IMG/VR virus record: IMGVR_UViG_3300031996_000004
Location: 5,931-69,930 of that record
DNA: 64,000 nucleotides
Direction: 5' to 3' (one strand)
Source of the DNA: a virus
Lineage: Duplodnaviria > Caudoviricetes
Part shown: in pieces, positions 1 through 64,000 of the stretch
Layout: every line of letters starts with the position of its first letter
How positions within the stretch are numbered: position 1 is the first letter of the stretch
Position numbers and translations under genes: made by a program
The notes under the pieces: generated by a model
Database searches by the model: none
What the model saw: the letters and a program-made list of their open reading frames with translations, nothing else
Told to the model about the DNA's origin: nothing

Positions 1-1
1 G

Positions 2-190
2 CGGGCTGGGTGCATGCGCTGCAACACCCAGCGGATCGAGCTCTACCGGGTCCACAAGAACCGGCTGGAGCGGCTGAGCACGAAGTACGTCTACCCCGAG
101 GAGTACCACATCCGCGGGGCCAAGAGAGGCGACGACGTGGTCGGCAAGGCCCGCTTCGAGCAGTACCGTCGGTCCCAGCCGAAGGTATGA
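2..190 (+). CDS. Partial (5'-truncated) small phage protein with CxxC motif
   Basis: Frame 2 reads ...GCMRCNTQRIELYRVHKNRLERLSTKYVYPEEYHIRGAKRGDDVVGKARFEQYRRSQPKV*. Not in the supplied ORF track. The CxRCxTxR...YxYP pattern resembles small actinophage proteins. Confidence 0.6.
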   Translation, partial: RAGCMRCNTQRIELYRVHKNRLERLSTKYVYPEEYHIRGAKRGDDVVGKARFEQYRRSQPKV

Positions 191-325
191 GTATTGCCAC
201 AGTGGTACATCTGCTGTACCATTGCTGCAGGTAGGGAGGGGATAACCTCGCCTTGAGAGGCAGGAGAAACCCCGACCGAGAGACTTGGTAAGAAGCCGGT
301 TCGCCGGAGCCTCTGCCAAGAAGAG

Positions 326-360
326 AGCCTCATCAGCACTGTGCTGGTGGGGCTTTTGTT
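326..360 (+). terminator. Rho-independent terminator
   Basis: 13-bp stem agcctcatcagca / tgctggtggggct (with G-U pairs) followed by ttttgtt. Confidence 0.75.
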
Positions 361-383
361 ATGCCCGGACGAGAGGAGCCGGC

Positions 384-1367
384 ATGACAGCAACAGCGAT
401 CACGCTGGCCTACCGGCCACGTGGCGGTTCGTCCTGGGTCGACATCGACCCGCAGTCCGCGCACGGTGCGCGGCTGCTGCACGCCCTCGGACTGCAGGTA
501 GCAGCCGAGATTCATCCCACTGAGGAGAGGGAACTGATGACTACGACAGCCATCCGGCGGGAGAACATCACCGCCGTCGGCGCCCCCAAGGGCGCCACCA
601 GCAAGGAGCGGTTCGCTTTCGCGCTGCGTCTGCGCGAGCGGGCCGTGCTCATGGCCAACGGCCTGCTGGCCAAGCCGCTGGCGCTGGTCCGCAAGATGGT
701 CCACGCTCTGCACCTGGACACGGCCTGGGGCTGGGTCAAGAGCGGGCTGGCCTGGATGCGAGACAAGCTCTCGTGGGCCGGAGGACTGCTCGGCACCACC
801 GGGATGCTCGGGCTGGGCATGGTGGCCCTGTCGACCGGGCACGGTCGCACCGCCACCTCCTACGCGCTCAAGCCGGTCGGCTGGGCAGTGCGTGGGCTCG
901 GCTGGGGCCTGAACACCATCAAGTCCGGGCTGCGCCACCTGGGGCGTCCGGGCAACTGGGTCGCTGACCGCATCGAGGGCACCGAGAACTGGGTCGCCAC
1001 TCAGGCCGTCTCGCTCTACAAGGCCGCCGACAAGCGGATCGGCAAGTACCTGCAGGTCGGCTCCACGCCGATGCGTCTAGCCCGCCTCGGCGGTGTCCTG
1101 CTGCTCGCCCAGCGAGCCATCACCGCGTTCGCGCTGCCGATGCCGGTGACCTACCTGATCGCCGCTGCCACCGCCTTCTGGGGCGTCTACGACGTCGTCG
1201 ACCTTGGCATCAAGGTCGGGGAGAAGCGCGGCTGGCTCGAGGTCCGTCAGGACAAGGCCACCGGCGCCAAGAAGGCCACTGCGCACGCCAGTGCCACGGT
1301 GACCACCCCCGGCGCGCAGGCCGCTGCTCACCGCGGTGGCAGCCACCAGGGGCGTCGCGGCAACTGA
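384..1367 (+). CDS. Hypothetical membrane protein
   Basis: ATG at 384 (RBS gagaggag) or at 537 (RBS gaggagagg). Several hydrophobic segments (LLGTTGMLGLGMVAL; GGVLLLAQ...YLIAAATAFWGV). Confidence 0.65.
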   Translation: MTATAITLAYRPRGGSSWVDIDPQSAHGARLLHALGLQVAAEIHPTEERELMTTTAIRRENITAVGAPKGATSKERFAFALRLRERAVLMANGLLAKPLALVRKMVHALHLDTAWGWVKSGLAWMRDKLSWAGGLLGTTGMLGLGMVALSTGHGRTATSYALKPVGWAVRGLGWGLNTIKSGLRHLGRPGNWVADRIEGTENWVATQAVSLYKAADKRIGKYLQVGSTPMRLARLGGVLLLAQRAITAFALPMPVTYLIAAATAFWGVYDVVDLGIKVGEKRGWLEVRQDKATGAKKATAHASATVTTPGAQAAAHRGGSHQGRRGN

Positions 1368-1369
1368 GG

Positions 1370-2200
1370 ATGGGTATTTGGGAGGCCAGCCTGGCCGACC
1401 TGAGATCTATCGGCATCGAGGTCAGTTACGCCCAGCGTGACGTGATGGCTCGCGGAGGGGAGGTGCTGGTCATCCAGCACCTCCCCGAGGCGGGCTCGAA
1501 CTACTGCCAGTGCGGCGGGCATCACCCGCAGTTCGACGCAGACGGCAACAGGGTCATGGTCGCCGCGATCATGCAGACCTTCCCGGTCAGTGAGCCGTCG
1601 GTGGAGTTCCATCGCCCACCCGGGGTGGTCACCTATGGCGACCTGCTCGACCTCGAGGAGTACGAGCAGTGGCGGTTCTGGCCTTCGGTGGTCGGCAAGT
1701 ACGAAACGCTGATCGACTCCCTCAGCTTCTACGAGGCCGAGGAGGCGCCGGTGGTTCGTCGGATCTGGGACACCATCCCGGTGGCCGAGATCGGCCGTGA
1801 CGTGGCTGATGCCGTGGTGGCCGCCTGCGACTCAAGGGTCGGGCGGACCGTCTACGACCTGGTCGACCAGATGAACGGTTACCAGGAGTCCGGCGAGTAC
1901 TACCCGCTCTCTGAGCGGGGCTCGCGGTATGCCGACGAGCACTACTTCACCATCGTCGACGGACTGATCGCTGCTGGTTGGTGGTCGGCTGAAGAAGACG
2001 ACTGGACCACCGCCGCCAACGAGCTCATCGACTTTCCGCCGATGAGCGAGTTGCTGGTGCACGACCCGGTCACCCTGCGCGTCTGGGAAGACCTCGAGCG
2101 TGGCTCCTCCCTGGGAGCCTCCCGGGCGCTCGCCACCATTCGCAAGGGCGAGCGCAACCTCTACATGCACAGAGAAGGAGCCTACGAACCATGGTTCTGA
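1370..2200 (+). CDS. Hypothetical protein (acidic)
   Basis: 276 aa ORF tightly coupled to its neighbours, phage-like composition. Confidence 0.7.
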   Translation: MGIWEASLADLRSIGIEVSYAQRDVMARGGEVLVIQHLPEAGSNYCQCGGHHPQFDADGNRVMVAAIMQTFPVSEPSVEFHRPPGVVTYGDLLDLEEYEQWRFWPSVVGKYETLIDSLSFYEAEEAPVVRRIWDTIPVAEIGRDVADAVVAACDSRVGRTVYDLVDQMNGYQESGEYYPLSERGSRYADEHYFTIVDGLIAAGWWSAEEDDWTTAANELIDFPPMSELLVHDPVTLRVWEDLERGSSLGASRALATIRKGERNLYMHREGAYEPWF

Positions 2201-2460
2201 TCTTCGGAGCCGCGCTGGCCGCGGCCGCCGCGAAGTTCTTCTACAACCGGGCGCACGACAACCACCCCGCCGAGGCGGACCAGGTGGTCAAGTCGATGCG
2301 CCAGTCGACGTCGGTGCTTGGCGCCTTCGTCAGCGCAGTCGTGGCCGTGCTGGACGCGCTGCAGATGCTGACCCGTCCGCGCGGCATGGTTGCCGTGTCC
2401 GGCGGCGGGGCAGTGTCACCACCGTTCGGGTCCAACCGTGGCGGTGGGGATGAGGAGTGA
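2191..2460 (+). CDS. Small hypothetical protein, possibly membrane-associated
   Basis: 89 aa with hydrophobic N-terminus and middle; overlaps the upstream stop. Confidence 0.55.
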   Translation: MVLIFGAALAAAAAKFFYNRAHDNHPAEADQVVKSMRQSTSVLGAFVSAVVAVLDALQMLTRPRGMVAVSGGGAVSPPFGSNRGGGDEE

Positions 2461-2701
2461 CACCCTGCCGGTGCTGGACCGCGGGTGGGAGGCGATGCGT
2501 TTCGTCACCCGGGACCTTCCCGGCCCACTGGTAACCCGCTACGTCCAGCAGATGCAGGACATCGAGGAGTCGCTGCTGCATGTGGCCAGCAGCGATGTAG
2601 TCTCCGCCGAGGGACTGCAGGCGTTCTGCGAGGCGAGCATCGAACCGCGGATCCAGCAGATCTTGCGCTCCGTACAGGAGCTGAGGACCTCCTTGGGATG
2701 A
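2450..2701 (+). CDS. Hypothetical protein
   Basis: In-frame ATG at 2450 within ORF 2390..2701; last plus-strand gene before the terminator. Confidence 0.5.
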   Translation: MRSDTLPVLDRGWEAMRFVTRDLPGPLVTRYVQQMQDIEESLLHVASSDVVSAEGLQAFCEASIEPRIQQILRSVQELRTSLG

Positions 2702-2737
2702 AGGAGGACGGGCACAGACCGTGCCACGTCGTGATGT

Positions 2738-2787
2738 GCCCGTGCTGGGGCCCAACACGTTGGGGTGGGGGGCCCCGGTGGGCTTTT
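2738..2787 (+). terminator. Rho-independent terminator at the convergence of the early and late blocks
   Basis: GC-rich stem (gccc..ctggggccc / gggccccgg..gggc) followed by ttttt, located between convergent genes. Confidence 0.65.
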
Positions 2788-2803
2788 TGGCGTTTCTGGG
2801 GTC

Positions 2804-3178
2804 CTAGATGTCCAGCCCGAGCACGTACTGGTTGGCCGGCAGCACGTAGGAGCCGCCGGCGGGGTAGTTCATCGGCTCGATGAGCATGTCGGTGAACAGC
2901 AGCGTGCCGTTGAACTCGGCGTCGAAGCCGGCCACGCCGGCGACCTGCGTCCCGGGCACCAGGTTGCGCCAGACCACCCCGGCGTCCAGCGTCAGCGCGC
3001 GGGGCCCGGTGCGGGTCCAGCTGCCCAGCTGGCGGGCATAGACCCCACCGATGATCTCCACGGCCAGTGGGTCAGTGGCGGTGCGCGGATCTGCCGAGAC
3101 CAGTGCCAGCCACTTCTCGCGCGCCTCCATGTCGTCCATCCACTGCGAGAGCACCGTGGTGGAGAAGCTGCCGTTCAT
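2804..3178 (-). CDS. Last gene of the tail operon, putative minor tail protein
   Basis: ATGA overlap with the upstream tail gene; 124 aa. Confidence 0.6.
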   Translation of the reverse strand: MNGSFSTTVLSQWMDDMEAREKWLALVSADPRTATDPLAVEIIGGVYARQLGSWTRTGPRALTLDAGVVWRNLVPGTQVAGVAGFDAEFNGTLLFTDMLIEPMNYPAGGSYVLPANQYVLGLDI

Positions 3179-5394
3179 CAGACCCCGCTTCCTGGCTCGA
3201 CGCGCCAGATCCGGCCTACGAAGAAGACCTCCTGGGTGGCCTGGGCGTCGCAGTAGATCATGGCGTACAGCTGGCCCGCCTTGGCGGAGGTCTGGTTGCC
3301 CTCGGGCTTGTACGGGTCGATCCCGCTCGGCGCCTCAGACAGGTCGAAGGACCACTGCCCCTCATCGACCAGCAGCCCGGTGGCGGCATCGCCGGAGGAG
3401 TACTGCCCCGGCCAGTAGCCGGCCTTCTCGTAGAAGGTGCCGTAGGCGCGCACCAGCCCCACCGACTCCGTCGGGTGGGGGATGTTGGGGTTCGTGCGGG
3501 TGCCGTCGATCTGGTACGCCTCGAAGCCGTCGCGCACGAACGGGTAGTGCTGTCCGGGCAGGTAGGGCGCGAACATCGAGGCCTGCTCGGCGGGGATCAT
3601 CGGCATGGACTGCGGGTTGACCCCGCCCACGGTGTAGAAGCTGACGTGGAAGGGCACCTTGAGCACGTTGCCGTTCAGGTCGTAGGCGGCGATCTGCACC
3701 ATCCGGATCTGGCCGGCCTGCGCCATCCGGATCGGCACACCCACCCCGTCGCCGGACTCGGAGTGCTGGGTGATCCAGTTCAGGTCGGCGTTCGGCTTGG
3801 TCGGGCCCAGCCGCAGGTAGCAGTTGCGCCAGCGAGCGTCCTTGGGCGGGCGCTGGGTGGTCCACTGGGTCCAGGGGAACTCCAGGTCGTCGGGCATCCC
3901 GGCGAACAGCGGCACGGCGTTGAAGGCCGCGTTGGAGGGCAGGTAGCCGCTGCCCTCGGCGTAGGACCACGGGAAGAGCTGGTCGGGCACCGGTGGCTGG
4001 TACTGGCCGGCGATCAGCATCCTCGAGACTGCCAGAGAGTCGCGGCCGCGCAGTCGGACCTCCTCGACGGTCAGCGCGTCGCGGTACTTGGAGTCCACGG
4101 TCAGGGTGGTCTTGCCGGAGGCCAGGTTGGAGCTCGAGGCGCTGACGTGCAGCATGACGCCCTCGGGACGCCCGAACAGGTGCGGGACGTGCAGCTCCAT
4201 GCCGGCGCGGATCAGGTGCCGTGGGATGCGCTGGCCGTTGATCAGCGGGTCGGAGTCGAGGGTCACCTGACCGGTGACCCCGGGGTGGGCGAAGCGAGTG
4301 AGGTGCGCCCGGGCCACGATGGCTGCGTCGTCGGCCGACAGGCCGGCCTGCATCTGGACCAGCACCTCCTTCTCCATCACCGACTCGTCCAGCCAGCCGT
4401 TGTCGACCTTGGTCGGGTAGACCTGCCGAGCGGCGGCCAGCGGCTTGTACCGGGTGATCTGGCCATCGGCGCTGATCTGCATGCCGGTGTAGGCCACCCC
4501 GTTCAGCGCCGTGCCCTGCCCGTAGACCGTGGTCAGCGCCTGCTCCCAGTCCTCGGTCAGACTGATCTTGACGCCGGGGTCGGCCGGGTCGAGCTGCACT
4601 GTGGAGGCGCCAGGGGAGGTGGAGAAGTCCCGGTGGAAGAGCACCGGCTGGCGGCCCTTGAGGAAGTCCAGCGTCCAGCGGCCGCGCTCGGAGTACATCG
4701 CCGACAGCAGCGAGGCGATGTAGCTGGTCAGCACCGGGTCCCACTGGCCGGTCGAGCGGGTCAGCAGCCCGGACCACTTCTGGCCCTTGGACACCCCGGA
4801 GGGGACCAGGTAGGGCGGGCTGAACGGCGGCGGCGGCACGTAGGTCTGGGTCCACCAGTCCGGCCAGACCACGCGCAGCGGCTGCAGGCGCAGCGACAGC
4901 TTGTCCTGGAACTGGCGCGCGATCGCCCACTCGTATGGCATCGGCCGGGCCAGGTACTCCGGCTTGGCGATGAAGTTGTCCAGCTGCAGCCCGGCGCCCT
5001 TGATCTGGATGGTGGTGCCGCCGGAGTCCCAGGAGAAGGAGGTGATGTAGCCCTCCCAGCGCCACTGCGGCACGAAGCCGGCGGTGGTGGTGATCCCGAA
5101 CGGGTAGCCGTCCGGCAGCGTGCCGGTCCAGATGACGTCCACGTCGACGTGCTTGACCATCCAGTCCAGGTCGCCCACGCCGCGCTGGTCGAAGATCGTC
5201 ACGGACGGCACGTTCAGCGTCAGGGCCTGGGCGCCGAAGGGGTCGGCGAAGGAGAGCTCGCCGACCGTGATCGGCATGCCGCGGGTGATCGTGACGTCCC
5301 GGGCGGCCTTGCCGTACGGGTAGGCCACCACCCGCCAGTAGCCAGCCAGCGACTGCTCGGTCAGCGCGGCCTGTACCTCGCGCTGGCCGCTCAT
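3178..5394 (-). CDS. Minor tail protein (baseplate hub/Tal-like)
   Basis: Start MSGQREV at 5394 (ATGA overlap); position in the tail-tip cluster; 738 aa. Confidence 0.65.
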   Translation of the reverse strand: MSGQREVQAALTEQSLAGYWRVVAYPYGKAARDVTITRGMPITVGELSFADPFGAQALTLNVPSVTIFDQRGVGDLDWMVKHVDVDVIWTGTLPDGYPFGITTTAGFVPQWRWEGYITSFSWDSGGTTIQIKGAGLQLDNFIAKPEYLARPMPYEWAIARQFQDKLSLRLQPLRVVWPDWWTQTYVPPPPFSPPYLVPSGVSKGQKWSGLLTRSTGQWDPVLTSYIASLLSAMYSERGRWTLDFLKGRQPVLFHRDFSTSPGASTVQLDPADPGVKISLTEDWEQALTTVYGQGTALNGVAYTGMQISADGQITRYKPLAAARQVYPTKVDNGWLDESVMEKEVLVQMQAGLSADDAAIVARAHLTRFAHPGVTGQVTLDSDPLINGQRIPRHLIRAGMELHVPHLFGRPEGVMLHVSASSSNLASGKTTLTVDSKYRDALTVEEVRLRGRDSLAVSRMLIAGQYQPPVPDQLFPWSYAEGSGYLPSNAAFNAVPLFAGMPDDLEFPWTQWTTQRPPKDARWRNCYLRLGPTKPNADLNWITQHSESGDGVGVPIRMAQAGQIRMVQIAAYDLNGNVLKVPFHVSFYTVGGVNPQSMPMIPAEQASMFAPYLPGQHYPFVRDGFEAYQIDGTRTNPNIPHPTESVGLVRAYGTFYEKAGYWPGQYSSGDAATGLLVDEGQWSFDLSEAPSGIDPYKPEGNQTSAKAGQLYAMIYCDAQATQEVFFVGRIWRVEPGSGV

Positions 5395-8300
5395 CCGCTG
5401 ATCCGGTAGAGCGAGTCGAGCTTGGCAGCGGTGGTCCACATCTCCTGCGGACTCAGGCTCTTGTCGAACAGCGAGACCTCGAGCAGGTCCATATGGGCAA
5501 CCTCGTTCCCGGTGCCGAGCACCTCTGGGCGGCCAAGGTAGAACATCAGGTCCACCGCAGACAGCGACCGGTGCATGAAGGAGTGCGTGGTGGGCTTGTC
5601 GTCCAGCACCAGCAGGTGGCCGGCAGTGTCAGTCAGCGACACGATGAACACCGCCGGGCGCCCGTTGAGCACCAGCTGGTCGTTGGACATGCTGCCGCCG
5701 ACGCGCAGGTCGATCCGGTCGGACTCCATGGTCAGCCGCGGGGCGATGGTGGCTGTGGTCGGAGCGGACTCCAGGTGGGTCTCGAACAGATACGAGCGGG
5801 CCGCTGCCGGGTTGGCGTGCATGACCGCGACCATGGCGATGGTGACGCCGTCAGAGCCGCTCTGTGGCGCGTTCAGGGCGTCCAGCCAGGCATCCCCGGG
5901 GAAGACCAGCGCCGGGTGGCTCAGCTCCCCGCCACGGGCCGGGTGGGCGTAGCTGGGGTCCAGGTAGGGCGCGGTGTCGGCGTACATCTTCCAGGCGGGC
6001 CCTGCCGGGCCGACCGACGGCATCCACAGGCTCACCCCGGTGCCCAGATCGGTCCGGGGCACGATCGTCTCGGGCGAGGCCACCCAGCGCCAGTAGTTCT
6101 GGAACGGGCCGGTGCTCAGCGAGACCGACAGCGGGTCCTCCAGCGCGTCGCTGGTGGTGTAGGACAGCAGCTGGGCGCTCGAGGTCGCCGTGGCGCCCAG
6201 GGTGGGGGCCGCCTCGAGGTTGGGGCCGGAGGCGATGTACGGCTCGATGCTGAAGCCGGCGAAGAGCTGCTCGATCAGCGCAGAGACCTCGGCCGGCTCG
6301 GCGACCACCCGGACCCGCCCGGCGGCCCGGGCCCGGCCGGGGATGGCCGAGACCGGCACGTTGGTGGTCGGGTAGAGCCGGTAGGCGACCTCGTTGGACG
6401 TGCCGCCGGAGTGGACCATGTAGATCTGGTCGACCTGCATACCCTGGTCGGTGGTCGGCACGATGTACGAGGGCATCACCACCTCGACGATCTGGTGCTC
6501 CACGTTGGTCACCGGCGGCGTGGTGTCGGTCCCCTTGGCGATCATCCGGTCGTCGTCGTAGGCGTCCGGCTCGGTGGCCACCACCACGTGCCAGTCGGTG
6601 ATGCTCAGCTCGACGTCGGCGTAGGCGTAGTTCGGGCCCCAGTCGATCCAGACGTGTGCGTGGTAGTCGCCCTGCAGGGTGCCGAAGCCCTGCCCATAGA
6701 GCTGGGTGGAGTCGCCGCCGAAGCCGCGCTCGCGCCAGGGGAACCAGATGTGCGGGACCGGGATGGACTCGTCGACGTTCTCGTAGACGTAGTCCCAGGC
6801 TCCCTTCATCGGCGTGGCCTCGACCCCGACGTTCTCCGTCACGTACTCGGCCGCCCCGGCGTACGGGGTGGGCAGCAGCCCGACGTTCTCGTAGGAGTAC
6901 TCGGTGACGCCGGCGTAGGAGGTCTGCTGGACGCCGATGTTCTCGTAGACGTACTCCCAGGCCTTGCTCGAGGAGAGGTTGACCAGCACCGCGCGAGTGG
7001 CCGACCACTGTCCCCAGGAGTAGCCGTCGCCGACCCGGGCACGCCAGTAGTAGGGCTGGTTCTGGGTCAGCCCAACGCCTGGGGTGATCGACAGCGTGCC
7101 GCTGACCTGGTCCAGCAGCTCGGTGCTCCAATACATGCTGGTGAAGCCGGTGTCGGTGGCCAGCTGGAACTGCACCTTGAACGGGCTCGGGTCGCCGGCC
7201 ACGGCGATCCGGAAGGTCGGAGAGACGCTCGGCCAGATCTCGTTGCTGCTCGGGCTGATCGGGGTGGCCGTGAAGGCCGCCACCGCCAGCGAGGCGCTCA
7301 AGCGAAGCGGTGGCAGGTGCGTGGAGCCAGCGATGCGCAGCACGGTCTGCGGGCCGTCCAGGTCCACGATGGCGAAGTAGTCGTCGCGCACCACCAGCAG
7401 GCCCAGGTCGACCGCGCCACCAAGCGACAGCGAGACTGAGGTGCTCAGGCTCTCGTTGGCGCTGGCACTGCTGTTCGGGGTCTGGTTGGCCAGCATCACC
7501 GCCAGGGTGGTGAAGTCCTCGCTGGCGTGGCCGGGCAGCACCGCCGCCTTGCCCATAGTCATGCTCGAGCCGAAGTCGGAGCTCGTGCCTGCCACGCCCA
7601 GGTCGAGCATCACAGCGAAGACCATGGTGGGCGACGCCAGCCGCTCGTCGACCTGGGCGCTGGCGCGCCCAAGAGACTGGGTGAGCAGCGGCGTGCCAAC
7701 GCTGAGCGCCTCGCTGGCGCTGGCGACGCCCAAGCTCAGGGACACCTTCAGGAAGACGCTGGCCGACACGTCCTCGGCGGTGCCAGGCTTGTATACCGCT
7801 GCCACGATGTTGGCGGTGGGCGCGAGGTCATGGTGGGTGCTGGCAACACCGAGGCGGGTGAAGCTGCTGATGCTCGTTGTGGGCGCCAGGTCGTGTTGCG
7901 CGCTGGCGACACCGAGGCTGGTGAAGCTGCCGATGCTGGCGGTAGGCGCAAGGTCGTGTTGCGCTCTGGCGACACCGAGGTTGGTGTAGCTGGGACCGCT
8001 GCCGGGAACCGATCCGCCTGGCACCGCCAACCCATGCTCGGAGTTGAAGTAGGTGATGAGGTCGGCGGCCTCGGACGAGGTGGAGACACGGTCCCGGACC
8101 AACACCTCGGCGATGTACCCACCGTTGAATCCGATGCTCGCGGAGTTGCTGGCCAGCAGCCCGGACGTTCCCCACGCGACCCCTAGGCCGGCGGCCGAGG
8201 CCTGCAGGCTTCCGTCTAGCCACGCCTGCCAGGAGGATGCGCTGGCAGAGACGCGGTACAGGCGCCACGATGCGATGCTGACTGTCGGGGTGAAGCCCTG

Positions 8301-10220
8301 ACGCTTGTTGAGCGGAAGGCCGAAGTTCTCGTAGACCTTCCCGTCGCTGCCGAATGGGTAGAAGGGGTAGTCGTTGCCCCCAGCAGCAGGGCCGATGGAG
8401 CCGAAGGATCGGCTACTGCCATCGGTGACGCTCTTCAGGACGATCCACAGCTCCGCCTCGCCAGGAGCCGGAGTTCCCACAAGAGCAGGCGTGGTGAAGT
8501 GGGCGAAGTTGTCCGTGACCGTGAGCGCCTTGCCGCCCGATGGCGTGGAGCCCGCCGCGACGGTGGTGGCTGCGGCGTTGGTGCTGGACGCGTTGTTGCC
8601 CGCCCCAGATTGGTCGGTCCATGTGGAGACGCCTGTTCCGCCAGAGCCAAGGTCCTTGGCTCGCAGCCACAGCCGCTTGCCCGCCAGCGTGGACGGGTCA
8701 ATGGCGCCCGGCGCTATCTTGGACGCGGTCAGCACCTCGGTGTAGACCGTCTCGACCTGCGCAGGGGTGTTCGGGTTCTGGATGAGGATCTCGGCGAATA
8801 CCGTCTCGACCTGCGCAGGGGTGTTCGGGTTCTGGATGAGGGTCTCGGCGAAGACACTCTCCACCTGGGCGGCTGCGGCCGGGGCGCCCACCATTCCGGC
8901 GTTGAAGTGCGCGGTGACGCGTGACGCGGTCAGCGCAGAGGTGTAGAACGCCACCTCGTCGATCTGCCCGCTGAATGTGTTGCCCCAACTGGGGGAGTTA
9001 CCCAGCCGGTAGAAGTCGCCGATGTTGGCCGGCGCTGCCGCGCTGCTGGCGACTGCTCGGTTGGTCAGGGCGGCCGCTGCGCCGTCGATGTAGATGGCGA
9101 ACTGCGCTGGGACGATGTTGGACCCGGAGACGCCGCTCCAGACGGCGACGATGTGGTGCCAGAGACCGTCGTTGACTCGGGCCGTGGCAGTGCTGACGCC
9201 CTGGTAGAGGCCGTTGCCGTCGATCCCGAAGGAGACCTCACCTGCAGTACCGAAGCCTGCCGGGGTAGACCCCACGTTGAGGGTGAAGGAGTTGTAGGTC
9301 GTGCTGCGCCTGCTGCTGGCGATGACCTGACCACCGGTGCTGGTGGTGTTGATCCACGCCTCGATGCTGAACGAGGTCAGCGATCCTGGGGCGTAGCTCG
9401 TCTCGACGTACCCGCCGCCGAAGGTGGCGCAGGGTGTGATCGCAGGGCGTGCGGGGGCGGCCACCCCTGGCGTGATCGTGCCGGACGAGGTGCCGGTGCG
9501 CGTGTTGCCTGAGGAGTCGGCGAACGAGGTCCCGCTGGTCTCGCTGAACTGGTAGTACGCGGCCGGAGTGTCGGCCAGAACCTCCTGCGGATACGTCCTG
9601 GAGCCCACGACGACGGTGGTGATCAACAGGGTGTCGCTGGTCCCACCGGTGGTGCCTTGGACCTGGACGGTCTCGCTGGCTGTCGGCGTGCGCCACAGCT
9701 GGTAGTCGCGAGTCCACCCCTGGGAGAGTCCGACGTACTGGCTGGACCAGCCAGTGGTGGGCGAGACGGCGGTGAACGACGAGCCACCGTCGTCAAAGAT
9801 CGCGCCGACCGCGAAGACGAACTGTCCGCTGCCAACGCTGACCGGGGTGCTCTGTCGGGTGGTGCTTCCGGTTGGGGTGTTCTCCCCGGTAGCGGTGATG
9901 CTTCCGCTGGTACCTCTGATCAGGTACGCGCTCAGAAGCCCGCCATTGTCTGGCCCGGTGACGGTGACCGTGCCTGCAGTGGTCGGAGCAGCACCTTGCC
10001 AGATCTCGATGCAGCGCTCAGGGTTGATGCCGCCGCCAGTGGCGGCAACCCGTGACTGCCGGGTCCAGGTGGCGCCCAAGCCGGTAATCGAGCTGATCGT
10101 GTTGCTGCCGTACTGGTCGACGAAGACCAGTGCGACGACGTCTCCAGCTTGCGGAGTGGTTGCCAGCGTGACGGTCTTGCCAGCAGTCGCATCAACCCGC
10201 TCGATCAGCGAAGCGGTCAT
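5391..10220 (-). CDS. Large modular tail fibre / receptor-binding protein with LamG/ConA-like domains
   Basis: 1609 aa. LamG signature (SFSIEAWINT...NDGLWHHIVAV...AIYIDG...FSGQIDEVAFYTSALTASRVTAHF); second ConA-like unit (LWLRA...WTDQSGAGN...IAEVLV); internal repeats. Confidence 0.8.
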   Translation of the reverse strand: MTASLIERVDATAGKTVTLATTPQAGDVVALVFVDQYGSNTISSITGLGATWTRQSRVAATGGGINPERCIEIWQGAAPTTAGTVTVTGPDNGGLLSAYLIRGTSGSITATGENTPTGSTTRQSTPVSVGSGQFVFAVGAIFDDGGSSFTAVSPTTGWSSQYVGLSQGWTRDYQLWRTPTASETVQVQGTTGGTSDTLLITTVVVGSRTYPQEVLADTPAAYYQFSETSGTSFADSSGNTRTGTSSGTITPGVAAPARPAITPCATFGGGYVETSYAPGSLTSFSIEAWINTTSTGGQVIASSRRSTTYNSFTLNVGSTPAGFGTAGEVSFGIDGNGLYQGVSTATARVNDGLWHHIVAVWSGVSGSNIVPAQFAIYIDGAAAALTNRAVASSAAAPANIGDFYRLGNSPSWGNTFSGQIDEVAFYTSALTASRVTAHFNAGMVGAPAAAAQVESVFAETLIQNPNTPAQVETVFAEILIQNPNTPAQVETVYTEVLTASKIAPGAIDPSTLAGKRLWLRAKDLGSGGTGVSTWTDQSGAGNNASSTNAAATTVAAGSTPSGGKALTVTDNFAHFTTPALVGTPAPGEAELWIVLKSVTDGSSRSFGSIGPAAGGNDYPFYPFGSDGKVYENFGLPLNKRQGFTPTVSIASWRLYRVSASASSWQAWLDGSLQASAAGLGVAWGTSGLLASNSASIGFNGGYIAEVLVRDRVSTSSEAADLITYFNSEHGLAVPGGSVPGSGPSYTNLGVARAQHDLAPTASIGSFTSLGVASAQHDLAPTTSISSFTRLGVASTHHDLAPTANIVAAVYKPGTAEDVSASVFLKVSLSLGVASASEALSVGTPLLTQSLGRASAQVDERLASPTMVFAVMLDLGVAGTSSDFGSSMTMGKAAVLPGHASEDFTTLAVMLANQTPNSSASANESLSTSVSLSLGGAVDLGLLVVRDDYFAIVDLDGPQTVLRIAGSTHLPPLRLSASLAVAAFTATPISPSSNEIWPSVSPTFRIAVAGDPSPFKVQFQLATDTGFTSMYWSTELLDQVSGTLSITPGVGLTQNQPYYWRARVGDGYSWGQWSATRAVLVNLSSSKAWEYVYENIGVQQTSYAGVTEYSYENVGLLPTPYAGAAEYVTENVGVEATPMKGAWDYVYENVDESIPVPHIWFPWRERGFGGDSTQLYGQGFGTLQGDYHAHVWIDWGPNYAYADVELSITDWHVVVATEPDAYDDDRMIAKGTDTTPPVTNVEHQIVEVVMPSYIVPTTDQGMQVDQIYMVHSGGTSNEVAYRLYPTTNVPVSAIPGRARAAGRVRVVAEPAEVSALIEQLFAGFSIEPYIASGPNLEAAPTLGATATSSAQLLSYTTSDALEDPLSVSLSTGPFQNYWRWVASPETIVPRTDLGTGVSLWMPSVGPAGPAWKMYADTAPYLDPSYAHPARGGELSHPALVFPGDAWLDALNAPQSGSDGVTIAMVAVMHANPAAARSYLFETHLESAPTTATIAPRLTMESDRIDLRVGGSMSNDQLVLNGRPAVFIVSLTDTAGHLLVLDDKPTTHSFMHRSLSAVDLMFYLGRPEVLGTGNEVAHMDLLEVSLFDKSLSPQEMWTTAAKLDSLYRISG
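6772..6960 (-). repeat. Four YENVG-type peptide repeats in the RBP
   Basis: EYVYENIG / EYSYENVG / EYVTENVG / DYVYENVD. Confidence 0.7.
7812..7981 (-). repeat. Three ~63-bp (21 aa) tandem repeats in the RBP
   Basis: LGVARAQHDLAPTASIGSFTS / LGVASAQHDLAPTTSISSFTR / LGVASTHHDLAPTA. Confidence 0.8.
8746..8870 (-). repeat. 54-bp-period tandem repeat (AQVETVFAEILIQNPNTP)
   Basis: 42 bp identical at 8746-8787 and 8800-8841, plus a degenerate third copy. Confidence 0.85.
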
Positions 10221-10223
10221 GGG

Positions 10224-11240
10224 CTAGGCGACCTCGACGCCGATCTCCATCGCGTTGATGCCAGCAGTGGTCCACGCGGCCGCAGTCGCTGGGTCGTTCT
10301 CGAGCAGGCGTATTGCGACTGTGTCCGCAGTGCTGAGCGTGGTGCTACCGCCGGAATAGTCAGTTCCTGCCGAGCGAGCAACCGTCTTCAGACTGCGTGT
10401 GCCGGCGTCGGTCTTCTTGGCAATGGCGCACAGCTGCACACCCTTGACGGCGTAGCCGGCTGCGATGTCGAGGGTGGCGTAGGTGTCCTTGTTGCCGACC
10501 GCCAAGCCAGTCACGTAGTCGGTGGCTGAATAGGGCAGCTCATCCACCGCAGCCCAGTTCGCCCCGGTGGATGGAGTCAGCTGGGTGGTGGTGCCTGCTC
10601 CGGTCGGCACGAGAGACTGCACGCGGACGTCGCCGAGGAAGGTGTTGTTGGCAGTGCCGAGCGCATCGCAGATGTAGAGGTCGTCGAACCAGTTGAAGAG
10701 GCTGCCGCTGCCGTTGTTGCCGCCACCGGCGATACAGATGGCGTCGATGTTGGTCGACGTACCGCCGTTCCTGGTGTCGCCGGTGTAGTCGAAGATGGTG
10801 GCACCGTCGACCTTCACGACGGCCCGGCCGCCAGTATCGGCAATCGTGGTCATGAACTCGAAGTAGTGCCAGTTGGCGTCGAAGACGTTGGCGGCCGAGG
10901 TGCTGATCAGTGTGTTGCCGTTGTAGAGCTGCAGCTGGAAGGTGGCTGTGCGTCGGACGTTGAAGTGCATGACGGTGCCGCTGTCGCCGTAGGCGCCGAA
11001 AATGGCGGTGCCGTAGACAGTGACCTGGCTCTGCAGCGCAAAGCCAACGTAGACCTGGGCCGACGGTGTGATCGACCGCTTGTAGAGCGCACCGGAGCTG
11101 CTGCACCCCATTCCGACACAGGAGCCGCTGAAGCGTCCAGTGCCGTAGGTCAGTGTCTGGTTGAAGTTGGTGTCTTGGAGCCAGCGTCCGGTCAGGGACG
11201 TGTCTCGAGCGTCGAACCCGTCTATGTAGAGCAGCGTCAC
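10224..11240 (-). CDS. Virion structural protein with ConA-like domain (minor tail)
   Basis: GTG at 11240 with RBS gggagg. LLYIDGFD...WHYFEF...VKVDG...FDDLYICD...FLGDVRV pattern. Confidence 0.7.
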   Translation of the reverse strand: MTLLYIDGFDARDTSLTGRWLQDTNFNQTLTYGTGRFSGSCVGMGCSSSGALYKRSITPSAQVYVGFALQSQVTVYGTAIFGAYGDSGTVMHFNVRRTATFQLQLYNGNTLISTSAANVFDANWHYFEFMTTIADTGGRAVVKVDGATIFDYTGDTRNGGTSTNIDAICIAGGGNNGSGSLFNWFDDLYICDALGTANNTFLGDVRVQSLVPTGAGTTTQLTPSTGANWAAVDELPYSATDYVTGLAVGNKDTYATLDIAAGYAVKGVQLCAIAKKTDAGTRSLKTVARSAGTDYSGGSTTLSTADTVAIRLLENDPATAAAWTTAGINAMEIGVEVA

Positions 11241-11268
11241 GGCTGCCTCCCTTCCCTGCTGGAGAAGG

Positions 11269-11685
11269 TCAGCTGCCCGCCGAGCCGACCTGGAAGTTGC
11301 CGGCGCCGATCTGCGGGGTCGCGCCCGAGCCGATCGGGACCGAGGAGCCGAGCGCGGCGTAGCCAAGGAAGGTGCCGGCGCTGGCGGCGTCGAACCAGGC
11401 GATGCCCACCGCGGTGCCCCAGCTGGCGGTAGCCGTCGGCCAGGTGATCGCGGTGCCGTTGGACTTCAGCCGCGCCGTGGCGTCCGGGAAGTTGGCCGCG
11501 TTGTTGGTCACCGCCACCCGGGCGTACGCGCCTCCGGTGGCCTCCACCAGCCCGGCGCCGGTGTTGTCGGTCGGCGCTGTGGTGCAGATCGCGAAGTAGT
11601 AGGTGGCTGGCGCGTTGGAGGCCTTGGCCCCAAAGCGCACGTCCAGGCTGTTGTTGGACTGGGCATCGGACAGACGGCTGGGCAT
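11269..11685 (-). CDS. Small tail fibre/minor tail protein (paralog 1)
   Basis: EATGGAYARVAV...ITWPTATASWGT...motif shared with 11816..12235 and 13238..13654. Confidence 0.7.
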   Translation of the reverse strand: MPSRLSDAQSNNSLDVRFGAKASNAPATYYFAICTTAPTDNTGAGLVEATGGAYARVAVTNNAANFPDATARLKSNGTAITWPTATASWGTAVGIAWFDAASAGTFLGYAALGSSVPIGSGATPQIGAGNFQVGSAGS

Positions 11686-11777
11686 CAGGCGCTACCTTCC
11701 TGGTCGTCGTCGACCGCGACGACTCCTAGGTCGAGCAGGAAGGTCTCCTGCTGGGGCTCTTGGGGCTGTTCGCTCAT
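11685..11777 (-). CDS. 30-aa acidic peptide
   Basis: MSEQPQEPQQETFLLDLGVVAVDDDQEGSA; its stop overlaps the next ATG; fills the gap between genes. Confidence 0.45.
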   Translation of the reverse strand: MSEQPQEPQQETFLLDLGVVAVDDDQEGSA

Positions 11778-11815
11778 TGTGGTGCATCCTCTCCGCTGGG
11801 TACGGCTCATTCGGG

Positions 11816-12235
11816 TCAAGCGTCCTGGTAGATGACCAGCGAGCCGGGTGGGAAGCGTGGCTGGGCGCCTGCCCCGAGCACCGTAGCGGTTGCCGTGAGC
11901 TCTCCGGCGTACCAGACCACCCCGGCCGAGGGGGCGCTCATGATCGCCCAGTGGTCGTAGGGCCCGGTCGGGGCGTAGCTGCCGGTGGTCACCGGGAAGT
12001 TGACGCTGGCGATGTTGGCGATGGACGTCGCGCTTGCCGCGATGGTGCCCCACAGCGCGTCGCCGTTGGCGACCGCGGCGCGGGCGTAGCCGCCGCCGGA
12101 CGCCTCGGTGCCGCCAGAGAGCGGGTCGCCGATGAACAGCGCGACGTACAGGGTGTCCAGCGCGTCCATGGACCGCCGGCCACCGAACCGGGCACGCAGG
12201 GACTGCCCACGCGCGGTGCTGCCCAGAGTTGCCAT
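11816..12235 (-). CDS. Small tail fibre/minor tail protein (paralog 2)
   Basis: Start MATLGSTARG at 12235; YVALFIGDP...EASGGGYARAAV...NFPVTTGSY. Confidence 0.7.
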   Translation of the reverse strand: MATLGSTARGQSLRARFGGRRSMDALDTLYVALFIGDPLSGGTEASGGGYARAAVANGDALWGTIAASATSIANIASVNFPVTTGSYAPTGPYDHWAIMSAPSAGVVWYAGELTATATVLGAGAQPRFPPGSLVIYQDA

Positions 12236-13092
12236 CAGACCCAGCTGCCCGCTTCGCAGTAGAGACGGAAGGCCCATAGCGACAGCACGGCATTGGTCGG
12301 GGTGACCCGGCGGAAGGTGACCGGCAGCGAGATGGCCCCTGGCGCGAGGTCGGGCAGCGTCTGCTGCGCGCCGAAGTTGGTCGCGTCCAGCGACAGCAGG
12401 TGCTGGCCGGGCACTGACGGGCTGGTGTCGGTCAGCGCGTCCATGGCGATCCGGGGTGCTTGCGCGGTCAGCGTGCTGGACAGGTTCTTGACCCGGAACT
12501 GCCGGTCCGCGCTCGAGGAGCGCGGGGTGTTGCCCCAGTCGAACCAGGCTGCGCTGACCCGCTGGTTCAGACTCGGGTGCCACAGCGCGAGTCGGTTCGG
12601 GTTCTGGTTCGGGGCGATCTCGCCGTACAGGTGCACGCTGCGAAAGTCCGGCCCCCACGGACCGTTCGCGCCGATCTTGACCGCCTTGATCTGTAGCGCG
12701 GTGGTGCTCTGGATCTGGCTGCGGTAGTTCGGTTGGGTCTGGACTGGGGCGGTGTAGGCGCTGACCAGCTCCTCCCAGGTGCCGTCGACGCCGTTGGTGG
12801 AGTCCGGGGAGACCCACACTGTGGCCTGTACCGTCCGAGTGGTGTCGCCCAGGGTGGTAGCGGCGAGGAAGATGCCGTCCAGGTCGCGCAGCTCAGGGAA
12901 GATGAAGACCAGATAGCCGTAGCCCTGGTTGACCGAGCTCTTCCAGGTGAGGTTGTTCTCGTCGTTCAGGCTGCGGGCCTGCGTGGTGGTCAACGCGGTG
13001 ACGTTGTTCGACAGGTCGACCTCGAAGACCTGGGTGCCGTCCTTGTCGTAGGCCATCCGCCAGCTCGGCACATCGGGGTAGTTGCCGGCCAC
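12235..13092 (-). CDS. Minor tail protein
   Basis: 285 aa, translationally coupled; beta-rich, discoidin-like character. Confidence 0.65.
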   Translation of the reverse strand: MAGNYPDVPSWRMAYDKDGTQVFEVDLSNNVTALTTTQARSLNDENNLTWKSSVNQGYGYLVFIFPELRDLDGIFLAATTLGDTTRTVQATVWVSPDSTNGVDGTWEELVSAYTAPVQTQPNYRSQIQSTTALQIKAVKIGANGPWGPDFRSVHLYGEIAPNQNPNRLALWHPSLNQRVSAAWFDWGNTPRSSSADRQFRVKNLSSTLTAQAPRIAMDALTDTSPSVPGQHLLSLDATNFGAQQTLPDLAPGAISLPVTFRRVTPTNAVLSLWAFRLYCEAGSWV

Positions 13093-13229
13093 TACTGCTC
13101 ACGCTCCCAGGTGATCTTGTCGGTGGTGTGCCAGACCTGTCCGCATGTGCAGGTCCAGTTCCCGTCCGCGTCCGGGTGCTCCCGGCTCGGGGCGCACCAG
13201 TGGCGCCCGTCCTTGTAGTCGATCGGCAT
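13092..13229 (-). CDS. 45-aa Cys/His-containing peptide
   Basis: MPIDYKDGRHWCAPSREHPDADGNWTCTCGQVWHTTDKITWEREQ; RBS ggagg; coupled to the next gene. Confidence 0.6.
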   Translation of the reverse strand: MPIDYKDGRHWCAPSREHPDADGNWTCTCGQVWHTTDKITWEREQ

Positions 13230-13237
13230 CTGCCCTC

Positions 13238-13654
13238 CTAGTCGTACAGTCCCAGCATGATGGCCCCGGAGTCCAGCACCGGGATCATCCCGGACACTGC
13301 GCTGAAGGGGTTGCCCAGACTGCCTACCGCCACACACTGCCCGGCGAGTACATCCAGCAGGGCCCAGCCGCTGATCAGCCCCCAGTCCGAGGTCACCTGG
13401 GCGAACTCTATGGGGTCGACGTTGTAGAACTCGGCGAACCCGGTGGAGACCCACTTGGCCGCAGTGGTCGGGTAGCTGGCCCGGGCGTAGCCCAGCGTGG
13501 CGTCCGGCTCGATGAGCTGGTCGATGCTGGAGTTGTTCGCCGGCGGGTAGCGCGTCAGCGCGACCCCGTAGGTGGCCACCGGGGCGTAGTCGTCCGGGTT
13601 GAGCATGGCCTGCAGCATCTGGCCGCGGCCGTACATCGTGAACGTGGAGCCCAT
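13238..13654 (-). CDS. Small tail fibre/minor tail protein (paralog 3)
   Basis: YGVAL...EPDATLGYARASY...IEFAQVTSDWG. Confidence 0.65.
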   Translation of the reverse strand: MGSTFTMYGRGQMLQAMLNPDDYAPVATYGVALTRYPPANNSSIDQLIEPDATLGYARASYPTTAAKWVSTGFAEFYNVDPIEFAQVTSDWGLISGWALLDVLAGQCVAVGSLGNPFSAVSGMIPVLDSGAIMLGLYD

Positions 13655-14100
13655 CAGGCCACCTGAGCGATCGTCATGGCCGGCAGCCGCGGCACGGTGG
13701 CGCGCACGACGGCCAGCGTCGCGATCCAGAACTCCTGCTGGGTCTCCACGGTGTAGTCGGCCGGCGACGCGCAGCTCCAGGTCTGCTCGAGGTCCCCGAT
13801 GCGCAGCTTGAAGGAGTAGGCCAGCTGGTCGTAGGCATCAGTCAGAGCGCTGACGCGCTCTGACAGCTCGAACGGGCTGGCGCCGCGTACGTAGACCACC
13901 ACGTCCTCGGAGACGCTCTCGCGCACGCTGCGGGTCACGTAGGTGCCCGGCACCCACTCGTTGGCTACCTCGGTCTTGCGGTGGCTGGTCGCCCGCCGCG
14001 CGAAGGAGTCCTTGTGCAGCTCGTAGCCGTTGGCGGCGTCCTCCAGCTCGATCCAGCCAGTAGGGGCCAGCACCGAGGCGGACACGTCCAGGTCAGCCAC
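13654..14100 (-). CDS. Distal tail (Dit)-like protein
   Basis: Immediately downstream of the tape measure gene; 148 aa. Confidence 0.6.
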   Translation of the reverse strand: MADLDVSASVLAPTGWIELEDAANGYELHKDSFARRATSHRKTEVANEWVPGTYVTRSVRESVSEDVVVYVRGASPFELSERVSALTDAYDQLAYSFKLRIGDLEQTWSCASPADYTVETQQEFWIATLAVVRATVPRLPAMTIAQVA

Positions 14101-17100
14101 CGTTCCTCCTCACGCCTCGGGTCTGGGTCAGTCGCTGCCGGGTCGCCTTGGTCTCGAGCTTGCGCCCCATCTCGTCGGGGTCCTGGCTGACCACGGTGAT
14201 CCTCGCATCCCCGAAGTCGTTGCGCTGGTCATAGGTGATCCGCTGGTTGTTGTGCACCGTCATGTGCACCGCCTTGCCCGAGGACAGCGTGCGGCCCTGC
14301 TCGGCAGAGAGCACCGTACCGGCCATCTGCGACAGTTTGGTCACCCCAGCCCACTGCTGGTCGGTGAGCACCTTCTCCGGCTTGCCGGTGGCGTTGTAGA
14401 CCATCTGCAGGCCCGGCGGCAGGTCGCCGCCGGAGTCGTAGCCGGTGGGCTTGATCCGCGGGTCGATCGCGGCCAGCGAGCCGTAGCGCTTGATCGCGTA
14501 GTTGGCGCCGGCGTAGATGTTCGCCTTGGGGTTCCAGATGTCGTCCGGCAGGGTCTTGGAGCGGTAGGCCCGGAAGGTCGGGTCGATGACCTGCATCAGG
14601 CCCTTGGACGGCACGCCGTTCTTGGCGTTGACGTCCCACAGGTTGATCGCCTTGGGGTTGCCGCCGCTCTCGAGGTCGATGCGGCGCAGCACGGCGCCGA
14701 GCTCGCCGGTGGAGCGCCCGAGCATGTGCAGCACCTCGACCACGGTGCCCTGCCACTGCTTGGCGCCGCCCTTGCCGGTGTATGCCGCGGTGCTGCTCCC
14801 GCCGCCGCCGCCGTAGACCTCCTCGAGCTGCTTGGCGACCATGTCCCGCAGCTGGCCGTACCAGCCGCCCTTCTTGGGGTCGATGCTCTTCATCACCGAG
14901 GCGACGTCGAAGCCACCGCCGGCTCCGCCGGCGGAGGACAGGAACTTCTGGACGGCTGCGCCGACCATGTTGCCGCGGTTGGAGATGTCGAAGTGGGCGT
15001 GGTCGTAGTGCCCGGCGCTCTGCCAGATGGTGCGCAGCCCGTACTGCCCGGCCAGCCCGATGATCGCGTTGATCGCGTTCTTCTCGTTCTTGAACGGGGA
15101 GTTGAACGGGTCGGCGTTGACGTCGATCGCCCCACCGCCGCCCGGGCCGCGCTTGTTGTAGTGCTCGCTGCCCGGTGCGTGCACCGGGTGCACGCCGCCG
15201 AACATCGGGTGCTCGGAGACCGCGTAGCCCTTCTTACGCAGCAGCTTGCCGAACTCGATCAGGCCGCCGTCGGCGAAGCCGGCGATGAGCTCCTTGGGGA
15301 TCCGCTTCTTGCGGATCGCCTCCATGGCGTTCACGCCGTAGTGGTTCACCGTGTCGACCGGCTGCATGAACTCCCCGGCGGTGGCCCAGACCGGGATGTT
15401 GTCGGCCTTGGCGTGCGGGGAGAAGCCGTCGATGGTGCCGCCCTCGGCCTTGAGCTGGCCGCCCTTGGTCGACTGGCCGCCGTAGGCGCTGGCCGGCCGG
15501 TCGCTGGCCGTGGGCAGGTCGATGCCCAGCTCACCGGCCACCCGCTTCATCGCGGGGATGACCTCGGTCTGCATCTGGGAGACGAACTTCTTGGTGTCGT
15601 TGGTGACCAGCGACTGGTAGGCGCCGGTCTGGCCGGCCATGGCCTTCATCACTGCCTTGTTGAGGTCGGCCATGGACCCCGAGATGGTCTCGTCGGCGCG
15701 CTTGATGTCCTCGCTCATCCGGTCCAGACCGGTCTGCAGCCCAGCCTGCTGGCGGGCCAGGCTGGTGGCCTGGTCGGTCTCCATGCGGCCCAGGTTGCGG
15801 CTCAGGTCGGCCTCGTTGCGGGCCAGGCTGGTGGCGAAGTCAGTGGCTCCGCGGCGCATCGAGCGCGCGAAGTCGTCGCTCTGGTCACGCAGCGACTTGG
15901 CCAGGTCTGCCCGGGCCCGGCCGAGGTTGGTCCGCAGGTCGGTGGACATGTCGCCCAGCGACTTGGCCAGGTCCTCCTTGGCCCGCTTGAGGTCGGTGTT
16001 GGAGGCGTCGGTGACCAGAGCGCCGGCGTCCTTGCCGCGCTGGGCCGCGATCTTGTTGAGCTGGGCGATCTGGCTGGGGTCGGAGCCGAAGTCGGCGACC
16101 AGGTTGTTCACCTGCTGGGCGTTCTCGGCCTTGCCGAGCTGCAGCTGGTCGATGGCCTGGGCGCTCAGCCCCATCTTGCGCAGCTGGTCCAGCTGGGCCT
16201 TCTGCTTCTCCAGCGCCGCGTTCTGCTCGCGCAGGTTGACCATCAGGTTCTTGGCGTCCCAGGTGGCCTTGGTCTGGATCCGGTCGTAGGGGTCGTACAG
16301 GCTCTTGGCGGCGTCCTCGATCTGGCGCTGGAGCCCGATGTTGAAGTCCCTGATCGCCCGGGCGCGGGTCTTCAGCGCGTCCTGCTCGGCGCGCTCCATG
16401 CTGGTGTTGAAGTCGCGCAGCTGGCGGCCGCGAGCGGTGTTGAAGTCCTCCTCGGCCCGCGAGACCTGCTTGTGGTAGTCCTCCTGGGCCCGGGCCTTGG
16501 ACAGGTTGGCGTCCTGGACGATCCGGGTCTCCTGCTTGGAGAAGTCCTGGGTGGCGTACAGCCGCTGCCGGTCGAAGTCCTGCTGGGCCCGGCTGGCGCT
16601 GATCTCGTACTCGCGCTGGGCCTGCAGCCGGGCCTTGAGCCGCTCGGCGTTGGCCTGGTCCATCCCCAGCAGGTTCTGCTGTGCCTGGCGCTTCTCGGCG
16701 GCCTGGGTGGGGTTCTTGGCGTCCTGGGTGGCCAGCGTGGTCTGGTAGGCGTACTGCTGGGCCATCGCGTCGGCCGGGCTCATGCCGATCTGCTGGCGCG
16801 CCATGGTGAACTCGGCGCGCGCCTGGGCCGCCTTGACGATGGCGAACTCCTGGCTGGCCTCAGACAGGTTGTTGGCCGCCTTGACCGCCTCCCCGCCCAG
16901 CTGAGCCATCGAGGCACCGGTCTGCTGGGCGTGGGTGACCATCGCGCCAGCGGCCTTGTCCAGCGCCTGCACGTTGCCGGGCTGGGCCAGTGAGGAGGCC
17001 ACCGCCTGGTTGGCCGCGCCGCCTCGGCGCGCGTCGAAGAACTGGCTCATCATGGCCGAGACCGGCTCGAGGTTCTTGGAGACCGCGGACTGGATCTCGT

Positions 17101-20100
17101 TGGCCTCGATGTTGCCGCCGGCTGCCTTGCGCTTGGCCTCGAGGTCTTGGTAGCCCTTGGCGTAGTCCTTGTCCTGCTTGGACAGGAACGCCCCGATGTC
17201 GCCGCCGGCCTTGTCGAAGTCGCGGCCGGTCATCTGGTAGCCGCCCTGCTTGCCAGACAGGTCCTGGGTCAGCGAGCGCGCGACCTTGTCGAAGACCTCG
17301 GCGTTGCCGGTCTTCTTGGCCTCCTCGAGCATCGCGTTGGCGCTCTTGATGCGCTCCTGCTGGGCATAGTCGGTGCCGTAGGTGGTGCTCTGGGACAGGA
17401 AGCGCTTGGACTGGGAGTCGACGGCGTTGTCGATCTGCTTCTTGGTGTCGTCGCTCAGGTGGCTGCGGTACAGCGCGCCGCCCGCACTGGTCGAGCCCAA
17501 GATGGCGTCCAGCCACCCTGGCCCCCGGTGGCTGGCGTTGTAGTCGCTCATCGAGTTGCTGTTGAACGGGGCCACCAGCCCGCTCAGGAAGCCGCCGCGC
17601 GGGTCGGCCTTGCCGGCCGCCTGCATGATGTTCCGGAAGTCGCCCTCGGCGGCCCCAACCGGGGCCTGCCCGACTCCGGCAGCGTTGATGCTCGGGCCGA
17701 CCTTGTTGAGCACGTCTTGGACGAACGAGCTGTTGTTGGGGTTCTGGCGCAGCAGGTCGACCTTGACGGCCTGCAGCTCGTCCGGGGTCATCCCGTTTGG
17801 GGCTGTGGCCTTGATCTGGGAGGCCTGCTGCTCGGCGGTGCCCTGGTAGTGGTGCACCACCTTGGACAGGCTGCCCTGGGCCACCGTCAGGTCGTCGGCG
17901 GTGACATTGAGCGCCTGAGTGATGCTGCTGGTGGCCGCGGCGATGTTCTTGCCCAGGGTGTCGGTCATCGAGCCGTGCGTGATGGCCGGGCCGGTCGCCT
18001 TGCCGATGGAGTCGCGGTAGGCGTCCAGCGTCTCGGAGATGTTGCGGTTGGCCAGCTCGTCCGCGGTGTCCTTGCGGCTCTGCGAGCTGTTGCGCGCGGC
18101 CATGCCGAGCCCGAGGATGCCCATCACTCCAAGGCCGGCTGCTCCGCCCACAGAGGACAGCAGCGCGCCTCCGGCGCGCATCCCGACATTGGCCACGTCG
18201 CCAGCGGCCCGCATGCCCATGGCGCCCATCCCGAGCGGGACCTGGGCGGCGCTGAGTGCCAGCCGGCGGAACATCGAGGCGCCGTCGCCGGCGGCCAGCA
18301 GGCGCTTCTGCAGCGACTCCGCAGCGCTGCCCACGCCCTTGAAGCCGAGCGGGTCGCCAGTCTTGGGCAGGTTCAGCCCGCCGACCGGGCCCCTGGCGAA
18401 CTGGGCGGCAGCGAACTGGTTGCCCTGGCGGAAGAGGGCCGCCTGGGCCTGCGCGGTGGCGCTGGCCCCCGGCAGGCTGGACATCGGGTTGGCGTACCTG
18501 GCGCTCCAGATGCCGCGCAGCTCGTTGCCAAAGCCGCGCCACGGGGTGGCAATGGTGCCCGCCCCGACCTGCCTCCGCAGGCTCGGGTCGTTCTGGGCGC
18601 CGTTGAACAGCGACCCGGAGATCATCCGCAGGTTCATGTCGGCCAGCGAGGCCACACCGCCCCTGGCCATCCGCAGACGGTCACCCAGGGAGTAGGTCCC
18701 GGTGCCCGGGGCGGCCGGACCCATCCCGTTGCCCAGCCCACGGCCGTACTGCAGGAAGCGGGCCCCGATGGTGCCCAGCCGGCCCTCATCGGCGGCGTTC
18801 TGCGAGGGTGCGCCGAACCGGCGCAAGAAGGAGCCCTGCCCCAGGCCGCGGCCCTGGGAGTAGCCCGCGGCCAGTGCGCGCAGCGGGGTGGAGGTCAGCG
18901 CCTGCCGGGTCAGCCCCAGCGCGCTCAGCGGCCCCAGCAGGGCCCGTGCGCCCATGATCCCGATGCCGCCGTAGGCCAGCGCGCTCAAGGCGCCCTGAGC
19001 CGGCTTGGAGCTCACTACGCTGCCCAGCAGGCTGGTGGTCTTGCCCAGCAGGTCGGTGAATGCGGTCAGTGGACGCAGCAGCGGGGCGCCGAACGCCTCG
19101 GCCAGCTGCTGGCTGCTCGAGGTGAGCTTGTTGACCGAGTCGTTGAGCCCGCCGAACGCGGCCTCTGCGGCCTTCTGGGTGCTGCCCGAGCCGAAGCCCT
19201 CGGCAGCCTGTGCCACGGTCGTGCGGATGCCGCCTTGTGCCGCCAGCGCGGTCAGGTAGCGGCTGGTGCGAGGGCCGTCCAGGCCGAGCATCTCCAGCTG
19301 ACGCGGCGCGGCCTGCGGGTTCTTGGCCAGCGCCTCGGTGACCTGGGTCAGCGCCTCGGTCGGGTTGTTCTTGAAGAGCTTCTCGAACTCGTCGCTGGTC
19401 TTGCCGACGATCTGGGCGTAGGCAGCCATCTCCGGGGTGCCGTCGCGCACCGAGCGGGACATGTCCGAGAGCATCTTGTTGACTGCGGTGGAGGCCCCGA
19501 CGCCGTCCTCGCCCATCTTGGCGAAGGCGCTGGAGATGCCCAGGATGCCGGTGGCCCCGATCCCGGCCGCCTGGGCCATCGGGGCGATGTTCTTGGAGAA
19601 GGCCAGCACGTTGGTCGCGCTGGCCCCGCTCTTGGCGCTGACTGTGGTCAGCGCGTCCCCGAGCCGCTCGAAGCGCTTGGGGTCCAGGTTGGTGTTCCCG
19701 CTGGCGCGGGCGAGCTCGACCATGCCAGAGGTCAGTCCGCCCAGGCCCTCGCCGGTGGCCCCGGAGAGCTGGACCACCGACTTGCTCAGCTTCAGGACCC
19801 GGGCCTCGCTGCCCTCGGTGGCCACGCCCATCTTGGTGATCTGCTCGACGGTCTGGCGCGCGGCCGCGTTGCCGATCGGGAAGTCCCGGGCGAGCTGGCG
19901 CATGCCGTTGGCCAGCCGGGTGGTGTTGGCGTGGGTGACGGTCGCCTGGGCGGCGACCCCGGACAGCGCCTGTTGGGTGTTGGCAGCCGAGGCGGCCATG
20001 CCGCCCCAGGCCAGCAGGGTGGCCCGCTTGGGGGTGACTGCGTCGATGGCCCGCTGGACCATCGTGGTCTGCGCGGTCAGCCCGCCGAAGGACTGCTGCA

Positions 20101-20188
20101 GCTGACTGTTCGCCCCGGTGATCTGCTGGGCCCCGGCGAGGTAGGTCGAGGGGTCCATCCCGAGGTCGATCGTGATGTCGTCAGCCAC
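14093..20188 (-). CDS. Tape measure protein with C-terminal peptidoglycan hydrolase domains
   Basis: 2031 aa, Ala-rich helical. N-terminal TP901-type TMP region; coiled-coil repeats; SLT motif (ESGGNPKAINLWD...GLMQVIDPTF...ANIYAGANYAIKRYG). Confidence 0.95.
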   Translation of the reverse strand: MADDITIDLGMDPSTYLAGAQQITGANSQLQQSFGGLTAQTTMVQRAIDAVTPKRATLLAWGGMAASAANTQQALSGVAAQATVTHANTTRLANGMRQLARDFPIGNAAARQTVEQITKMGVATEGSEARVLKLSKSVVQLSGATGEGLGGLTSGMVELARASGNTNLDPKRFERLGDALTTVSAKSGASATNVLAFSKNIAPMAQAAGIGATGILGISSAFAKMGEDGVGASTAVNKMLSDMSRSVRDGTPEMAAYAQIVGKTSDEFEKLFKNNPTEALTQVTEALAKNPQAAPRQLEMLGLDGPRTSRYLTALAAQGGIRTTVAQAAEGFGSGSTQKAAEAAFGGLNDSVNKLTSSSQQLAEAFGAPLLRPLTAFTDLLGKTTSLLGSVVSSKPAQGALSALAYGGIGIMGARALLGPLSALGLTRQALTSTPLRALAAGYSQGRGLGQGSFLRRFGAPSQNAADEGRLGTIGARFLQYGRGLGNGMGPAAPGTGTYSLGDRLRMARGGVASLADMNLRMISGSLFNGAQNDPSLRRQVGAGTIATPWRGFGNELRGIWSARYANPMSSLPGASATAQAQAALFRQGNQFAAAQFARGPVGGLNLPKTGDPLGFKGVGSAAESLQKRLLAAGDGASMFRRLALSAAQVPLGMGAMGMRAAGDVANVGMRAGGALLSSVGGAAGLGVMGILGLGMAARNSSQSRKDTADELANRNISETLDAYRDSIGKATGPAITHGSMTDTLGKNIAAATSSITQALNVTADDLTVAQGSLSKVVHHYQGTAEQQASQIKATAPNGMTPDELQAVKVDLLRQNPNNSSFVQDVLNKVGPSINAAGVGQAPVGAAEGDFRNIMQAAGKADPRGGFLSGLVAPFNSNSMSDYNASHRGPGWLDAILGSTSAGGALYRSHLSDDTKKQIDNAVDSQSKRFLSQSTTYGTDYAQQERIKSANAMLEEAKKTGNAEVFDKVARSLTQDLSGKQGGYQMTGRDFDKAGGDIGAFLSKQDKDYAKGYQDLEAKRKAAGGNIEANEIQSAVSKNLEPVSAMMSQFFDARRGGAANQAVASSLAQPGNVQALDKAAGAMVTHAQQTGASMAQLGGEAVKAANNLSEASQEFAIVKAAQARAEFTMARQQIGMSPADAMAQQYAYQTTLATQDAKNPTQAAEKRQAQQNLLGMDQANAERLKARLQAQREYEISASRAQQDFDRQRLYATQDFSKQETRIVQDANLSKARAQEDYHKQVSRAEEDFNTARGRQLRDFNTSMERAEQDALKTRARAIRDFNIGLQRQIEDAAKSLYDPYDRIQTKATWDAKNLMVNLREQNAALEKQKAQLDQLRKMGLSAQAIDQLQLGKAENAQQVNNLVADFGSDPSQIAQLNKIAAQRGKDAGALVTDASNTDLKRAKEDLAKSLGDMSTDLRTNLGRARADLAKSLRDQSDDFARSMRRGATDFATSLARNEADLSRNLGRMETDQATSLARQQAGLQTGLDRMSEDIKRADETISGSMADLNKAVMKAMAGQTGAYQSLVTNDTKKFVSQMQTEVIPAMKRVAGELGIDLPTASDRPASAYGGQSTKGGQLKAEGGTIDGFSPHAKADNIPVWATAGEFMQPVDTVNHYGVNAMEAIRKKRIPKELIAGFADGGLIEFGKLLRKKGYAVSEHPMFGGVHPVHAPGSEHYNKRGPGGGGAIDVNADPFNSPFKNEKNAINAIIGLAGQYGLRTIWQSAGHYDHAHFDISNRGNMVGAAVQKFLSSAGGAGGGFDVASVMKSIDPKKGGWYGQLRDMVAKQLEEVYGGGGGSSTAAYTGKGGAKQWQGTVVEVLHMLGRSTGELGAVLRRIDLESGGNPKAINLWDVNAKNGVPSKGLMQVIDPTFRAYRSKTLPDDIWNPKANIYAGANYAIKRYGSLAAIDPRIKPTGYDSGGDLPPGLQMVYNATGKPEKVLTDQQWAGVTKLSQMAGTVLSAEQGRTLSSGKAVHMTVHNNQRITYDQRNDFGDARITVVSQDPDEMGRKLETKATRQRLTQTRGVRRNGG

Positions 20189-20194
20189 CCTCGC

Positions 20195-20587
20195 CTACTC
20201 CCTGCGCCGCCTTGGTCGAAGCGTGCCCTCGTCCGCCTTGCGTGCGTGATCCTGCGCAAGTCTCTCAGCAGTGGCCTTGGGAAGCAGCCGAACCGAGGTT
20301 CCCTTCGATGTGGGCGTGTCATCCTCCTGCATGAGCTCGCGCTTCATGCAGCCGATGCAGGTGTGCCGCACCGGGGCATAGGCGTAGGGGTCCTCCTCCC
20401 ACTCCCACTCCGCGGTGCCGCACATCTGGCACTTCTCACCGCGCTCCAGCGCGACTGCGGCCACCTTCGCGCGGTCCTCGTCGCTCCAGCGCTCCAGGTA
20501 CTCGCTGTGCGGGATGCCCTGGTCGTAGCAGTAGCCAACCTCGAGGGAGAAGGTGGAGTCGTACCTCAGTCGCGAGCGTTGAAAGGG
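20195..20587 (-). CDS. Tail assembly chaperone, -1 frameshift extension (gpGT-like)
   Basis: The -1 frame is open from the slippery site: FQRSRLRYDSTFSLEVGYCYDQGIPHSEYLERWSDEDRAKVAAVALERGEKCQMCG... Confidence 0.8.
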   Translation of the reverse strand, partial: PFQRSRLRYDSTFSLEVGYCYDQGIPHSEYLERWSDEDRAKVAAVALERGEKCQMCGTAEWEWEEDPYAYAPVRHTCIGCMKRELMQEDDTPTSKGTSVRLLPKATAERLAQDHARKADEGTLRPRRRRE

Positions 20588-21003
20588 ACGTCGAGGCCGG
20601 AGTTGCAGACGCGCTGGGCGTTGAAGAACAGCGTGGCGATCTCGCCGCCGGCCCAGTCCGGGCTCTTGTAGAGCTCGGTGGCCTGCTCGATGCTCAGCTT
20701 GGGCTCGGCCGAGACCGCCGCGATCAGCGCCGGCGCGAAGGAGTCCACGTTGTAGACCGCGCCGGCCTGCTTCTCCTTCTGGGTCGGCGGGTGCTCGGCG
20801 ATCAGGTCGTCGTACTCCTTGGAGCTGATCGCGCGGTACTTGATGCGCAGCGCGAGCTCGTCGCCGTCCTCGTCGGTCGTGGTGACCGTGAAGGACAGCG
20901 TGCGCCGGGGCTTGGCCCTCAGCTGGGCAAAGGTGGCGGTCGCGGCCTTCGCCGCGACCTCCTCGACCTTGGTGGTGTCGCTGGACGTGCTGGTCTCGCT
21001 CAT
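20566..21003 (-). CDS. Tail assembly chaperone (gpG-like)
   Basis: Lies between major tail and TMP genes; ends ...LDVPFNARD*. Confidence 0.85.
   Translation of the reverse strand: MSETSTSSDTTKVEEVAAKAATATFAQLRAKPRRTLSFTVTTTDEDGDELALRIKYRAISSKEYDDLIAEHPPTQKEKQAGAVYNVDSFAPALIAAVSAEPKLSIEQATELYKSPDWAGGEIATLFFNAQRVCNSGLDVPFNARD
20581..20587 (-). other. Programmed -1 ribosomal frameshift slippery site C CCT TTC
   Basis: X XXY YYZ heptamer in the correct phase, 4 codons before the TAC stop. Confidence 0.85.
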
Positions 21004-21059
21004 GTCGATCGCCCTCCGCTGGCGTCGTAGTGCTAACTGCGGTCAGGCCGCAGCATAGG

Positions 21060-21548
21060 TCATGCCGCGATGACCGCGTCCTCGTTCGGCTCCTGCGGGA
21101 TCGACGCAGTGCAGGTGAAGGTCTGCGCCGTGTTCGAGCTCATCGCCGACGCCGAGCGCGAGGAGATCCGCACCGGCCACACCTCGACGGTGTCGGTGGC
21201 CACCGGCAGCTTGCCGGCGCCGGTGCCGCCGAAGCGGGAGATGTAGAAGACGCCGGAGACGTTGCGCTCGAGCATGTTCCAGGCCGTGTCGTTGGCCTTG
21301 ACGCTGTCGCGGTAGAACTCGGCGGTGAACTGGGCGGTGGAGGTGCCCGGGATCGAGGTCTCGAACAGGGACGAGAGCTTGGGCGTGGGCACGGTGTTGC
21401 CCTGCGAGCTCGCGGTGAGCGAGATCAGGAAGTCGGTCAGCTCGGTGGCCGCGGCGACCTCAGCAGCCGCAGGCACCAGGTCGGCCGCCGCGGGCATCGT
21501 GGTCGAGAACCCGATCCAGGAGTTCTCGTTGGGGATCAGCGTGGACAT
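21060..21548 (-). CDS. Major tail (tube) protein
   Basis: TELTDFL...VPTPKLSSLFETSIPG...VEVWPV, typical of actinophage tail tube proteins; synteny. Confidence 0.85.
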   Translation of the reverse strand: MSTLIPNENSWIGFSTTMPAAADLVPAAAEVAAATELTDFLISLTASSQGNTVPTPKLSSLFETSIPGTSTAQFTAEFYRDSVKANDTAWNMLERNVSGVFYISRFGGTGAGKLPVATDTVEVWPVRISSRSASAMSSNTAQTFTCTASIPQEPNEDAVIAA

Positions 21549-21594
21549 GGCGTGTGCCTTTCTGGGCTACTGGCTACGGGTTGATGGTAGAGGC

Positions 21595-22077
21595 TCAGCG
21601 TGGCTGAGCTCGGGAAAGGTGCAACGACACGTCGACCGAGGTCTGCCAGTACGGCGGGTCGGTGCTGTTGTTCGGGATCACGTCGCCCAGCGCGTTGAGC
21701 AGCACCTGCTGGAGCGTCCACTGCACACCGCCCAAGGTCAGCGGCCCGGACAGGTCTGTGGCCGCGTTGGCCACCTGCACGGCAGTGTCCTCAGCCTGGG
21801 ACTCCATGGCGCCGAAGCAGTTGAGTCGGTAGGAGCACAGCCAGCTGGACAGCGCGGCGCCGATTCGCACCGGCTCGCCGGGCGCCGGGGTGACCGCGCG
21901 ACTGGTGCGCACCACGGTGTAGGGCTGGAAGGAGCCCACCCCGGGCTGGCCGTTGGCCCAGCCGCCTCTGGGCGGGGCGAAGCCCCGGCCCACCAGCACT
22001 CCGGTCTGCAGCGCGGTGGACAGGTGGTTGACCAGAGTCGTGGTCAGCGCGGTCCGGTCGATCGGGTCGAACCTCAT
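21595..22077 (-). CDS. Tail terminator-like protein
   Basis: Synteny upstream of the major tail gene; PYTVV motif; 160 aa. Confidence 0.7.
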   Translation of the reverse strand: MRFDPIDRTALTTTLVNHLSTALQTGVLVGRGFAPPRGGWANGQPGVGSFQPYTVVRTSRAVTPAPGEPVRIGAALSSWLCSYRLNCFGAMESQAEDTAVQVANAATDLSGPLTLGGVQWTLQQVLLNALGDVIPNNSTDPPYWQTSVDVSLHLSRAQPR

Positions 22078-22382
22078 CGCACCCTCCGGGTGATCTGGGC
22101 GCGGATCTCGGCCTGGGCGCCGGGCATCAGCTGGCTCAGCTCCTGGCTGGCGATACGTCGGTAGCGGATGGCGTGCCGGCCGGTGACCGTCAGGCGCACG
22201 CCCTGACCACGCTGGGCCACCCGGATGCCGATGCTGTGCCCGGAGCGGGAGGCCTGCAGGCGCAGCTGCTGAGCGACCTGCTGGGCGGCTTGTAGCAGCG
22301 GCTCGAGGCTGACGCCCTCGCCGGCGGCCTTGACGTCCTCGCTGAGGGACGCGAGCTGGCGCCCGGCCTCGTCGGGCTTCAT
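22074..22382 (-). CDS. Neck/tail completion protein
   Basis: Start MKPDEAG at 22382 (ATGA overlap); synteny. Confidence 0.55.
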   Translation of the reverse strand: MKPDEAGRQLASLSEDVKAAGEGVSLEPLLQAAQQVAQQLRLQASRSGHSIGIRVAQRGQGVRLTVTGRHAIRYRRIASQELSQLMPGAQAEIRAQITRRVR

Positions 22383-22849
22383 GCGTTCACCCACTCCCGG
22401 CTCGGGGAGATGCCGGTGCACTGCAGCGCCACCGAGGCGTCGATCCGGCCTCCGGCAGGCACGTCGACCACCCGGAAGCGGCGCCCGACCATGTCCTCGT
22501 CTGGGGATGTCTTGACCTCGACGATGTCGTTGATCATCGGCACCTTGGGGGTGTCCTTGGGCAGGTACACGGTGGCCGAGCTGTAGTACTGCGGCTCGTC
22601 GCCCAGGTCCATCGTGATCGGGCCCTGTGCCGGGCTCACGCCCGCCATGCCGCCGGCGCCGGGGGTGGCCGGGTCGTCGTAGATGACCTCTTGCAGCCCA
22701 GGGGTGTACTCGCGGGTGCTCTCGTCGAAGGCGGCGCTGGCCGGCCGGGTGATCAGCACCAGGGAGTTCATCGAGCCCTCGGCGTGCGCCCGAGCCACGT
22801 TCTGGGCATACGCCAGGCTCCGCCTGGCGAGCATGGTCGTCAGGCTCAT
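22379..22849 (-). CDS. Head-to-tail stopper-like protein
   Basis: ITRP...FDESTREY...VYLP...DIVEV...RRFRV pattern; synteny. Confidence 0.7.
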   Translation of the reverse strand: MSLTTMLARRSLAYAQNVARAHAEGSMNSLVLITRPASAAFDESTREYTPGLQEVIYDDPATPGAGGMAGVSPAQGPITMDLGDEPQYYSSATVYLPKDTPKVPMINDIVEVKTSPDEDMVGRRFRVVDVPAGGRIDASVALQCTGISPSREWVNA

Positions 22850-23346
22850 GGTGTGCCGCCGGCCAGCACCTGGTCAGCCAGCAGGAACGGGTCGTAGGAC
22901 CAGCTGCCGTAGTCCTGCAGGCCTGCCTCGGGGTTGTCCATCAGGCCGACGCCGAAACGCAGCGGCTTGATCGAGCGGTCTGCGCTGTAGCCGATCAGCA
23001 GGTTCTCGATGTCGATCTCGCCGCCGACCTGAGCGAGCTTGTACTCCTCGCGCAGAGCGACCGCCAGGTCGCGGTACCGCTGGGACAGGTCGGCGGTGTT
23101 GACGCTGACCCCGTCCGCACTGACCGAGACGATGCCGGCGAACTTGCGGCTGATGGTGGCGGCCGCGACGGCCGCCACGAAGGTCAACGAGTCGTACCGC
23201 GGCATCCAGGCGTCGATCAGGAACTGCAGCTCCTGATCGGACAGCAGCCAGAGGTTGTCGTCCCCGACGTCCTGCAGCAGGAAGCGCAGCTCGTCGACGT
23301 CGGCGGCGAAGGGGGCCCCGGAGTAGACGTACGTCTGGTCGGCCAC
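22846..23346 (-). CDS. Head-to-tail adaptor
   Basis: YSGAP...VDELRFLLQD...LLSDQEL...AAATISRKFA pattern. Confidence 0.75.
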   Translation of the reverse strand: MADQTYVYSGAPFAADVDELRFLLQDVGDDNLWLLSDQELQFLIDAWMPRYDSLTFVAAVAAATISRKFAGIVSVSADGVSVNTADLSQRYRDLAVALREEYKLAQVGGEIDIENLLIGYSADRSIKPLRFGVGLMDNPEAGLQDYGSWSYDPFLLADQVLAGGTP

Positions 23347-23349
23347 GGC

Positions 23350-23712
23350 CTACTCCTCCGGCTCAGCGCCCTCGCTGGCGATCTCGGCCTCGAGCTTGCC
23401 CACCTCGAGCTGGCGGGCGTAGTCCTCGAAGGACATCTCTAGGTCCTGCTCGAGGAAGTCGAGGTACTGCTGGTGGCTGACGTGTGGCTCGTCGGCCGGG
23501 ATCCGCTTGATGTAGCGGGTGTCCAGCCAGGCCTGCAACCGCGGGTAGTGCTCGGCGCCGGGGACCTCTACGCCGATCGGGAGCAGGTTCACTCCCACGC
23601 GCAGAGGCCGCCCGGTCACCAGCACGGTGCCGGCAACCGCCGGCTCCTCTGCACGTGGAGCCAGCAGCGCCGTGTTCTTGGAGCCCCGCCGGGCTGGACC
23701 GCGTCCAGCCAT
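23350..23712 (-). CDS. Hypothetical head-region protein
   Basis: 120 aa, coupled to neighbours. Confidence 0.55.
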   Translation of the reverse strand: MAGRGPARRGSKNTALLAPRAEEPAVAGTVLVTGRPLRVGVNLLPIGVEVPGAEHYPRLQAWLDTRYIKRIPADEPHVSHQQYLDFLEQDLEMSFEDYARQLEVGKLEAEIASEGAEPEE

Positions 23713-23945
23713 CAGAGGCTCTTGCGCATCTTGGGGTTGATGTAGCTCGCCTGCGGCGTGCTCACCTTGCCCTTGGTGCGGTTCATTCTGGCGTTGGGGC
23801 GCAGGATGCCTCGCGCCACCAGCGCCGACAGGTGGCGGGTCGCCTTGGCGACCGCGTTGGGCACAGCATCGCCGGGCTGGTAGGTGGTCCCGTTCTGGAG
23901 CTTGACCTTCCTACCAGCCACGAACGACGCAGGCTTGCGGATCAT
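23712..23945 (-). CDS. Small basic protein downstream of the capsid gene
   Basis: Start MIRKPASF at 23945 overlaps the MCP stop; 77 aa. Confidence 0.6.
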   Translation of the reverse strand: MIRKPASFVAGRKVKLQNGTTYQPGDAVPNAVAKATRHLSALVARGILRPNARMNRTKGKVSTPQASYINPKMRKSL

Positions 23946-24943
23946 CAGGCGACCGCGGAGCCGACCCAAAGGCCCATGTCCGGGGACACGACCTTCATGT
24001 CGTAGGTCTGCTCGGCCTCGACGCGGTCGGAGGTGATGTGCTCCATGCGGAACTTCTTCACCTTGACGCCCTCGGAGTTGCCGCCGAGGTAGCCGGTCCA
24101 CGTGAACGTGTAGCCGGCCGAGGGGGTGAGCAGCGACGGGGACGACGGCGCGTAGGCGAACAGCACGCCCTTGGGGTCACCGATGAAGTCGTAGGTCGCG
24201 GCAGCGTCCTGGCTGCGCGCGTCCGTGGTCTCCGGGCCGGTGGCCTTGGTGGCGTAGGTGACGAAGAGCTCGTCGACGTCGAACAGCGTCGCGATGAGGT
24301 CCTCGGTCACCACACCACGCTGGGTGTACTTGATCCGGTCGATGATGTCCGGGTGGTGCTTGAGCGCCTTCATGACGTAGGCGCCCATCACGCAGACGTT
24401 CGGGGCGAACCCGGTGAGCTGGCGGAAGTCGATCATCCAGCCAGCCACGTCCTGGAGCGGGTCGGAGCCAGCGTTGTCCCACTGGAGGAACTGGTTGGCC
24501 GTGGGGCCGGTGGCCACCCCGGTCTTCTCCGTCGCCCAGACGCCCGCCTTGAAGTAGGCGTTCGTCCAGTCGATGTCCCGCTTGAGCAGGTGCTGGTTGG
24601 TCACGAACTCCGTGGCGTCGCGGTCCAGGTTGAAGTTGGAGTCCGCGTTGGCCCGCACCTGGTCGTCGATGTCCTTGTGGACGCCGTAGACGTGGCAGAA
24701 GTACTGGTCGGTGTCCTGCTTCCAGCCGACACCCGGGGTCTCGGTGGAGGGGGCCCGACGCTGCACGTCAGTGCGGCGCCAGTCGGACTTGGAGTACTTC
24801 CAGTACAGGTCGGACTGCTTGGAGACCTTGACCTTCGGGAAGACCTTGTCGGCGATGTAGGAGTCCGCCGACTGCATGTAGGCGATGCTGACATTCGTCA
24901 GTGGCACATTGACGTGCAGGTCAGCCTGAGAGGGGCTGGGCAT
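23945..24943 (-). CDS. Major capsid protein (HK97 fold, lambda gpE-like family)
   Basis: LTNVSIAY...IADKVFPKVKV...WDNAGSDPLQD...PNVCVMG...YAPSSPSLLTPSAGYTFTW; RBS gaaagga. Confidence 0.9.
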   Translation of the reverse strand: MPSPSQADLHVNVPLTNVSIAYMQSADSYIADKVFPKVKVSKQSDLYWKYSKSDWRRTDVQRRAPSTETPGVGWKQDTDQYFCHVYGVHKDIDDQVRANADSNFNLDRDATEFVTNQHLLKRDIDWTNAYFKAGVWATEKTGVATGPTANQFLQWDNAGSDPLQDVAGWMIDFRQLTGFAPNVCVMGAYVMKALKHHPDIIDRIKYTQRGVVTEDLIATLFDVDELFVTYATKATGPETTDARSQDAAATYDFIGDPKGVLFAYAPSSPSLLTPSAGYTFTWTGYLGGNSEGVKVKKFRMEHITSDRVEAEQTYDMKVVSPDMGLWVGSAVA

Positions 24944-24961
24944 AACTGGTTCCTTTCAGGC

Positions 24962-25372
24962 TCAGACGAACAGCGCGGGCACGAGCTCGTTGGCCCCTGC
25001 CGCCGGCTTGAGGGCGATGAGGCGCTTGCCTCCGGACGGGGTGGCGCCCTTGGCGACCGCCCGGCCGGTGGCGTCGGACACGAGGTCCACCCCAGCAGCG
25101 AAGGCAGCGCCAGCGACGACATTGGTGACGCCGGTGAAGCCGACCGTGGCCGCGGCCCCGGGCGTCTGCGGCTTGTTCTGCAGCACGCCGACAACCACGT
25201 CGCCGGCGGCCGTGGCCAGTCCGACCTGGTGAGAGCCCGTGAGCTTGACCATGGTGTACTGCTTGCCACCGTTCGGCACCGCCGAGCCAGGCTGACCAGG
25301 CACGCCGGTGTAGATGCCCAGCGACGCGTCAGCGTCCAGGCTGATGGACTTGAGGGACTCTTCGTAGCTCAT
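24962..25372 (-). CDS. Capsid decoration/cement protein
   Basis: QYTMVKL...VVGVLQNKP...GVTNVVAGAAFAAGVDLVSDATGRAV pattern; directly upstream of the MCP gene. Confidence 0.8.
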   Translation of the reverse strand: MSYEESLKSISLDADASLGIYTGVPGQPGSAVPNGGKQYTMVKLTGSHQVGLATAAGDVVVGVLQNKPQTPGAAATVGFTGVTNVVAGAAFAAGVDLVSDATGRAVAKGATPSGGKRLIALKPAAGANELVPALFV

Positions 25373-25383
25373 CTGTCAGCTCC

Positions 25384-26508
25384 TCAGCGACGACGCTGCT
25401 CGGCCTCGTACTCGTCGTACGCGGCGGGATTGGCCTCGAACAGAGCCGTGACGGCCTGCTCCTGGGAAAGGGCGCCGGCGGACTTGCCGACCGCCTCACC
25501 GGCGATCGCGTAGACCTGCGCGACGATGTCGGACTCGATGCCGCCGTTGTAGCCGATCTCGTCCATGGCGTACTTGGCGATCTCGCCGTAGCCGGAGAAG
25601 ACGCGGTCCAGAGCGGCGACGTCCTCGGCCGGGAGCACCTGGGAGGCGCGGTAGAGCAGGCCACCGACCTCCTCGGGGTCACCCAGCTCGTAGCCCTTGG
25701 CCAGCTCGGTGAACTCGCCAGCCTCCTGCGCCTCGACGAGGCCAAGGACCATGTCCTCGAGCTCCTCGTTGCGCTTGGCCACGGACTCGAAGTGGTCGAG
25801 TGCCTTGGCGATCACCTCGTCGCGGGCGTCCTCGGTCAGCGCCTTGGACAGGTCCTCGAGCACCGACTCACCCAGCGACTTGCCGAAGCGGTTGTCGGCG
25901 TAGGCGCCGCCACCGGCGCCAGCCGCAGCGGCGCCGCCGTAGCGGATGCCCTTGCGGCCGCCCTCGGGGATGGCGCGGTACTGCATGCCAGCAGCCGTGG
26001 CGCTGTTGCGGGCGCGACGGCCGGCGCGGTTGAGGCGCTCGCGGCCCTCGCGACCGTAGGCGCCTGCCTCCTCACGAGCGTTGCGCACGGCGCCGCGGGC
26101 CTGGATGCCGGCGCGCAGAGCGCGAGAGCGAGCCGCGCCCATGCGCTCGCCGGGCAGGTACCGGCTGGATGCGCCGCTGACCTCGCGGGCGACCGTGGTG
26201 TGCCGAACGGCGCGACGCGCGAGCTGGTCGCGCAGGCCCTTCTCGACACCCTCGTCGTCGTCCTCGAAGTCCTCGCCGTCCTCGGCGTCTCCCTCGACGA
26301 AGACGAGCTCAGTGCCGTCCTCGCCGTAGACGACGTCACCGTGCTCCAGCTCGGCCTCGTCGACCTCGTTCCCCTGAGCATCGAAAATGCTCATTCCGTC
26401 CTCCTGACGTTTTGCGATTGCGACCAAGCCGTGCTGGTTCGCAGGGCGGTCCACGAGGGAGACCTCGTCGATCTCGAGGCCCGAGAGCTTCTTCACCATG
26501 CGCGCCAT
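25384..26508 (-). CDS. Scaffolding protein with internal Arg-rich insert
   Basis: Start MARMVKKL at 26508 (RBS gagg). N-terminal LEIDEVSLVDRPANQHG is typical of XkdF-associated head proteins; acidic helical C-terminus (...AVTALFEANPAAYDEY). Confidence 0.75.
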   Translation of the reverse strand: MARMVKKLSGLEIDEVSLVDRPANQHGLVAIAKRQEDGMSIFDAQGNEVDEAELEHGDVVYGEDGTELVFVEGDAEDGEDFEDDDEGVEKGLRDQLARRAVRHTTVAREVSGASSRYLPGERMGAARSRALRAGIQARGAVRNAREEAGAYGREGRERLNRAGRRARNSATAAGMQYRAIPEGGRKGIRYGGAAAAGAGGGAYADNRFGKSLGESVLEDLSKALTEDARDEVIAKALDHFESVAKRNEELEDMVLGLVEAQEAGEFTELAKGYELGDPEEVGGLLYRASQVLPAEDVAALDRVFSGYGEIAKYAMDEIGYNGGIESDIVAQVYAIAGEAVGKSAGALSQEQAVTALFEANPAAYDEYEAEQRRR

Positions 26509-26569
26509 AGCGTCCTCAGTTTGGATGCTGGTCTGTCTTGTTGGTTGGTACTGCCCCGCGACACGCCGG

Positions 26570-27286
26570 TCAGAGCTTACGCCCGGACCGAGCACCGTCG
26601 GGGATGTTGCTGTTGCGCATCTTGCCGCGGGCGACCCGGACACGCAGCGGGGTCTTGGGAGCCACCGGAACGCGCTTGGGCGCAGCCATTCCGGCGATCA
26701 GGCCGAGGCCACGCTGGACCCCGGTGGCACCGGTCTCGGAGAAGGCCGCAGCCTTGCCGAACGGACCGGAGCGCTGGCCCTTGGGGGTGTGCCGGTAGAC
26801 CTCGAGCTTGGTGGCGTTGCGGCCACCGCCCGAGCCATGGCGCACGTGCGTCAGGGCGTTGCCGTGGCCGACGTGGCCACCGGTGGGGACCAGGGCGCGA
26901 ATCCGGGTGGCGCCGGGCACCGGCAGGGCGACCTTGTAGGCCTTGCCGAACGCCACGACCTCCTCGAAGGGGTTGACCAGGTTCTTCGACATGGCGTTCT
27001 TCCTCTGGTGGTTGCGGTGGATCAGGTAGCCAGTGGTGCCGGCGGCCGCTGCCGCGCCCGCTCCGATGGCGACGTTTCGGCCCAGATGGCGTGCTGTCGG
27101 CTTGGCGACGACCTCGCGAAAGGTCTCACGCGTGGCTGCTGAAGGGCCAGCCGAAGGACGAGTAGCCGGACGAGCAGCTGGTGCCGAGTGGCGCGCTTGC
27201 ATGTCCTCGAGGGAGCCGAAGTCGCGCTGGCTCCTGGGGACGAAGCCACCAGCCGGGCGCGGCTTGCGCCGCTTGCTCTGGGCCAT
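26570..27286 (-). CDS. Basic head-module protein of K-delimited peptide modules
   Basis: 238 aa Arg/Lys-rich; GAGAAAAAGTTGYL helix; AMSK, AFGK and PFGK motifs. Confidence 0.7.
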   Translation of the reverse strand: MAQSKRRKPRPAGGFVPRSQRDFGSLEDMQARHSAPAARPATRPSAGPSAATRETFREVVAKPTARHLGRNVAIGAGAAAAAGTTGYLIHRNHQRKNAMSKNLVNPFEEVVAFGKAYKVALPVPGATRIRALVPTGGHVGHGNALTHVRHGSGGGRNATKLEVYRHTPKGQRSGPFGKAAAFSETGATGVQRGLGLIAGMAAPKRVPVAPKTPLRVRVARGKMRNSNIPDGARSGRKL

Positions 27287-28194
27287 CAGCGGTACGTCCT
27301 TCCCCGGTTGGTGTTGCCGTAGTGGTGCAGCGCGCCTGCAGCGCCGACGGCGGCTGCGCCGCCGCCGAACAAGAGCCCGTTGCGCCGGGAGACGGCGATC
27401 GCCTTTCGGCCGATCTTGCGCTCGACAGTGACGTCCGGCTTGCCGACCTCGGTGCGCAGCTTGGACGCGCGCAGGGCCTTGGTCTCGGCCTGGATGCCTC
27501 GGAAGCCCTTGTGGCCGGCGTAGCCGCCACCGAGCGCGAGTGCGGACTCGCCCATCCCCAGCCTGCGCTGTCGACGGCCCTCGGGGTCATAGCGCCGGTA
27601 GGAGTCAGCCTTGCCGAAGGTGGGCTGCGGTTGCTGGCGGCGCATCCCGCCGGTCGCGACGAGACCGCCGACAGCGGTGCCGCCCACGGCACCGGTGATC
27701 AGCGCGTTGCGCGGCGTACTCGTCGCGGTCTTGATGCCTGAGGCGATCTTGGGCTTGACGAGCGCACCAGCCACCTTGGCGTTGAAGTCGGCCGCCTTGG
27801 CGCCGTTCTTCAGCGCCGACATGCCGATGCCCTTGCGGACGCGACGGTTGCCGTTGAACTCCCAGTTGGAGCCCGTACGACCGCCGTACTCAGGCAAGGC
27901 GCTCTCGATCGGGGCGAAGGACCTCGAGCGCATGGGGGAGATCTTCTGCCCGGAGTTGCTGCGCTCCTGCAGAGTCGTGAACTTCCGCCAGGCGCGCTGG
28001 TAGTGCTGGTGCTCGGATCGCGCACCCGCGTCGGGGTCGCGCGCATACTTCGACCTGGCCTTGGGCGCGGCAGTCTTGCGCGCTGCGCGACTGACGTCGG
28101 CGCCCCAGCCCTTGCCGATGGGTTCGAGCAGCGGGGCGTCCGAGCCGGTCACCCGGCGGCCGCGGGCAGAACCGGCGCCGTAGCGTGCTGCCAT
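27286..28194 (-). CDS. Basic head-module protein of K-delimited peptide modules
   Basis: 302 aa; PIGK and TFGK motifs; helices ALITGAVGGTAVGGLVA and LLFGGGAAAVGAAGAL. Confidence 0.7.
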   Translation of the reverse strand: MAARYGAGSARGRRVTGSDAPLLEPIGKGWGADVSRAARKTAAPKARSKYARDPDAGARSEHQHYQRAWRKFTTLQERSNSGQKISPMRSRSFAPIESALPEYGGRTGSNWEFNGNRRVRKGIGMSALKNGAKAADFNAKVAGALVKPKIASGIKTATSTPRNALITGAVGGTAVGGLVATGGMRRQQPQPTFGKADSYRRYDPEGRRQRRLGMGESALALGGGYAGHKGFRGIQAETKALRASKLRTEVGKPDVTVERKIGRKAIAVSRRNGLLFGGGAAAVGAAGALHHYGNTNRGRTYR

Positions 28195-28634
28195 CAGTAG
28201 GCTCCTGACCGGATGCGGATGTTGACGGGGTGGTAGGACGTCCGGCGGACCGGGTGCCCCTGTGCTACGAGAAGCATGCCAGCCGCGGCAGCCACCTCGG
28301 GACGAATCGAGGATGGGACGCGCCGCACGGCGTCGTCGATGGCCTTGATCTGGCGCAGGTGGCGCTCCCCGGGCGCGGTGCCGCGGGCGAGCACGCCCTG
28401 GGCGGCCTGGGCACGCTGCAGCGCCTCGAGAGCGAACTGGCTGTCCTTGGTGCGGGCCTGCTTGACCCCGCGCGCCAGCGCGGCACCCAGCATCCGAGAG
28501 CGCCCCAGCCCCCAGGCGCCCAACGCCAGCCCGGCCCCGGTCTCCACCGCGCGCACTGGGGAGGTCTGTCGGTCCCGGACGTACAGGCTCTTGGAGAAGG
28601 CGGTGTTGCGTCGGGTGTAGACCAGCTGTCCCAC
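28194..28634 (-). CDS. Basic head-module protein
   Basis: 146 aa, GTG start; AFSK motif; GAGLALGAWGL helix. Confidence 0.65.
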   Translation of the reverse strand: MGQLVYTRRNTAFSKSLYVRDRQTSPVRAVETGAGLALGAWGLGRSRMLGAALARGVKQARTKDSQFALEALQRAQAAQGVLARGTAPGERHLRQIKAIDDAVRRVPSSIRPEVAAAAGMLLVAQGHPVRRTSYHPVNIRIRSGAY

Positions 28635-28635
28635 G

Positions 28636-29817
28636 TCAGTAGCCCATCAGCGAGTCGAGGTCATGGTCCTTGCGCATCCCCTTGCCGTGGATGCTGAACC
28701 CGGTGCGGCCGCCCTTCTTGACCTCGGCCCAGGTGTCGTCGTCGTGGATCTTGAAGCCGACCCACCAACCGCGCGGGAAGTCGTGCGGCAGGCCCATCTT
28801 GGCGATCTTGTCGTCGGTGAAGACGATCGACTCGACCAGGTCGGAGACCTTGTGCGGCGCCTCACCGGCGCGACGGTGCATGTCGCCGCCGACGCGGCTC
28901 TTGTGCACGTAGTCGTAGGCGGCCTTCTCGATGTCGTCGGTGGTGATGTAGTCGCCCTGCCGGTCGATCACCGGGGAGCCATTGAGCTCGGTGACGCTGG
29001 CCCAACCGAAGGCCAGGCGCTGGTCGTCGTCGAGCTTGGAGAACTCCCCGGTCCAGGTCACGTCGACGGTGCCGTCGGCTTTGCCGTAGTAGGCGTCCTC
29101 GAGCGCGGCGCTCTTGGCGTTGCGGCGCGCGGTGTTGGCGCGCCCGACTGCTCCTGCGCCGACTGCGCCAGCGGCCAGTCCAGTGCGTCCCTCGGCCGTC
29201 GTCAGCACCCGGCCTGTGAGCTGTCCGGCGCGCTCTGCGCGGCTCTTGGGCTTGGCAGCCCGGACCACCTCGCCAGGCACGACATCGTGGCTGGCTGGCA
29301 CCAGTTCGCCCATCTGCTTGACGTGGCCGGCGACAACCTTGCCCAGCGCAGGAGTGCTGACCTTGCCGACCTTCTCCTTCTTGCGAGCGAAGGCCTGCCG
29401 GCCAGTGACCGCACTGGAGTTGATGTCACCGGCGACGTTGAGCCCCTGACCTGCGGCAATGAGCCCGGCAGCCACCTTTGCCTTGGTCGGGATGAGCTTG
29501 CCGCCGCCGACCTTGCTGCGGGCGGCCCGGATAGCGTCCTTGGTGGCCAGTACGCCCATGGTGCCGCCAAAGGCATTGGAGGCGAAGGCGGCCTGCGCCT
29601 GGCGGCGCTGTCCGCTGGCGTGCACGTCTGCCTGGTCGGGCCCGGCCTTGATGACCTCGTCCCACACCTCGTCGGCGTCGATCAGGTCGCCGTACAGGGT
29701 CTTGCAGAGCGCGACGAACTCCGGCGTCGCGCCATGACGGGCGATGGCGGAGGGCGAGGCAGTCACGTCAGACATCATCGCGGGTGGGCTCCCATCTAGT
29801 CGGCCAGACACGCTCAC
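28636..29817 (-). CDS. Prohead maturation protease, XkdF-like (S78-type serine peptidase), with long N-terminal extension
   Basis: C-terminal domain DQRLAFGWASV...DRQGDYI..DDIEKAAY...GDMH...LVES...GWWVGFKIHDDDTWAEVKKGGRTGFSIHG. GTGA overlap start at 29817 (alternative ATG at 29778). Confidence 0.85.
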   Translation of the reverse strand: MSVSGRLDGSPPAMMSDVTASPSAIARHGATPEFVALCKTLYGDLIDADEVWDEVIKAGPDQADVHASGQRRQAQAAFASNAFGGTMGVLATKDAIRAARSKVGGGKLIPTKAKVAAGLIAAGQGLNVAGDINSSAVTGRQAFARKKEKVGKVSTPALGKVVAGHVKQMGELVPASHDVVPGEVVRAAKPKSRAERAGQLTGRVLTTAEGRTGLAAGAVGAGAVGRANTARRNAKSAALEDAYYGKADGTVDVTWTGEFSKLDDDQRLAFGWASVTELNGSPVIDRQGDYITTDDIEKAAYDYVHKSRVGGDMHRRAGEAPHKVSDLVESIVFTDDKIAKMGLPHDFPRGWWVGFKIHDDDTWAEVKKGGRTGFSIHGKGMRKDHDLDSLMGY

Positions 29818-32699
29818 GACCGGTTCTGCATACGGTATCGGCGCACCGGAGCGTTCTGGAGGCGGAACTGGTGCATGACGGCGTTGATCGGGGTGGGACT
29901 GTCCGGCAGCGCGGAGAGCACGTCGGTCAGCACTCCGGTGTCGCCATGGCGGATCAGCATCTCGGTGGATCGGTACTTGCCCAGGTCGATCAGCTCGACG
30001 GGGTTGGAGAGGTCGAGGTCGTCGTCCACCTCGACCAGCGCCTGTTCCTGGATCGGGAAGCGGTTGGCGTACAGCACGTAGCCGCCGCCGTTCTCGGCGT
30101 AGTCGATGTGCAGCTGGGCGACGTCGGGGAAGGAGTCGAAGATCTGCCGGATGTGCTCGCCCATAGCGATCTCGTCGGCCTCGGTGCGCAGCGGCCCCTT
30201 GCCGGCGGGCTTGCGCTGCCAGACGTAGCCCTTGGTCGGCTCGCCCTCCCTAGAGCGGATCTCGGCGTCGACGTTGTCGCTCATGCTGACCACGGCTTCA
30301 CTGCCGTCCAGCTCTGTCTTCTTGCGCAGCAGGTGCAACGCCGGGCCGTAGATCGGGATGACGCCGGACTTGTCCGGCTCGGGCAGCTTGGACAGGATCT
30401 CTGCGAACTCCGCCCCGGTCATCAGCCGGTAGCGCCGGCGGTCGTCCAGGACCGGCATCTCCTTGCGCTGTTCCTCGGGCATCGTTGCCACAGGACTGCT
30501 GGCATGCAGGGCCGAGCGAAGCGCCGAGCGCAGCTTGGCCGGCTCTGGACGGGCGCTCAGCGATGCGCTCATCCGAGCAACCGGCGTTGCCGAACGGGTC
30601 ACTGCGCTGGGACGAGCGATGCGCATCTGCCGCTGCTGACGAGGCTGACGGGGCTGACGGGGTGCCACCGCAGGCTTCTCCTTGACCGGCTCAGGCAGCT
30701 CGACTCCAGGCAGCCGGATCGGGGCAATCTGGCTGGTGCGGGTCTCGACCTCCGAGAACCTGCCGCGGGAGTCCCGGTCGTAGCGGTCGCCGCCCATCGC
30801 CTTGCCGAAGCGGCCCGGGAAGATCTTGCCGGTGTTCTCCGTGGTCAGCAGCTCAACTTCGTCCTCGTCGACCGGCTTGAGCACGTAGCGCAGCACGATC
30901 ACCTTGTTCACCGGGTCGTAGAGCTTCAGCGGCTCGGAGCCGACCACGAAGGCCTGGTTTCGGTCGATGTGCACCTGCGGAGAGCGGAAGCCGCCCTCGA
31001 CGCCACCACGCACCTCGTCGGCAACGACGTACTCGTGCACCATCGGCAGGTTGTAGTCGCCGTACTGGTCTCGGGTAGGCACCACTGCCCAGTGCGCGCT
31101 GTCGTCGTAGTAGTCCTGCGCCACCAAGGAGTGCCGGTATGCCTCGTCCTCCAACCGTGGCACCACCTGGCCATCGGCGTTGGTGCTGACGTCGGTGGCC
31201 AGCAGCTCTCGGCGCCGACGCAGCTCGTCATCCAGCGACCCGCTGGTGAGTACGTCATCCGGACCGACCCTGGAGACCAGCGGGTCGACCACGCCGATGG
31301 AGGCGGTGTCTCCCAGCTCAGCCTTGGCCGCGGAAGCCGCCTCACGCAGAGACGCAGCAGACTGGTGGGTGTAGCGCGAGGACCGCTCACCGCGCCCAGA
31401 CGGGTCGTCGGGGTCCATCATCTGCGGACCGTCGTAGGGAATCGCGTCGATAAGCGCGTGCGCGCGCAGCAGCAGCGGCGGGTCACCGATCAGGTTGCCT
31501 TCCACCGGCACCATGGAGCGTCGAGTGGCCATGCCCTCGGGCAGGGTCAGGTGGAAGGTCAGCCACTCCCCGTTCGGGGTGTGCATCATCCCGTACTGGT
31601 TGGGCTCCTCCTTGACCTCGAGCGCCGTGCCAGAGAAGTCCTTGCTGCGCCGGACGGGTCCGGGCGTGTCCTTGGGTACCGCCTGCGAGTCGGCGTTGGC
31701 CGCCTTCAGGTGCGCCTGCGGGCTGGCCAGCACCTGAGCGAGCTTGGCCTGCAGGGCAGGACTGGCATGCAGCGACGCCGACATCGTGGCGCTCTGTTGA
31801 GCGTGCGCCTGCGGCGCGGAGCGCTGCGCTCGAGGTTGCCGCTGCTGGCGCTGGGTGCGCTGCTGGCGAGGCTTGCGCGCTACTGGTGGGGCTGCCGGCT
31901 GGTCGGCCACCTTGGGGGCGCCGCCGATGCCTAACCGCTGGCGTAACCGCTCCAGCGGCGACTGCTCCTTGACAGGCTCGGGCAGCTGGATGCCGGGGAT
32001 CTGGATGGATGAGTCGCGGCCCTCGCGCACAGGCGGCCCTGCGTGCGGCGAGGCATGCACGAAGCGGCCAGTGGTTGCATCCCGGGGGTGCTCGCGCTCC
32101 TCCCAGCCCTCCGAGGAGTCCCCCAGCTCGCGGGCGTGCCCGGTGGGCGACTTGGAGACCGTCTCCTTGATCCCGGCCGACTCCTGCTCGACGAGCTTGG
32201 AGACGTAGCCCAGCAAGGCGCGGTCAGCGGCGTCGGTCAGCACCGCAGGGTTCACTCGCGGGTCGGCGGCCAGCGAGGTGTACTTGCCGAGCTCCTTGGC
32301 CGGCACGCCGAACACCGCGCCAGCACGCTGGGCAGCCAGCGGCGGCGCGACGCCCTTGGAGACGCACGTGCGGTACAGCGACAGCGCGCTGGTCTCGGCG
32401 TCATCGAACACGTCGCGCAGCAGCAGCCCGGCGTAGGTCGGCTCGAGAGCCTTGCTCACGGTGTCCACAGCCGGGCCGGCTACCGCCGCCCGGCACCGGG
32501 CCAAGGCGTCCAGCAGGCCCATCTCGGATGGCACCGCTCCCTTGGCCACCGCCTCGCACGCGGCCGCCCCAGCTCGATGGACCGCCAGCAACGCGCTGCC
32601 CAGGTCACCAGCCGCGTCCCCGCCGGGCTCGAGCAAGGCGAGCACCACCTGGTCCGGCTCGACGGTGGCGCGCTGGGGCGCCCACCACCGCTGGGTCAC
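29814..32699 (-). CDS. Large head-module protein (961 aa) with two related modules
   Basis: Five VxK motifs at the N-terminus; two RDxxGRF motifs; duplicated LPEPVKE + Q/R-rich linker. Confidence 0.75.
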   Translation of the reverse strand: MTQRWWAPQRATVEPDQVVLALLEPGGDAAGDLGSALLAVHRAGAAACEAVAKGAVPSEMGLLDALARCRAAVAGPAVDTVSKALEPTYAGLLLRDVFDDAETSALSLYRTCVSKGVAPPLAAQRAGAVFGVPAKELGKYTSLAADPRVNPAVLTDAADRALLGYVSKLVEQESAGIKETVSKSPTGHARELGDSSEGWEEREHPRDATTGRFVHASPHAGPPVREGRDSSIQIPGIQLPEPVKEQSPLERLRQRLGIGGAPKVADQPAAPPVARKPRQQRTQRQQRQPRAQRSAPQAHAQQSATMSASLHASPALQAKLAQVLASPQAHLKAANADSQAVPKDTPGPVRRSKDFSGTALEVKEEPNQYGMMHTPNGEWLTFHLTLPEGMATRRSMVPVEGNLIGDPPLLLRAHALIDAIPYDGPQMMDPDDPSGRGERSSRYTHQSAASLREAASAAKAELGDTASIGVVDPLVSRVGPDDVLTSGSLDDELRRRRELLATDVSTNADGQVVPRLEDEAYRHSLVAQDYYDDSAHWAVVPTRDQYGDYNLPMVHEYVVADEVRGGVEGGFRSPQVHIDRNQAFVVGSEPLKLYDPVNKVIVLRYVLKPVDEDEVELLTTENTGKIFPGRFGKAMGGDRYDRDSRGRFSEVETRTSQIAPIRLPGVELPEPVKEKPAVAPRQPRQPRQQRQMRIARPSAVTRSATPVARMSASLSARPEPAKLRSALRSALHASSPVATMPEEQRKEMPVLDDRRRYRLMTGAEFAEILSKLPEPDKSGVIPIYGPALHLLRKKTELDGSEAVVSMSDNVDAEIRSREGEPTKGYVWQRKPAGKGPLRTEADEIAMGEHIRQIFDSFPDVAQLHIDYAENGGGYVLYANRFPIQEQALVEVDDDLDLSNPVELIDLGKYRSTEMLIRHGDTGVLTDVLSALPDSPTPINAVMHQFRLQNAPVRRYRMQNRS

Positions 32700-33115
32700 T
32701 GGCCGATCTCTCGGCGGGCAGGGTCGATCACGTGCCGCACGATAGCGGGAGGCTGGATCTTGGCGTCGACCTCACGCATCGCATCGAACACCTCCTGCGC
32801 CTCGGGGACCCGGTAGCCGGTGGCGTACCGGCCAGACTTGTACTTGTCGAGTATCCGGTTGATGTCGAGCATCGTCTTGGGCAACAGCAGGTCGTTGAAG
32901 GACAGGTCCTGGCCACGGTCGATCTGCTTGGCCAACTGCGGGCTCAGCGCGACCGCGGCAATGCCGAGGTCGTGTCCGGCCTGCTCGAGCTGCTTGGGCG
33001 TGGGCCAGTCGGGCATGATCTGGCCACGCTGCGCGAGCTTGCCGAGCGCCGCAGCAGCACGGTGCACGGGCTCGATGAGAGCCCGGTCGATGTAGAGGTT
33101 CGCCTGGTTCTCCAC
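32696..33115 (-). CDS. Hypothetical head-module protein
   Basis: 139 aa; its stop overlaps the next GTG. Confidence 0.6.
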   Translation of the reverse strand: MENQANLYIDRALIEPVHRAAAALGKLAQRGQIMPDWPTPKQLEQAGHDLGIAAVALSPQLAKQIDRGQDLSFNDLLLPKTMLDINRILDKYKSGRYATGYRVPEAQEVFDAMREVDAKIQPPAIVRHVIDPARREIGQ

Positions 33116-33147
33116 CGCGTCGCCCAGCGGCGACGCCGGTGGAACTG

Positions 33148-36100
33148 CTAGCTCGCCAGTGACTCGAGGTACTTGCGCACCATTGCCTTGGTCTGCGGGC
33201 TCTGCGCGCTGAACACGGGCTTCAGGCTGCCGCGGCTCAGCGACTTCCCGACCGGCTGATCCGGCCCCTGCGGGGCCTGGTCTTTTCCCGGGCCGCCAGT
33301 CTGGAGCTCCAGCGCCTGCGCTGCCTCCACGACGTCGAAGGCCTTCAGGAACGCCCAGGCACGCTGCATCTGGTGCAGCTGCGCCTTGGCGGCCGGGTCC
33401 TGGCCCTGGTTGCGGTAGTTGGTCACAGCGCGGCGCACCAGGTCGCCTTGCGAGCGCGCCTGGCTGAGCGCGGAGACAGCCTGCACGAACATCGGCTCCT
33501 GCTGCTCCATGTTCGACAGGAACTGGTTGAGCTTCTCCGGGGTGTTGAGCACGATGATGTCCGCGAACGGCTGCGGCTTGGGGTCCTCACGGTCCGGCAG
33601 CGCGTTGTCGGGGTCTGGCGCCGGCTCGGCGTAGGGGTGCGCGAGGTCGATCAGACGCATCATGTCGTCGACCGCCTGGGTCACCTGCGGCTCCTGGTGG
33701 GCCGCACCGAGCTGCTCGAGCATCCCCGGCGCAGCGTGAGCGTAGGACTCCAGCCCCTGCTTGATGGCGCGCCGGTCGTCGTCGGTGGCCTCAGTGGCCA
33801 GCCACTTGGCCAGCCCGGCCGACTTGCCGTGCTTGTTGTAGGCCCACTTCAGGTAGAGCGGGCCACCGATGTTGCGCGCCGCCTCGTTGTCGTAGCTGTC
33901 CCCGATCGGCTCGCCGAAGTCCATCGGGCCGATCATGTTCAGCGCCTTGTAGGCGCTGTCGGCCAGGGCGTCCTGGAAGCCAGGTGCAGAGGAGGCCAAG
34001 TCTGTCAGCCTGACCTCGGGCTTGGCCTGCTGGCGACCCTGCTCAGCAGTGCGCTGCACAGGCTGCTGGCCGCTCTCGCGAGCCGGCTTGCCCTGCTCGC
34101 CCTCGGCCTCCGGTTGCTCACCACGGCGTGCACCCTGGTCGAAGGGGGTCAGCCGGTCGGGCCGGACGTACCCCTTGTCGGGCCCAGCGAAGGTCGGGTG
34201 GTCGCCGCGCGGCAGGCCGCGCTGTTCGTTCCACTGCGGCAGCGGGCGCCAGTCGGCGCGCCGGATGTAGTAGGGGAACTCCTGCTTGAGCGCCTTGAGC
34301 GCGTCGGCGTAGCCCGGGCCGTCCAGCCGGTACATGCGGTAGGCCGACTCGCCCGCCTCCTGGCGGACCCGGCCCATCATCTCCCGGTGCAGGTCGCCAC
34401 GCTGAGAGGGGCTGGCGCCCCTCCAGTCCGGCAGGTCCTCCAGCCGGGCCATGGCCTCGGCCTCGATCTCCTGCTCGTCCAGACCGACGCTGGCCTCGAG
34501 CTGGCGGCGCTTGAGCTTGGCGTCGTAGTTGCGCTCGCCCTGCTCGCTGTCCCAGCCGGCTGCCTGGTAGGCCTCGCGGCGCAACCGGGACTTCTCGGCG
34601 GAGGGCAGGTCCTCGCGGACCTGCTTGCCGCTGGCGAGCACGCCGAGCAGCGCCTCGTAGCGGCCGACCATCTTGCGGGCCTTGTCGCTGTACCGCCGCC
34701 CACCGCGCAGGTTGGGGTCGAACTCGACGGTGAACACCCCGGAGTGGGAGACCACCTCGATCTGGCGGGCGCCGGACATCAGGCCGGCGTAGATGTCCTC
34801 GGTGGTCGGGCCACCGGACAGCCGGGTGCGCACGTACTGGCCGCCGCGCAGCTGGCCGAGGTTCTTCAGGTCGAAGGGCAGGTAGTGGTCGCCCTTGAAG
34901 CCCTGCGCCTGCACCACCACGTGGCCGTCGGCGTTGATGATGACGCCCTCGGACGGCGGGATCTCGTTGCTGGCGATCGAGAGCATCGCCACCTTCTCGT
35001 CGGGCAGGTTGCGCGACAGGATCGCCGCCGCGATGTCCCCGCTGGCGTACAGCTCCTGCTGGTCGCGAGTCAGGTTGCGACCGGCGTAGAAGGAGGTGAT
35101 GTGGCTGGCCGGGTCAGCCTCTCGGGCGTTGGCACGCCTGTGGATGTTTGCCTCGATGCGCTCGCGCTCCTCGCTGGCCCTGGGTGCGCTGGCCAGCGCA
35201 GCGAGCTGCTCGTTGGCGTAGCTCACCGACGAGGAGAGCTCCTCTGTGGGGCGACGCTCGGTGCCGCGGTAGCGGTAGGCGGTGCGCCGGATGCCAGGGC
35301 CGAGCACCTTCTCGGCTTCCGGGCCAAGGTCGCCGACCAGCTGGGCGAGCCCGCCGATCATGGACGCAGTGCTGCCAGGTGCGCTGACGGCGTTGAGCGC
35401 CTGCCCGGTCAGCTTCAGTCGGCGCATGCCCTGCATGTCGCCGCTGCGGTTCCACTCCCGGCCGGCCTGGTCCCAGTCACCGGGGTCAGGAGCCTGTCCG
35501 GCGAACCGGCCAAGGGCCTCCAGCGCCTGCGGGTCGGAGGTGAAGGCGGCTGCGGCGTTGAGCGCCGAGCGCTGCTTGAGCCCGTCACCGCGCCCGAGCT
35601 GACCGCGCTGGATGGAGATGCCGGACAGCGTCGCGTCGGGGTAGCGCTCCTGCTCCTCGATCAGCCGGTCTGGAGTCATCTCCCCGGCGATCATCGTGGT
35701 CTGCTCCTCGTCGGTACCGGTCACCACGAGCTTGCCGGTGGCCGGGTCGACCTCGGAGTTGCGCCAGTGCAGCGTCAGCGGGGTCTTCTCGTCGACCAGC
35801 TTGGCCCGCTGCCACTGCTGTGCGATCGCCGCACCCTGGGTGGCGTGCGCCTGCAGTCGCAGGTTCTCGTCCTTGGCCGGCGAGGGGCGCACGTTGCGCC
35901 GCGCGAACTGGCCCTTCTCGTCACGCGGGTGGCGCTGGTTGAAGATGGCCAGCGCGTTGCCGACCAGGCCCTTGGACACATAGGCGTCAATGATCGCCAG
36001 CCCCTGGGCATAGGGCAGGTCGTCCGGGACCTCCTCGCCGGACAGCGCCTTGCCGACGTGGGTACGCAGCAGCGCGGCCCGCGCCTTCTCTGCACGCTTG

Positions 36101-36267
36101 GCCATCATCACCGTGGCGGCCTTCTCGAGCACCTCACGGTGCTCGTCGATCTGGTCGCACAGGGACTCGTACAGCCCCAGGCGCACCAGCTCGATCGCCG
36201 CGCTCTCGTCGACGGCGGCGACCTTCATGACCGTGGCGAGGACGCCCTCGACCGGGACCAGACTCAT
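33148..36267 (-). CDS. Large head-module protein (1039 aa) with HPRDxxGxF motif and a degenerate JAB-like segment
   Basis: YVSKG...FNQRHPRDEKGQF; EGVIINADG...GGPTTEDI...VVSHSG; C-terminal PVGKS. Confidence 0.75.
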   Translation of the reverse strand: MSLVPVEGVLATVMKVAAVDESAAIELVRLGLYESLCDQIDEHREVLEKAATVMMAKRAEKARAALLRTHVGKALSGEEVPDDLPYAQGLAIIDAYVSKGLVGNALAIFNQRHPRDEKGQFARRNVRPSPAKDENLRLQAHATQGAAIAQQWQRAKLVDEKTPLTLHWRNSEVDPATGKLVVTGTDEEQTTMIAGEMTPDRLIEEQERYPDATLSGISIQRGQLGRGDGLKQRSALNAAAAFTSDPQALEALGRFAGQAPDPGDWDQAGREWNRSGDMQGMRRLKLTGQALNAVSAPGSTASMIGGLAQLVGDLGPEAEKVLGPGIRRTAYRYRGTERRPTEELSSSVSYANEQLAALASAPRASEERERIEANIHRRANAREADPASHITSFYAGRNLTRDQQELYASGDIAAAILSRNLPDEKVAMLSIASNEIPPSEGVIINADGHVVVQAQGFKGDHYLPFDLKNLGQLRGGQYVRTRLSGGPTTEDIYAGLMSGARQIEVVSHSGVFTVEFDPNLRGGRRYSDKARKMVGRYEALLGVLASGKQVREDLPSAEKSRLRREAYQAAGWDSEQGERNYDAKLKRRQLEASVGLDEQEIEAEAMARLEDLPDWRGASPSQRGDLHREMMGRVRQEAGESAYRMYRLDGPGYADALKALKQEFPYYIRRADWRPLPQWNEQRGLPRGDHPTFAGPDKGYVRPDRLTPFDQGARRGEQPEAEGEQGKPARESGQQPVQRTAEQGRQQAKPEVRLTDLASSAPGFQDALADSAYKALNMIGPMDFGEPIGDSYDNEAARNIGGPLYLKWAYNKHGKSAGLAKWLATEATDDDRRAIKQGLESYAHAAPGMLEQLGAAHQEPQVTQAVDDMMRLIDLAHPYAEPAPDPDNALPDREDPKPQPFADIIVLNTPEKLNQFLSNMEQQEPMFVQAVSALSQARSQGDLVRRAVTNYRNQGQDPAAKAQLHQMQRAWAFLKAFDVVEAAQALELQTGGPGKDQAPQGPDQPVGKSLSRGSLKPVFSAQSPQTKAMVRKYLESLAS

Positions 36268-36761
36268 CAGTGCCCTCCTGGGGTGTATGCCCTCATCCGC
36301 TGCAGCGCACTGGCTGCGACCCCGCCGGGGGAACTGGCGTACGAAGCGCGGCGCGAGCGTGCGTGCTCACCATAGAGCTCCGAGGCGCCACCGAACACGC
36401 CGCTGGCCAGACCAGCCGTCTCGAAGGCGCGGTGCGGGACGCGACGCAGCCCGGGCGCGCGCCGGGCCAGCAGCCCAGCGCCGGCCAGGGTAGCCCCGGC
36501 CAGCCCGACGTTGCGCCCGACCTCGGCGGCGTCCGCCCGGCGCTTCCACTTCTCGGCCTTGCGACCACCGGAGGCGATGTAGCGGGCCTCGTAGGCAGCC
36601 ATCCGCTGGTTGCGGTCCAGCGTCTTGGGCAGCGGGCCGCGGGTGTCGTAGCGCCGTGCGAGCTCGTCGGCGCGCCGGTCGCTCATGGTGGTGTCGAGCT
36701 TGGCCACCGTGGCGTCACCGCGGCGCACTGCCGAGCCGGTCATGCCCAGTCGTCCAGCCAT
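36267..36761 (-). CDS. Basic head-module protein with hydrophobic helices
   Basis: 164 aa; TVAK-LDTTMS; VGLAGATLAGAGLLA. Confidence 0.65.
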   Translation of the reverse strand: MAGRLGMTGSAVRRGDATVAKLDTTMSDRRADELARRYDTRGPLPKTLDRNQRMAAYEARYIASGGRKAEKWKRRADAAEVGRNVGLAGATLAGAGLLARRAPGLRRVPHRAFETAGLASGVFGGASELYGEHARSRRASYASSPGGVAASALQRMRAYTPGGH

Positions 36762-38776
36762 CAGCTCAGCCCTCCGCGCACCGTGGTCGTGCGGATCATC
36801 CCGCTCGGGTATCGAGTCTGACGGATGAAGCCACGTCGCATGGACGGGGCGCGCCGCATGCCGGTGGGACGCAGGAGCGCCTTGCCGACCAGCGCCTGCT
36901 CGCGAGCTCGCAGGTCGCGACGCTGCAGGTGCGCGCCCTCCAGACCGTTGAGCGCCGCTGCGCCACCGGCGATGGTGCCGGTGGCGAAGGAGGCGGTGCG
37001 CAGCTTGCCGGCCCGCGGGGTGTGCCGGACCTTGGGCAGCAGCGAGCCGCCCAGCAGCCCGGTGGCCGCGATCGAGCCGGTCGAGGTGGTCGCGGCGATG
37101 GCAGCCGCGCGACGCTTGCGCCGGATCTGCTCGAGCTCCTCGCGCCGGGACATGCCGCTGCTCTGGTCGGCCTTGGCGAACGCCTTGGAGCCACGCCGGG
37201 CGCCCTGGTTGTGCTGGCGACGGTAGCGGTCGTCCCGGCTCATGATGTGCCCGTACATGGCCTGCTGGCCGGCCTGACCGATCACCGAGCCACCGACCAG
37301 CGCGCCGACCGCGGCCGGACCCTTGTGTGCGGCGATCAGTCGCCCTGCCCGGGTAGCTGCCGCACGAGCACCGGTGGCCCTGGCAGCACCAGCCACCCGC
37401 GGCGCCCGACGCTCGAGCTGCGCCCCTGCGCGCTGGCCCAGACCGGGGCCACTCGAGGGCTTGATCCCGGCTCGAGCCTTGACGTTGGTCTTGGCCCCCT
37501 CGATCTTGTTGTTGAGCGCGTTGGCGCGCTGCTCGAAGCCTACGAACCGGTGCGCCAGGGCGGCAGCTCCCACCGCGCCGGCAGCGTTGCCGGCCAGCCC
37601 AGCGCCGGCGCCAGCGGCGTAGTTCTGCGCCGCGGTGCGGCGACGGTACGGCTCAGGGGACAGCCGGGCCGCCTGAGCCGCCTGGGTGAAGTCGCCGACC
37701 ACCGGCAGGCCGCCGGAGGCGGTCACCCGAGCACGGCGCTCGCCGCGGCTCATGGAGGCGCCCGGGTCGTCCTTGCGGATCGCGCCCTGTCCGGAGGCGA
37801 CCTCGCGGACCAGCTTGTCCTTGTCGTTCAGGCTCGAGACGTCGTAGGAGACGGCACGCAGCGTCTCGGCCGCCTTGGTGCGGCCGGTGGCCACCAGTTT
37901 GCCGGTGACCCGCTTGGCGTTGGGCAGGTGTCGGTCGATCACTGGCCGCGGCCTGGGCTTCGCCCGCCGCGGGGCGTAGGGCTCGACACGGTCGGCCACC
38001 CGGGACAGGTTGGTGGTCCAGTGCGCCCCGACCACCGCGCCAGCGGTGTTAGCCGCGGCCCGCGGGCTCATCTTGCCGACCATCTCCTGGCGCAGCGCGT
38101 GCGGGGACAGCGTGGTCTTGCCCGGGCGCCCTTCGACGACGTGGGCGCTGCTGGACGGGCGCGCCGGCTTGGCCCGCTTGCGCCGGACTCCGGTGGGAGT
38201 GACCTCGTACTGGCCGTGACTGGCCCGGTTGGTCAGCCGGGACTGCAGCGGCAGCGCGGCCGAGCCAGCGACGATGCCCACCCCGCGAGCGATCCCCGAG
38301 CGTGCCGAGCCGCCGAGCTTGGTCCGCCCCACTAGCCGGTGGGTGATCCCGCCGGCGGCCGAGCCCACCGCGGCCCCGGCCAGGTAGTTGCCGAGCACCA
38401 GCTTGGCCGGCGGCTTCTCGGCGATGGAGGCGTTGCGCTCGTGGAAGGACTCCTTGGCGCCGGCCAGTCCCTCGCCCAGGAAGGAGCGCTTGCGGTCATC
38501 GGCCTTGGACGTCGTCTCCTTGCGGCGCATCAGCCGCGAGGTGCCGACGGCGGCCGGCGGCACCGAGACCAGCCCGAGCGCGGCGGAGGCAGCCCAGCGA
38601 CCGCGTCCGGCTACCTTTCCCCGCCGCAGGTAGACCCGCTCGTGGCCGAAGGGGAACTTCGGGCGCGCCTGGCCGGCGTAGGCACGCTCGAGCCCGGAGT
38701 GCGCCAGTGCCCCACTGGCGGCCACTCCGCCCAGACCGAGCGTGGCGGTGGCGGCGTCCTGGCGGCGGTCGCTCAC
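36761..38776 (-). CDS. Basic polyprotein-like head-module protein (671 aa, about six modules)
   Basis: Modules split at TTSK, MVGK, AIRK, AFAK and LVGK; Arg-rich, most with Gly/Ala helices. Confidence 0.7.
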   Translation of the reverse strand: MSDRRQDAATATLGLGGVAASGALAHSGLERAYAGQARPKFPFGHERVYLRRGKVAGRGRWAASAALGLVSVPPAAVGTSRLMRRKETTSKADDRKRSFLGEGLAGAKESFHERNASIAEKPPAKLVLGNYLAGAAVGSAAGGITHRLVGRTKLGGSARSGIARGVGIVAGSAALPLQSRLTNRASHGQYEVTPTGVRRKRAKPARPSSSAHVVEGRPGKTTLSPHALRQEMVGKMSPRAAANTAGAVVGAHWTTNLSRVADRVEPYAPRRAKPRPRPVIDRHLPNAKRVTGKLVATGRTKAAETLRAVSYDVSSLNDKDKLVREVASGQGAIRKDDPGASMSRGERRARVTASGGLPVVGDFTQAAQAARLSPEPYRRRTAAQNYAAGAGAGLAGNAAGAVGAAALAHRFVGFEQRANALNNKIEGAKTNVKARAGIKPSSGPGLGQRAGAQLERRAPRVAGAARATGARAAATRAGRLIAAHKGPAAVGALVGGSVIGQAGQQAMYGHIMSRDDRYRRQHNQGARRGSKAFAKADQSSGMSRREELEQIRRKRRAAAIAATTSTGSIAATGLLGGSLLPKVRHTPRAGKLRTASFATGTIAGGAAALNGLEGAHLQRRDLRAREQALVGKALLRPTGMRRAPSMRRGFIRQTRYPSGMIRTTTVRGGLS

Positions 38777-39057
38777 GTGGGGTTCCTCTCGAGGTTGTAG
38801 GCCAGCGTGCGCACCACCGCGCTGGCCGGCTGCCTGGTGGCGGCCGCGTGGTGCTCGAGCATGGCGGTGAACCAGCTCGCGGACGCGCTGAACAGCACCG
38901 CCCAGGCGTCAGCCGGGCTCTGGTGCTTCTGCGCGGCGTCGGCCATGTAGCAGTTGAGCAGCAGTGCGGCGTCGCTCTCGTTGCCGCCGATCTTGGCCGT
39001 CGCGATGCCCAGCACGGTGCGGGTGGCGTCAGGCAGTAGCGCCTCGGCGGCGTTCAT
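38773..39057 (-). CDS. Hypothetical protein downstream of the portal gene
   Basis: MNAAEALLPD... start at 39057, ATGA overlap with the portal stop; 94 aa. Confidence 0.6.
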   Translation of the reverse strand: MNAAEALLPDATRTVLGIATAKIGGNESDAALLLNCYMADAAQKHQSPADAWAVLFSASASWFTAMLEHHAAATRQPASAVVRTLAYNLERNPT

Positions 39058-40751
39058 CGTCGCTGGCCACCTTGGCTGCCGCCCTGCTGCTGGCCACCGC
39101 CCTGCTGCTGGCCACCGCCCTGCTGCTGGCCGATGGCCTGGAACATCTGCTGGGCCTGGTTGAGCTGGTGGTCGCTGTCTGCGCGCTGCTCCTGGGCCTG
39201 GCCGAACTGCATCTGCTGCTGGCCCTGCTGCATCTGCTGCTGCTGCTGGGCGTACTCCAGAGTGGGCTTGCCGGCGGCGAGCTGCTGCTCGGCCGCCATG
39301 GCCTGGGCCAGCTGGGAGCGCGCGGCCAGGTAGCGGGTCTGGGTCTCGGCGAACCGGGCTGCCTCGTCCAGCCGGGCCAGCCGGCGGTTGGCCGCCTGCG
39401 CGTCCTCGCCGAGCTCGGGCAGCCCCGCGGCGTGGCGCAGGTAGCGCTCCATCTCGGTGTCCGGGCCCCAGTTGAAGCCCAGCCCCGCGGTGGCGGTCAG
39501 GAACTGGGACAGCTGGGTGAGGTCGGGGGCGTCGACGTTGCCCGGCTGAAGGGTCGGCAGCGTGGACGGCTTCCAGCCGTTGGCCGCGAACAGCCGCGGG
39601 ATGGCGTGCCGGTTGAACACCTCGGCGATGGACAGCGCCACCGCGTTCAGCGCGTCCCGGAAGATGCCGGTCTTGTCGACGTGCAGGTTGTAGGTGCCGG
39701 TGGAGCCCTGGTGGCCGACCATGATGAAGTCGGCCAGCACGGTCATCAGCTGGCGCTGCTCGTAGCGCTGGATCAGCTCGTTGGTGGAGAACTGCCGCTG
39801 CCCGCCGGAGCCCATCAGCTCGAACTTGAACATCGGCTGCTTGGTGTCCGGGTCGTAGGCGGTTGGGAAGACCAGCCCCTCCTGCTCGTTGCGCCGGATG
39901 GAGCGGACCATCTTCTTCATGGCCTCGACCATCTTGGCCTGGTCGGTGCCCTTGCCGGCGCGCAGGTACTCGCTCGGCACGCTGACCATGGGCAGACCGG
40001 CCAGGTCGCGCTCGACGCCCACGCTCTCGAACTCCTCGAGGCGCTTCTTGTAGTACCAGGGCCGGTAGGAGTTGCGCAGCAGCGAGCGCCCCTCGGGGTT
40101 GCCCTTGTGGTGGCCGAAGCGGAACAGCAGCGAGCGGTCGATCGGGATGGTGCGGGTCTTGTAGTCCGGCGGGGAGAGCTGGACCATGGCGCGCACGTCG
40201 CCGGTGTCGTCGAAGACCCAGCGCTGCAGGGTCTCCTGAGCGCGGATCGGCATCTTGCGCCAGCCGATCAGGCCGTCGCTGTGCTTGGAGCGGTGCCTGC
40301 CATCGCGCTGCCAGGGGCCCATCCGGCGCTTGTAGACGATCTCGTGCCAGGACCAGCCGTACTGCAGACAGGACAGGATCTCCATGATCGTGTCGTCCCA
40401 CGAGCTGCTCATGTCGTCCATTGACGTCTCGACCAGCTTGGCCGCGTTGGCGTCGTCGCGGCTCTTGCCGCCGGGCACCACCGGCCAGTCGATGCCGCGC
40501 AGCAACTGGGTGAAGGTGAACAGCAGCGCCCCGGTGATCGGGTCGTTGTCGCCCATCTCGCGGAAGACCTGGACGCCCTTGCGCCCCTTGAGCTGGGGCA
40601 GGAACTCCTCGTCGAGGTAGCCGGCCGAGCGCTTGAGGCCGGTGACGCCGATCTCGTCCATCCACAGCGGACCACTGGTCAGCTGCTGGACCTCGGCTAC
40701 GGCGTCCCGGTCAGCCGCCTCGGTGGGGCTGGGGTACCTGGTTCCGGCCAC
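39054..40751 (-). CDS. Portal protein (Mu gp29/DUF935-like)
   Basis: EIGVTGLK...YGWSWHEIVYKR...HHKGNPEGRSLLRNSYRPWYYKKRLEEFESVGVERDLAGLP...AEVFNRHAIPRL. Confidence 0.9.
   Translation of the reverse strand: MAGTRYPSPTEAADRDAVAEVQQLTSGPLWMDEIGVTGLKRSAGYLDEEFLPQLKGRKGVQVFREMGDNDPITGALLFTFTQLLRGIDWPVVPGGKSRDDANAAKLVETSMDDMSSSWDDTIMEILSCLQYGWSWHEIVYKRRMGPWQRDGRHRSKHSDGLIGWRKMPIRAQETLQRWVFDDTGDVRAMVQLSPPDYKTRTIPIDRSLLFRFGHHKGNPEGRSLLRNSYRPWYYKKRLEEFESVGVERDLAGLPMVSVPSEYLRAGKGTDQAKMVEAMKKMVRSIRRNEQEGLVFPTAYDPDTKQPMFKFELMGSGGQRQFSTNELIQRYEQRQLMTVLADFIMVGHQGSTGTYNLHVDKTGIFRDALNAVALSIAEVFNRHAIPRLFAANGWKPSTLPTLQPGNVDAPDLTQLSQFLTATAGLGFNWGPDTEMERYLRHAAGLPELGEDAQAANRRLARLDEAARFAETQTRYLAARSQLAQAMAAEQQLAAGKPTLEYAQQQQQMQQGQQQMQFGQAQEQRADSDHQLNQAQQMFQAIGQQQGGGQQQGGGQQQGGSQGGQRR
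39081..39131 (-). repeat. 18-bp tandem repeat encoding QQQGGG in the portal C-terminus
   Basis: gccctgctgctggccacc x2 plus a partial copy. Confidence 0.8.
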
Positions 40752-40920
40752 GCGCTCTCCTTGGTCGATCCTGTGCTCGCTGATCGTCTCACCCTAGAGG
40801 CGGGCAGCGTGGGATCAGCGGTACCTGTGCCAGAACCGGTCCCAGATGAACACCTTGGCCGCCGTCAGGACCACCACCGCGCCGAAGGCGAGGGCGCTGA
40901 GGTACTCGACCAAGGACAGC

Positions 40921-41223
40921 TCAGAGTGCTGGTCCACCGACCGGCTCCGCTGGCTCGGGCTGGGGCGTGGGCGGCAGCGGAGTGGGGATCACCGAGCCGT
41001 CGATCTTGCGCCGCATCACGTAGGAGACCACGGTCTGGACCACGGTCTTGGCCAGTGAGAAGCCGACAACGGCCCACTGGATGTCGCCCCAGCCGCCGGC
41101 AGTGGCGAACACGGTGACCAGCACCGTGCCGACGGCGACGGCCAGGTCGATTGCCAGCCCCTGGATGAAGGTGCGCAGCGCTCGGTTCTTGGCATCCGCG
41201 GTGAGCAGATCGGTGCTGGTCAT
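40921..41223 (-). CDS. Holin
   Basis: RALRTFIQG...two TM segments...SLAKT; directly downstream of the endolysin. Confidence 0.8.
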   Translation of the reverse strand: MTSTDLLTADAKNRALRTFIQGLAIDLAVAVGTVLVTVFATAGGWGDIQWAVVGFSLAKTVVQTVVSYVMRRKIDGSVIPTPLPPTPQPEPAEPVGGPAL

Positions 41224-42071
41224 GGCTTTCCGTTCAGGTAGCGCTGCAGGAGGGTGATGGTGATCGGTCCGGGGATGCCGTCCGGCTTGGCGCCGACCTT
41301 GAGCTGGATGCCGGCCCAGGTCTTGGGGCCAAGCACGCCATCGGGCTTAGCCCCGACCCAGCGCTGGATGGTGGTGACCGTGACCGGACCCCAGATGCCA
41401 TCCACAACGACCCGCAGGAACTGCTGGGTGCGACTACGGGTGGCCCGGCCGAAGATGCCGTCGACCTTGAGCCAGATCTTGGTTGGCACCTTCTTGACCG
41501 GCGGCAGCACCACCACGGGCGGCTTGTAGCCGACCAGCCGGTTGGCCTGGGCCACCATGTCGGCCAGCGGGTAGTAGGGGCCGGGGTCGGTGTGCCCACC
41601 GACCGGGCCGAAGACCCGGGTCGCCTGGGCATGGGTGATCACCCCGGCGTAGCTGCGCGAGAGCAGCTGGGCGTCGGTCATCGTGCGCAGCGGGATCTGG
41701 TAGGCCTGGTTCCACTCGGCGCACACCGTCGCGGTGTTGGCGATGGTGGCCTGGGAGAACGGGTCGGACCAGTCCGCGGCGCTCTGGGAGGCCCGGCCGG
41801 CCTGCTCGACGTGCAGCCCGTCGGCGTTGACGTACGGTGCGCCCCAGGCGGTGTCCGCGTCGTCGACGTAGGTGCAGATCGAGTCGGCGTCGGTGCCCTT
41901 GTGCGCGCTGCCGCCGGCAGCCGGGTTCTGGAACCAATAGCCCATCCCCTCGGCCGCGGTGGGCAGCTCCTGGGTCTCACCGTCGTGCACGACGATGTAC
42001 CGGATCACCCCGGCGATGCGCCCGGCGTGGTAGTTCTTCGGGCTAGCGGGGATCGAGGTTCTGGTGGTCAT
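41220..42071 (-). CDS. Endolysin: N-acetylmuramoyl-L-alanine amidase (Amidase_2) plus peptidoglycan-binding repeats
   Basis: YIVVHDGE...GSAH...AWGAP..N..GLHVEQAG...THAQ...GGHTDPG; four C-terminal DGxxGxxT repeats; start MTTRTS at 42071. Confidence 0.9.
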   Translation of the reverse strand: MTTRTSIPASPKNYHAGRIAGVIRYIVVHDGETQELPTAAEGMGYWFQNPAAGGSAHKGTDADSICTYVDDADTAWGAPYVNADGLHVEQAGRASQSAADWSDPFSQATIANTATVCAEWNQAYQIPLRTMTDAQLLSRSYAGVITHAQATRVFGPVGGHTDPGPYYPLADMVAQANRLVGYKPPVVVLPPVKKVPTKIWLKVDGIFGRATRSRTQQFLRVVVDGIWGPVTVTTIQRWVGAKPDGVLGPKTWAGIQLKVGAKPDGIPGPITITLLQRYLNGKP

Positions 42072-42462
42072 GGGTGCCCTCCGCGGCAAGTTCGTGGTCT
42101 GAGGATGCGACCCGCAGGTGCCGTACGTCGGCAGGCTCGCCGGTGGTGGCCAGGGTCTTGATCCAGCGGATCGCCCGGATGAAGACAATCGTGTCGAACA
42201 GGATCGTAGTGAAGATCCGGGCTGTGGCCACCCCGTTGTCGTGCGGAGACTGGATGCCGACCCGGAAGATGTTCCAGCTCGAGAGCAGGTACAGCAGGCA
42301 GATGCCGATCGGCAGAGCGGCGAAGTCGACCAGCTCGAACCAGGTGAAGGCTGCGCCCCGACGGCGCCGGGCCTTGACGGCCGATGGAGTCCAGGTGAAG
42401 ACGTAGAAGACCGACGCCAGTGTCCCCAGCAGTGTCAGCGAGGCGATGGTCATCTCATACAC
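42043..42462 (-). CDS. Membrane protein in the lysis cassette
   Basis: About three hydrophobic segments; 139 aa. Confidence 0.55.
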   Translation of the reverse strand: MYEMTIASLTLLGTLASVFYVFTWTPSAVKARRRRGAAFTWFELVDFAALPIGICLLYLLSSWNIFRVGIQSPHDNGVATARIFTTILFDTIVFIRAIRWIKTLATTGEPADVRHLRVASSDHELAAEGTHDHQNLDPR

Positions 42463-42484
42463 GTCTTTCGCCCTATCCCTGCAT

Positions 42485-42721
42485 CTACCGCCGAGCGCTC
42501 GCAGCGGCCTTCAACAGTGCATCATGGCTAGCGATTAGCGCGCTAGCCGCCCGTTCAGCCCTATTTGTAGCCCTGTTCACCCGAGATATCCGGTCGTTGA
42601 ACACCCGAGTCTTGACCGCGGTCTCGGTGGCGATCCGGGTGCCACGCTCGCGGCTCTCCCTGACCTTGCGCCGCCAGAACACCACCATCGGGTCACGACT
42701 TCTCACGCTGTGAGCGTTCAT
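42485..42721 (-). CDS. Small basic hypothetical protein
   Basis: 78 aa; fills the gap in the lysis cassette; atypical codon use. Confidence 0.4.
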   Translation of the reverse strand: MNAHSVRSRDPMVVFWRRKVRESRERGTRIATETAVKTRVFNDRISRVNRATNRAERAASALIASHDALLKAAASARR

Positions 42722-43082
42722 AGGCCTGACGTTCCCTTTCAGCCTGCCGGTCCATTGCCTCGGCAGACTTCTCCAGGGCCACCGCCGCTCGTTCCATGGT
42801 CGCGGCGTACTGCTCGAACATCGGGAAGAGCTTCCCTTCGATCAGTCCCGAGAGCCGGGTGTTCTCGGCGGCCAGGGCCTTGGCTTGGGGGCCTGGGACA
42901 ATCCACCCGGTGGCGAACCCCACAACCACTAGACCCAACACACCGTACTGGAGCCAGGGGCTGATCGGGTCCGTGGCGCTGGCCACTTCCGCGAACCGCT
43001 GACCGACCTGGTGGGTGGTCACCACATGGGCGTAGACCTGGTCGAGGCGTGACTGCACGGCGACCAGGACATAGCTCAGCAC
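42693..43082 (-). CDS. Single-TM membrane protein with coiled-coil C-terminus (lysis accessory)
   Basis: Probable GTG at 43082; LQYGVLGLVVVGFATGWIVPG followed by a helical tail. Confidence 0.6.
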   Translation of the reverse strand: MLSYVLVAVQSRLDQVYAHVVTTHQVGQRFAEVASATDPISPWLQYGVLGLVVVGFATGWIVPGPQAKALAAENTRLSGLIEGKLFPMFEQYAATMERAAVALEKSAEAMDRQAERERQAYERSQREKS

Positions 43083-43339
43083 TTCAGCGCCTTCAGTTGA
43101 GCCTCGCTGATGCCTTGGCTGGCCAGGATGACGCACTGTCGAGCGGTCTCTTCGACCTGGAACTGGATGCGCTGCTGGCGGGAGTCCGACACGTAGGCGC
43201 TCAAGCCCCGGACCATGGAGATCAGCGTGAGGCTGACCAGCAGCATGATCACCACCGCGATGGTCAGCACCCGCATTGCCCACCCCTCCCAAGTGTCCGG
43301 CACGTCGACCACCTTCTTGAGGAAGTGGAGGGCGGGCAT
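43076..43339 (-). CDS. Single-TM membrane protein (lysis accessory)
   Basis: VLTIAVVIMLLVSLTLISMV; 87 aa. Confidence 0.65.
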   Translation of the reverse strand: MPALHFLKKVVDVPDTWEGWAMRVLTIAVVIMLLVSLTLISMVRGLSAYVSDSRQQRIQFQVEETARQCVILASQGISEAQLKALKC

Positions 43340-43379
43340 GGGCTCAGGATATTGGCGGTAGGCGGCGAAGCCGTGGAAC

Positions 43380-44045
43380 TCAGACTGCCGTGGCTGGCGT
43401 CAGTGACAAAGTGGCGTTGACCAGCGAGAAGTCGCCCGAGCCGCCGGCCGCGGCGGCCCACTGCAGCGAGATGACGTTGCTGGCGCCGGGGAAGGCGTAG
43501 ATGCCTGCGCAGCCCCACTCCCAGATGCTCGAGAGGCCGCCGGGGGCCCGGGACCAGCCGGCGTTGGACGCGGTGGCCTGCTGGGGGTAGATCGCCGTGG
43601 TCCCCTGCAGGATCCGAAAGCCCATCCCGACATCGCCGTCATGGGCCACCTGGGCGCCCACCAGGTAGGCGCCTGTGGCTGGCACCGTGATGCTCAGGTC
43701 TGCCACGGTGGCCCAGACGTCGCTGCGTGAGACCGTGGTCGGCCCCAGCGCCTTGCGGATCAGCGGGCCGGCGGTGCTGATGTGTCCGGGCACCCAGTCG
43801 GTGCCGTCCCAGATCAGGGCGTCACCGGGCTGCACTCCTGAGACGTGCACATCGCCCAGCTGGCCCAGCAGCGTGTCGCCGAGCGCGGACTGCAGGTCCT
43901 CGGTGGTCACGTCGGCCGGGGAGATGATGCCGTTGTCCAGGAACTGCAGCAGCTGGCGGCGCGACCAGGTGCTGGTGTCCACGGTGGCGCCCTGGATGTA
44001 GGCCCGGCCGTAGATGGTGGTGTCCAGGCTTGCCATGAACCTCAT
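43380..44045 (-). CDS. Putative virion fibre-like structural protein
   Basis: Start MRFMASLD at 44045 overlaps the terminase stop. LGQLGDVHVSGVQPGDALIWDGTDWVP fibre-type motif plus a beta-rich C-domain. Confidence 0.6.
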   Translation of the reverse strand: MRFMASLDTTIYGRAYIQGATVDTSTWSRRQLLQFLDNGIISPADVTTEDLQSALGDTLLGQLGDVHVSGVQPGDALIWDGTDWVPGHISTAGPLIRKALGPTTVSRSDVWATVADLSITVPATGAYLVGAQVAHDGDVGMGFRILQGTTAIYPQQATASNAGWSRAPGGLSSIWEWGCAGIYAFPGASNVISLQWAAAAGGSGDFSLVNATLSLTPATAV

Positions 44046-45631
44046 ACGCTCATCGCCTCCCATGGGTCGGCGCCACCGGTGCCGGTGGGCACCAGCAGGC
44101 CGGAGTCGGTGAAGCCGTAGCGCTCGTCGACGATGGTGACCCCACCGATGGTCTGGAAGGTCCCGTCGTCGGGCTTGACGTGGAACGGGGCGTCCACCGC
44201 GCGCACGGTGTCCTGGCGCGGGATGGTGCCGTCGTGGCGGGTCGGGGCCGGCAGCTTCTTGATCGCCCGGTGCGCCAGCGCCATGGCGGCCAGGTCGTCG
44301 GGCAGGTGGGTGTTCCACTTCCCGGGGGCGTAGATGTCGGCCACCGTGGCGGACCGGTGCGCGCGGTAGAGCGGGTTGACCGCCACGGCCGGGTGCTCGA
44401 GGTTCTTCTCGATCAGCGGCAGCCGGTACTTGCCGTGCTCGAAGTCGGTGATGTAGTCCAGCAGCATCTGGGTGCGGGCCCGGCCGACCATGACGAACTT
44501 GTTGGTGGTGTCGGAGAAGTCGACGAAGTCGTTGACCACGTTGCCGACGCCGGTGCCATCGTGCTCGGCCACCGCCTGGTAGGCCTGGGTGTCCTTGTTG
44601 AACAGGCTGATCATGTAGTCCCAGGGCCGGCGGTTGATCCGGGTGAGCTTGACCATCCGGTGTGGCTCGACGTCGTAGCGCATCACCGCGATGACGGTCT
44701 TGTCCTGCTCCTTGGCCCAGTCTGCGCCGACCGCGTACAGCCCGTTGGCGACCGGGTCCTCCCAGACGTAGACGTCGTGGTCGCCGTTGCCCTTGTGCTC
44801 CTCGCGGATGGTCGGCTCGTAGGCCACGAAGTACTCCTCGACCTTGTCCAGGTCGAAGGCGCGGGAGCCGGCGGCCGGCTCGTTCAGGTCGTACTCGGTG
44901 TGCCACATCTGCGCCGAGACGGTCTGGCGCTTGTTGTCGATGAAGCGCTGGCTCATCCAGCCGTGCGGCTGCAGCAGCTCGCGCCAGCACCAGGTGAAGA
45001 CGGGTAGCCCGCGCTCACGCGCGGTCTCGATGACCTGGGTGAAGGTGCCCTCGGGGTTCTGCCAGGTGCTCGAGGCCACGATGTACTCGTTGATGACCTC
45101 GCCGTGGGCGTTCAGCTGCTCCATCGCCTGGCCGAGCGAGGCGTTGTAGATGTCCCACTCCATCTCATCGACCTCGTCGAGGAGCTGCAGCGGCGGGTGC
45201 GGGCCACGGACCGTGGTCTGGGAGGCCGGCAGCGGCTTGATCGCCTTGCCGGTGGCCATCTGGATCAGGGTGGCCTGGTCCTTGGCCATCGCGTAGGTCG
45301 GGGCGTTGGGGTGGGCCATCAGCTTGCGCATGTGCTCGCGGACGTTCAGCGACTGGGTCATCGAGCCGCCCAGGATGGTCACGTCGATGTCGCGCACGAA
45401 CGCCTTGACCAGCCCGAGCACGGCCAGCGCCAGCGACTTGCCGCTACCTCGAGAGGCGTACCAGACCGCGTAGTTCGGCTCCTTGCCGAAGAAGGCGTGG
45501 CTGACCGCCTCGAAGGGGGACACGTGGTCGGCGCAGACCTTCTGCCGCGGCAGCTTGATGCCGAACATGGCGTTGATGACCCACCACAATTCCTCCTCTG
45601 TCCTCGGAGGACGAGGAAGCACAAAGGTCAT
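44042..45631 (-). CDS. terL: Terminase large subunit
   Basis: Walker A ASRGSGKS, Walker B LQLLDEVDE, motif III SSTW, nuclease VGADWAKEQD...HLPDDLAAMALA; start MTFVLPRP at 45631. Confidence 0.9.
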   Translation of the reverse strand: MTFVLPRPPRTEEELWWVINAMFGIKLPRQKVCADHVSPFEAVSHAFFGKEPNYAVWYASRGSGKSLALAVLGLVKAFVRDIDVTILGGSMTQSLNVREHMRKLMAHPNAPTYAMAKDQATLIQMATGKAIKPLPASQTTVRGPHPPLQLLDEVDEMEWDIYNASLGQAMEQLNAHGEVINEYIVASSTWQNPEGTFTQVIETARERGLPVFTWCWRELLQPHGWMSQRFIDNKRQTVSAQMWHTEYDLNEPAAGSRAFDLDKVEEYFVAYEPTIREEHKGNGDHDVYVWEDPVANGLYAVGADWAKEQDKTVIAVMRYDVEPHRMVKLTRINRRPWDYMISLFNKDTQAYQAVAEHDGTGVGNVVNDFVDFSDTTNKFVMVGRARTQMLLDYITDFEHGKYRLPLIEKNLEHPAVAVNPLYRAHRSATVADIYAPGKWNTHLPDDLAAMALAHRAIKKLPAPTRHDGTIPRQDTVRAVDAPFHVKPDDGTFQTIGGVTIVDERYGFTDSGLLVPTGTGGADPWEAMSV

Positions 45632-45726
45632 CGGGACTCCAGATAGGCGATCGCGGCTCTCAGCCTGTCCCGCGACGGACGCTCGTCGTCGTTCTGCGGG
45701 GCCCTTGGCAAGACGAAGGTCATGGG

Positions 45727-46377
45727 CTAGACCGTCAGGACGACCGCGTCGCCGTTGTCCTTCAGCTTGGCGCCCAGGTCGGCGTAGGAGAGCTTGTAGT
45801 AGCCGTGCAGCGGGCCCCAGTCGCCCCAGTTGTTCAGGCAGAGCACGGTGTCCTTGGCGTCGTCGCCCACGATCAGAGTCTCGTGCCCGCCGGCCTCGCG
45901 GCCGTCGGGGTGCAGGTAGCCCTTGGCGTCCGGCTCGAACATCGACTCGTCCCAGGTGATGCCCAGCCAGACCGGCTTGTCCTGCAGCGCGGCCAGCACG
46001 TGGTCGAGGCCGAAGGCGTGCTCCCAGGAGGTGATCAGGCCGTGGGACCGGAAGACCTTGGCCGCGCTGTTCGCGTCGGTGCCAGTGTCCTGGCCCGGGT
46101 AGGTGCCGGGGAAGGGGTCGATCGCGGTGGCCTCGGCGTACCAGCCCAGCGCGTCGGTCTGCTTCCACAGCCGGGTCCGGGCCTTGTGGTTCGGCTTGGT
46201 GTTCAGGTTGTGCGCCCCGGAGGTCAGCACGCAGCTGCCGACGTTGCCCTGGTTGAGCACGCCGCCCCAGTGCCGGTGCCTAACCGGGCGATGGGTGCCC
46301 GGCTGGGGAGCCGGGAAGCCGAAGGAGCGCGGGTCGTGGTTGACCTTGCGGCCAAGGGCGTAGCCGTTGCCTGCCAT
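45727..46377 (-). CDS. Papain-like (C1) cysteine peptidase
   Basis: LNQGNVGSC (catalytic Cys), GGHETLIVG (His), LNNWGDWG..GY (Asn). Confidence 0.85.
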   Translation of the reverse strand: MAGNGYALGRKVNHDPRSFGFPAPQPGTHRPVRHRHWGGVLNQGNVGSCVLTSGAHNLNTKPNHKARTRLWKQTDALGWYAEATAIDPFPGTYPGQDTGTDANSAAKVFRSHGLITSWEHAFGLDHVLAALQDKPVWLGITWDESMFEPDAKGYLHPDGREAGGHETLIVGDDAKDTVLCLNNWGDWGPLHGYYKLSYADLGAKLKDNGDAVVLTV

Positions 46378-46471
46378 GTGCTTGCATCTCCTCCGCGAGT
46401 GGGGCGAGGCCCCGGGGCGCGCCAGCGGAGGGCAGGCCCACGCCCCGGGGACTCAGAGGCAAGGGTAGGGG

Positions 46472-46636
46472 CTAGCGCCAGCGAGCGAGGTCGCCACGCA
46501 GGAAGTAGCCGGCGACCAGACAGATGACGGCGACCACGAGCAGCACGGTGGCCGGCGCAGAGAGCACTCCGACCAGGGCCAGGATGCCGATGATGAGGCA
46601 GATCGCCCCGATGGCCAGGAGCAGGTTTCCGATCAT
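46472..46636 (-). CDS. 54-aa two-TM membrane peptide
   Basis: MIGNLLLAIGAICLIIGILALVGVLSAPATVLLVVAVICLVAGYFLRGDLARWR (below the ORF-track cut-off). Confidence 0.7.
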   Translation of the reverse strand: MIGNLLLAIGAICLIIGILALVGVLSAPATVLLVVAVICLVAGYFLRGDLARWR

Positions 46637-46646
46637 GGATCGAAGG

Positions 46647-46823
46647 CTAGTCCGCGTCGGGCTCCTCGCGCGGGCCGCCGCGCAGGATCGCGCCGGCGGT
46701 CAGGCAGAAGACCAGCGTGGCGAAGGTGAGCGGGGTACGCACCGGAAGCGCGTTGATGAAGCCCAGGATGGTCAGCACGTAGGCCACCACCCCGATGCCG
46801 TACAGGATCTTCCAGGTCTTCAC
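46647..46823 (-). CDS. 58-aa two-TM membrane peptide
   Basis: GTG start with RBS ggagg: MKTWKILYGIGVVAYVLTILGFINALPVRTPLTFATLVFCLTAGAILRGGPREEPDAD. Confidence 0.7.
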   Translation of the reverse strand: MKTWKILYGIGVVAYVLTILGFINALPVRTPLTFATLVFCLTAGAILRGGPREEPDAD

Positions 46824-46972
46824 ACTGGCCTCCGCCTCGGGCAGTGCGAGCCGTCACAGGTCAGCGGTGCCCAGCACCGCAGGCCGATAGCCCGCAAGCA
46901 AGTTGGGGGAGCAGAGAGCGCCAACGCGTGTGGAGCTCCGCGATCCGTATCGTCAATGCCCTCCGGCTCCAT
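46820..46972 (-). CDS. Possible small Cys-rich peptide
   Basis: MEPEGIDD...CLRAIGLRCWAPLTCDGSHC...; its stop overlaps the next GTG. Confidence 0.35.
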   Translation of the reverse strand: MEPEGIDDTDRGAPHALALSAPPTCLRAIGLRCWAPLTCDGSHCPRRRPV

Positions 46973-47050
46973 GCTCGACGGTCGCATGCCGGGGTGGGCC
47001 TGCCAAGAGGTTCCACGTGAAACCACTCGAAGTGACTACGGCGGCCTAGC

Positions 47051-47488
47051 TCAATGGTCCCGGCGGGTGAACACCGTTGTGGGGCTGAGCATCTCGCGCA
47101 CGCTGGGGTGCAGCACCAGGTCCTCGAAGTCGGACTCGTCCCAGTGCAGCATGCCCTCGTCGTCCAGGAAGTACCAGGACCGGGTGTAGGCCCAGCGCAT
47201 GTGCGCACTGGTCTGGCGCGGGTCCTCGTGCTCGAGCAGCCACAGCCCCTGGGACTGCGCCCAGGCCGGGTTGGCCTCGATGTAGCCGTGGCAGCCCCGG
47301 GTGCCGTCGCCGCAGACCGCCAGCAGGTTGGAGGCGACCCAGCGGGTGTCGGCATAGCGCCGCTTGCGCCGGTGGTGGGTGGTGTCGTGGGTGCCGAAGC
47401 AGACGTTGGGGATGGCCGCCTCGCAGCGCCCGTCGGCGCGCAGCCGGACGATGTTGCGCGCCTTCTCCTCGGCGACGGCCTCGCTCAT
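47051..47488 (-). CDS. HNH endonuclease
   Basis: RADGRCE...C...THHRRKR...SNLLAVCG..TRGCHGYIE; start at 47488. Confidence 0.85.
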   Translation of the reverse strand: MSEAVAEEKARNIVRLRADGRCEAAIPNVCFGTHDTTHHRRKRRYADTRWVASNLLAVCGDGTRGCHGYIEANPAWAQSQGLWLLEHEDPRQTSAHMRWAYTRSWYFLDDEGMLHWDESDFEDLVLHPSVREMLSPTTVFTRRDH

Positions 47489-47856
47489 GAGCCCATCCCG
47501 CCGGGGTAGCCCTGAGCCTTGACGAAGGCCTGCACCGCGTCGTTGAGCAGCTCGCAGTTCTTTCCCGGGGTCCACAGCTGGCCGACATAGCGGTTCAGCG
47601 TGTAGTCCTCCCGGTCGGCCCGCGGCAGCCTGGTGGTGACCAGCACGAAGGGCCACTTGGCCCCGAGCCGGGCGTTGATCCAGTCGACGACGAACTGGCG
47701 GGTCTCGGGCCCACCGGTCTGCTTCAGCTCAGGGGCGAAGACGTCCTGCAGCCGGATGGCCATGTCATAGGACAGCAGCGAGAAGCCGCGGTCGATGGTG
47801 ACCGTCAGGGTGTCCCCGTCGTGCACGCTCTGCACCTGGGCGCGGTAGTCCCACAT
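47485..47856 (-). CDS. Thermonuclease (SNase-like)
   Basis: MWDYRAQVQSVHDGDTLTVTIDRGF...IRLQDVFAPEL...RYVG...LNDAV. Confidence 0.85.
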   Translation of the reverse strand: MWDYRAQVQSVHDGDTLTVTIDRGFSLLSYDMAIRLQDVFAPELKQTGGPETRQFVVDWINARLGAKWPFVLVTTRLPRADREDYTLNRYVGQLWTPGKNCELLNDAVQAFVKAQGYPGGMGS

Positions 47857-48122
47857 CAGCAGGGCGGCTCGGAGCCGACCAGGGCCTCGTCGAGGACCCA
47901 CTGGTGGTGGACGTCGATCGGATCCTCGATGGCGGCCGCCTCCGGCGCCGCCACCCGGCGCATCTCGATGCCAGGGCTGCACTCACACGAGATGGCCGCC
48001 AGCTCGAACATGCCGTCGCCGATCCGGCGCGGCCAGATCGGGCGCACGATGTCCTGGTAGGCGCACCCGGGCTGGTTGCAGACGAAGTAGATCGGCTCGG
48101 CCATGGGCACAAGGTAGGGCAT
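47856..48122 (-). CDS. Small Cys-containing protein, first gene of the leftward operon
   Basis: CNQPGC...CEC; coupled to the SNase start (alternative start at 48104). Confidence 0.55.
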   Translation of the reverse strand: MPYLVPMAEPIYFVCNQPGCAYQDIVRPIWPRRIGDGMFELAAISCECSPGIEMRRVAAPEAAAIEDPIDVHHQWVLDEALVGSEPPC

Positions 48123-48162
48123 GTCCCGGACATCTGCCGACACATAACCAGATGTTCGGTAT

Positions 48163-48189
48163 TTGACCAGATCGATAACATGGTATAAG
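48163..48189 (+). promoter_or_regulatory. Candidate sigma70-type promoter in the divergent intergenic region
   Basis: TTGACC-15 nt-TATAAG with TG extended -10; locally AT-rich; the spacer is short. Confidence 0.45.
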
Positions 48190-48309
48190 GTGTGCCCCAA
48201 GCCCCTGGGAGAGGTGTATCTGCCGCCGGAACCGGCAGAGCACCCCGACCAGGGGCTTTGTCATGCCCTGGGGGCACACTTTCTACCCACTCAACAGCGA
48301 AGGAGCGAG

Positions 48310-48618
48310 ATGCCGAACACCAAGTTCACCAAGATCCTGGTCGACTCGACCATCCACTACGGCAGCGACGCGGACACCCTGAGCCGCTGGCTGACCGAGA
48401 ACGGGATCGACCCGGCCTGGATCCGGCTGGACACCATCGAGGTCGACCCGGTGCGCCGCCAGATCCGGCTGGACGCCTACCGGCACGACGGCGACACCAT
48501 CAGCCGCGGCCCGGACGGCCAGCCGATCATCGAGCGGCTGCGCTGGGAGTGCGACCCGACCCCGGTCCCCAATCTGGCGTACACCGCGGTGGTCGAGACC
48601 GACGATGACCCGTCCTGA
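48310..48618 (+). CDS. Hypothetical protein
   Basis: ATG at 48310 with RBS aaggag. Confidence 0.65.
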   Translation: MPNTKFTKILVDSTIHYGSDADTLSRWLTENGIDPAWIRLDTIEVDPVRRQIRLDAYRHDGDTISRGPDGQPIIERLRWECDPTPVPNLAYTAVVETDDDPS

Positions 48619-49156
48619 CTACCAGACCAGCCTGCGCGAGCTCGGGGACGGCACCTTCGTCGAGATCATCGCCGGCAAGGGCGAGATCCTGATGCGCCAC
48701 TGCGACCCCAAGATCGGCGGCTGTGGCAAGGACAAGCCGATCGACGAGTTCCACCTGACCGGCAATGGCCGCGACCAGCCCAAGCGCTGGCGCAGGCACA
48801 TCTGCCGGGACTGCGATAACTCCAGGCACCGGCCGGCCACCGCCAACCGGGCCATCCGCAACCGGGCCCGGCACCGCGCCGTGGCCCGGCTGGCGGTCGA
48901 GTTCGCCGAGCGGTTCGCCGAGCTGCTTGGCGAGGAGACCGAGTACGCCGAGCACGAGTACCACGTGCTGCAGGCAGTCGGCGGCTACGCCAACCCCGCT
49001 GAGCCGGTGCGGCTGCGCCCTGGGGCGCGCCGAGCCGACCAGCACGTCACCGAACGGATCGACGTGGCGCGCTGCACCCGGTGCGCCACCCACCACGACC
49101 GCGGGCACGCCTGCCCGAACTGCGGTCTGACCCAACAGGAGGAGAGCAATGACTGA
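48605..49156 (+). CDS. Zn-binding hypothetical protein
   Basis: CDPKIGGCGKDKPIDEFH...CRDC...CTRC...CPNC. Confidence 0.65.
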   Translation: MTRPDYQTSLRELGDGTFVEIIAGKGEILMRHCDPKIGGCGKDKPIDEFHLTGNGRDQPKRWRRHICRDCDNSRHRPATANRAIRNRARHRAVARLAVEFAERFAELLGEETEYAEHEYHVLQAVGGYANPAEPVRLRPGARRADQHVTERIDVARCTRCATHHDRGHACPNCGLTQQEESND

Positions 49157-49484
49157 CGACCCGTATGAGAGCGCGGCCTGGAAGCGCTATGCCAAGCACG
49201 CCCAGGACGAGCTGGTGCCCAAGCTGCGCGCCAGCGCCATGACGATCAGCCTGATGCCGTCCGACGGCGACTTCGACGCCAAGTTCGCCCTCGAGCTGGG
49301 CGCCTCGATCATGCTCGACAAGCCGATCGTGATCGTGGCCAGCCCAGGCCAGGTGCTGCCCGCGGCGCTGGAGCGGATCGCAGTCGCGGTGGTCCGCGGC
49401 GACCTGGCCGACACCACCACCCGGGCCAACATCCAACAGGCCATCGAGGCCGCGTTAGGCGCAGCGGACAAGGAGAAGGACTGA
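49149..49484 (+). CDS. Hypothetical protein
   Basis: Coupled ORF with RBS ggagag. Confidence 0.65.
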   Translation: MTDDPYESAAWKRYAKHAQDELVPKLRASAMTISLMPSDGDFDAKFALELGASIMLDKPIVIVASPGQVLPAALERIAVAVVRGDLADTTTRANIQQAIEAALGAADKEKD

Positions 49485-49864
49485 TGGCTGGGTCGGGAGA
49501 CCAACAGGTTGGGAGACCGATGAGCCGCTGGAAGGCCGCCGGCTGGCGCCGTCTGCCTCTGCCTGCGGACCTGGAGCGACTGCTGATCATGGGCGGCGCG
49601 GACGACACCTGGCTCTACCAGAAAGACCTGGCCGATGGGCACCTGACCGTGCTGGCCGGGCCCGAGCGGGAGGGCTTCCACCTCTCGATCAGCCACCGGA
49701 CAGACGACCTGCTGCCCGGGCGCTACCCGACCTGGGACGAGATCCTCGAGGCCAGGAACTTCTTCACCCCACCGGCGATGGCCTTCGTCATGCACCTACC
49801 CACCAAGGAGGACTACGTGAACCTGCACGACACCACCTTCCACCTCTGGGAGGCCGAGTCATGA
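49484..49864 (+). CDS. Conserved phage hypothetical protein (HLSIS...RYPTWDE...HLWE family)
   Basis: Motif FHLSISHR...RYPTWDEI...YVNLHDTTFHLWE; the start may be 49520. Confidence 0.7.
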   Translation: MAGSGDQQVGRPMSRWKAAGWRRLPLPADLERLLIMGGADDTWLYQKDLADGHLTVLAGPEREGFHLSISHRTDDLLPGRYPTWDEILEARNFFTPPAMAFVMHLPTKEDYVNLHDTTFHLWEAES

Positions 49865-49977
49865 CCAGCTACACCCTGAGCGACTTGGTCGAAGAGGTAC
49901 TCCACGAGCCAGAGGCGCAGCAAACACGCCATGGCCATCTGAAGATGGTCCAGGACGGCGGTGACGTCGATGGCTGA
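49861..49977 (+). CDS. 38-aa peptide
   Basis: MTSYTLSDLVEEVLHEPEAQQTRHGHLKMVQDGGDVDG; ATGA overlap. Confidence 0.5.
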   Translation: MTSYTLSDLVEEVLHEPEAQQTRHGHLKMVQDGGDVDG

Positions 49978-50311
49978 GTACGGCGAGCAGGAGGGCTGGA
50001 CACCCCAGCCGTGGATGCTGGAGCAGATCTCGACAGCGCTGAGCGACTCCCTGGTCGGGCAGGGCGACGTGCGGCTGGTGACCGGTCCCGCGGGCGCGGT
50101 CTTCAACGTCCCGCTGGGCGGCCGGGTCACCGACAACCACTCCGAGGACGACGTGACGTGCGACAAGTGCGACAAGGTCTTCCCCGAGGGGCTGTGGGGC
50201 TTCGGCATCGCGCTGGCCTCCCCGATCCCGGGGATAAGCGTCATCGTGACCGGCGGGTTCTGCGACACCTGCGCGGACGAAGAGGGCATCGAGCGGAAGG
50301 AGCGGATCTGA
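49970..50311 (+). CDS. Zn-ribbon hypothetical protein
   Basis: CDKC...CDTC; part of ORF 49961..50311. Confidence 0.6.
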   Translation: MAEYGEQEGWTPQPWMLEQISTALSDSLVGQGDVRLVTGPAGAVFNVPLGGRVTDNHSEDDVTCDKCDKVFPEGLWGFGIALASPIPGISVIVTGGFCDTCADEEGIERKERI

Positions 50312-50372
50312 TGGCCAAGATCGCACCGCCGCGGCGTCGGCCCTGTCCACACACCTACCTGAAGAGGAGCGC

Positions 50373-50786
50373 ATGATGCACGAACCCATCACCCGAGAAC
50401 GCCTGGTCGAGGTGCTCGAGCTGGATCTGAGCGAGACCATGACCGGTCAGGACGCCGGCGTCGGCACGCTGCAGGGCCTGCTGTTCGCCCTGGCCGAGAA
50501 GGTCTGGATCGAGGAGGAGGGCTTCGGCGGCAAGCGGCCGTTCGGCAACTCCGGCTGGCAGCACGAGGTCTACGCGGCGATCGCCACCAAGGGCTGGTGC
50601 GCGGTCGAGGATGAGAGCGCCGAGGAGAAGTGGCCAGCGAGCACGACGTGGGTCGACCAGAACCTCATCATCCCGGCGATGCGGCTGGCCTTCCTGACGC
50701 CGGTGGGCAAGCGCGAGCGCAAGATCGCCAAGCTCAAGGCCGAGCGGGACGAGCTGCGCTGGATGCGAGAAGGGCTGGAGAAGTGA
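50373..50786 (+). CDS. Hypothetical protein
   Basis: RBS gaggag; EGFGGKRPFGNSGW motif seen in phage proteins. Confidence 0.7.
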   Translation: MMHEPITRERLVEVLELDLSETMTGQDAGVGTLQGLLFALAEKVWIEEEGFGGKRPFGNSGWQHEVYAAIATKGWCAVEDESAEEKWPASTTWVDQNLIIPAMRLAFLTPVGKRERKIAKLKAERDELRWMREGLEK

Positions 50787-51025
50787 GCAGCAGCGATCTC
50801 GAGAACTGGCACAACCAGGACAACGCACAGCGCATGGCCCGGTCTATGCCGCCGGGCACCTTGGTGCGGCTGACGCGGCACCACTGCAAGCGGCCGGCGA
50901 TCACCGACAGGTCCGAGCGCAGGCACTACTGGACCTGTCCGGTCTGCCTGAGCGACTGGTCTTGGACCAGCGGACTGCTGTGGACCTGCGACATGCGCAC
51001 CTACCAACTGGAGGTCCAGCCGTGA
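50783..51025 (+). CDS. Small Cys-containing protein
   Basis: GTGA overlap; HHCKRP...WTCPVC. Confidence 0.55.
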   Translation: MSSSDLENWHNQDNAQRMARSMPPGTLVRLTRHHCKRPAITDRSERRHYWTCPVCLSDWSWTSGLLWTCDMRTYQLEVQP

Positions 51026-51324
51026 GCGGCGGCAGCTTCGACTACCTGTGCTTCTCCGACGACATCAGCGAGGCACTGGCCAAGCCCGAGGCACTGGCCG
51101 GCATGGCCAAGGCACTGCAGGTAGCCGCCCCGGACCACCCAGTGACGGTCTGGACCACGGCACTGGCGCAGCTGACGAACCAGCCCACACCCGGGCTGCC
51201 CGAGCCGGTCGCCAAGGTCTGGCACGCCATGGAGTGGTGGTACTCCGCCGATTCATCCCAGGACAGCGCCAGAGCGGTGCTGGCCCAGTACGCCGACGCC
51301 GACCTACCGGCGCCGAGGCTCTAA
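51022..51324 (+). CDS. Hypothetical protein (SGGSFDYLC family)
   Basis: GTGA overlap; MSGGSFDYLC...VWHAMEWWYSAD. Confidence 0.65.
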   Translation: MSGGSFDYLCFSDDISEALAKPEALAGMAKALQVAAPDHPVTVWTTALAQLTNQPTPGLPEPVAKVWHAMEWWYSADSSQDSARAVLAQYADADLPAPRL

Positions 51325-51328
51325 CCCA

Positions 51329-51667
51329 ATGGAGGAAGAGATGCACGAGCAAGACCAGAACCAGCCGACCACCACCGCGGTCAGTGTGGTGATCAGCGAC
51401 GACCTGAGCGTAGAGCACCTCAAGGCGGTGCTGACCGAGCCGATGAACATCATGATCAGCGTCAAGGAGGCCAAGGGCATCGGGATGCACCTGGCCATCC
51501 AGGCTGAGGTGGCCGACATGGCGATGCTGACCGGCATCATCGAGATGCTCAACGCAGCGCTGCACAACGACAAGGCCCTGGTGCACGCCGGCACCACGTC
51601 CAAGGGCAACAGCGCGGCAACCATCAACGCGGTGCTGTCCGAGCATGCCGCCCGGGACCGCCGATGA
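51329..51667 (+). CDS. Hypothetical protein
   Basis: Coupled ORF. Confidence 0.6.
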   Translation: MEEEMHEQDQNQPTTTAVSVVISDDLSVEHLKAVLTEPMNIMISVKEAKGIGMHLAIQAEVADMAMLTGIIEMLNAALHNDKALVHAGTTSKGNSAATINAVLSEHAARDRR

Positions 51668-52038
51668 GCCGCATCATTACCGACATCCAGCCCTACGAGT
51701 ACGGGCCCGGCGCCCACGGAACAGGAGAGATCATCAGCGCGACCCCGGCCTGCCAGCACCCCGGCAAGGAGAAGTTCGTCGACAAGCTCGGCCCGATGCT
51801 CGAGCAGCCCGACGGCAGCGTCAGCGCCAAGGTGCTGGCCTGGCACTGGTACTGCCCGGACTGCCGGGCGCACTACTCCTCTGGGCACGACCTGATCTCC
51901 CGGCCGCTGCTCAGCGAGGACCCGACCGCCCGAGCCTGGCTGGAGGAGCAGGAGCCGGCCGTCTACACCAGCCTGCGCACCGAGCTGTGGACGCTGTTCA
52001 AGCAGTGGATGGGCATCACCCGACGTAGGCCGCGATGA
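51664..52038 (+). CDS. Hypothetical protein with Zn-ribbon
   Basis: CQHP...CPDC; ATGA overlap. Confidence 0.6.
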   Translation: MSRIITDIQPYEYGPGAHGTGEIISATPACQHPGKEKFVDKLGPMLEQPDGSVSAKVLAWHWYCPDCRAHYSSGHDLISRPLLSEDPTARAWLEEQEPAVYTSLRTELWTLFKQWMGITRRRPR

Positions 52039-52382
52039 GCGCCGCCGGCGTTGAGCCCTGCGGGCGGCTGAAGGCCTGGCTGGGCGAGGTGACCTACAAG
52101 CCGGGGGTGCAGCTCTTCATCCGGGACGCCACTGGGCGGTACGGCATGGAGTCGGTGCTGGTGGTGCTGTGCAAGGTCGCGGACACCTACCACCCGGGCC
52201 GCCAGGTCGAGGTGGCCCACCAGAGTGTGATCCCGCCCATCGCGGCCGACAGCAAGGAGGTGTTCATCGGCTTCGTGCGCCAGGCGCTGGAGAAGATGGA
52301 GCTGCACGAGTGCCAGGAGTGGTTCAAGTGGCGCGAGACCGGCAAGCCGGTCTTCGACCCGCACGCAGTGGACCTGCGATGA
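52035..52382 (+). CDS. Hypothetical protein
   Basis: ELHECQEWF...FDPH motif; ATGA overlaps at both ends. Confidence 0.65.
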   Translation: MSAAGVEPCGRLKAWLGEVTYKPGVQLFIRDATGRYGMESVLVVLCKVADTYHPGRQVEVAHQSVIPPIAADSKEVFIGFVRQALEKMELHECQEWFKWRETGKPVFDPHAVDLR

Positions 52383-52588
52383 GCGTCCTGGACAGCGAGC
52401 GGATCCTGCAGTGCCCGGGCTGCGAGGCCTGGCAGCTGCACGTGCCGCTGGAGGTCTCACTGGCCGAGAAGCCGTGGGAGCTCGAGGAGGTCATCGAGGC
52501 GATGCTGCGCAAGCACGTGGCGCGGCAGTGCCCGCACCCGCGGCTGGTGCTCGAGATGTTCAAGGCCGGCTCACGCCGGCTGGTCTGA
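52379..52588 (+). CDS. Small Cys-containing protein
   Basis: MSVLDSERILQCPGC...; ATGA overlap. Confidence 0.6.
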   Translation: MSVLDSERILQCPGCEAWQLHVPLEVSLAEKPWELEEVIEAMLRKHVARQCPHPRLVLEMFKAGSRRLV

Positions 52589-52637
52589 CCCAATCCCCAC
52601 CCAAGCGAATCCCCGAAAGGCAGATGAGTACGTACCG

Positions 52638-52847
52638 ATGAGAGACATGGCAGCGAGCTTTGCAGGCGGCGCGCTGACGAGGGCGGTGGTACTGCGGGAC
52701 CGAATGCGAATGCTGTTCGGCACCCCACTGTGCGAGCTGGCCGGTCACGACTGGACCGGGCTGAAACACGACCCGGTGATGGGCTACTACCAGTCCTGTG
52801 GCCGGTGCGGGAAGGGCGACTTGCTCTGGGCCCGAGCAGAAGGGTAA
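52638..52847 (+). CDS. Small Cys/His protein
   Basis: CELAGHDW...CGRCG. Confidence 0.5.
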   Translation: MRDMAASFAGGALTRAVVLRDRMRMLFGTPLCELAGHDWTGLKHDPVMGYYQSCGRCGKGDLLWARAEG

Positions 52848-52928
52848 AATCAGCAACCTGACCCCGTCGATGACGCCTGCCTGGGATCCCCCTCCACAGG
52901 CTGGGCAGGACATCGGCGGGGTCTTGTC

Positions 52929-53183
52929 ATGTCCGGATCCACCCCACCCAAGAAGGAGAGCCAGATGGCACTACACGCTCGAGTCGCCCAGGAACGCATG
53001 CGGATCACTCCAGCCCCCTCCACCCGAGAGCTGCTGGGACAGGCCCATACCGCGCTGTGGGGCATCAACCTGCGGCTGCACCGAGGCGATGACCTGTTCC
53101 GGGACGTGATCCACCGTCTGCGAGATGAGACTGCAGATCTGATCATCGCCCTGGACGCCTCAGAGGAGTCAGACCCGCTCTGA
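52929..53183 (+). CDS. Hypothetical protein
   Basis: 84 aa (alternative start after aaggag, near 52965). Confidence 0.5.
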   Translation: MSGSTPPKKESQMALHARVAQERMRITPAPSTRELLGQAHTALWGINLRLHRGDDLFRDVIHRLRDETADLIIALDASEESDPL

Positions 53184-53530
53184 CCTGCATGAACGCGGTC
53201 GACCGGGGCTGAACCTGAACCCTAACCCTCAAGTAGAGGTTGAGGGTGGTAAAAAGAGCAACCTCGCTCTTAATAGGTACTACGTACCTATTAGGTAGTA
53301 CGTTCTAGAACGCTTCAGCGTCTGTAGGTCTCATGGGGGAACGGAGTTCCCCCATGCGCTAGACCTCTTCAACGCCTCAACGCGTTCTTCTGCTCCGCTG
53401 CGCTCCGCAAGTGTAACCGCGGTGTCAAGGTCAGCCCCGGTCAGCCGCTACAGCGCCCCAGCCGCCTCAGCCGGTGCAGGCGCGTCACCCGCATCAAGCG
53501 CATGGAGGGCTGGCGCCCTCCATGAGAAGA
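53184..53530. other. Non-coding, lower-GC, palindrome-rich region (candidate origin/regulatory hub)
   Basis: Inverted repeats at 53225-53247, 53271-53293, 53301-53312 and 53332-53356; no credible ORF. Confidence 0.55.
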
Positions 53531-53544
53531 CAAGGAGGTAGGCC

Positions 53545-53796
53545 ATCGACGGCCAGCTACGCATCGAGTCCATGTTCGCCTTCATCGCCCTGGACCACGA
53601 CGGCACTGAAGGCGTGATCGCCGGCGAGACGCCAATGGGCTTCCTGCCCCTGGTGGGAGCCGACATGGACAGGATCGACTCGCTACGCCCGATCGCCCAG
53701 CGCATCGCACTGGGCACCAAGACCAAGGTCTGCTTGGTCCAGTTCACCAACCGCATCGAGCTCGAGCCAGACATCCTGGCCGGGAAGGAAGACTGA
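53545..53796 (+). CDS. Small conserved-type phage protein, possibly with a non-canonical start
   Basis: AGGAGG at 53533-53538, then ATC at 53545 in frame with MFAFIALDHDGTEGVIA (first ATG at 53572). Confidence 0.55.
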   Translation: MDGQLRIESMFAFIALDHDGTEGVIAGETPMGFLPLVGADMDRIDSLRPIAQRIALGTKTKVCLVQFTNRIELEPDILAGKED

Positions 53797-53797
53797 C

Positions 53798-54580
53798 ATG
53801 GCACGCAAGACCCTGACTCGCACCGACGAGCAGACCCTGATTCACACCACCAACGGCGTCGACACGATGACCGAGGCGGTCTACGTCAAGGAGCTCAAGC
53901 CCTACGACAAGCCATTGCCCAACGGCTTCAACGCCGAGCTTGCCGAGGACGTCTACCAGCTCATCTCCACCTACCAGAGTCTGTGGGACCAGAACGTCTG
54001 GCGCCGGGACCTGTCAGGCGCCATGGGCCATGAATGGGCCACCATGCTGGAGCTCAATGGTCGAGGCGACGCGGATACCCTCCAGCGGGAGCTGGGCGAG
54101 CTGCGAACCTTCCAGCAGGACATGACCAACCCGACCTGTGGCACGGCCATGTGCCTGGCCGGCTGGGTGGGCGAGATGACCGGCGCGGACTGGGTGATCG
54201 ACGCCAAGGTGCTGCGCAGAGACAAGCTCCGTGTCTCTCCCGAAGAACGCATCAGTCACATGTCCAGCGTGCTGGTCCCAAAGGCGGAGTGGGGCGGCTG
54301 GCTGAGCGAGCAGGGTGTCAAGGCTGAGCTCTGGCCCTCTAGTGGTGGTGCTCTGGCGCAGCACCTGGCTGCGCGTGGCTTCTCCAAGGACAAGCACGTG
54401 ATCATCATGGTCTCGGAGTACGCCGCGTTCCGGCTCGGCATCACCCCGAAGGTCTACGACGCCGCTCCGCTGTTCGACGGCTCTAACTCTCTGTCGGACA
54501 TCCGCCAGATCATCGACGGGCACATCGCCAACGGTGCTGACCACTGGGCGGATCCAGCTGAGGTGAGCGCGGATGTCTGA
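53798..54580 (+). CDS. Hypothetical protein (CGTxxCxAGW motif)
   Basis: TCGTAMCLAGWVGEM; 260 aa. Confidence 0.7.
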   Translation: MARKTLTRTDEQTLIHTTNGVDTMTEAVYVKELKPYDKPLPNGFNAELAEDVYQLISTYQSLWDQNVWRRDLSGAMGHEWATMLELNGRGDADTLQRELGELRTFQQDMTNPTCGTAMCLAGWVGEMTGADWVIDAKVLRRDKLRVSPEERISHMSSVLVPKAEWGGWLSEQGVKAELWPSSGGALAQHLAARGFSKDKHVIIMVSEYAAFRLGITPKVYDAAPLFDGSNSLSDIRQIIDGHIANGADHWADPAEVSADV

Positions 54581-54938
54581 TGGCATCGCCGGCATCGTCT
54601 CCTTCGACGTGCCGCACCACGGGCTAGTGCACAAGCAGTGGATGAGCTGGCCCCCGCCGGCTCACCTGGCTGTGGCCCGGGTGCACCCACCAGGGCGCGA
54701 GGTCGCGATCGCCGCGGTCAGCGCCTACGACTGGGTCACTGACCAGGCCTTCATCCCACACGTGTCGGCGGCCGGCGTGTGGATCTACGATCAGGTCTCC
54801 ATCACCGCTGAGGATCCCAACCACACCCCTGATGGGGACCCCAGCACTGAGCCCCAGCTGCCTGCCGCGTACTACAAGCGCCGTACCACGGGGCTCGCCA
54901 CAACCACCACAGGAGGAGAACACCCAGATGCCAGTTGA
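54573..54938 (+). CDS. Hypothetical protein
   Basis: Overlapping coupled ORF. Confidence 0.55.
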   Translation: MSDGIAGIVSFDVPHHGLVHKQWMSWPPPAHLAVARVHPPGREVAIAAVSAYDWVTDQAFIPHVSAAGVWIYDQVSITAEDPNHTPDGDPSTEPQLPAAYYKRRTTGLATTTTGGEHPDAS

Positions 54939-55290
54939 CCTGCGTTCGGTCACCGACCCCAACAGCCCCAAGGGCAACCCGCTGCTGATCTTGGCCGACT
55001 CGATCGAGAAGTCCTTGGCCGAGCCGCTGCGCAAGATCGCGGACTCCGTCAGCACCCCGCAGCACGAGCACGCCTATGGCGTGGCCATCGCCGAGCTGCC
55101 ACAGCACGGCAAGGTGTGGGGCTCCTACTGCATCGCCTGCTCGGCAGCCGAGCAGGAGTACGTCTACCCGTGCCGCCAGGCCGTCGACGAACAGGTCAAG
55201 CCGCCGCCGTTCTTCAGCGTCGGCAAGGCCTACGTCCCTCGTCCCGACGGCGCCTTCGTGATCTACGAAGGCGGCATCCCCAGCAACTGA
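54928..55290 (+). CDS. Hypothetical protein with Cys/His cluster
   Basis: ATG at 54928 with RBS aggagg; HEH...CIAC...YPC. Confidence 0.65.
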   Translation: MPVDLRSVTDPNSPKGNPLLILADSIEKSLAEPLRKIADSVSTPQHEHAYGVAIAELPQHGKVWGSYCIACSAAEQEYVYPCRQAVDEQVKPPPFFSVGKAYVPRPDGAFVIYEGGIPSN

Positions 55291-55300
55291 GCCTTCGATC

Positions 55301-55341
55301 CGGTGCGTCCGGGCCCATTGCGAGTGGGTCCGGGCGTACCG
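55301..55341 (+). terminator. Long intergenic hairpin upstream of the helicase gene
   Basis: cggtgcgtccgggcccat / gtgggtccgggcgtaccg, about 17 bp with G-U pairs; no U-tract. Confidence 0.4.
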
Positions 55342-55375
55342 TCGTTAGGCCGTGTTCCGGACGGAGGAGGGCACA

Positions 55376-56650
55376 GTGGCACGTGCGCTGCATCAAGTCG
55401 CCGGTGAGGAAGACCAGACCCCGTACTCTCCGGAGGCGCTGCTGATCAGCGCGCTTCTCGAGACGGGGTCCTTCGACCCCGCCAGGCACCACATCACACC
55501 CGATGACATCGAGGCTTGGCCCAAGCTCTGGGCCTTCTGCGAGGAGTACCAAGCCCGCGCCGGCGTTGCGCCGCCGCTGAGCCTGGTCAAGCAGCAGTTC
55601 CCAGACTTCGAGCTGGTTCCCGACGTCAACGTCAACTGGGCGGCCGACCAGGTCCGCCGAGAGTCATCCATGCGCCTCATGCGGCATCGGATGAAGGCAG
55701 GGCTGGCGGCCCTGCGCGAGGACGACCTCGAGGGGGCGTACGAGTCCCTGGACGGGATCGCTCGCCCTCGAGTGCTGCACCGCGCAGCGACCTCGGTGCT
55801 CGACCACTCCTCGATCACCGAGGAGTTCGGGGTCAACCGGATCGAGGTGCCCTACCCGACTCTGATGCGTGCCACCCATGGCGGTATCGGCGACGGCGAG
55901 CTGTGGTTCCTGGCAGCTCGGCTGGGCATGGGCAAGACCTTCCACCTGCTCGACTTCGCCGCCGTGGCGGCCAAGTGCGGGGCCAGGGTGTGCATCCACT
56001 CCCTGGAGATGCCCTACCGGCAGGTGGCCGCGCGCACCGCGCTACGGCTGGTCCACCGGGACAAGATCCTGGTCGACAAGCTGCGCCGTGGTGACGAGCA
56101 GGAGCGCAAGGAGGCCCTGGATGAGATCGCCGCCACCTTGCCGGGCAGCATCGAGGTGCTGGACCCCAGCCACGGCCCGGTCAACACGGTCGGGGCGGTG
56201 CGGGAGTCCTGCCACGACTACAACCTGGTCCTGGTCGATCACGTCGGTCTGCTGCGCGACAGCAGTGGCAAGCGCGCGATCGAGGACTGGCGCGTGATGG
56301 CGACCATCTCCAACGTGCTGCGTGAGACCACGCTGGAGACGAACACCTCGATCCTGGGCGCCGCACAGATCAACCGCGGCGGCGAGAAGCACGGCAAGAA
56401 CACCGCACCCAAGGCCAGTGACCTGGCCCAGTCCGACGCGCTCGGGCAGGACGCTGACGTGCTGGTCACCATGGGCTACGTCAGCGAGCGGGTGCGGCTG
56501 TTCAGCGCGGAGAAGGTCCGCAACGGGCCCAACCTGCGCTGGCACACGCGGTTCGAGCCGGACCGCAACGACTTCAGCGAGATCACCAAGGAGATGGCTG
56601 AGGTGCTGAAGATGGAGGACGAGGACCGGTCGGTTCGCAACACCATCTGA
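55376..56650 (+). CDS. dnaB: DnaB-like replicative helicase
   Basis: Walker A AARLGMGKT, SLEM, Walker B LVLVDHVGL, AAQINR, SDALGQDADVLV, KVRNGP; GTG at 55376 with RBS ggagg. Confidence 0.9.
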   Translation: MARALHQVAGEEDQTPYSPEALLISALLETGSFDPARHHITPDDIEAWPKLWAFCEEYQARAGVAPPLSLVKQQFPDFELVPDVNVNWAADQVRRESSMRLMRHRMKAGLAALREDDLEGAYESLDGIARPRVLHRAATSVLDHSSITEEFGVNRIEVPYPTLMRATHGGIGDGELWFLAARLGMGKTFHLLDFAAVAAKCGARVCIHSLEMPYRQVAARTALRLVHRDKILVDKLRRGDEQERKEALDEIAATLPGSIEVLDPSHGPVNTVGAVRESCHDYNLVLVDHVGLLRDSSGKRAIEDWRVMATISNVLRETTLETNTSILGAAQINRGGEKHGKNTAPKASDLAQSDALGQDADVLVTMGYVSERVRLFSAEKVRNGPNLRWHTRFEPDRNDFSEITKEMAEVLKMEDEDRSVRNTI

Positions 56651-56662
56651 GTGGTATAAAAT
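56651..56662 (+). promoter_or_regulatory. Candidate extended -10 element
   Basis: gTGgTATAAAAT immediately after the helicase stop. Confidence 0.4.
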
Positions 56663-56706
56663 GAACCCGCGATGGGTTGGGATGCGTGTGCCCATCGCAC
56701 CGCCTT

Positions 56707-56734
56707 GGCCCCCTGCCTTCACTGGCAGGGGGCC
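56707..56734 (+). terminator. Perfect 11-bp hairpin (terminator-like)
   Basis: ggccccctgcc ttcact ggcagggggcc; weak U-tract. Confidence 0.55.
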
Positions 56735-56764
56735 TTGTGCGTCTACCGAGTCGGGAGGAAGTAC

Positions 56765-56992
56765 ATGGCGAGCTTCGCCTACAAGATCGGTGAGACCCAC
56801 GGTCTGCACCAGGACATCCACATCTACGTCGGCCAGGTCATCGGCCAGCGAGCGCGGGCTGGCACCCTTCGCGTGCTGCACGACGAGGCGCTCGACCTGA
56901 TCGAGGCGCTGAACAAGGCGGGCTTCGACCGCGTCGCCCCGCCGGCGAGCCTGCTGGCTCCGCCGACCATCCCACTGAAGGAGGACAGATGA
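56765..56992 (+). CDS. Hypothetical protein
   Basis: ATG at 56765 with RBS ggagg. Confidence 0.6.
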   Translation: MASFAYKIGETHGLHQDIHIYVGQVIGQRARAGTLRVLHDEALDLIEALNKAGFDRVAPPASLLAPPTIPLKEDR

Positions 56993-57279
56993 GCGAGCAG
57001 GACCTGAGCGAAGCCGACCAGGCCGCTCTGGAGCAGCTGCGCAAGATGGCGCAGCTGGCCACCGAGGACCACAAGAAGTGCGTCTGGGGCGAGCACATGC
57101 TCTACCTCGAGCACGACAAGGCACTGATGCCCGGGCACATCTACTCGATGGCCGGCATCCGCGAGGCGCGGATCAGCGGCAGCTGCGAGTACCACTTCGA
57201 CCGCTCCTTCAAGGAGGGCTGGGTCGACCCGGTCACCGGCGAGCCCGGGCTGAACACTGGCGAGGACCTCGATGCCTAG
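56989..57279 (+). CDS. Hypothetical protein
   Basis: GHIYS..G..E..ISGSCEYHFD motif; ATGA overlap. Confidence 0.65.
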   Translation: MSEQDLSEADQAALEQLRKMAQLATEDHKKCVWGEHMLYLEHDKALMPGHIYSMAGIREARISGSCEYHFDRSFKEGWVDPVTGEPGLNTGEDLDA

Positions 57280-57454
57280 CCCCAACATGAAGTTCTACTG
57301 GGTCAGCTACCCCAACCGCTTCACCAAGCAGGAGCGGGTGCACAGCGCTGGCTGCGTGTTCTACGGCAAGAGCCACGGCCGCGGCATGCTCGAGGATGAG
57401 CTCACCGAGGAGATGGTCGACTGCAAGGCCTGCTACGGAGCACGTCGTGGCTGA
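57272..57454 (+). CDS. Small Cys/His protein
   Basis: VHSAGC...CKAC. Confidence 0.55.
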   Translation: MPSPNMKFYWVSYPNRFTKQERVHSAGCVFYGKSHGRGMLEDELTEEMVDCKACYGARRG

Positions 57455-58361
57455 CACCGGAGGCATGAGCCTGGAGGATGCCCTGGCCTACGGTCAGGGC
57501 GAGGAGCGCCCGTTCCGGTGCTTCGTGCACGAGGACTCCACTGCGAGCGCGAGCGTGAACGTGCTCAAGAACGTCTGGTACTGCCACGCCTGCCATGCCA
57601 GCGGCGCGGTCAACAGCAAGCGGACCCCCAAGGTCGAAGAGCTCGCAGCCATGCTCGAGCCAGAGGCCACCGCACGCACCTACCCGGCCGCCTTCGCCGA
57701 GCTGTACGCCGAGCCGGTCTACTGGCTGACCCGGTTCAGCCCGTGGGTGTGCTGGGACAAGGGGCTGGGTGAGGACCCGTTCACCGGCGACGCCACCTTC
57801 CCGGTGCACACCCCAGCCGGCAGGTTCGCCGGCGTGGGCCGGCGTCGGGTGGTCACCGAGGAGAAGGAGGACGGCGCCAAGCGCTCGACTCGCTACCTCT
57901 ACCCGCGGAACTGGTCGGCCTCGAGGACCCTGTTCGGGATGGCCGGCCAGCACCACACCATGCCGGTGATCGTCCTGCTCGAGGGCGCCGCAGACGCCAC
58001 CAGCGTCTGGGAGGTCGGGGCGCCCGGCTTCGCCACCTACGGCGCCGGGCTGCACCTGCCTCAGAAGGCGCTGCTGGCCCGGTACCGCCCGCGGGTGATC
58101 CTGCTCGGCTTCGACATGGACGAGGCGGGCGAGCGCGCGGTGACGCGCGGGTTCAAGGACTTGGCCGACCTGGCCGAGATCAAGCGTGTGCGTTGGCCGG
58201 CCAAGGACCCCGGTGAGTGCACCCCACAGGAAAGGAGGAAGGCCCTGGTGCGTGCTGTCAGCGCGACCGACTACGGTGTAGATGTCGTACCACGGTGGGA
58301 TCGCTACATCGCGGAGCGAGTCGAGGCGTTCGAGCGGTACACGGAGGAGAGAGCGTCATGA
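57447..58361 (+). CDS. DNA primase (Zn finger + Toprim)
   Basis: CFVHED..AS.SVN....WYCHACHASG; VLLEGAADA; LGFDMDEAG. Confidence 0.85.
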   Translation: MADTGGMSLEDALAYGQGEERPFRCFVHEDSTASASVNVLKNVWYCHACHASGAVNSKRTPKVEELAAMLEPEATARTYPAAFAELYAEPVYWLTRFSPWVCWDKGLGEDPFTGDATFPVHTPAGRFAGVGRRRVVTEEKEDGAKRSTRYLYPRNWSASRTLFGMAGQHHTMPVIVLLEGAADATSVWEVGAPGFATYGAGLHLPQKALLARYRPRVILLGFDMDEAGERAVTRGFKDLADLAEIKRVRWPAKDPGECTPQERRKALVRAVSATDYGVDVVPRWDRYIAERVEAFERYTEERAS

Positions 58362-58822
58362 GCGAACAGAGTGAGCGCGAGCGTCAGCTCGCGCAGATGC
58401 AGAAGCAGGCTTTGCCGGCAGACGCCGACACCGAGGCTGCTCTGGCCCAGCTGCAGGCGCTGATCATGCGCCGGCGCAAGGACCCCGAGATCGAGGCGCG
58501 CTACGAGCAGCTGCGCGATGCGCTGGTCGACCAGCTCAAGGCTGAGGGGCCGCGGTACTACCTCGACGAGGAGGGCAACAAGCGCTACGCCTACGTGGTG
58601 CAGCCCGAGCCGGTCGAGGTGGACATGGACGAGCTGCTGGCGCTGTACGAGGCCGGCGAGCTGCCCCAGTCCCTGATGGACAAGATCGCCCCGCGCAAGG
58701 TCGACAAGGAGGCCCTGCGCCGAGCGGTATCCAAGGGGCAGATCACCCGGGCCCAGTTCACCAAGGTCGCCAAGCTGGTCAAGGGCACGGCTCACGTGTC
58801 CTTCTCCGACCCGGTCGAGTGA
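58358..58822 (+). CDS. Hypothetical protein
   Basis: ATG at 58358 with RBS ggagg; ATGA overlap. Confidence 0.65.
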   Translation: MSEQSERERQLAQMQKQALPADADTEAALAQLQALIMRRRKDPEIEARYEQLRDALVDQLKAEGPRYYLDEEGNKRYAYVVQPEPVEVDMDELLALYEAGELPQSLMDKIAPRKVDKEALRRAVSKGQITRAQFTKVAKLVKGTAHVSFSDPVE

Positions 58823-59095
58823 GTGCACCGGCGCTATCGCAGCCCCGGTGAGCACCGCTGGGTCTCCTTGGACCAGATCGCCAAGGAGATCGACCGCACC
58901 CCTGTGCAGACCGAGAAGCTGCTGAACAAGCTCGGCTTCATCGGCCTGCGCCCGAAGAGAGGACTGCCAGAACGCACCAAGAGCTATGACGCCTCCGCAC
59001 TGGAGGCTCTCAAGGCCCTGACGGGCATCCCACACCGCCACATCGGAACCGATGACTGGCTGAGCAACTACCTGAACGGAGAACAGCATGGCTGA
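58823..59095 (+). CDS. Putative HTH DNA-binding protein
   Basis: VSLDQIAKEIDRTPVQTEKLLNKLG. Confidence 0.5.
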   Translation: MHRRYRSPGEHRWVSLDQIAKEIDRTPVQTEKLLNKLGFIGLRPKRGLPERTKSYDASALEALKALTGIPHRHIGTDDWLSNYLNGEQHG

Positions 59096-59471
59096 GGGCT
59101 TCGACCCCAGTGACGCCCCGGTATCCCGGGGCCGTCGCGACCCGCAGATCCAGATGGCCCTGGAGGCAGAGGACCACCTCGGTGACGCCAGCGAAGGCAA
59201 TCGCGAGATGACCTTCATCGGGCTGGCGCCCGGTGACGTGGTGGCCGCCAAGGTCACCCACGCCTTCACCCGCAACGACGGCGGAGACTCCTGGTTCTCC
59301 TACGGCGTGCAGAGCAGGATCCTCGATGGCGAGAACGAGGAGGACGCCTTCGTCCGTGTCGCCACCGTGGCCAACGAGCGCGTGCTCGACCTGGCCGACG
59401 ACGCAGAGCAGCGCATCGGCGAGCTTGTCGAGGCGCAGCGTCGCAAGCAGCAGTCGCGTCGCGGCCGCTGA
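59088..59471 (+). CDS. Hypothetical protein
   Basis: Coupled ORF, 127 aa. Confidence 0.65.
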   Translation: MAEGFDPSDAPVSRGRRDPQIQMALEAEDHLGDASEGNREMTFIGLAPGDVVAAKVTHAFTRNDGGDSWFSYGVQSRILDGENEEDAFVRVATVANERVLDLADDAEQRIGELVEAQRRKQQSRRGR

Positions 59472-59514
59472 GACATCACACCCAACCCTGAACGTCTACT
59501 GGAGGTAGAGACAC

Positions 59515-60384
59515 ATGAAGTTCGGCACCCTTGCCGCTGATTTCCCCGAGCAGGACCAGTCCAACAGCGACGACGTCTGGATTCGGACCTTCTCCCAGCC
59601 CAGCACCTTCATCCGGATCGCCCCGGTCACCGCGGTCAACGAGCGCGGCGCCGAGGTCACCGGTACCGAGGCCTGGGTCAAGGAGCTCGAGCACTACGAC
59701 CGAGCCGGCTTCGGCCGCTCATTCCCCTGCCCGGTGCCGCACGGCTACGAGAAGGCCGACTGCCCCGGGTGCACACACAAGAACGAGGACGTCCGCAGGC
59801 GCAGCGCGAAGTGGTATTTCAACGCCCTCGACGACAAGAACTACCTGCGCGTCTACAAGATCGGGATGAAGCTGCTGCGCAAGTTCAAGCTGCGCGAGCA
59901 GCGTCTGGGCACGGTCTCAGACCGTGACTACGAGGTGATCCGCTCCGGCAAGGAGTTCAACGAGATCGAGTACGACCTCGAGGCCGGCGAGAAGGAGCCG
60001 CGCAAGTTCCCCGACGAGATGCACGACATCGGGGAGATCCTGTCGCGCAACTGGCAGGAGGCGCTGGACTACTACTCGGGCAAGTCCAAGGCCGAGGACG
60101 AGAACGACGCCGAGGAGGACGCACCACTGCGCTCCACCTCCTTGAAGGACAAGCTGGAGTCCGAGCGCACCTCGCGCGAGGACAAGGCCGCGTCCAACGG
60201 CGAGGCTGACGAGGAGGACTTCAAGGCCTGGGGCAAGAACCCGGACGAGGAGACCATCAAGTCCGCCGACACCGCGGTGATCAGAGGCTGGCTGGACCAC
60301 ATGGAGGTCGAGTACCCCTCCAGGGCCCCGCGCAGCCGGATCATCTCCCTGGCCGTGGAGAAGGCGGCCGAGCCGCCGTTCTGA
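59515..60384 (+). CDS. Single-stranded DNA-binding protein (T4 gp32-like)
   Basis: Cys cluster CP...CPGC; WYFNAL...VYKIG...DRDYEVIRSG; acidic tail; RBS ggagg. Confidence 0.7.
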   Translation: MKFGTLAADFPEQDQSNSDDVWIRTFSQPSTFIRIAPVTAVNERGAEVTGTEAWVKELEHYDRAGFGRSFPCPVPHGYEKADCPGCTHKNEDVRRRSAKWYFNALDDKNYLRVYKIGMKLLRKFKLREQRLGTVSDRDYEVIRSGKEFNEIEYDLEAGEKEPRKFPDEMHDIGEILSRNWQEALDYYSGKSKAEDENDAEEDAPLRSTSLKDKLESERTSREDKAASNGEADEEDFKAWGKNPDEETIKSADTAVIRGWLDHMEVEYPSRAPRSRIISLAVEKAAEPPF

Positions 60385-60400
60385 CCGGCCTGACACGACA

Positions 60401-60434
60401 AGGGGCGGGCGCTCACACCCGGGCGCCCGCCCCT
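60401..60434 (+). terminator. 12-bp perfect intergenic hairpin
   Basis: aggggcgggcgc ... gcgcccgcccct between the SSB and polymerase genes. Confidence 0.5.
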
Positions 60435-60466
60435 GCCACATCTCAACCGTTGGAGGAGAAGAGACA

Positions 60467-63109
60467 TTGGCCAGCGTAGCCGATCATGGCTTTTGGTCCC
60501 TGCACACTCACAGCAAGTACAGCTTCAACGACGCCATCGCCCCGGTGCAGGGCATCGTCGACCGAGCCGTCCAGTACGGCTACCCGGCCATCGGCCTGAC
60601 CGACCACGGTTCCGTCTCCGGCTCCGTGCAGCTCTACCGCGCCGCCCGCAAGGCTGGCGTCGAGCCACTGCCCGGCATCGAGCTCTACGTCGTGCCGGAC
60701 ACCGAGTACGCCTCTCGGGCGGACAACCTGCACCTGACCGTGGCCGCCTACACCGAGGCGGGCTACCGCAACCTGATGCGCCTGGCGACGCTGTCCCAGC
60801 GGCGCTACTGGTACAAGCCGCGGGTCGACTTCGCCGACTTCGCCCAGATGGCCGAAGACGGTGCGACCAAGGGTCTGGTGGTCTCCACTGGCTGCTTCTT
60901 CGGCGTGCTGCCGCAGGTGCTCATGCGTCAGGGGCACCGCCAGGCCGTCCGGGTCGCTCAGACCCTGGCCGGCTGGTTTCCGCGGGTCTACGTCGAGCTA
61001 CAGAACCATGGCGTGGAGAACCACAAGGCCGACCTGAACATCACCGACGACGAGCTGGTCGAGGCGCTGTTCAACGTGGCCAACGACGCCGGGCTGCCGG
61101 TCATCCTGGGCCGTGACAGCCACTACCTGGACGAGGGAGACCGGCACCTGCACGAGGCGCTCAAGCGACTGGTGTCGTTCTCCGACGACGTCGACGACGC
61201 GGTCTTCCCCGGCTCGGGCTACTTCATGACCGACACCGAGGGGATGCGTCCCTACTTCGAGCCCCGCGTCCTGCAGGCCGGGCTGGACGGGCTGGCCCAC
61301 CTGGCCGGCGCCGCCTATGTGCGGCTGCCGGAGCTGGAGAACTTCTCCCTGAAGATCCCGGATGTCTCCCTTGGTGGTGACCCGCAGCACGAGCTCGAGC
61401 AGCTGGTGATGGCGGCGCTGAAGGAGCGTGGGCTGGACACCAACCAGGTCTGGCTGGACGACGTACGCAAGGAGTTCGACGTCATCCGCGCCGGCGGCAT
61501 GGCGCCCTACCTGCTGCTGGTGAACATGGTCTGCGTATACATGCGCGAGCACTCGATCAGCTACCACGCCCGCGGCTCCGCAGCTGGCTCACGGTGCAAC
61601 TACCTGCTGGGGATCACCCAGGCTGACCCGGTGCGCTTCGGGCTGCGCTTCGACCGCTTCCTGTCCTCCAACCGGATGAAGCCACCGGACGTGGACCTGG
61701 ACGTGGAGCACGAGCGCCGCGACGAGGTGATCGCCTTCCTGCAGAGTCGCTGGGCGGTGCGCAGCGTGGGCAGCCACATGAAGTACTCCCTGCAGGAGGA
61801 CGAGGCCGAGGAGGGCAAAGGCAGCCTGCGCACCCGGTTCTACTCCTCGCTGAAGAAGCGCGGCATCGAGGCCAAGGACTGGACCGACATCCCGCGCAAG
61901 GATCGCGATGAGCTGCTGGCCCTGTCGGACCTGAAGCTCTACTCCGGCTACGGCACCCACGCCGCCGGCTACATCGTGGCCCCGTCCGAGAAGGTGGTCT
62001 CCGAGCTACCGCTGGCCTACATCGCCAGCAGCAAGAAGCTGGTGACCGCCTACGGCAAGAAGGACGTCGAGATCCTCGGCTTCCTCAAGCTGGACCTGCT
62101 CGGGCTGCGCACCCGCACCGCGATCCGGGTCACCGAGGAGCTGACCGGAGTGGCTTTCGAGGCCATCCCGGAGAACGACAAGACGACCATGCGCGAGATC
62201 GGCCGCGGCAACGTCGCCGGGGTCTTCCAGCTGGAGGGTGGCGCCTCCAGGCGAGGCTGCGAACGGCTCAAGCCCAAGAAGATCGAGGACATCATCGCGG
62301 CTCAGGCGCTGTTCCGGCCGGCCACGATGAACTCGATGGCCACCCAGGACTACCTGCTGCGCCGCAAGGGCACCGAGCCAGTGCCCAACCGGCACACGGA
62401 CATCATGAACGCCACCAAGGAGACCTACGGCGTGCTGCTCTACCAGGAGCAGGTGATGGACGTGATGGAGTCGCTGGGGATGAGCCCGCCTGAGCTCGAG
62501 GAGATGCTGGACGCCGTCAAGGCCTCCAACGAGTACTCCGCCGGCGCGGCCGTGGTGATTGAGTCCAAGATGCCCAGGATCCGCGAGCTGGCCCATGAGC
62601 GGGGCTGGACCGCGATCGACATCGACTGGCTGGTCGACGGACTGGGCGCCTATGCGGACTACTCCTTCAACAAGGCCCACGCCGCGTCCTACGGCGTGAT
62701 CAGCTACCGCACGGCCTTCATGAAGACCAACTACCCGACCGAGTTCTGGACCGGGATGCTGGTGGCGTACGCGAACACCGACAAGGAGCGACCGTACGTG
62801 GTGGCAGCGCGCAAGGATGGCGTTCGCGTCCTGCCACCGCACGTGAACAAGTCCGGGGCCACCTATGGCCTGGACCCAGAGCGGCACGCGATCCGGCGCG
62901 GGCTGCTCGCCGTCAACGGGGTGGGCAAGGTGGCGAGCAAGGAGCTCGCCGATAAGGCCCCTTATCAGTCGCTGGCCGACCTCGGTCAGCGGGTACTGCC
63001 CAAGCGGGTCAGCGGCGCCAAGGCGCTGGCCCTGAACACCCCGCCGGAAGAGTGCGGCGGGATCATCGAGGCCCTGCATGAAGCAGGCGCCCTGGAAGGA
63101 CTGGAGTGA
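60467..63109 (+). CDS. dnaE: DNA polymerase III alpha (DnaE-type, family C)
   Basis: PHP domain (LHTHSKYS, TDHG); RGSAAGS; catalytic PPDVDLD; GTHAAG; FLKLDLLGL; LLYQEQVM; YSFNKAHA; TTG start with RBS ggagg. Confidence 0.95.
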   Translation: MASVADHGFWSLHTHSKYSFNDAIAPVQGIVDRAVQYGYPAIGLTDHGSVSGSVQLYRAARKAGVEPLPGIELYVVPDTEYASRADNLHLTVAAYTEAGYRNLMRLATLSQRRYWYKPRVDFADFAQMAEDGATKGLVVSTGCFFGVLPQVLMRQGHRQAVRVAQTLAGWFPRVYVELQNHGVENHKADLNITDDELVEALFNVANDAGLPVILGRDSHYLDEGDRHLHEALKRLVSFSDDVDDAVFPGSGYFMTDTEGMRPYFEPRVLQAGLDGLAHLAGAAYVRLPELENFSLKIPDVSLGGDPQHELEQLVMAALKERGLDTNQVWLDDVRKEFDVIRAGGMAPYLLLVNMVCVYMREHSISYHARGSAAGSRCNYLLGITQADPVRFGLRFDRFLSSNRMKPPDVDLDVEHERRDEVIAFLQSRWAVRSVGSHMKYSLQEDEAEEGKGSLRTRFYSSLKKRGIEAKDWTDIPRKDRDELLALSDLKLYSGYGTHAAGYIVAPSEKVVSELPLAYIASSKKLVTAYGKKDVEILGFLKLDLLGLRTRTAIRVTEELTGVAFEAIPENDKTTMREIGRGNVAGVFQLEGGASRRGCERLKPKKIEDIIAAQALFRPATMNSMATQDYLLRRKGTEPVPNRHTDIMNATKETYGVLLYQEQVMDVMESLGMSPPELEEMLDAVKASNEYSAGAAVVIESKMPRIRELAHERGWTAIDIDWLVDGLGAYADYSFNKAHAASYGVISYRTAFMKTNYPTEFWTGMLVAYANTDKERPYVVAARKDGVRVLPPHVNKSGATYGLDPERHAIRRGLLAVNGVGKVASKELADKAPYQSLADLGQRVLPKRVSGAKALALNTPPEECGGIIEALHEAGALEGLE

Positions 63110-63420
63110 TGGTGGACCCGACACAGACCCTGGCCGAGATCCGGGAACTGGCCGAGGAATGGCCCGAGATCGACGACTTCGACGCGCTGCCGCAGAAGGT
63201 CAAGGACCTCGACGACTGGCTGAGCAAGGGTGGCTTCCTGCCCGACCAGTGGAACCGCAGGGGCCGCCCGCGCAACACCACGTACGGCGAGCCGCTCGAG
63301 GGCGTCAAGCACGGCACCCCGGGCGGCTACAACAAGGGCTGCCGGTGCGAGGACTGCACCGACGCCAACCGGCGCAAGTCCGCCCGCTGGCGGATGCGAG
63401 CCGCAGAAGCAAACCAGTGA
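63106..63420 (+). CDS. Hypothetical protein with HGTxxxYxxGCRCxxC motif
   Basis: KHGTPGGYNKGCRCEDC. Confidence 0.65.
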   Translation: MMVDPTQTLAEIRELAEEWPEIDDFDALPQKVKDLDDWLSKGGFLPDQWNRRGRPRNTTYGEPLEGVKHGTPGGYNKGCRCEDCTDANRRKSARWRMRAAEANQ

Positions 63421-63764
63421 TCACCCCAGACAAGGACGGACGATTCGTGGTCGTACAGCAGAGCATCACCGAGTCAGAGATCAAGCACCGGCTGGGCTAC
63501 CACCGGGCTACCTTCCCCAAGGACTACGACTTCGCCAGCGGCTCCCCGCTGTCCGAGCACTATGGCGAGCCGGACGAGAACGGCCGCACCGCCACAGCGC
63601 CGGCACACGCGGTGCTGCGCGAGGCGTACATCCACCTGGCCAACCTGGTCGTCAAGGTCGCGCCAGGAGGGCGCGAGCAGTCGCTCGCGCTCACTGCCCT
63701 GCAGGAGTCCCTGATGTGGGCCAACGCCGGGGTCGCCATGCGCGCCCCGCTGATCGAGGAGTGA
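63417..63764 (+). CDS. Acb2/Tad1-like helical hairpin protein (putative immune-signal sponge)
   Basis: GTGA overlap; RLGYH...AHAVLR...APGGREQSLALTALQESLMWANAGVA. Confidence 0.65.
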   Translation: MITPDKDGRFVVVQQSITESEIKHRLGYHRATFPKDYDFASGSPLSEHYGEPDENGRTATAPAHAVLREAYIHLANLVVKVAPGGREQSLALTALQESLMWANAGVAMRAPLIEE

Positions 63765-63773
63765 GGAAGTGCG

Positions 63774-64000
63774 ATGTCCAAGAAGGACTACCCCGTCTCC
63801 GAGGATGAGCTGAACGCCGGCATCGAGGCACTGCTGGAAAGCGAGCGCTCGGGGCTGTTCTTCGGACCGACTGATGACCAGCGTGTGCACGCGGTGCTCA
63901 ACGCCGTGCTGCCCAGCGTGACTGAGCGCGTGGCGGCCGAGGCCGTCCAGGACGCGGCCATCATGATCACCGCCATCACCATGGCATCCGGTGGCCGCCT
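63774..64000 (+). CDS. Partial hypothetical protein (3'-truncated)
   Basis: MSKKDYPVSEDEL...; RBS gagg; runs off the window. Confidence 0.55.
   Translation, partial: MSKKDYPVSEDELNAGIEALLESERSGLFFGPTDDQRVHAVLNAVLPSVTERVAAEAVQDAAIMITAITMASGGR

Follow-up and report, generated by a model that had tools for sequence, protein, structure and literature searches.

What do the genes packed between the portal and capsid genes of this phage encode, and are their products cut by the head protease? We addressed this in a window of 64,000 nucleotides, the whole stretch of DNA that was analysed, from an uncultured tailed phage of ~70 kb. The phage is known from metagenomes only, and the module was read from its genes alone. 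It covers 13 kb of the head-gene block (25384–38776), which is 19% of the genome. A preliminary description had counted nine genes between the portal region and the decoration gene; we found ten ORFs in this interval, encoding proteins of 671 (gA), 164 (gB), 1039 (gC), 139 (gD), 961 (gE), 393 (gP), 146 (gF), 302 (gG), 238 (gH) and 374/419 aa (gS).

Setting of the module and its lysine motif

The module and the genes that bound it lie on the minus strand. Upstream stands the portal gene (39054–40751; 565 aa), identified by tblastn matches to annotated portal proteins; its counterparts in the related contigs L004 and L005 carry Pfam Portal_Mu. A small conserved ORF of 93 aa (38773–39054) separates it from the module, with homologues of 96–98 aa at the same position in L004, L005, L008 and L014. 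The downstream boundary is the major capsid gene (23945–24943; 332 aa, lambda gpE type), recognized by tblastn matches to proteins annotated as major capsid proteins. A delta domain is missing from its product, whose counterpart in L012 matches Phage_cap_E. Between module and capsid lies the gene of a decoration-like protein (24962–25372; 136 aa), which is named from its position only; this position before the capsid gene is kept in all relatives. From portal to scaffold the genes are tightly coupled, with stops and starts shared or overlapping by 4 nt. An endolysin gene (41220–42188) is found inside the packaging/head block. The module is retained in five related metagenomic contigs. The order portal, gA, gC, gE-position gene, XkdF protease, small proteins, scaffold and capsid is kept even in the distant L012 and L014, and also in L013, except that gA and the 96-aa ORF are missing there.

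All 15 lysine sites quoted in the preliminary description are present in the genes to which they had been assigned, and the coordinates of their lysine codons were checked. Written as [VIFLYM][SAG]K, the motif was counted 41 times across the ten proteins of the module, compared with 14.0 ± 3.5 expected from per-protein shuffles (n = 500), none of which reached 41. With P1′ restricted to A, S, G, L or M, there are 28 occurrences against 6.0 expected. The other 56 ORFs contain 52 occurrences versus 36.3 expected; without the tape measure (19 versus 8.3), 33 remain against about 28. The supposed enrichment over the rest of the proteome thus held on counting, with the tape measure as the sole enriched protein outside the module. 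Since this helical protein lies outside the head, part of the motif signal is a general property of helical proteins. In a scan of all residue-class contexts, hydrophobic-small-K-small was the top-ranked lysine context (21 versus 4.7, z = 7.9), whereas hydrophobic-small-R was not enriched (38 versus 32.2 expected).

Most of the excess comes from the scaffold (8 versus 0.9) and the 961-aa protein (9 versus 2.2). It is weak in the 671-aa (3 versus 2.3) and 1039-aa (5 versus 2.7) proteins, in which only individual sites are conserved. The decoration-like protein lacks the bias. Six portal proteins together contain one motif compared with 10.1 expected, and that of the window contains none; such depletion is expected, because an internal protein must survive the protease.

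Conservation was assessed in relatives that are 32–55% identical. The motif positions proved to be selectively conserved: 18 of the 41 motif lysines are invariant, compared with 5 of 157 other lysines (odds ratio 24, p = 2e-10), although these statistics, like the portal depletion, are inflated because the relatives are not independent samples. The strict motif of the preliminary description turned out to be too narrow, as P2 can be E, T, N, R or V in relatives; only a lysine at P1 and a mostly small P1′ are constant. The conserved sites fall at points of gene splitting or fusion, after N-terminal leaders of 8–28 residues, before the protease domain and in a K↓SLG sequence of the scaffold (the arrow marks the putative cut).

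Protease, scaffold and candidate precursors

gP (28636–29817) is an XkdF-type serine protease of 393 aa. Residues 258–381 match Pfam Peptidase_S78_2 (72.3 bits, cut-off 24, E = 4.7e-20; protease domain at 28675–29046), and PHROG head maturation protease families match as well; S78_2 was the only protease domain found in the Pfam and PHROG searches. Eight homologues, the most distant at 42% identity, share the sequences GGDMH (H314) and GFSIHG (S375) without change. H314 and S375 are candidate catalytic residues, their role being assumed from the S78 pattern in HK97 gp4 (GMSVGF). The N-terminal region of gP contains an invariant K57 site and Gly/Ala stretches, and an invariant YYGK↓ (K246) lies ~12 residues ahead of the XkdF protease domain.

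The scaffold-like protein gS (25384–26508; 374 aa from the ATG at 26508) was recognized by motif density, conservation and a weak match to the end of Peptidase_S78. An EVSLVDRPANQ strand motif at the N-terminus is followed by AIAK↓ (K33), an acidic/basic insert that varies, RFGK↓SLGE (K210) and a helical, conserved C-terminal half, in which six further motif sites lie. Seven of the eight sites in gS are invariant, but the lysines in the C-terminal half weigh less because that half is well conserved overall. The scaffolds of all relatives, including the distant L012–L014, carry 6–9 sites versus about 1 expected, and a high number is expected because a scaffold must be destroyed. The N-terminus weakly resembles residues 130–160 of HK97 gp4, and this S78-like strand might serve to tether the protease or to complete it. 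One scaffold site is invariant in relatives as K↓S[LF]G[ED]. It is close to the F-N-K↓S-L-G of HK97, whose S78 protease, gp4, belongs to the same clan as gP and cuts the capsid protein at TFNK103↓S104LGS (PMC10275583).

The preliminary description of Arg-rich peptides with Gly/Ala helices applies to the 671-, 164-, 146-, 302- and 238-aa proteins, which contain 12–15% Arg and have net charges of +16 to +79. The largest of them, gA (36761–38776; net +79), contains six Gly/Ala-rich hydrophobic stretches, and its alignment with L004, L005 and L008 showed conserved lysine sites including K125, K535 and K632; no Pfam or PHROG family matched it. In gB (36267–36761) a 21-residue leader ending in TVAK↓ is joined directly to a basic C-terminal module starting with LDTTMS. 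The lysine before [LV][DE]TTMS is invariant, and the relatives contain 250–600 extra residues between the same leader and module, bounded by lysine sites. HNHP...S.PD and HExxH strings were seen by eye in these inserts in L004/L005, for which Pfam gave no match. gF (28194–28634) begins with a 15-residue leader ending in AFSK↓ and corresponds to the C-terminal 136 residues of 341–354-aa proteins in L004–L006, all of which keep the junction lysine; the leader of its L014 counterpart has 11 residues and ends in VFAK↓. gG (27286–28194) has a 28-residue leader ending in PIGK↓, and TFGK↓ (K195) precedes its conserved C-terminal Gly-rich module. All five retain the lysine ahead of YDPE, and in L005/L006, where the protein is extended upstream, a VSK↓A or VHK↓A site aligns just before the start of the window gene. 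gH (26570–27286) contains the invariant VVAFGK↓AY (K115) and PFGK↓A (K178), and in L004–L006 the protein starts only 13–15 residues before the invariant FGK↓A. Short leaders recur in the distant L012 and L014. The small gD (32696–33115; 139 aa) is poorly conserved (30% identity to L007), and neither of its two motif sites is conserved.

Might these basic proteins be late membrane- or host-directed proteins, for example for lysis, exclusion or takeover, that merely sit in the head operon and are not virion parts? Their weakly hydrophobic, Arg-flanked Gly/Ala-rich segments would fit, as would the place of the endolysin gene. However, hydrophobicity values of about 1.2–1.7 are low for true membrane spans. 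Tight gene coupling from portal to scaffold and a gene order kept across very distant relatives also speak against a non-virion role, as does the presence of the same kind of segments and sites in the protease and scaffold. We consider such a role very improbable.

The two large proteins differ in their domains and share a linker. gC (33148–36267; 1039 aa) starts with 99 residues that carry VGK↓ and YVSK↓ sites, followed by RDEKGQF (35902–35925), a conserved core, PVGK↓ (K1008) and a 31-residue tail. A profile search placed 591 clusters in its family, and none of the 10 cluster representatives looked up was of cultured-phage origin. All 45 family members examined have [V/I/F]-x-K↓[A/G/S] 8–27 residues before RDxxGRF, and 39 of the 45 have the C-terminal lysine site. 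The conserved sites avoid the confidently folded core (residues 330–680), whose model has a pLDDT of 93 and no significant PDB match. The central alpha/beta sub-domain was compared with the JAB/MPN and cytidine-deaminase-like folds: the best relevant VIA-align matches, those to JAMM1 (Z 5.3, 109 aligned, rmsd 4.0), the DddB deaminase (Z 5.3, 81 aligned, rmsd 2.4) and Cap3 (Z 4.9), and the Foldseek deaminase matches (E at least 0.1) all fall short of the level taken by the tool as meaningful, and gC reads RTR where JAB has HxH.

In gE (29814–32699; 961 aa), aligned with nine homologues, the 183-residue N-terminal region contains six motif sites, of which K83, K115, K168 and K183 are invariant. 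Two linkers of lysine, RDxxGRF and an Arg/Gln-rich stretch (RD motifs at 32061–32084 and 30753–30776) each stand ahead of a different domain, and K633 is invariant. The previously noted association of RDxxGxF with the start of larger domains is borne out by three occurrences of RDxxG[RQ]F, 7 (K633), 18 (K99) and 27 (K183) residues past a motif lysine. Neither gC nor gE has a Pfam match at E ≤ 0.1, Phage_Mu_F included, or a relative in the INPHARED phage collection.

Evidence for cleavage and the predicted processing

Six observations argue for reading these lysines as cleavage sites: the K-specific enrichment, the selective lysine conservation, the coincidence with gene junctions and leaders, the invariant site ahead of the protease, the portal depletion and the HK97 precedent. 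The preliminary proposal of cleavage after the motif lysines is thereby strengthened as regards the sites; cleavage itself, packaging and ejection are inferred, and later roles in DNA condensation, membrane insertion, envelope penetration or host takeover would be guesses. Alternatively, the motif might be a helix-capping or amphipathic repeat, a scaffold- or capsid-docking element, or a cross-linked or modified lysine, with the junction positions following from linker composition. The enrichment in the helical tape measure would agree with this, and so would the many scaffold sites inside a conserved helical domain and the variable P2 in relatives; furthermore, no report on the cleavage specificity of XkdF-type proteases was found in the literature searched. 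Nevertheless, a helix signature fails to explain the bias for K but not R, lysines exactly at gene splits and fusions or 8–28 residues from the N-terminus, the invariant site ahead of the protease domain, the tenfold portal depletion and the agreement with K↓SLG, the site in HK97. We therefore regard a non-cleavage motif as quite unlikely, and the hydrophobic-small-lysine signature most likely marks head-protease cuts that yield scaffold debris and packaged internal proteins.

The module is best explained as serving head assembly and the supply of internal proteins in an uncultured siphovirus lineage. We assign a probability of roughly 0.6 to a mechanism in which a prohead protease of the XkdF/HK97 class cleaves behind lysine residues, so that scaffold and long propeptides are destroyed while basic Gly-rich peptides and two large proteins are set free inside the head. 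The protease, as the C-terminal domain of gP, would enter the procapsid during its assembly, along with a separate scaffold and some eight other proteins. Cuts are predicted after the lysine in a hydrophobic, small or variable, K↓small sequence. The scaffold would be chopped at 7–8 sites and expelled, and a cut at YYGK↓ would detach the protease domain from the N-terminal part of gP. Small basic proteins would lose their short leaders of 8–28 residues, multi-module precursors would be split at their junctions, and the two ~1000-aa proteins would lose N-terminal regions of 99 and 183 residues, which would be fragmented. Leaders and long N-terminal regions are probably capsid-targeting signals. 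Arg-rich peptides with Gly/Ala-rich hydrophobic helices would stay in the head with the DNA, together with the two large proteins, whose mature N-termini would lie 7–27 residues ahead of RDxxGRF and then an Arg/Gln-rich linker. The dozens of internal virion peptides first envisaged are likely an overcount, as many sites lie in the scaffold and the 99- and 183-residue regions; by analogy with T4 and SPN3US, these regions are likely degraded propeptides and not cargo.

Known systems and the wider lineage

In T4, the prohead protease gp21 recognizes a short motif in many proteins of the head interior; its cuts remove short N-terminal capsid-targeting leaders and destroy the core protein gp22. The basic internal proteins (IPI-III, Alt) are left in the head and ejected with the DNA. 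The module resembles this system, on gene evidence, in having one head protease, many putative substrates and a short motif, and, as in T4 and phiKZ, the motif is enriched and conserved in head-interior proteins. However, the T4 protease is of the gp21 class with Glu at P1, compared with XkdF/S78 and Lys here; T4 is a 170-kb myovirus and this a ~70-kb siphovirus-type genome; and several of the putative substrates here are multi-module precursors, and two are of ~1000 aa. Reviews available for the T4 system include PMC9026906 and PMC9958956. The module may thus work like the T4/phiKZ system without being a member by descent, given that its protease is S78_2 and not of the gp21 family and its conserved residue is Lys.

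In T4, gp22, gp67 and gp68 build or size the procapsid interior. The whole module could likewise be only an assembly core, cut at the same sites but broken down and cleared from the head before DNA is packaged or while this happens, with nothing delivered to the host. The densest sites are indeed in the scaffold and the N-terminal regions of gC and gE, and Pfam and PHROG searches found no effector domains: none of the putative cargo proteins matched any family. Among cultured phages, those with the most closely related capsid protein have genomes of comparable size (62–69 kb) and lack this module, so that spare room in the head for much internal protein is uncertain. On the other hand, the core of gC (330–680) and residues 190–630 and 640–961 of gE lack conserved internal sites and would survive. 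The gE-position gene of L013 encodes a MuF protein, and the MuF family remains in virions. In relatives, variable additional domains stand between lysine sites, an arrangement more in keeping with cargo than with structure, and 13 kb (19% of the genome) would be unusual for a transient core. A purely structural core thus appears unlikely, and release of internal proteins is preferred.

The giant phages offer a similar layout. In the SPN3US gp245 and phiKZ gp175 systems many head proteins are processed and the protease cuts itself; mass spectrometry of SPN3US found N-terminal propeptides that are either short (20–24 residues) or long and multiply cut (111–254 residues) (PMC10052503). The 8–28-residue leaders, the 99- and 183-residue multi-site regions and the site beside the protease domain mirror this arrangement. 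In contrast to the present case, read from genes, processing there is known from mass spectrometry, the proteases are T4-like and Glu-specific, and the T=27 heads hold >40 MDa of internal protein. The genome here is a quarter to a third of phiKZ/SPN3US size, and protease class and site differ. HK97 is known to process only its own capsid protein and protease, with no separate scaffold and no internal cargo, whereas the capsid here lacks a delta domain and the substrates would be ten separate gene products.

MuF and SPP1 gp7-type proteins travel within the head, and their C-termini can bear variable payloads. gC and gE resemble them in their large size and in the position of their genes, close behind that of the portal, but do not match the Phage_Mu_F domain, which ends in an HxxCRC motif. 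The link is the L013 protein, which has a true Phage_Mu_F domain (31.4 bits, cut-off 29.6) and, after it, SLFK↓SL...HPRGEGGRF, a linker shared with gC and gE; hhalign with this protein aligns only the 22-residue RDxxGRF linker. A paper on MuF polymorphic toxins does not mention such a linker or cleavage (PMC5576092). The P1 Dar and polyvalent proteins are also large, multi-domain, head-packaged and proteolytically processed, with domains shuffled between relatives; known effector domains are the defining feature of polyvalent proteins, and self-processing by a Zn-peptidase domain is common among them (PMC5512222). The proposed enzyme here is instead the prohead protease, and the cargo proteins of the window and the proteins of six relatives contained no Pfam domain, hence no detected polyvalent effector or Zn-peptidase domain.

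Protease-processed, packaged internal head proteins are so far known chiefly from T4, giant phages and P1. The module analysed here is not a one-off in one small siphovirus but distinguishes a large lineage of phages, seen to date in metagenomes only. We tentatively suggest, as a possibility we consider doubtful, that this very large siphovirus-type lineage (about 590 clusters of its hallmark protein) matures a set of internal head proteins by a lysine-specific XkdF protease and a portable, MuF-shared cassette that joins targeting propeptides to interchangeable payloads. The cassette would consist of hydrophobic-x-K↓small, 8–27 residues, RDxxGRF and a basic linker. If true, this would provide a general rule for the loading and release of MuF-type and other head cargo in mid-sized phages.

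Gene content of the head module

The source IMG/VR record is linear, 69.9 kb long and estimated to be 89% complete, and the G+C content of the 64-kb window is 64–73%. Together with the actinophage-like portal, this high G+C content points to hosts among the Actinobacteria. The minus strand carries the structural genes, in the order amidase endolysin, portal (39054–40751), a 93-aa ORF, the module (25384–38776), a decoration-like protein (136 aa), a lambda-gpE-type capsid protein (332 aa), head-tail genes and tail genes. The tail genes include a tail tube protein (Phage_TTP_16) and a 2031-aa tape measure protein (14093–20188, minus strand) whose SLT transglycosylase domain lies close to the C-terminal end. 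Since both are present and no sheath gene was found among the genes scanned, the tail genes point to a siphovirus-type virion. The endolysin (Amidase_2 plus PG_binding_1; 41220–42188, minus strand) is flanked by the terminase region and the portal, inside the packaging/head block. On the plus strand, a DnaE-type Pol III alpha subunit (60467–63109; PHP, DNA_pol3_alpha, finger and HHH_6 domains) and a DnaB-like helicase (55352–56650) are encoded.

The module encodes the cargo-type proteins gA to gE (671, 164, 1039, 139 and 961 aa), the protease gP (393 aa), the further cargo-type proteins gF, gG and gH (146, 302 and 238 aa) and the scaffold-like protein gS (374 aa). Stop and start codons are shared or overlap between most adjacent module genes. 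Pfam and PHROG searches with the ten module proteins and ten proteins of relatives returned no family except the protease: gP matches Peptidase_S78_2 (XkdF) over residues 258–381 (E 4.7e-20). Five proteins, gA, gB, gF, gG and gH, contain 12–15% Arg and carry a net charge of +16 to +79. The preliminary description had ascribed to the module Arg-rich peptides with Gly/Ala hydrophobic helices; Arg-rich, Gly/Ala-rich segments are indeed present in these five proteins, but their hydrophobicity is only moderate. Encoded between portal and capsid genes, these basic proteins are very improbable candidates for proteins that stay outside the virion. The idea that gA consists of repeats of the gB module was rejected (BLASTP E at least 0.6), and these comparisons assigned no family, fold or paralogy to the cargo proteins.

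A large protein collection contained nine homologues of gE, and a gE scan of IMG/VR returned no relative. Five metagenomic contigs (L004–L008) were fetched, in which the entire module is present in unchanged order and the cargo proteins are 32–55% identical. The closest cultured relatives, Arthrobacter phages Laroye and Ottawa, Microbacterium phage ValentiniPuff and Roseobacter phage RDJL Phi 1, were also compared; they have a portal or capsid protein in common with the window, and the module is absent.

Frequency, context and conservation of the lysine motif

The proposal under study is that the XkdF-type protease cuts after the lysine (P1) of a hydrophobic-small-lysine motif, [VIFLYM][SAG]K; below, ↓ marks the cut and P1' the next residue. 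All 15 sites quoted as examples in the preliminary description were found. The ten module proteins contain 41 motifs against 14.0 ± 3.5 expected from shuffling each protein separately (n = 500), and none of the 500 shuffles reached 41. With P1' restricted to A, S, G, L or M, 28 sites were counted and 6.0 expected. The excess is uneven and comes mostly from gS (8 vs 0.9) and gE (9 vs 2.2). The other 56 ORFs together hold 52 motifs vs 36.3 expected. Of these, 19 (8.3 expected) fall in the tape measure protein, so that the remaining tail proteins and the replication proteins are at background level. The excess in the tape measure may be an effect of helical composition.

Because the motif had been defined post hoc from the data, all residue-class contexts of lysine were scanned without bias. 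Hydrophobic-small-K-small ranked first (21 vs 4.7 expected, z 7.9), and the equivalent context around arginine was not enriched (38 vs 32.2). In the comparison with L004–L008, 18 of the 41 lysines in motifs proved invariant, as did 5 of the 157 lysines elsewhere in these proteins (Fisher p 2e-10, odds ratio 24), figures that are descriptive rather than exact probabilities since the relatives are non-independent samples. Enrichment, conservation and the lysine-context scan together rule out chance as the source of the motif, and the original observation is confirmed and extended.

The position of the conserved sites is more telling than their number. In gB, a 21-residue leader ending in TVAK↓ is joined directly to a conserved module starting with LDTTMS, and its relatives have this leader and this module too, but separated by an additional 250–600 residues that are unrelated from one relative to the next; there FGK↓A or VAK↓A comes after the leader, and K always precedes the LDTTMS-type module. 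The 146-aa gF corresponds to the C-terminal 136 residues of 341–354-aa proteins in L004–L006, and its AFSK↓ (residue 15) aligns with the junction VSK↓, MAK↓ or VGK↓ of these long forms. Likewise, the start of gG aligns immediately after VSK↓A or VHK↓A of longer proteins in L005 and L006, and the lysine ahead of its conserved YDPE module is kept in 5 of 5. gH starts 13–15 residues ahead of an invariant VVAFGK↓AY in L004–L006, and a further segment of ~100 residues precedes this site in the window and in L007. In gP, an invariant [YL]-x-K↓[AR]D lies ~12 residues ahead of the protease domain, and K57 is a second invariant lysine. In gS, the invariant site K↓S-[LF]-G-[ED] separates a variable N-terminal half from a conserved helical half. 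Motif-terminated leaders also occur in L012 and L014, two distant contigs, with lengths of 8, 11 and 22 residues. Beside sites at such junctions, a non-proteolytic meaning of the motif seems unlikely. In the giant phage SPN3US, mass spectrometry found self-cleavage of the protease and N-terminal propeptides that are either short (20–24 residues) or long (111–254 residues), the latter cut several times (PMC10052503). The leaders and N-terminal regions described here parallel this layout.

The insertions in the relatives' modules differ from contig to contig. By eye, the L004 gB protein (5162–6622) contains a JAB-like HNHP...S.PD string and the L005 gB protein (3980–6298) an HExxH-like HERAH, both without Pfam confirmation. 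In L012, a clear AAA ATPase gene (13459–14262) is inserted between gC and the gE-position gene.

The K/RDxxGRF linker of gC and gE

gC and gE are laid out alike. A multi-site N-terminal region (99 residues in gC, 183 in gE) ends at a lysine site, followed after 7–27 residues by RDxxG[RQ]F and an Arg/Gln-rich linker. The spacing is 18 residues at K99 of gC and 27 and 7 residues at K183 and K633 of gE, which has a linker after each. A profile search with gC collected 591 clusters (50% identity) at E ≤ 0.001, 485 of them at E ≤ 1e-30. All 10 representatives looked up came from metagenomes or uncultured phages, and neither gC nor gE matched a cultured phage in INPHARED. A [V/I/F]-x-K lies 8–27 residues (median 15) ahead of RDxxGRF in 45 of 45 diverse gC-family members, where P3 is fixed by construction, the lysines having been chosen with a hydrophobic P3, and where by rough estimate a random 37-residue stretch would hold such a lysine about one third of the time. 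P1' is A, G or S in 37 of the 45. In 39 of 45, a similar hydrophobic-x-K↓small site lies 25–45 residues before the C-terminal end, and what comes after it is a conserved basic tail of the type RRRxVVH..P.S; this tail (33151–33246, minus strand, in gC) may be a removable C-terminal targeting peptide.

In the distant contigs L012, L013 and L014, the genes again run portal, gC, gE-position gene, XkdF protease, scaffold, decoration and capsid. A gA-like gene and small proteins are kept in L012 and L014 and absent in L013. At the gE position, L013 encodes a bona fide MuF protein (31.4 bits), and behind its HPNCRC end comes SLFK↓SL...HPRGEGGRF. Because the gC family, gE and this MuF protein all carry a K/RDxxGRF-type linker, the linker appears to be a portable cassette and not a quirk of a single protein. 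No match among 50,697 phage records was obtained by tblastn for gE, for the gC core or for the MuF-linker region of L013, and the gE linker region retrieved close relatives only in a word-based search. Literature searches found nothing on RDxxGRF-type strings, and a paper on MuF toxins mentions neither cleavage nor linkers (PMC5576092).

The gC core (residues 330–680; 34228–35280, minus strand), the hallmark of the 591-cluster family, was modelled by AlphaFold with pLDDT 93 and pTM 0.85 from 46 sequences. Foldseek and VIA-align comparison of two core models with the PDB gave no significant match, and the ESM Atlas gave no usable one. The central alpha/beta part has a weak JAB/MPN and deaminase likeness (VIA-align Z about 5; Foldseek E at least 0.1); the JAB/deaminase metal ligands are absent, with RTR at the position of the JAB HxH.

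Protease, scaffold and proposed packaged cargo

Searched against PDB sequences, the protease domain gave nothing below E 0.17. HK97 gp4 is the type member of the S78 proteases, and gP residues 248–302 align with its residues 11–54 (E 0.014). All 8 gP homologues end 8–18 residues past the GFSIHG serine motif. The first 33 residues of gS (26410–26508, minus strand), LEIDEVSLVDRPANQHG / EIDEVSLVDRPANQHG...AIAK↓R, resemble the last strand region of HK97-type S78 proteases (gp4 130–160, LREISVCTFPANEQAG / REISVCTFPANEQAG...AAMK↓S), a weak similarity (Pfam S78 E 0.077, hhalign E 0.075). In RDJL Phi 1, adjacent genes encode a 132-aa XkdF-only protein (gp71, 8853–9251) and a scaffold (gp72) beginning with the same strand (9253–9350). 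Through its N-terminal strand, gS might anchor the protease to the scaffold or supply the missing part of a split protease fold. RDJL Phi 1 gp71 is annotated 'DNA methyltransferase', as is PHROG 1530, the best PHROG match of the XkdF domain, and the name recurs in Rhizobium phage genes; all of them look like XkdF protease domains with a wrong annotation.

Literature searches found no published report on the cleavage specificity of XkdF-type proteases. In HK97, the maturation site K103/S104 of gp5 reads TFNK↓SLGS (PMC10275583), a precedent for the lysine specificity proposed here. The scaffolds of all relatives, distant ones included, contain 6–9 motif sites vs about 1 expected, as would be expected of a scaffold that is to be destroyed. 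In six portal proteins, 1 site was counted in total vs 10.1 expected, and 0 of 1000 shuffles were as low, a statistic weakened by the shared ancestry of the six. A simple explanation of this depletion would be that cleavable sites are selected against in an internal protein that has to persist. Capsid and decoration proteins are at expectation. A reading in which the module is an assembly core and nothing else is considered rather unlikely.

Cleavage at the motif lysines is the best explanation. We give a probability of about 0.6 to the whole model, in which an HK97-class protease would cut after lysine, destroy scaffold and propeptides and leave basic peptides and two large proteins in the head; that the motif sites are protease sites is somewhat more probable. 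Delivery of the mature cargo, as judged from sequence, is plausible. Internal or ejection proteins that a protease matures are known chiefly from T4, phiKZ-like giants and P1. The module differs from T4, phiKZ/SPN3US and P1 in protease class, in P1 residue, in belonging to a mid-sized siphovirus, in its multi-module precursors and in the conserved K/RDxxGRF cassette common to a MuF protein.

Trypsin-based virion proteomics is blind to lysine-specific maturation sites, and such systems may therefore have been missed in phages already studied. If the model is true for this 70-kb siphovirus lineage with its HK97-class, lysine-specific protease, packaged protein cargo would be far commoner than model systems suggest. 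The K/RDxxGRF cassette would then serve as a sequence rule that predicts mature cargo boundaries in metagenomic phages, and would offer a natural handle to load foreign proteins into capsids.

Follow-up and report, generated by a model that had tools for sequence, protein, structure and literature searches.

The open frame of 393 codons on the minus strand at 28636-29817 of the window (the whole stretch of 64,000 nucleotides analysed here) is assigned to a prohead protease that occupies the C-terminal third of the protein and follows a long N-terminal extension. We suggest that the protease cuts itself free from this extension after two conserved lysines, K246 and K57. We consider this the best-supported reading of the locus and a plausible one, with a probability of roughly 55%, because lysines bracket the protease and because the same short lysine motif holds 32 of the 59 lysines of the putative scaffold and its orthologues. 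The parts of the precursor are the following.

28636-29817, minus strand: whole ORF, the prohead protease precursor (from the ORF list, the database gene call and the start-site context).
29647-29760, minus strand: acidic N-domain, residues ~20-57, with three short helices (AlphaFold model, pI).
29647-29649, minus strand: K57, candidate site 1 (conservation in homologues).
29362-29646, minus strand: basic Gly/Ala-rich module 1, residues 58-152, which ends in KVGK152 (composition).
29080-29361, minus strand: basic Gly/Ala-rich module 2, residues 153-246, which ends in YYGK246 (composition).
29080-29082, minus strand: K246 (codon AAA), candidate site 2, ahead of the protease (conservation, linker position).
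28648-29076, minus strand: protease domain of XkdF type and gp21/assemblin fold, residues 248-390 (PF14550 and structural match).
29035-29037, minus strand: K261 of EFSK, inside beta-strand 1 of the protease fold.
28639-28677, minus strand: C-terminal tail, residues 381-393, with the family consensus RKDxxLDELMGY (conserved in homologues).

All residue numbers follow the 393-residue version, which opens with GTG 29817 in the ORF list. This GTG shares bases with the TGA (GTGA) of the upstream 961-aa gene. The true start is probably ATG 29781 or the next ATG, 29778, giving 381 or 380 aa. A GGGAG lies 10 nt ahead of the ATG, the homologues start at the corresponding MM position (the ATG-ATG 29781/29778 of the minus strand), and the gene called in the database has 380 aa.

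The assignment of the C-terminal domain to a prohead (capsid-maturation) protease is secure, as judged from profile matches and the predicted fold. An HMM search for the domain limits gave a match of Peptidase_S78_2/XkdF (PF14550) to residues 258-381 only (E 4.7e-20, 72.3 bits against a cut-off of 24), which covers profile positions 4-123 of 126; in the whole-genome search the protease scored 74.9 bits. Several PHROG families of head maturation proteases match the same C-terminal stretch. A sequence profile search of solved structures with the precursor returned no match. In the AlphaFold model, built on 92 homologues, the C-terminal domain is confidently modelled, with strand 1 at 251-263 (pLDDT ~95). 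By far the best structural match of residues 248-390 is T4 gp21 (5jbl_A, Z 9.9, rmsd 2.9 A over 118 residues; Foldseek probability 0.99), followed by the VZV and HCMV proteases with Z of 4-5. H314 and S375 are invariant among the 92 full-length homologues. From this invariance and from the spacing, which fits that of the gp21 pair that we take to be His85/Ser140, His314 (28876-28878) and Ser375 (28693-28695) are probably the catalytic pair. In the C-terminal tail R382 is invariant and D388 is found in at least 90% of the homologues; the tail ends at the position where longer variants have a further lysine site, and it possibly has a capsid- or scaffold-binding role.

The sequence-only reading had placed the XkdF domain in the last ~130 aa, beginning right after EFSK. 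The domain does lie in the C-terminal third alone; the proposed start is wrong, because K261 falls inside strand 1 of the protease. The gp21 match spans 248-390, the Pfam match already starts at 258, and 10 of the 92 homologues have E or D in place of K261. The I/F-S-K-x-D-D motif at the equivalent of K261 is also found in XkdF proteins of related contigs that are devoid of the N-terminal extension. Hence, the alignments and the model point to K261 as a general XkdF feature, and neither a boundary nor a likely cleavage site. The model instead places the protease junction at YYGK246, in the disordered linker 238-247 (pLDDT <50) just ahead of strand 251-263.

The precursor belongs to a large family. 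More than 500 metagenomic proteins match it, and the 92 full-length homologues align along the whole length with 39-67% identity. Their common plan consists of the acidic three-helix N-domain, K57, the basic Gly/Ala middle, K246 and the XkdF domain. The middle region between the two lysines varies from 40 to 374 residues (median 222), and short homologues of 227-290 aa keep both ends with one module or none. Lysine is found in 91/92 homologues at K57, with V at P3 in 87/92 and P at P3' in 84/92, and again in 91/92 at K246. With the candidate cut after K, the family logos read [DE][DE]-V-x-K / [AMRL]-[SGA]-P-D-Q for K57 (100 homologues) and Y-[GA]-K / [SRA]-D for K246, so that P2 and the primed side are not the same in the two candidate sites. 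We suggest that the conservation of K57 and K246 despite a spacing of 40-374 residues supports them as processing sites, as does the position of K246, a short conserved motif in a predicted disordered linker exactly at the domain boundary. Six variants are extended at the C terminus (498-792 aa), and all six carry a hydrophobic-x-K motif followed by A/S, located 9-17 residues past the serine motif S-[IV]-H-G. Therefore, the family has lysines on both sides of the protease.

Four relatives (P0168, P0175, P0176 and P0182) have a conserved module of ~70 residues (R-P-x-x-P-Y-x-Y-R ... D-R-V-R-L-F) after the protease and the lysine site, which we take to resemble a KTSC-type domain. In BFVD the XkdF proteins range from 134 to 892 aa, and some of them are named for Zeta-toxin or ChaB domains.

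The source of the window is a 69.9-kb IMG/VR virus contig with an estimated completeness of 89%. The GC content of the window is 64-73%, and the source is best explained as an uncultured siphovirus of ~70 kb from a high-GC, Actinobacteria-type metagenome. The genes of the head module and its surroundings, on the minus strand, are listed below in the order of the module.

44042-46168, minus strand: putative terminase, an ORF of 708 aa (assigned by position; no Pfam match).
41220-42188, minus strand: lysin with Amidase_2 and peptidoglycan-binding domains, between the putative terminase and portal genes.
39054-40751, minus strand: Portal_Mu portal (family match).
After the portal, minus strand: nine genes listed with no family matches, the target ORF among them.
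25384-26511, minus strand: putative scaffold gene, acidic, four genes downstream of the protease.
After the nine genes and ahead of the capsid gene, minus strand: decoration protein gene.
23945-24943, minus strand: lambda-E-like major capsid protein, next in order (phrog_1005, E 4e-87).
14093-20188, minus strand: tape measure of 2031 aa with a C-terminal SLT transglycosylase domain, among the tail genes after the capsid.

The protease gene thus lies in the head module, between the Portal_Mu portal and the scaffold, decoration and lambda-E-like capsid genes, and the gene order and similar gene sizes are kept in related contigs of 66-77 kb. The place of the lysin gene between the putative terminase and the portal is odd for a lysis gene. 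At the DNA level the region shows no resemblance to the phage collection except for a 42-bp stretch of the capsid gene in two Arthrobacter phages. No record of that collection spans more than 36% of the precursor protein, and a search of it returned no cultured relative with this N-terminal extension.

We counted the lysines of the window that lie in the motif phi-[GSA]-K, where phi is F, Y, V, I, L or M. In the head module 41 of 198 lysines (21%) fall in this motif versus 51 of 508 elsewhere (10%; Fisher p 3e-4); with the tape measure left aside, the count elsewhere is 32/404 (8%; Fisher p 1.5e-5). R is the commoner residue, and the head module alone shows a preference for K over R at the motif position (odds ratio 2.7, p 5e-5). 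The stricter pattern [FY][GS]K[AS] occurs 7 times in the 4.4 kaa of the head module versus 2 times in the 14.8 kaa elsewhere. The scaffold must leave the head, therefore protease sites are expected in it. The motif holds 8 of its 12 lysines and 7/19, 9/13 and 8/15 of those in orthologues, and five of the six lysines that are invariant in five orthologues lie in the motif. The AlphaFold model of the scaffold has a mean pLDDT of 49 from 5 sequences, with residues 213-374 helical. From these counts, one short lysine motif appears to recur at head-protein junctions and to be kept in orthologues, as in motif-directed prohead processing. The motif is also found inside the folded protease, at the nearly invariant IAK340, and 19 of the 104 lysines of the tape measure are in hydrophobic-[GSA]-K; hence, a motif match alone does not define a site.

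Three further observations concern these proteins. The motif lysines of the tape measure either come from the periodicity of its helices or mark sites at which this protein is processed. A basic ORF of 238 aa at 26570-27286 (minus strand) has a V/F-G-K-A-Y motif, with the candidate cut after K, kept in 4/4 phages (orthologues L006, L007 and L008), and outside this motif the length of the orthologues varies from 113 to 238 aa. Inside the scaffold gene, the stretch 25879-26238 (minus strand) encodes a basic, Gly/Arg-rich cassette flanked by VEK and RFGK sites. The VEK is invariant in 5 orthologues and the RFGK in the four that have the cassette; the scaffold orthologue L005 is devoid of it, so the cassette behaves as an insertable module.

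The acidic N-domain bears on the most probable of the alternatives. Its helices span residues 22-27, 32-42 and 48-58 (pLDDT 85-95, pI 4.3), and across the family the domain is ~45 residues long. With a profile of the N-domain alone, 1.84 billion representative proteins yielded only 100 clusters, nearly all full-length ones with XkdF and the short ones fragments; a search for N-domain proteins that stand alone found none. Because of this distribution we consider the N-domain to be a private partner of this XkdF subfamily, as far as sequence profiles tell. It might be that no cleavage at specific lysines takes place in the extension and that the N-domain with the basic segments is a permanent tether or a regulatory pro-region, which anchors the protease to the scaffold, the portal, DNA or a membrane, or else keeps it inactive. 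The conserved lysines would then be contact residues, and the protein would either remain in the head or undergo non-specific degradation at a later stage. The occurrence of the N-domain with XkdF only is what is expected of a partner of the protease domain. K57 closes a high-pLDDT helix and P60, D61 and D64 downstream of it are conserved as well, so the conservation around this helix end would suit a binding surface no less than a cleavage site. The lack of motif enrichment in the middle region goes in the same direction. However, a short conserved motif within a disordered linker, such as that of K246, is what a processing site typically looks like, the lysine motif recurs past the protease in all C-terminally extended variants, and the same motif dominates the scaffold, the very protein that has to be removed from the head. 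We thus regard a permanent tether or pro-region as unlikely.

The middle segments agree in part with how they had been described in the sequence-only reading. The lysines lie where it had put them (K57, K152, K246 and K261), and the segments between the N-domain and the protease are indeed basic and Gly/Ala-rich, with a pI of 11.1 and 37% G+A in module 1 (58-152) and 10.4 and 34% in module 2 (153-246). The division of the middle at KVGK fares worse. Only 9% of the middle-region lysines of 100 homologues lie in the motif, which equals the background, so the case for KVGK152 comes from a 25-sequence alignment with V-x-K in the majority; the site does not resolve in the 92-sequence alignment, and we keep it as a weak candidate for cleavage. 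The likeness of the modules to the neighbouring small ORFs holds for composition (flanking ORFs have a pI of 11.3-12.0 and 26-32% G+A, versus 10.4-11.1 and 34-37% in the middle segments). Homology with them was dropped, because BLAST of 58-152 and 153-246 against the neighbouring ORFs gave nothing significant, the best hit (E 0.047) being to the basic cassette of the scaffold. Residues 1-57 and 58-246 match no Pfam family, even at E 10, and a protein atlas search with residues 14-246 gave no usable match. The moderately hydrophobic Gly/Ala helices of module 1, 76-92 and 113-129, have Kyte-Doolittle peaks of 1.04 and 1.13; the hydrophobic peaks of the middle segments (1.0-1.1 over 17 residues) are lower than in a typical membrane helix, and residues 103-152 have pLDDT <50.

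These properties bear on a second alternative, namely that the basic middle serves inside the head as a filler similar to a core or scaffold, with a role in assembly or in DNA condensation, rather than as delivered cargo. The segments would be cut up and then expelled or kept as a counter-ion of the DNA, similarly to a protease-scaffold fusion in reversed order. The pI of the middle segments would suit this role, as would the free variation of module length and number among homologues and the presence of a similar basic cassette between two invariant lysine sites of the scaffold, missing from one orthologue. On the other hand, the scaffold has its own separate gene, and hydrophobic Gly/Ala helices are atypical of DNA-binding or scaffold proteins. 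The observations do not set such a filler apart from delivered cargo, and we find it rather improbable.

That the long ORF is an artefact, either of two genes fused through an error in sequencing or assembly or of a protease that is made alone from an internal start, finds an argument in the unusual domain order and in nothing else, and is dismissed as extremely improbable, as 92 full-length homologues from independent samples share one open frame and the internal start for a protease-only product was rejected, there being no start codon with a ribosome-binding site near residue 247.

As for self-release after lysine, the profile match and the fold establish the identity of the protease domain, and beyond this we infer the following sequence of events. 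In the first step the precursor, composed of the N-domain, two basic segments, the linker and XkdF, would join the procapsid together with the scaffold. The active protease would then cleave after the K at P1 of a motif whose P3 is hydrophobic and whose P2 is small or variable. The self-cut at K246 would yield a free protease of 147 residues and that at K57 would remove the N-domain, while the same protease would cleave the scaffold and neighbouring head-module proteins at like sites. In the last step the basic middle segments would become free peptides within the head. From there they might leave the head, remain with the DNA or be delivered to the host. The sequence-only reading had called the modules cargo, which we consider a guess from their composition; its description of the protein as a head-module protease with a long N-terminal extension is borne out by the comparison of homologues.

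The scaffold has one more feature that may connect it with the protease. Its first 34 residues weakly match Peptidase_S78 positions 127-160 of 165 (E 0.099), which correspond to the C-terminal strands of HK97-type proteases. The motif is nearly invariant in five orthologues. A similar one opens the scaffold genes right after stand-alone XkdF genes in four unrelated phages (Roseobacter CRP-6, a human-gut phage contig, Rhizobium RHph_Y1_11 and Roseobacter RDJL Phi 2), and in one related contig it heads a separate ORF of 119 aa. The loci are the following.

26410-26511 of the window, minus strand: scaffold N-terminus with the motif E-I-D-E-V-S-L-V-D-R-P-A-N-Q-H, ending in IAK (weak Peptidase_S78 match).
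L009:2914-3729, L010:3059-4300, L011:4096-5208, L012:3886-4995 and L004:12762-13121: the other scaffold-start motif loci.

Near XkdF genes the motif takes the general form L-x-I-x-E-[IV]-S-x-V-x-x-[PG]-A-[NQ], with a lysine at the end. We suggest that the N-terminal strand of the scaffold may be a point where it meets, docks on or complements the protease, or else a relic of an ancestral protease-scaffold fusion. A joint reading of all these features would be that, in this clade of actinophages, the XkdF lysine code (hydrophobic-small-K) defines a set of capsid-loaded basic glycine-zipper peptides, the modules of the protease itself included, which are set free within the head and, during infection, act at the host envelope; the N-domain would be a removable pro-region, and the S78-like strand of the scaffold would dock on or complete the protease, making it active only in the procapsid. 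Taken as a whole, this reading is speculative and has the odds well against it.

Proteases that free themselves from a longer assembly protein at a release site are familiar from herpesvirus UL26, lambda C/Nu3, Mu I/Z and P2 gpO. The precursor described here is similar to these protease-scaffold fusions in that the protease is part of a longer protein, with self-release predicted. However, unlike in the fusions, the extension comes first and the protease last, and the scaffold is separate, four genes away. It also differs from the nested pairs lambda C/Nu3 and Mu I/Z, as the protease is C-terminal and there is no internal start with a ribosome-binding site around the junction.

T4 gp21 cuts at the motif L/I-x-E. 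Together with phiKZ gp175 and SPN3US gp245, it shares the fold of our protease (gp21 Z 9.9), and these enzymes recognise a short P3-P1 motif both in themselves and in many head proteins. With Lys as the candidate P1, our protease would differ from them, as their P1 is Glu. SPN3US gp245 has A-x-E as its motif, at which it cleaves ejection proteins as well as itself, and it loses a C-terminal piece of 64 residues (PMC10052503). By analogy, gp245 is the closest experimental counterpart of the motif-directed head proteome suggested here. Unlike in gp245, the propeptide is N-terminal and has ~250 residues, and the phage is a 70-kb siphovirus rather than a giant myovirus.

Iyer, Burroughs, Anand, de Souza and Aravind (2017; PMC5512222) described polyvalent proteins and polyproteins of phages that carry an assemblin-like peptidase as their C-terminal part. 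As in these proteins, the protease is the last domain (248-390 of 393) of a longer head-module protein, for which self-processing in the capsid is presumed, and a portal is present, with the terminase recognised by position only. The class is marked by several enzymatic or effector domains, whereas none is recognisable in the N-terminal part here; instead, there are an acidic mini-domain and basic Gly/Ala-rich segments with lysine-bounded junctions. In the literature we found no report on XkdF specificity, substrates or lysine cleavage, the ICP1 paper gives no cleavage sites, and nothing was found on a non-enzymatic extension, a private N-domain or a candidate Lys specificity.

Among uncultured phages, prohead proteases of the XkdF family are common. 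If our suggestion is true, the lysine motif is a rule by which the substrates of head processing in such phages can be predicted, and a head protease can bring non-enzymatic peptide modules into the capsid. This bears on the loading of internal proteins by actinophages and on the use of such junctions for loading foreign proteins into capsids.

Last, the stand-alone XkdF proteins of PBSX (XkdF), Roseobacter CRP-6 and RDJL Phi 2 and Rhizobium RHph_Y1_11 have the same domain with 31-45% identity, and their genes likewise lie between the portal/MuF and scaffold/capsid genes, with a scaffold that opens with the S78-like motif; they differ in being 132-229 aa long and devoid of the N-domain and basic modules. 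Two proteins with an XkdF match, L011:3480-4118 (MN988558.1) and L012:3486-3884 (NC_041958.1), are annotated as “DNA methyltransferase/prohead protease” or “DNA methyltransferase”. Methylase fusions, suggested by this phrog_1530 “DNA methyltransferase” label, were rejected, the labelled proteins having only 212 and 132 aa. By size and XkdF match both appear to be bare XkdF proteases, and hence the label seems to be a propagated misannotation.

Follow-up and report, generated by a model that had tools for sequence, protein, structure and literature searches.

Two giant proteins encoded in the head module of a high-GC phage, P0001 and P0002, share a short motif, which is probably a marker of protein modules that travel inside the phage head. 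Judged from their sequences, the three occurrences are copies of one short linear motif with the core R-(D/G)-x-x(-x)-G-(R/K/Q)-(F/W); most often it reads H-P-R-D-x-x-G-R-F and follows a W or F by four to five residues. Alignments of two protein families that are unrelated to each other show a genuine motif, conserved in both. It is not lineage-specific; it also separates the predicted enzyme domains of thousands of giant phage proteins. We found no description of it in Pfam, NCBIfam, PHROGs, or the literature searched. In this phage, the motif singles out P0001 and P0002 as probable processed head cargo.

We analyzed a window of 64,000 nucleotides from a 69.9-kb virus record. The P0001 and P0002 genes lie there on the minus strand among virion and packaging genes, with a Mu-type portal gene on one side and the genes for an XkdF-type prohead protease and the major capsid protein on the other (Table 1). 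The XkdF domain forms the last ~130 residues of the protease (about 28675-29046). The gene order portal-P0002/P0001-protease/capsid is repeated in a related phage contig, L121. Just 2 of the roughly 9 portal-to-capsid genes have a copy, and the motif therefore does not tag packaged proteins in general in this phage. We found no motif in the XkdF-type prohead protease family (120 of the 512 homologues found were checked); four look-alikes in these homologues were rejected, as they are without the H-P and upstream-aromatic context. Of these four, two lie in a block of conserved residues close to the C-terminus. In the part of the record outside the window (5.9 kb), there was one loose, core-only match, which is at chance level, and a tblastn search of 50,697 GenBank phage records with P0001 and P0002 gave no match.

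Table 1. Positions of the motif copies, predicted domains, and neighboring genes in the window
Feature	Position	Strand	Basis or detail
Portal gene, 565 aa, head-module start	39054..40751	-	Pfam Portal_Mu PF06074, E 1.2e-30
P0002, 1039 aa, carries motif copy 3	33148..36267	-	Translation
P0002 residues 1-99, predicted helical N-terminal (pro-)domain ending YVSK (K99)	35971..36267	-	AlphaFold model, K99 54/56
Motif copy 3 with upstream aromatic, F109-F121 (FNQRHPRDEKGQF)	35905..35943	-	P0002 alignment
Motif copy 3, HPRDEKGQF	35905-35931	-	P0002 residues 113-121
P0001, 961 aa, carries motif copies 1 and 2	29814..32699	-	Translation
P0001 residues 1-183, predicted helical N-terminal domain	32151..32699	-	Helices 17-174, pLDDT about 85
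Motif copy 1 with upstream aromatic, W199-F213 (WEEREHPRDATTGRF)	32061..32105	-	W199, R206, G211, F213 invariant
Motif copy 1, HPRDATTGRF	32061-32090	-	P0001 residues 204-213
Linker 1, P0001 residues 214-369	31593..32060	-	pLDDT below 50
Folded domain A (predicted), P0001 residues 370-625	30825..31592	-	pLDDT about 80
K633 (RFGK) and apparently degenerate motif copy 2, Y640-F648	30756..30803	-	P0001
Motif copy 2, YDRDSRGRF	30756-30782	-	P0001 residues 640-648
Linker 2, P0001 residues 649-746, Pro-rich, Arg/Gln-rich, predicted disordered	30462..30755	-	pLDDT below 50
Folded domain B (predicted), P0001 residues 747-961	29817..30461	-	pLDDT about 80
Prohead protease gene	28636..29817	-	Pfam Peptidase_S78_2 PF14550, E 4.7e-20, residues 258-381

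All three copies were present where the initial annotation had placed them, except that its range for copy 2 (30756-30779) drops the first residue. The annotation had also put each copy just after a putative cleavage site at a lysine, and each does lie shortly downstream of a conserved Φ-x-K, with K183 (TVSK), K633 (RFGK), and K99 (YVSK) located 20, 6, and 13 residues before the H or Y of copies 1, 2, and 3, respectively. The core R-x3-4-G-(R/K/Q)-(F/W) is common to the three copies. H-P before the R and a W or F four to five residues upstream are found in copies 1 and 3 only; copy 2 has Y-D instead of H-P, and no aromatic residue upstream. Besides the core residues, there is little likeness among the copies at the protein level.

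We aligned P0001 with 8 homologues (9 sequences in all) and assembled an alignment of 56 sequences for P0002 (25-53% identity), which has more than 240 homologues of about 1000 aa, none with a Pfam domain. Both motif sites of P0001 are retained in its 8 homologues, and W199, R206, G211, F213, R642, and G646 are invariant. At the position of copy 2, H640 and P641 are present in 7/9 sequences, where the aligned stretch reads F-E-x-x-H-P-R-D; because HPRD stands there in these homologues, copy 2 of the window is, on this comparison, a degenerate version of the motif. In the P0002 alignment, R115, G119, R/Q/K120, and F/W121 are each present in 56/56 sequences, and F, W, or Y occupies position 109 in 46/56. 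The upstream lysines are similarly retained: K99 in 54/56 (with V, I, or F at position 97 in 51/56), and K183 and K633 in 8/9 each; K83 and K115 of P0001 are invariant. Across all 1039 columns of the P0002 alignment, just two lysines are at least 90% conserved, one of which is K99. The conserved lysine is upstream of the motif in every homologue, at a distance of 6-27 residues. L121 (32-37% identity) has copies at the three corresponding positions, and the rest of its head module has none. The motif is therefore conserved in both sets of homologues, a point on which the initial annotation had made its proposal depend.

AlphaFold2 (AF2) models place all three copies in low-pLDDT linkers between folded parts, where DSSP assigns a bridge precisely between the invariant R and F (R206/F213, R642/F648, and R115/F121 in copies 1, 2, and 3). 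The model of P0002 (mean pLDDT 82.6) has helices at residues 9-112, including a long helical hairpin at 43-112, and pLDDT values of 49-55 at copy 3. P0001 is predicted to consist of a helical N-domain and two units, each running from the motif through a disordered basic linker to a folded domain; copy 1 is inside a disordered stretch (residues 176-369). The N-domain, with four V-S-K sites (K83, K115, K168, and K183), is the best conserved part of the protein (0.75, versus 0.43-0.48 in the folded domains). Linker 1 combines a Pro-rich segment with a short helix (LxRLRxxLGIG) and a basic tract rich in Arg and Gln, and homologues are alike in composition.

Neither P0001 and P0002 nor their 39-49-aa motif segments matched a family in Pfam, PHROGs, or NCBIfam, and the same was true of domain B. 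Phage_Mu_F (PF04233) had no sequence match in either protein and was not among the fold-search matches of the long multi-domain models. Fold searches with the P0002 model returned nothing beyond generic helical-hairpin matches, and the ESM Atlas gave no usable match. Domain A gave weak matches to the ADP-ribosyltransferase (ART) fold (Z 5-6.5, 100-128 residues aligned, rmsd 3-4 Å). When domain A, domain B, and the N-domain were compared by hhalign with an ART alignment from motif-bearing proteins, probabilities were 1% or less, and we assign no ART identity.

The motif is also widespread outside this lineage. When viral contigs were scanned with a DNA pattern, 132 matches were obtained at 120 loci, in 52 unrelated ORF clusters. 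Among 81 matches chosen for the upstream aromatic residue, 67 have E or P at position -3, which was in neither the search pattern nor the filter. A motif profile matched 1781 protein clusters at E ≤ 1e-3; most of the top 150 contain 2-19 copies, spaced a median of 265 aa apart, and copies inside one protein are nearly identical. The hosts range from Treponema to Streptomyces, plus an archaeal MAG. The domains found in motif-bearing proteins are ADPrib_exo_Tox, ART-PolyVal, Zeta_toxin, GNAT, RelA_SpoT, PBECR1, LPD3, Phage_Mu_F, portal, and S78, and among 93 large ORFs around 20 motif loci in cellular genomes there were 7 portals and 3 TerL. The statement in the initial annotation that such motifs precede variable domains is thus borne out in MuF-, portal-, and effector-type phage proteins.

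Of the viral matches, 41/111 lie no more than 40 residues from where the open frame starts. Φ-x-K occurs at -6 to -12 in 22/69 internal matches; the control value was 10.0 ± 2.9 (maximum 20 of 1000). K is at -7 in 24% of 511 copies, and A or G is there in many proteins. The co-occurrence with XkdF proteases that the initial annotation had proposed to look for holds within this lineage, by shared descent, but it is not specific to XkdF, because the motif is accompanied by S78 proteases elsewhere: one motif-bearing protein contains an HK97-type S78 domain, and five other motif-bearing viral contigs (30-64% complete) gave one sub-threshold XkdF match and one S78 match. Against PDB sequences, the profile gave only a weak match, to PRDASGRFA of a phage 7-7-1 baseplate protein (9rku; E 1.3), and tblastn of a 41-aa motif segment against phages returned only noise. 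P0140, a motif-bearing ART protein, had no tblastn match in plasmids, and so we found no sign of a conjugative-element context.

We propose that the motif is an N-terminal header of phage-head cargo modules, situated just after a probable protease site, and we put the chances of this at about even. The 961-aa and 1039-aa proteins would enter the prohead via their conserved helical N-terminal domains, and the XkdF-type protease would cut after conserved Φ-x-K sites, fragmenting these domains and splitting the two units of P0001. Each released unit would then start 6-27 residues before the motif, which is predicted to form a small R-to-F β-hairpin knob on a flexible tether. The knob could dock on a conserved partner, whose likeliest location is the portal or exit channel; docking would hold the module in the head and then permit its exit with the DNA. 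We favor this reading because the core residues are invariant at both P0001 sites and in 56/56 P0002 sequences; because a lysine lies upstream in 54/56, 8/9, and 8/9 sequences; because of the spread of the motif (52 ORF clusters and 1781 profile clusters) and its enzyme, portal, and TerL context; because of its near-start position in 41/111 viral matches and the enrichment of Φ-x-K; because the copies lie in low-pLDDT linkers with the R/F bridge; and by analogy with propeptide removal in SPN3US.

Several observations argue against a header. Φ-x-K is a common tripeptide, and cargo fused to a portal or MuF domain is already tethered to the head and needs no peptide whose only role is targeting. 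The motif is near the C-terminus in a few proteins, both the portal families (PF06074, PF04860, and PF05133) and the protease families of motif-bearing phages differ, and only 2 of roughly 9 portal-to-capsid genes here have it. The P0001 and P0002 domains are putative effectors, with no family match. The reading in the initial annotation, a capsid-retention or ejection targeting signal for large effector domains, is supported in part; for capsid targeting, the helical N-domains upstream of the lysine sites, which are much better conserved, are at least as good a candidate.

Alternatively, the motif could be a substrate-recognition element on the primed side of a proteolytic site, which marks domain boundaries and serves no purpose once the cut is made. 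As such an element would predict, multi-domain proteins have a single copy at each domain boundary, K or Φ-x-K is enriched immediately upstream, and each of the three sites in this phage has a conserved lysine before it. However, many copies are at native N-termini, with nothing upstream to remove, the spacing from lysine to motif varies from 6 to 27 residues, residue -7 is A or G rather than K in many proteins, and the motif stays the same although the proteases that accompany it belong to different families (XkdF in this phage, S78 in other contigs); we consider this explanation unlikely. The acidic flanks (D/E at -6, -4, -3, and +4), and the Gly-rich linkers and enzymes, rather than basic tracts, that come after the motif in most proteins, make it quite improbable that the motif is a nucleic-acid-binding anchor whose Arg and aromatic residues, with the Arg/Gln-rich tracts of P0001, tie the module to packaged DNA. 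An anchor of this kind would fit the invariant R, the basic residue, and the aromatic residue, the (R/Q)n tracts after both copies in P0001 and its homologues, and the HMG box in one motif-bearing protein.

A neutral junction, either a structural linker or a recombination hot spot for domain shuffling with no binding function, would account for the constant location at module boundaries and for the near-identical copies within one protein. It would not explain why R, G, and F/W stay invariant at the protein level in families with 25% identity and in hosts from Treponema to Streptomyces and the archaeal MAG, nor why the window copies differ outside the core, and we strongly doubt it. Finally, the three copies might be alike by chance in Arg- and Gly-rich high-GC coding sequence. 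A scan of all six frames of the window with a strict pattern gave 2 matches, compared with 0.45 ± 0.52 in shuffles (maximum 2), so by window counts alone the motif is not significantly over-represented, and its support comes from conservation. The column-wise invariance in alignments of 56 and 9 sequences, the 1781 profile-matching clusters, and the presence of the motif at the corresponding three positions in L121 refute chance likeness, to which we attach practically no weight.

A header has partial precedents. A capsid targeting sequence of the T4 internal proteins and Alt is attributed to Mullaney and Black 1996 (cited in PMC10052503). It is reportedly a short, near-N-terminal peptide of injected head-internal proteins beside the prohead-protease site, located upstream of the cut, removed on maturation, and lineage-specific. 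Our motif is also short, near a putative mature N-terminus, and next to a putative prohead-protease site, but it is on the other side of the conserved lysine in every homologue, would be retained after cleavage, and is spread across many phyla.

In phage SPN3US, head proteins lose long N-terminal propeptides (111-254 residues) through multiple cuts (PMC10052503); cleavage in the phiKZ-like phages and SPN3US was shown by mass spectrometry, and the protease has its own cleavage motif (PMC10052503). The 99- and 183-residue helical N-domains described here, with several conserved Φ-x-K sites, resemble these propeptides. The protease family is different, no conserved post-cut header was reported there (PMC10052503), and cleavage in our phage is inferred. 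For the phage polyvalent proteins, processing by built-in zincin peptidase domains was proposed (Iyer, Burroughs, Anand, de Souza, Aravind 2017, PMC5512222). Like them, motif-bearing proteins are giant and multi-domain (with ART-PolyVal, LPD3, PBECR1, MuF, Zeta, and RelA_SpoT domains), are encoded beside packaging genes, and are thought to be delivered with DNA. P0001 and P0002, in contrast, have no recognizable polyvalent-protein domain; the two folded domains of P0001 are without a family match, and the ART-like resemblance of one (Z 5-6.5) is unsupported by hhalign. MuF polymorphic toxins have a head-associated MuF domain with variable toxin domains behind it (Jamet et al. 2017, PMC5576092), and in one such protein (P0131) the motif is between the two, whereas the window proteins have no MuF match. 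The texts of the polyvalent-protein and MuF-toxin papers (PMC5512222 and PMC5576092) describe no HPR-type motif or linker.

A broader possibility, which we think rather unlikely, is that nearly all tailed phages of bacteria, and possibly those of archaea, use the motif as a signal that is read by a conserved feature of the portal or exit channel in the manner of a secretion signal. If so, any module with an N-terminal motif would stay in the head until it is threaded out along with the DNA, and the motif would be a sequence key to injected phage proteins in any genome. Phage proteins that are packed in the head and coinjected with DNA include many anti-defense and host-takeover enzymes, which are hard to spot from sequence. 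With a module-marking motif that is present in many phyla and in at least 1781 clusters, candidates for injection could be listed simply and their domain boundaries located, and the motif would supply a concrete peptide for the study of how cargo is held in, and released from, the head.

The initial annotation described three copies of a short RDxxGxF motif just after lysines in two head-module proteins, P0001 and P0002, and translation confirmed all three placements. The window covers bases 5931-69930 of a 69,930-bp virus record with 64-73% G+C. A strict motif pattern matched the window twice, against 0.45 matches expected from six-frame shuffles. The count in the window alone shows no excess over chance, and so the case for the motif rests on its homologues.

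Motif copies, head-module genes, and other features, by position in the window
Feature	Position	Strand	Remarks
Copy 1, HPRDATTGRF	32061-32090	-	P0001; 20 residues past TVSK
Copy 2, YDRDSRGRF	30756-30782	-	P0001; 6 residues past RFGK
Copy 3, HPRDEKGQF	35905-35931	-	P0002; 13 residues past YVSK
Endolysin	41220-42188	-	
Mu-type portal	39054-40751	-	PF06074, E 1e-30
671-aa ORF	36761-38776	-	Arg-rich (87 R), no family match; between portal and P0002
164-aa ORF		-	between 671-aa ORF and P0002
P0002	33148-36267	-	1039 aa
139-aa ORF		-	between P0002 and P0001
P0001	29814-32699	-	961 aa
P0001 domain A	30825-31592	-	residues 370-625
P0001 cassettes	31593-32060; 30462-30755	-	after copies 1 and 2
Protease protein	28636-29817	-	393 aa; last ~130 residues XkdF-type (PF14550, E 5e-20)
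Smaller Arg-rich ORFs	26570-28634	-	no family match
Four further ORFs, then cement-like protein		-	between protease and major capsid genes
Major capsid protein	23945-24943	-	
DnaB-type helicase	55352-56650	+	
DnaE-type Pol III alpha subunit	60467-63109	+	PHP, DNA_pol3_alpha, finger, HHH domains

In the P0001 family (nine sequences), W199, R206, G211, F213, R642, and G646 were invariant. Copy 2 read HPRD in seven of the nine, so the version in the window is a worn one. In the P0002 family (56 sequences, 25-53% identity), R115, G119, the basic residue, and the F/W were present in 56/56, but H in only 34 and P in only 38, and the alignment thus puts the true core at R-x3-4-G-(R/K/Q)-(F/W). The upstream lysine was kept in 54/56, and across the 1039-column protein just one other lysine reached 90% conservation; V/I/F stood two residues ahead of it in 51/56, and the spacer from this lysine to the R varied from 6 to 27 residues. 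A related phage contig (L121) has the same gene order at 32-37% identity, and its head module contains just three copies of the motif, at the matching positions.

The minus strand is that of the structural genes. The 671-aa ORF and the smaller Arg-rich ORFs, from which the motif is absent, weakly resembled one another and the N-terminal half of the protease protein. In the database the protease is entered at 380 aa, and its true start therefore probably lies some 13 codons past the first GTG; an F-x-K directly ahead of the XkdF domain was kept in 60 homologues (F in 60/60, K in 88%). The phage also encodes its own DnaB-type helicase and DnaE-type Pol III alpha subunit (see table).

A DNA pattern for HPRDxxGRF gave at least 132 matches in at least 120 viral-contig loci. 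Among the matches listed, which form 52 clusters mutually unrelated by BLAST, about 111 sit in open frames of at least 150 aa, and 71/132 have W/F at -5. E or P occupied -3 in 67/81 of the listed matches filtered for an upstream aromatic, a position included in neither the search pattern nor the filter. Again among the matches listed, 41/111 lay within 40 residues of the frame start, and 22 of 69 internal copies had Phi-x-K (hydrophobic-any-lysine) at -6 to -12, compared with 10.0 +/- 2.9 for random positions within the same proteins. A large family of 1500-2100-aa proteins opens with MAGIGDSWGTREELLHPRDSHGRF (L007, L037, L045, L058, L099, and about 40 other viral loci); the single member scanned, L011, had no Pfam domain. 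We rejected L097 (6255-6560 and 8655-8750), where a 69-bp tandem DNA repeat translates by accident as HPRDxxGRF.

A profile built from 68 motif windows and searched against 1.84 billion representatives matched 1781 proteins at E <= 1e-3 (229 at E <= 1e-10), with mostly 2-19 copies per protein among the best 150 of the 1781 and a median spacing of 265 aa. The consensus was Phi-x-(K/A/G)-(D/E)-(W/F)-D-E-x-x-H-P-R-D-x-x-G-(R/K/Q)-(F/W). In two giant proteins, P0141 (7334 aa, 18-19 copies) and P0168 (5313 aa, 17 copies), the motif sets off each of at least nine and at least six tandem ADP-ribosyltransferase (ART) domains, respectively. Domains in motif-bearing proteins included ADPrib_exo_Tox, ART-PolyVal, DRAT, Zeta_toxin, GNAT, RelA_SpoT, NUDIX, PBECR1, LPD3, Phage_Mu_F, portal, and S78 protease. 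With a stricter pattern, 185,579 cellular species genomes yielded 34 loci, about 22 of which have the extended motif (in Firmicutes, Proteobacteria, Planctomycetes, Treponema, Actinomycetes, Rickettsiales, and one archaeal MAG). The 93 large ORFs around 20 of these loci included portal families (7) and TerL (3), and no conjugation family was among their 25 most frequent families. In the archaeal MAG ELA465, four copies lie in an open frame that spans 1907 aa or more (L152:1947-7667), and Haloarcula phage records matched a motif-bearing protein (P0131), so the motif may extend to archaeal tailed viruses. A weak profile match (E 1.3) fell in a phage 7-7-1 baseplate-complex protein (PDB 9rku chain Af, residues 84-99; PRDASGRFA, then a Gly-rich stretch); if real, this would be the sole example of the motif among solved structures. 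The motif falls under no model in Pfam, PHROGs, or NCBIfam and goes unmentioned in the polyvalent-protein and MuF-toxin papers, and motif-string searches, with partial literature coverage, returned no relevant paper; an earlier description elsewhere is possible.

In the AlphaFold model of P0002, a helical N-terminal part (9-112, with a long hairpin) is followed by the motif at pLDDT ~50 and a well-predicted body, for which fold searches gave no match. P0001 was modeled as a helical N-domain (17-174), a disordered segment with copy 1 (176-369), folded domain A, a second disordered segment with copy 2 (625-746), and folded domain B (750-950). In all three copies, the bridge assigned by DSSP falls precisely on the invariant R and F, which suggests that the motif forms a small hairpin within an otherwise flexible tether. 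The N-domain, which holds several conserved V-S-K sites, is the best-conserved part of P0001 (majority fraction 0.75 versus 0.43-0.48 for domains A and B). Each P0001 copy is followed by a Pro-rich stretch and then a basic tract rich in Arg and Gln, a repeated cassette that looks as if an entire delivery unit had been duplicated within the protein; a short LxRLRxxLGxG helix lies between the two parts after copy 1, and after copy 2 only in the homologue P0007. Domain A gave consistent but weak matches to the ART fold (Z 5-6.5; HopU1, C3larvin, and the ART-like domain of lethal factor). Among motif-bearing proteins elsewhere, ARTs are the domain seen most often. A comparison of domain A with these ARTs by hhalign found nothing, leaving the fold match unsupported.

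These results establish the motif as a real and widespread element at module boundaries in multidomain proteins associated with phage heads. Its position, near native N-termini or just past a basic site that is conserved, suggests the N-terminal header of each module rather than the tail of the preceding one. By analogy with T4 and SPN3US, we infer that the helical N-domains would carry P0001 and P0002 into the prohead, where the XkdF protease would cleave at Phi-x-K sites, and each freed unit would then start with the motif. In SPN3US, several cuts take off long N-terminal propeptides (PMC10052503), to which we liken the proposed processing of these N-domains.

The main rival explanation, that the motif is a protease-recognition element, is difficult to reconcile with the native N-terminal copies, the variable lysine-to-motif spacing, and the varied accompanying protease families. 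The reading given here has weaknesses too: of the roughly nine head-module genes in this phage, just two carry the motif, and the phage's cargo domains have no assigned function. We favor a docking or exit signal, because one header per module fits best if each freed module is held or exported separately.
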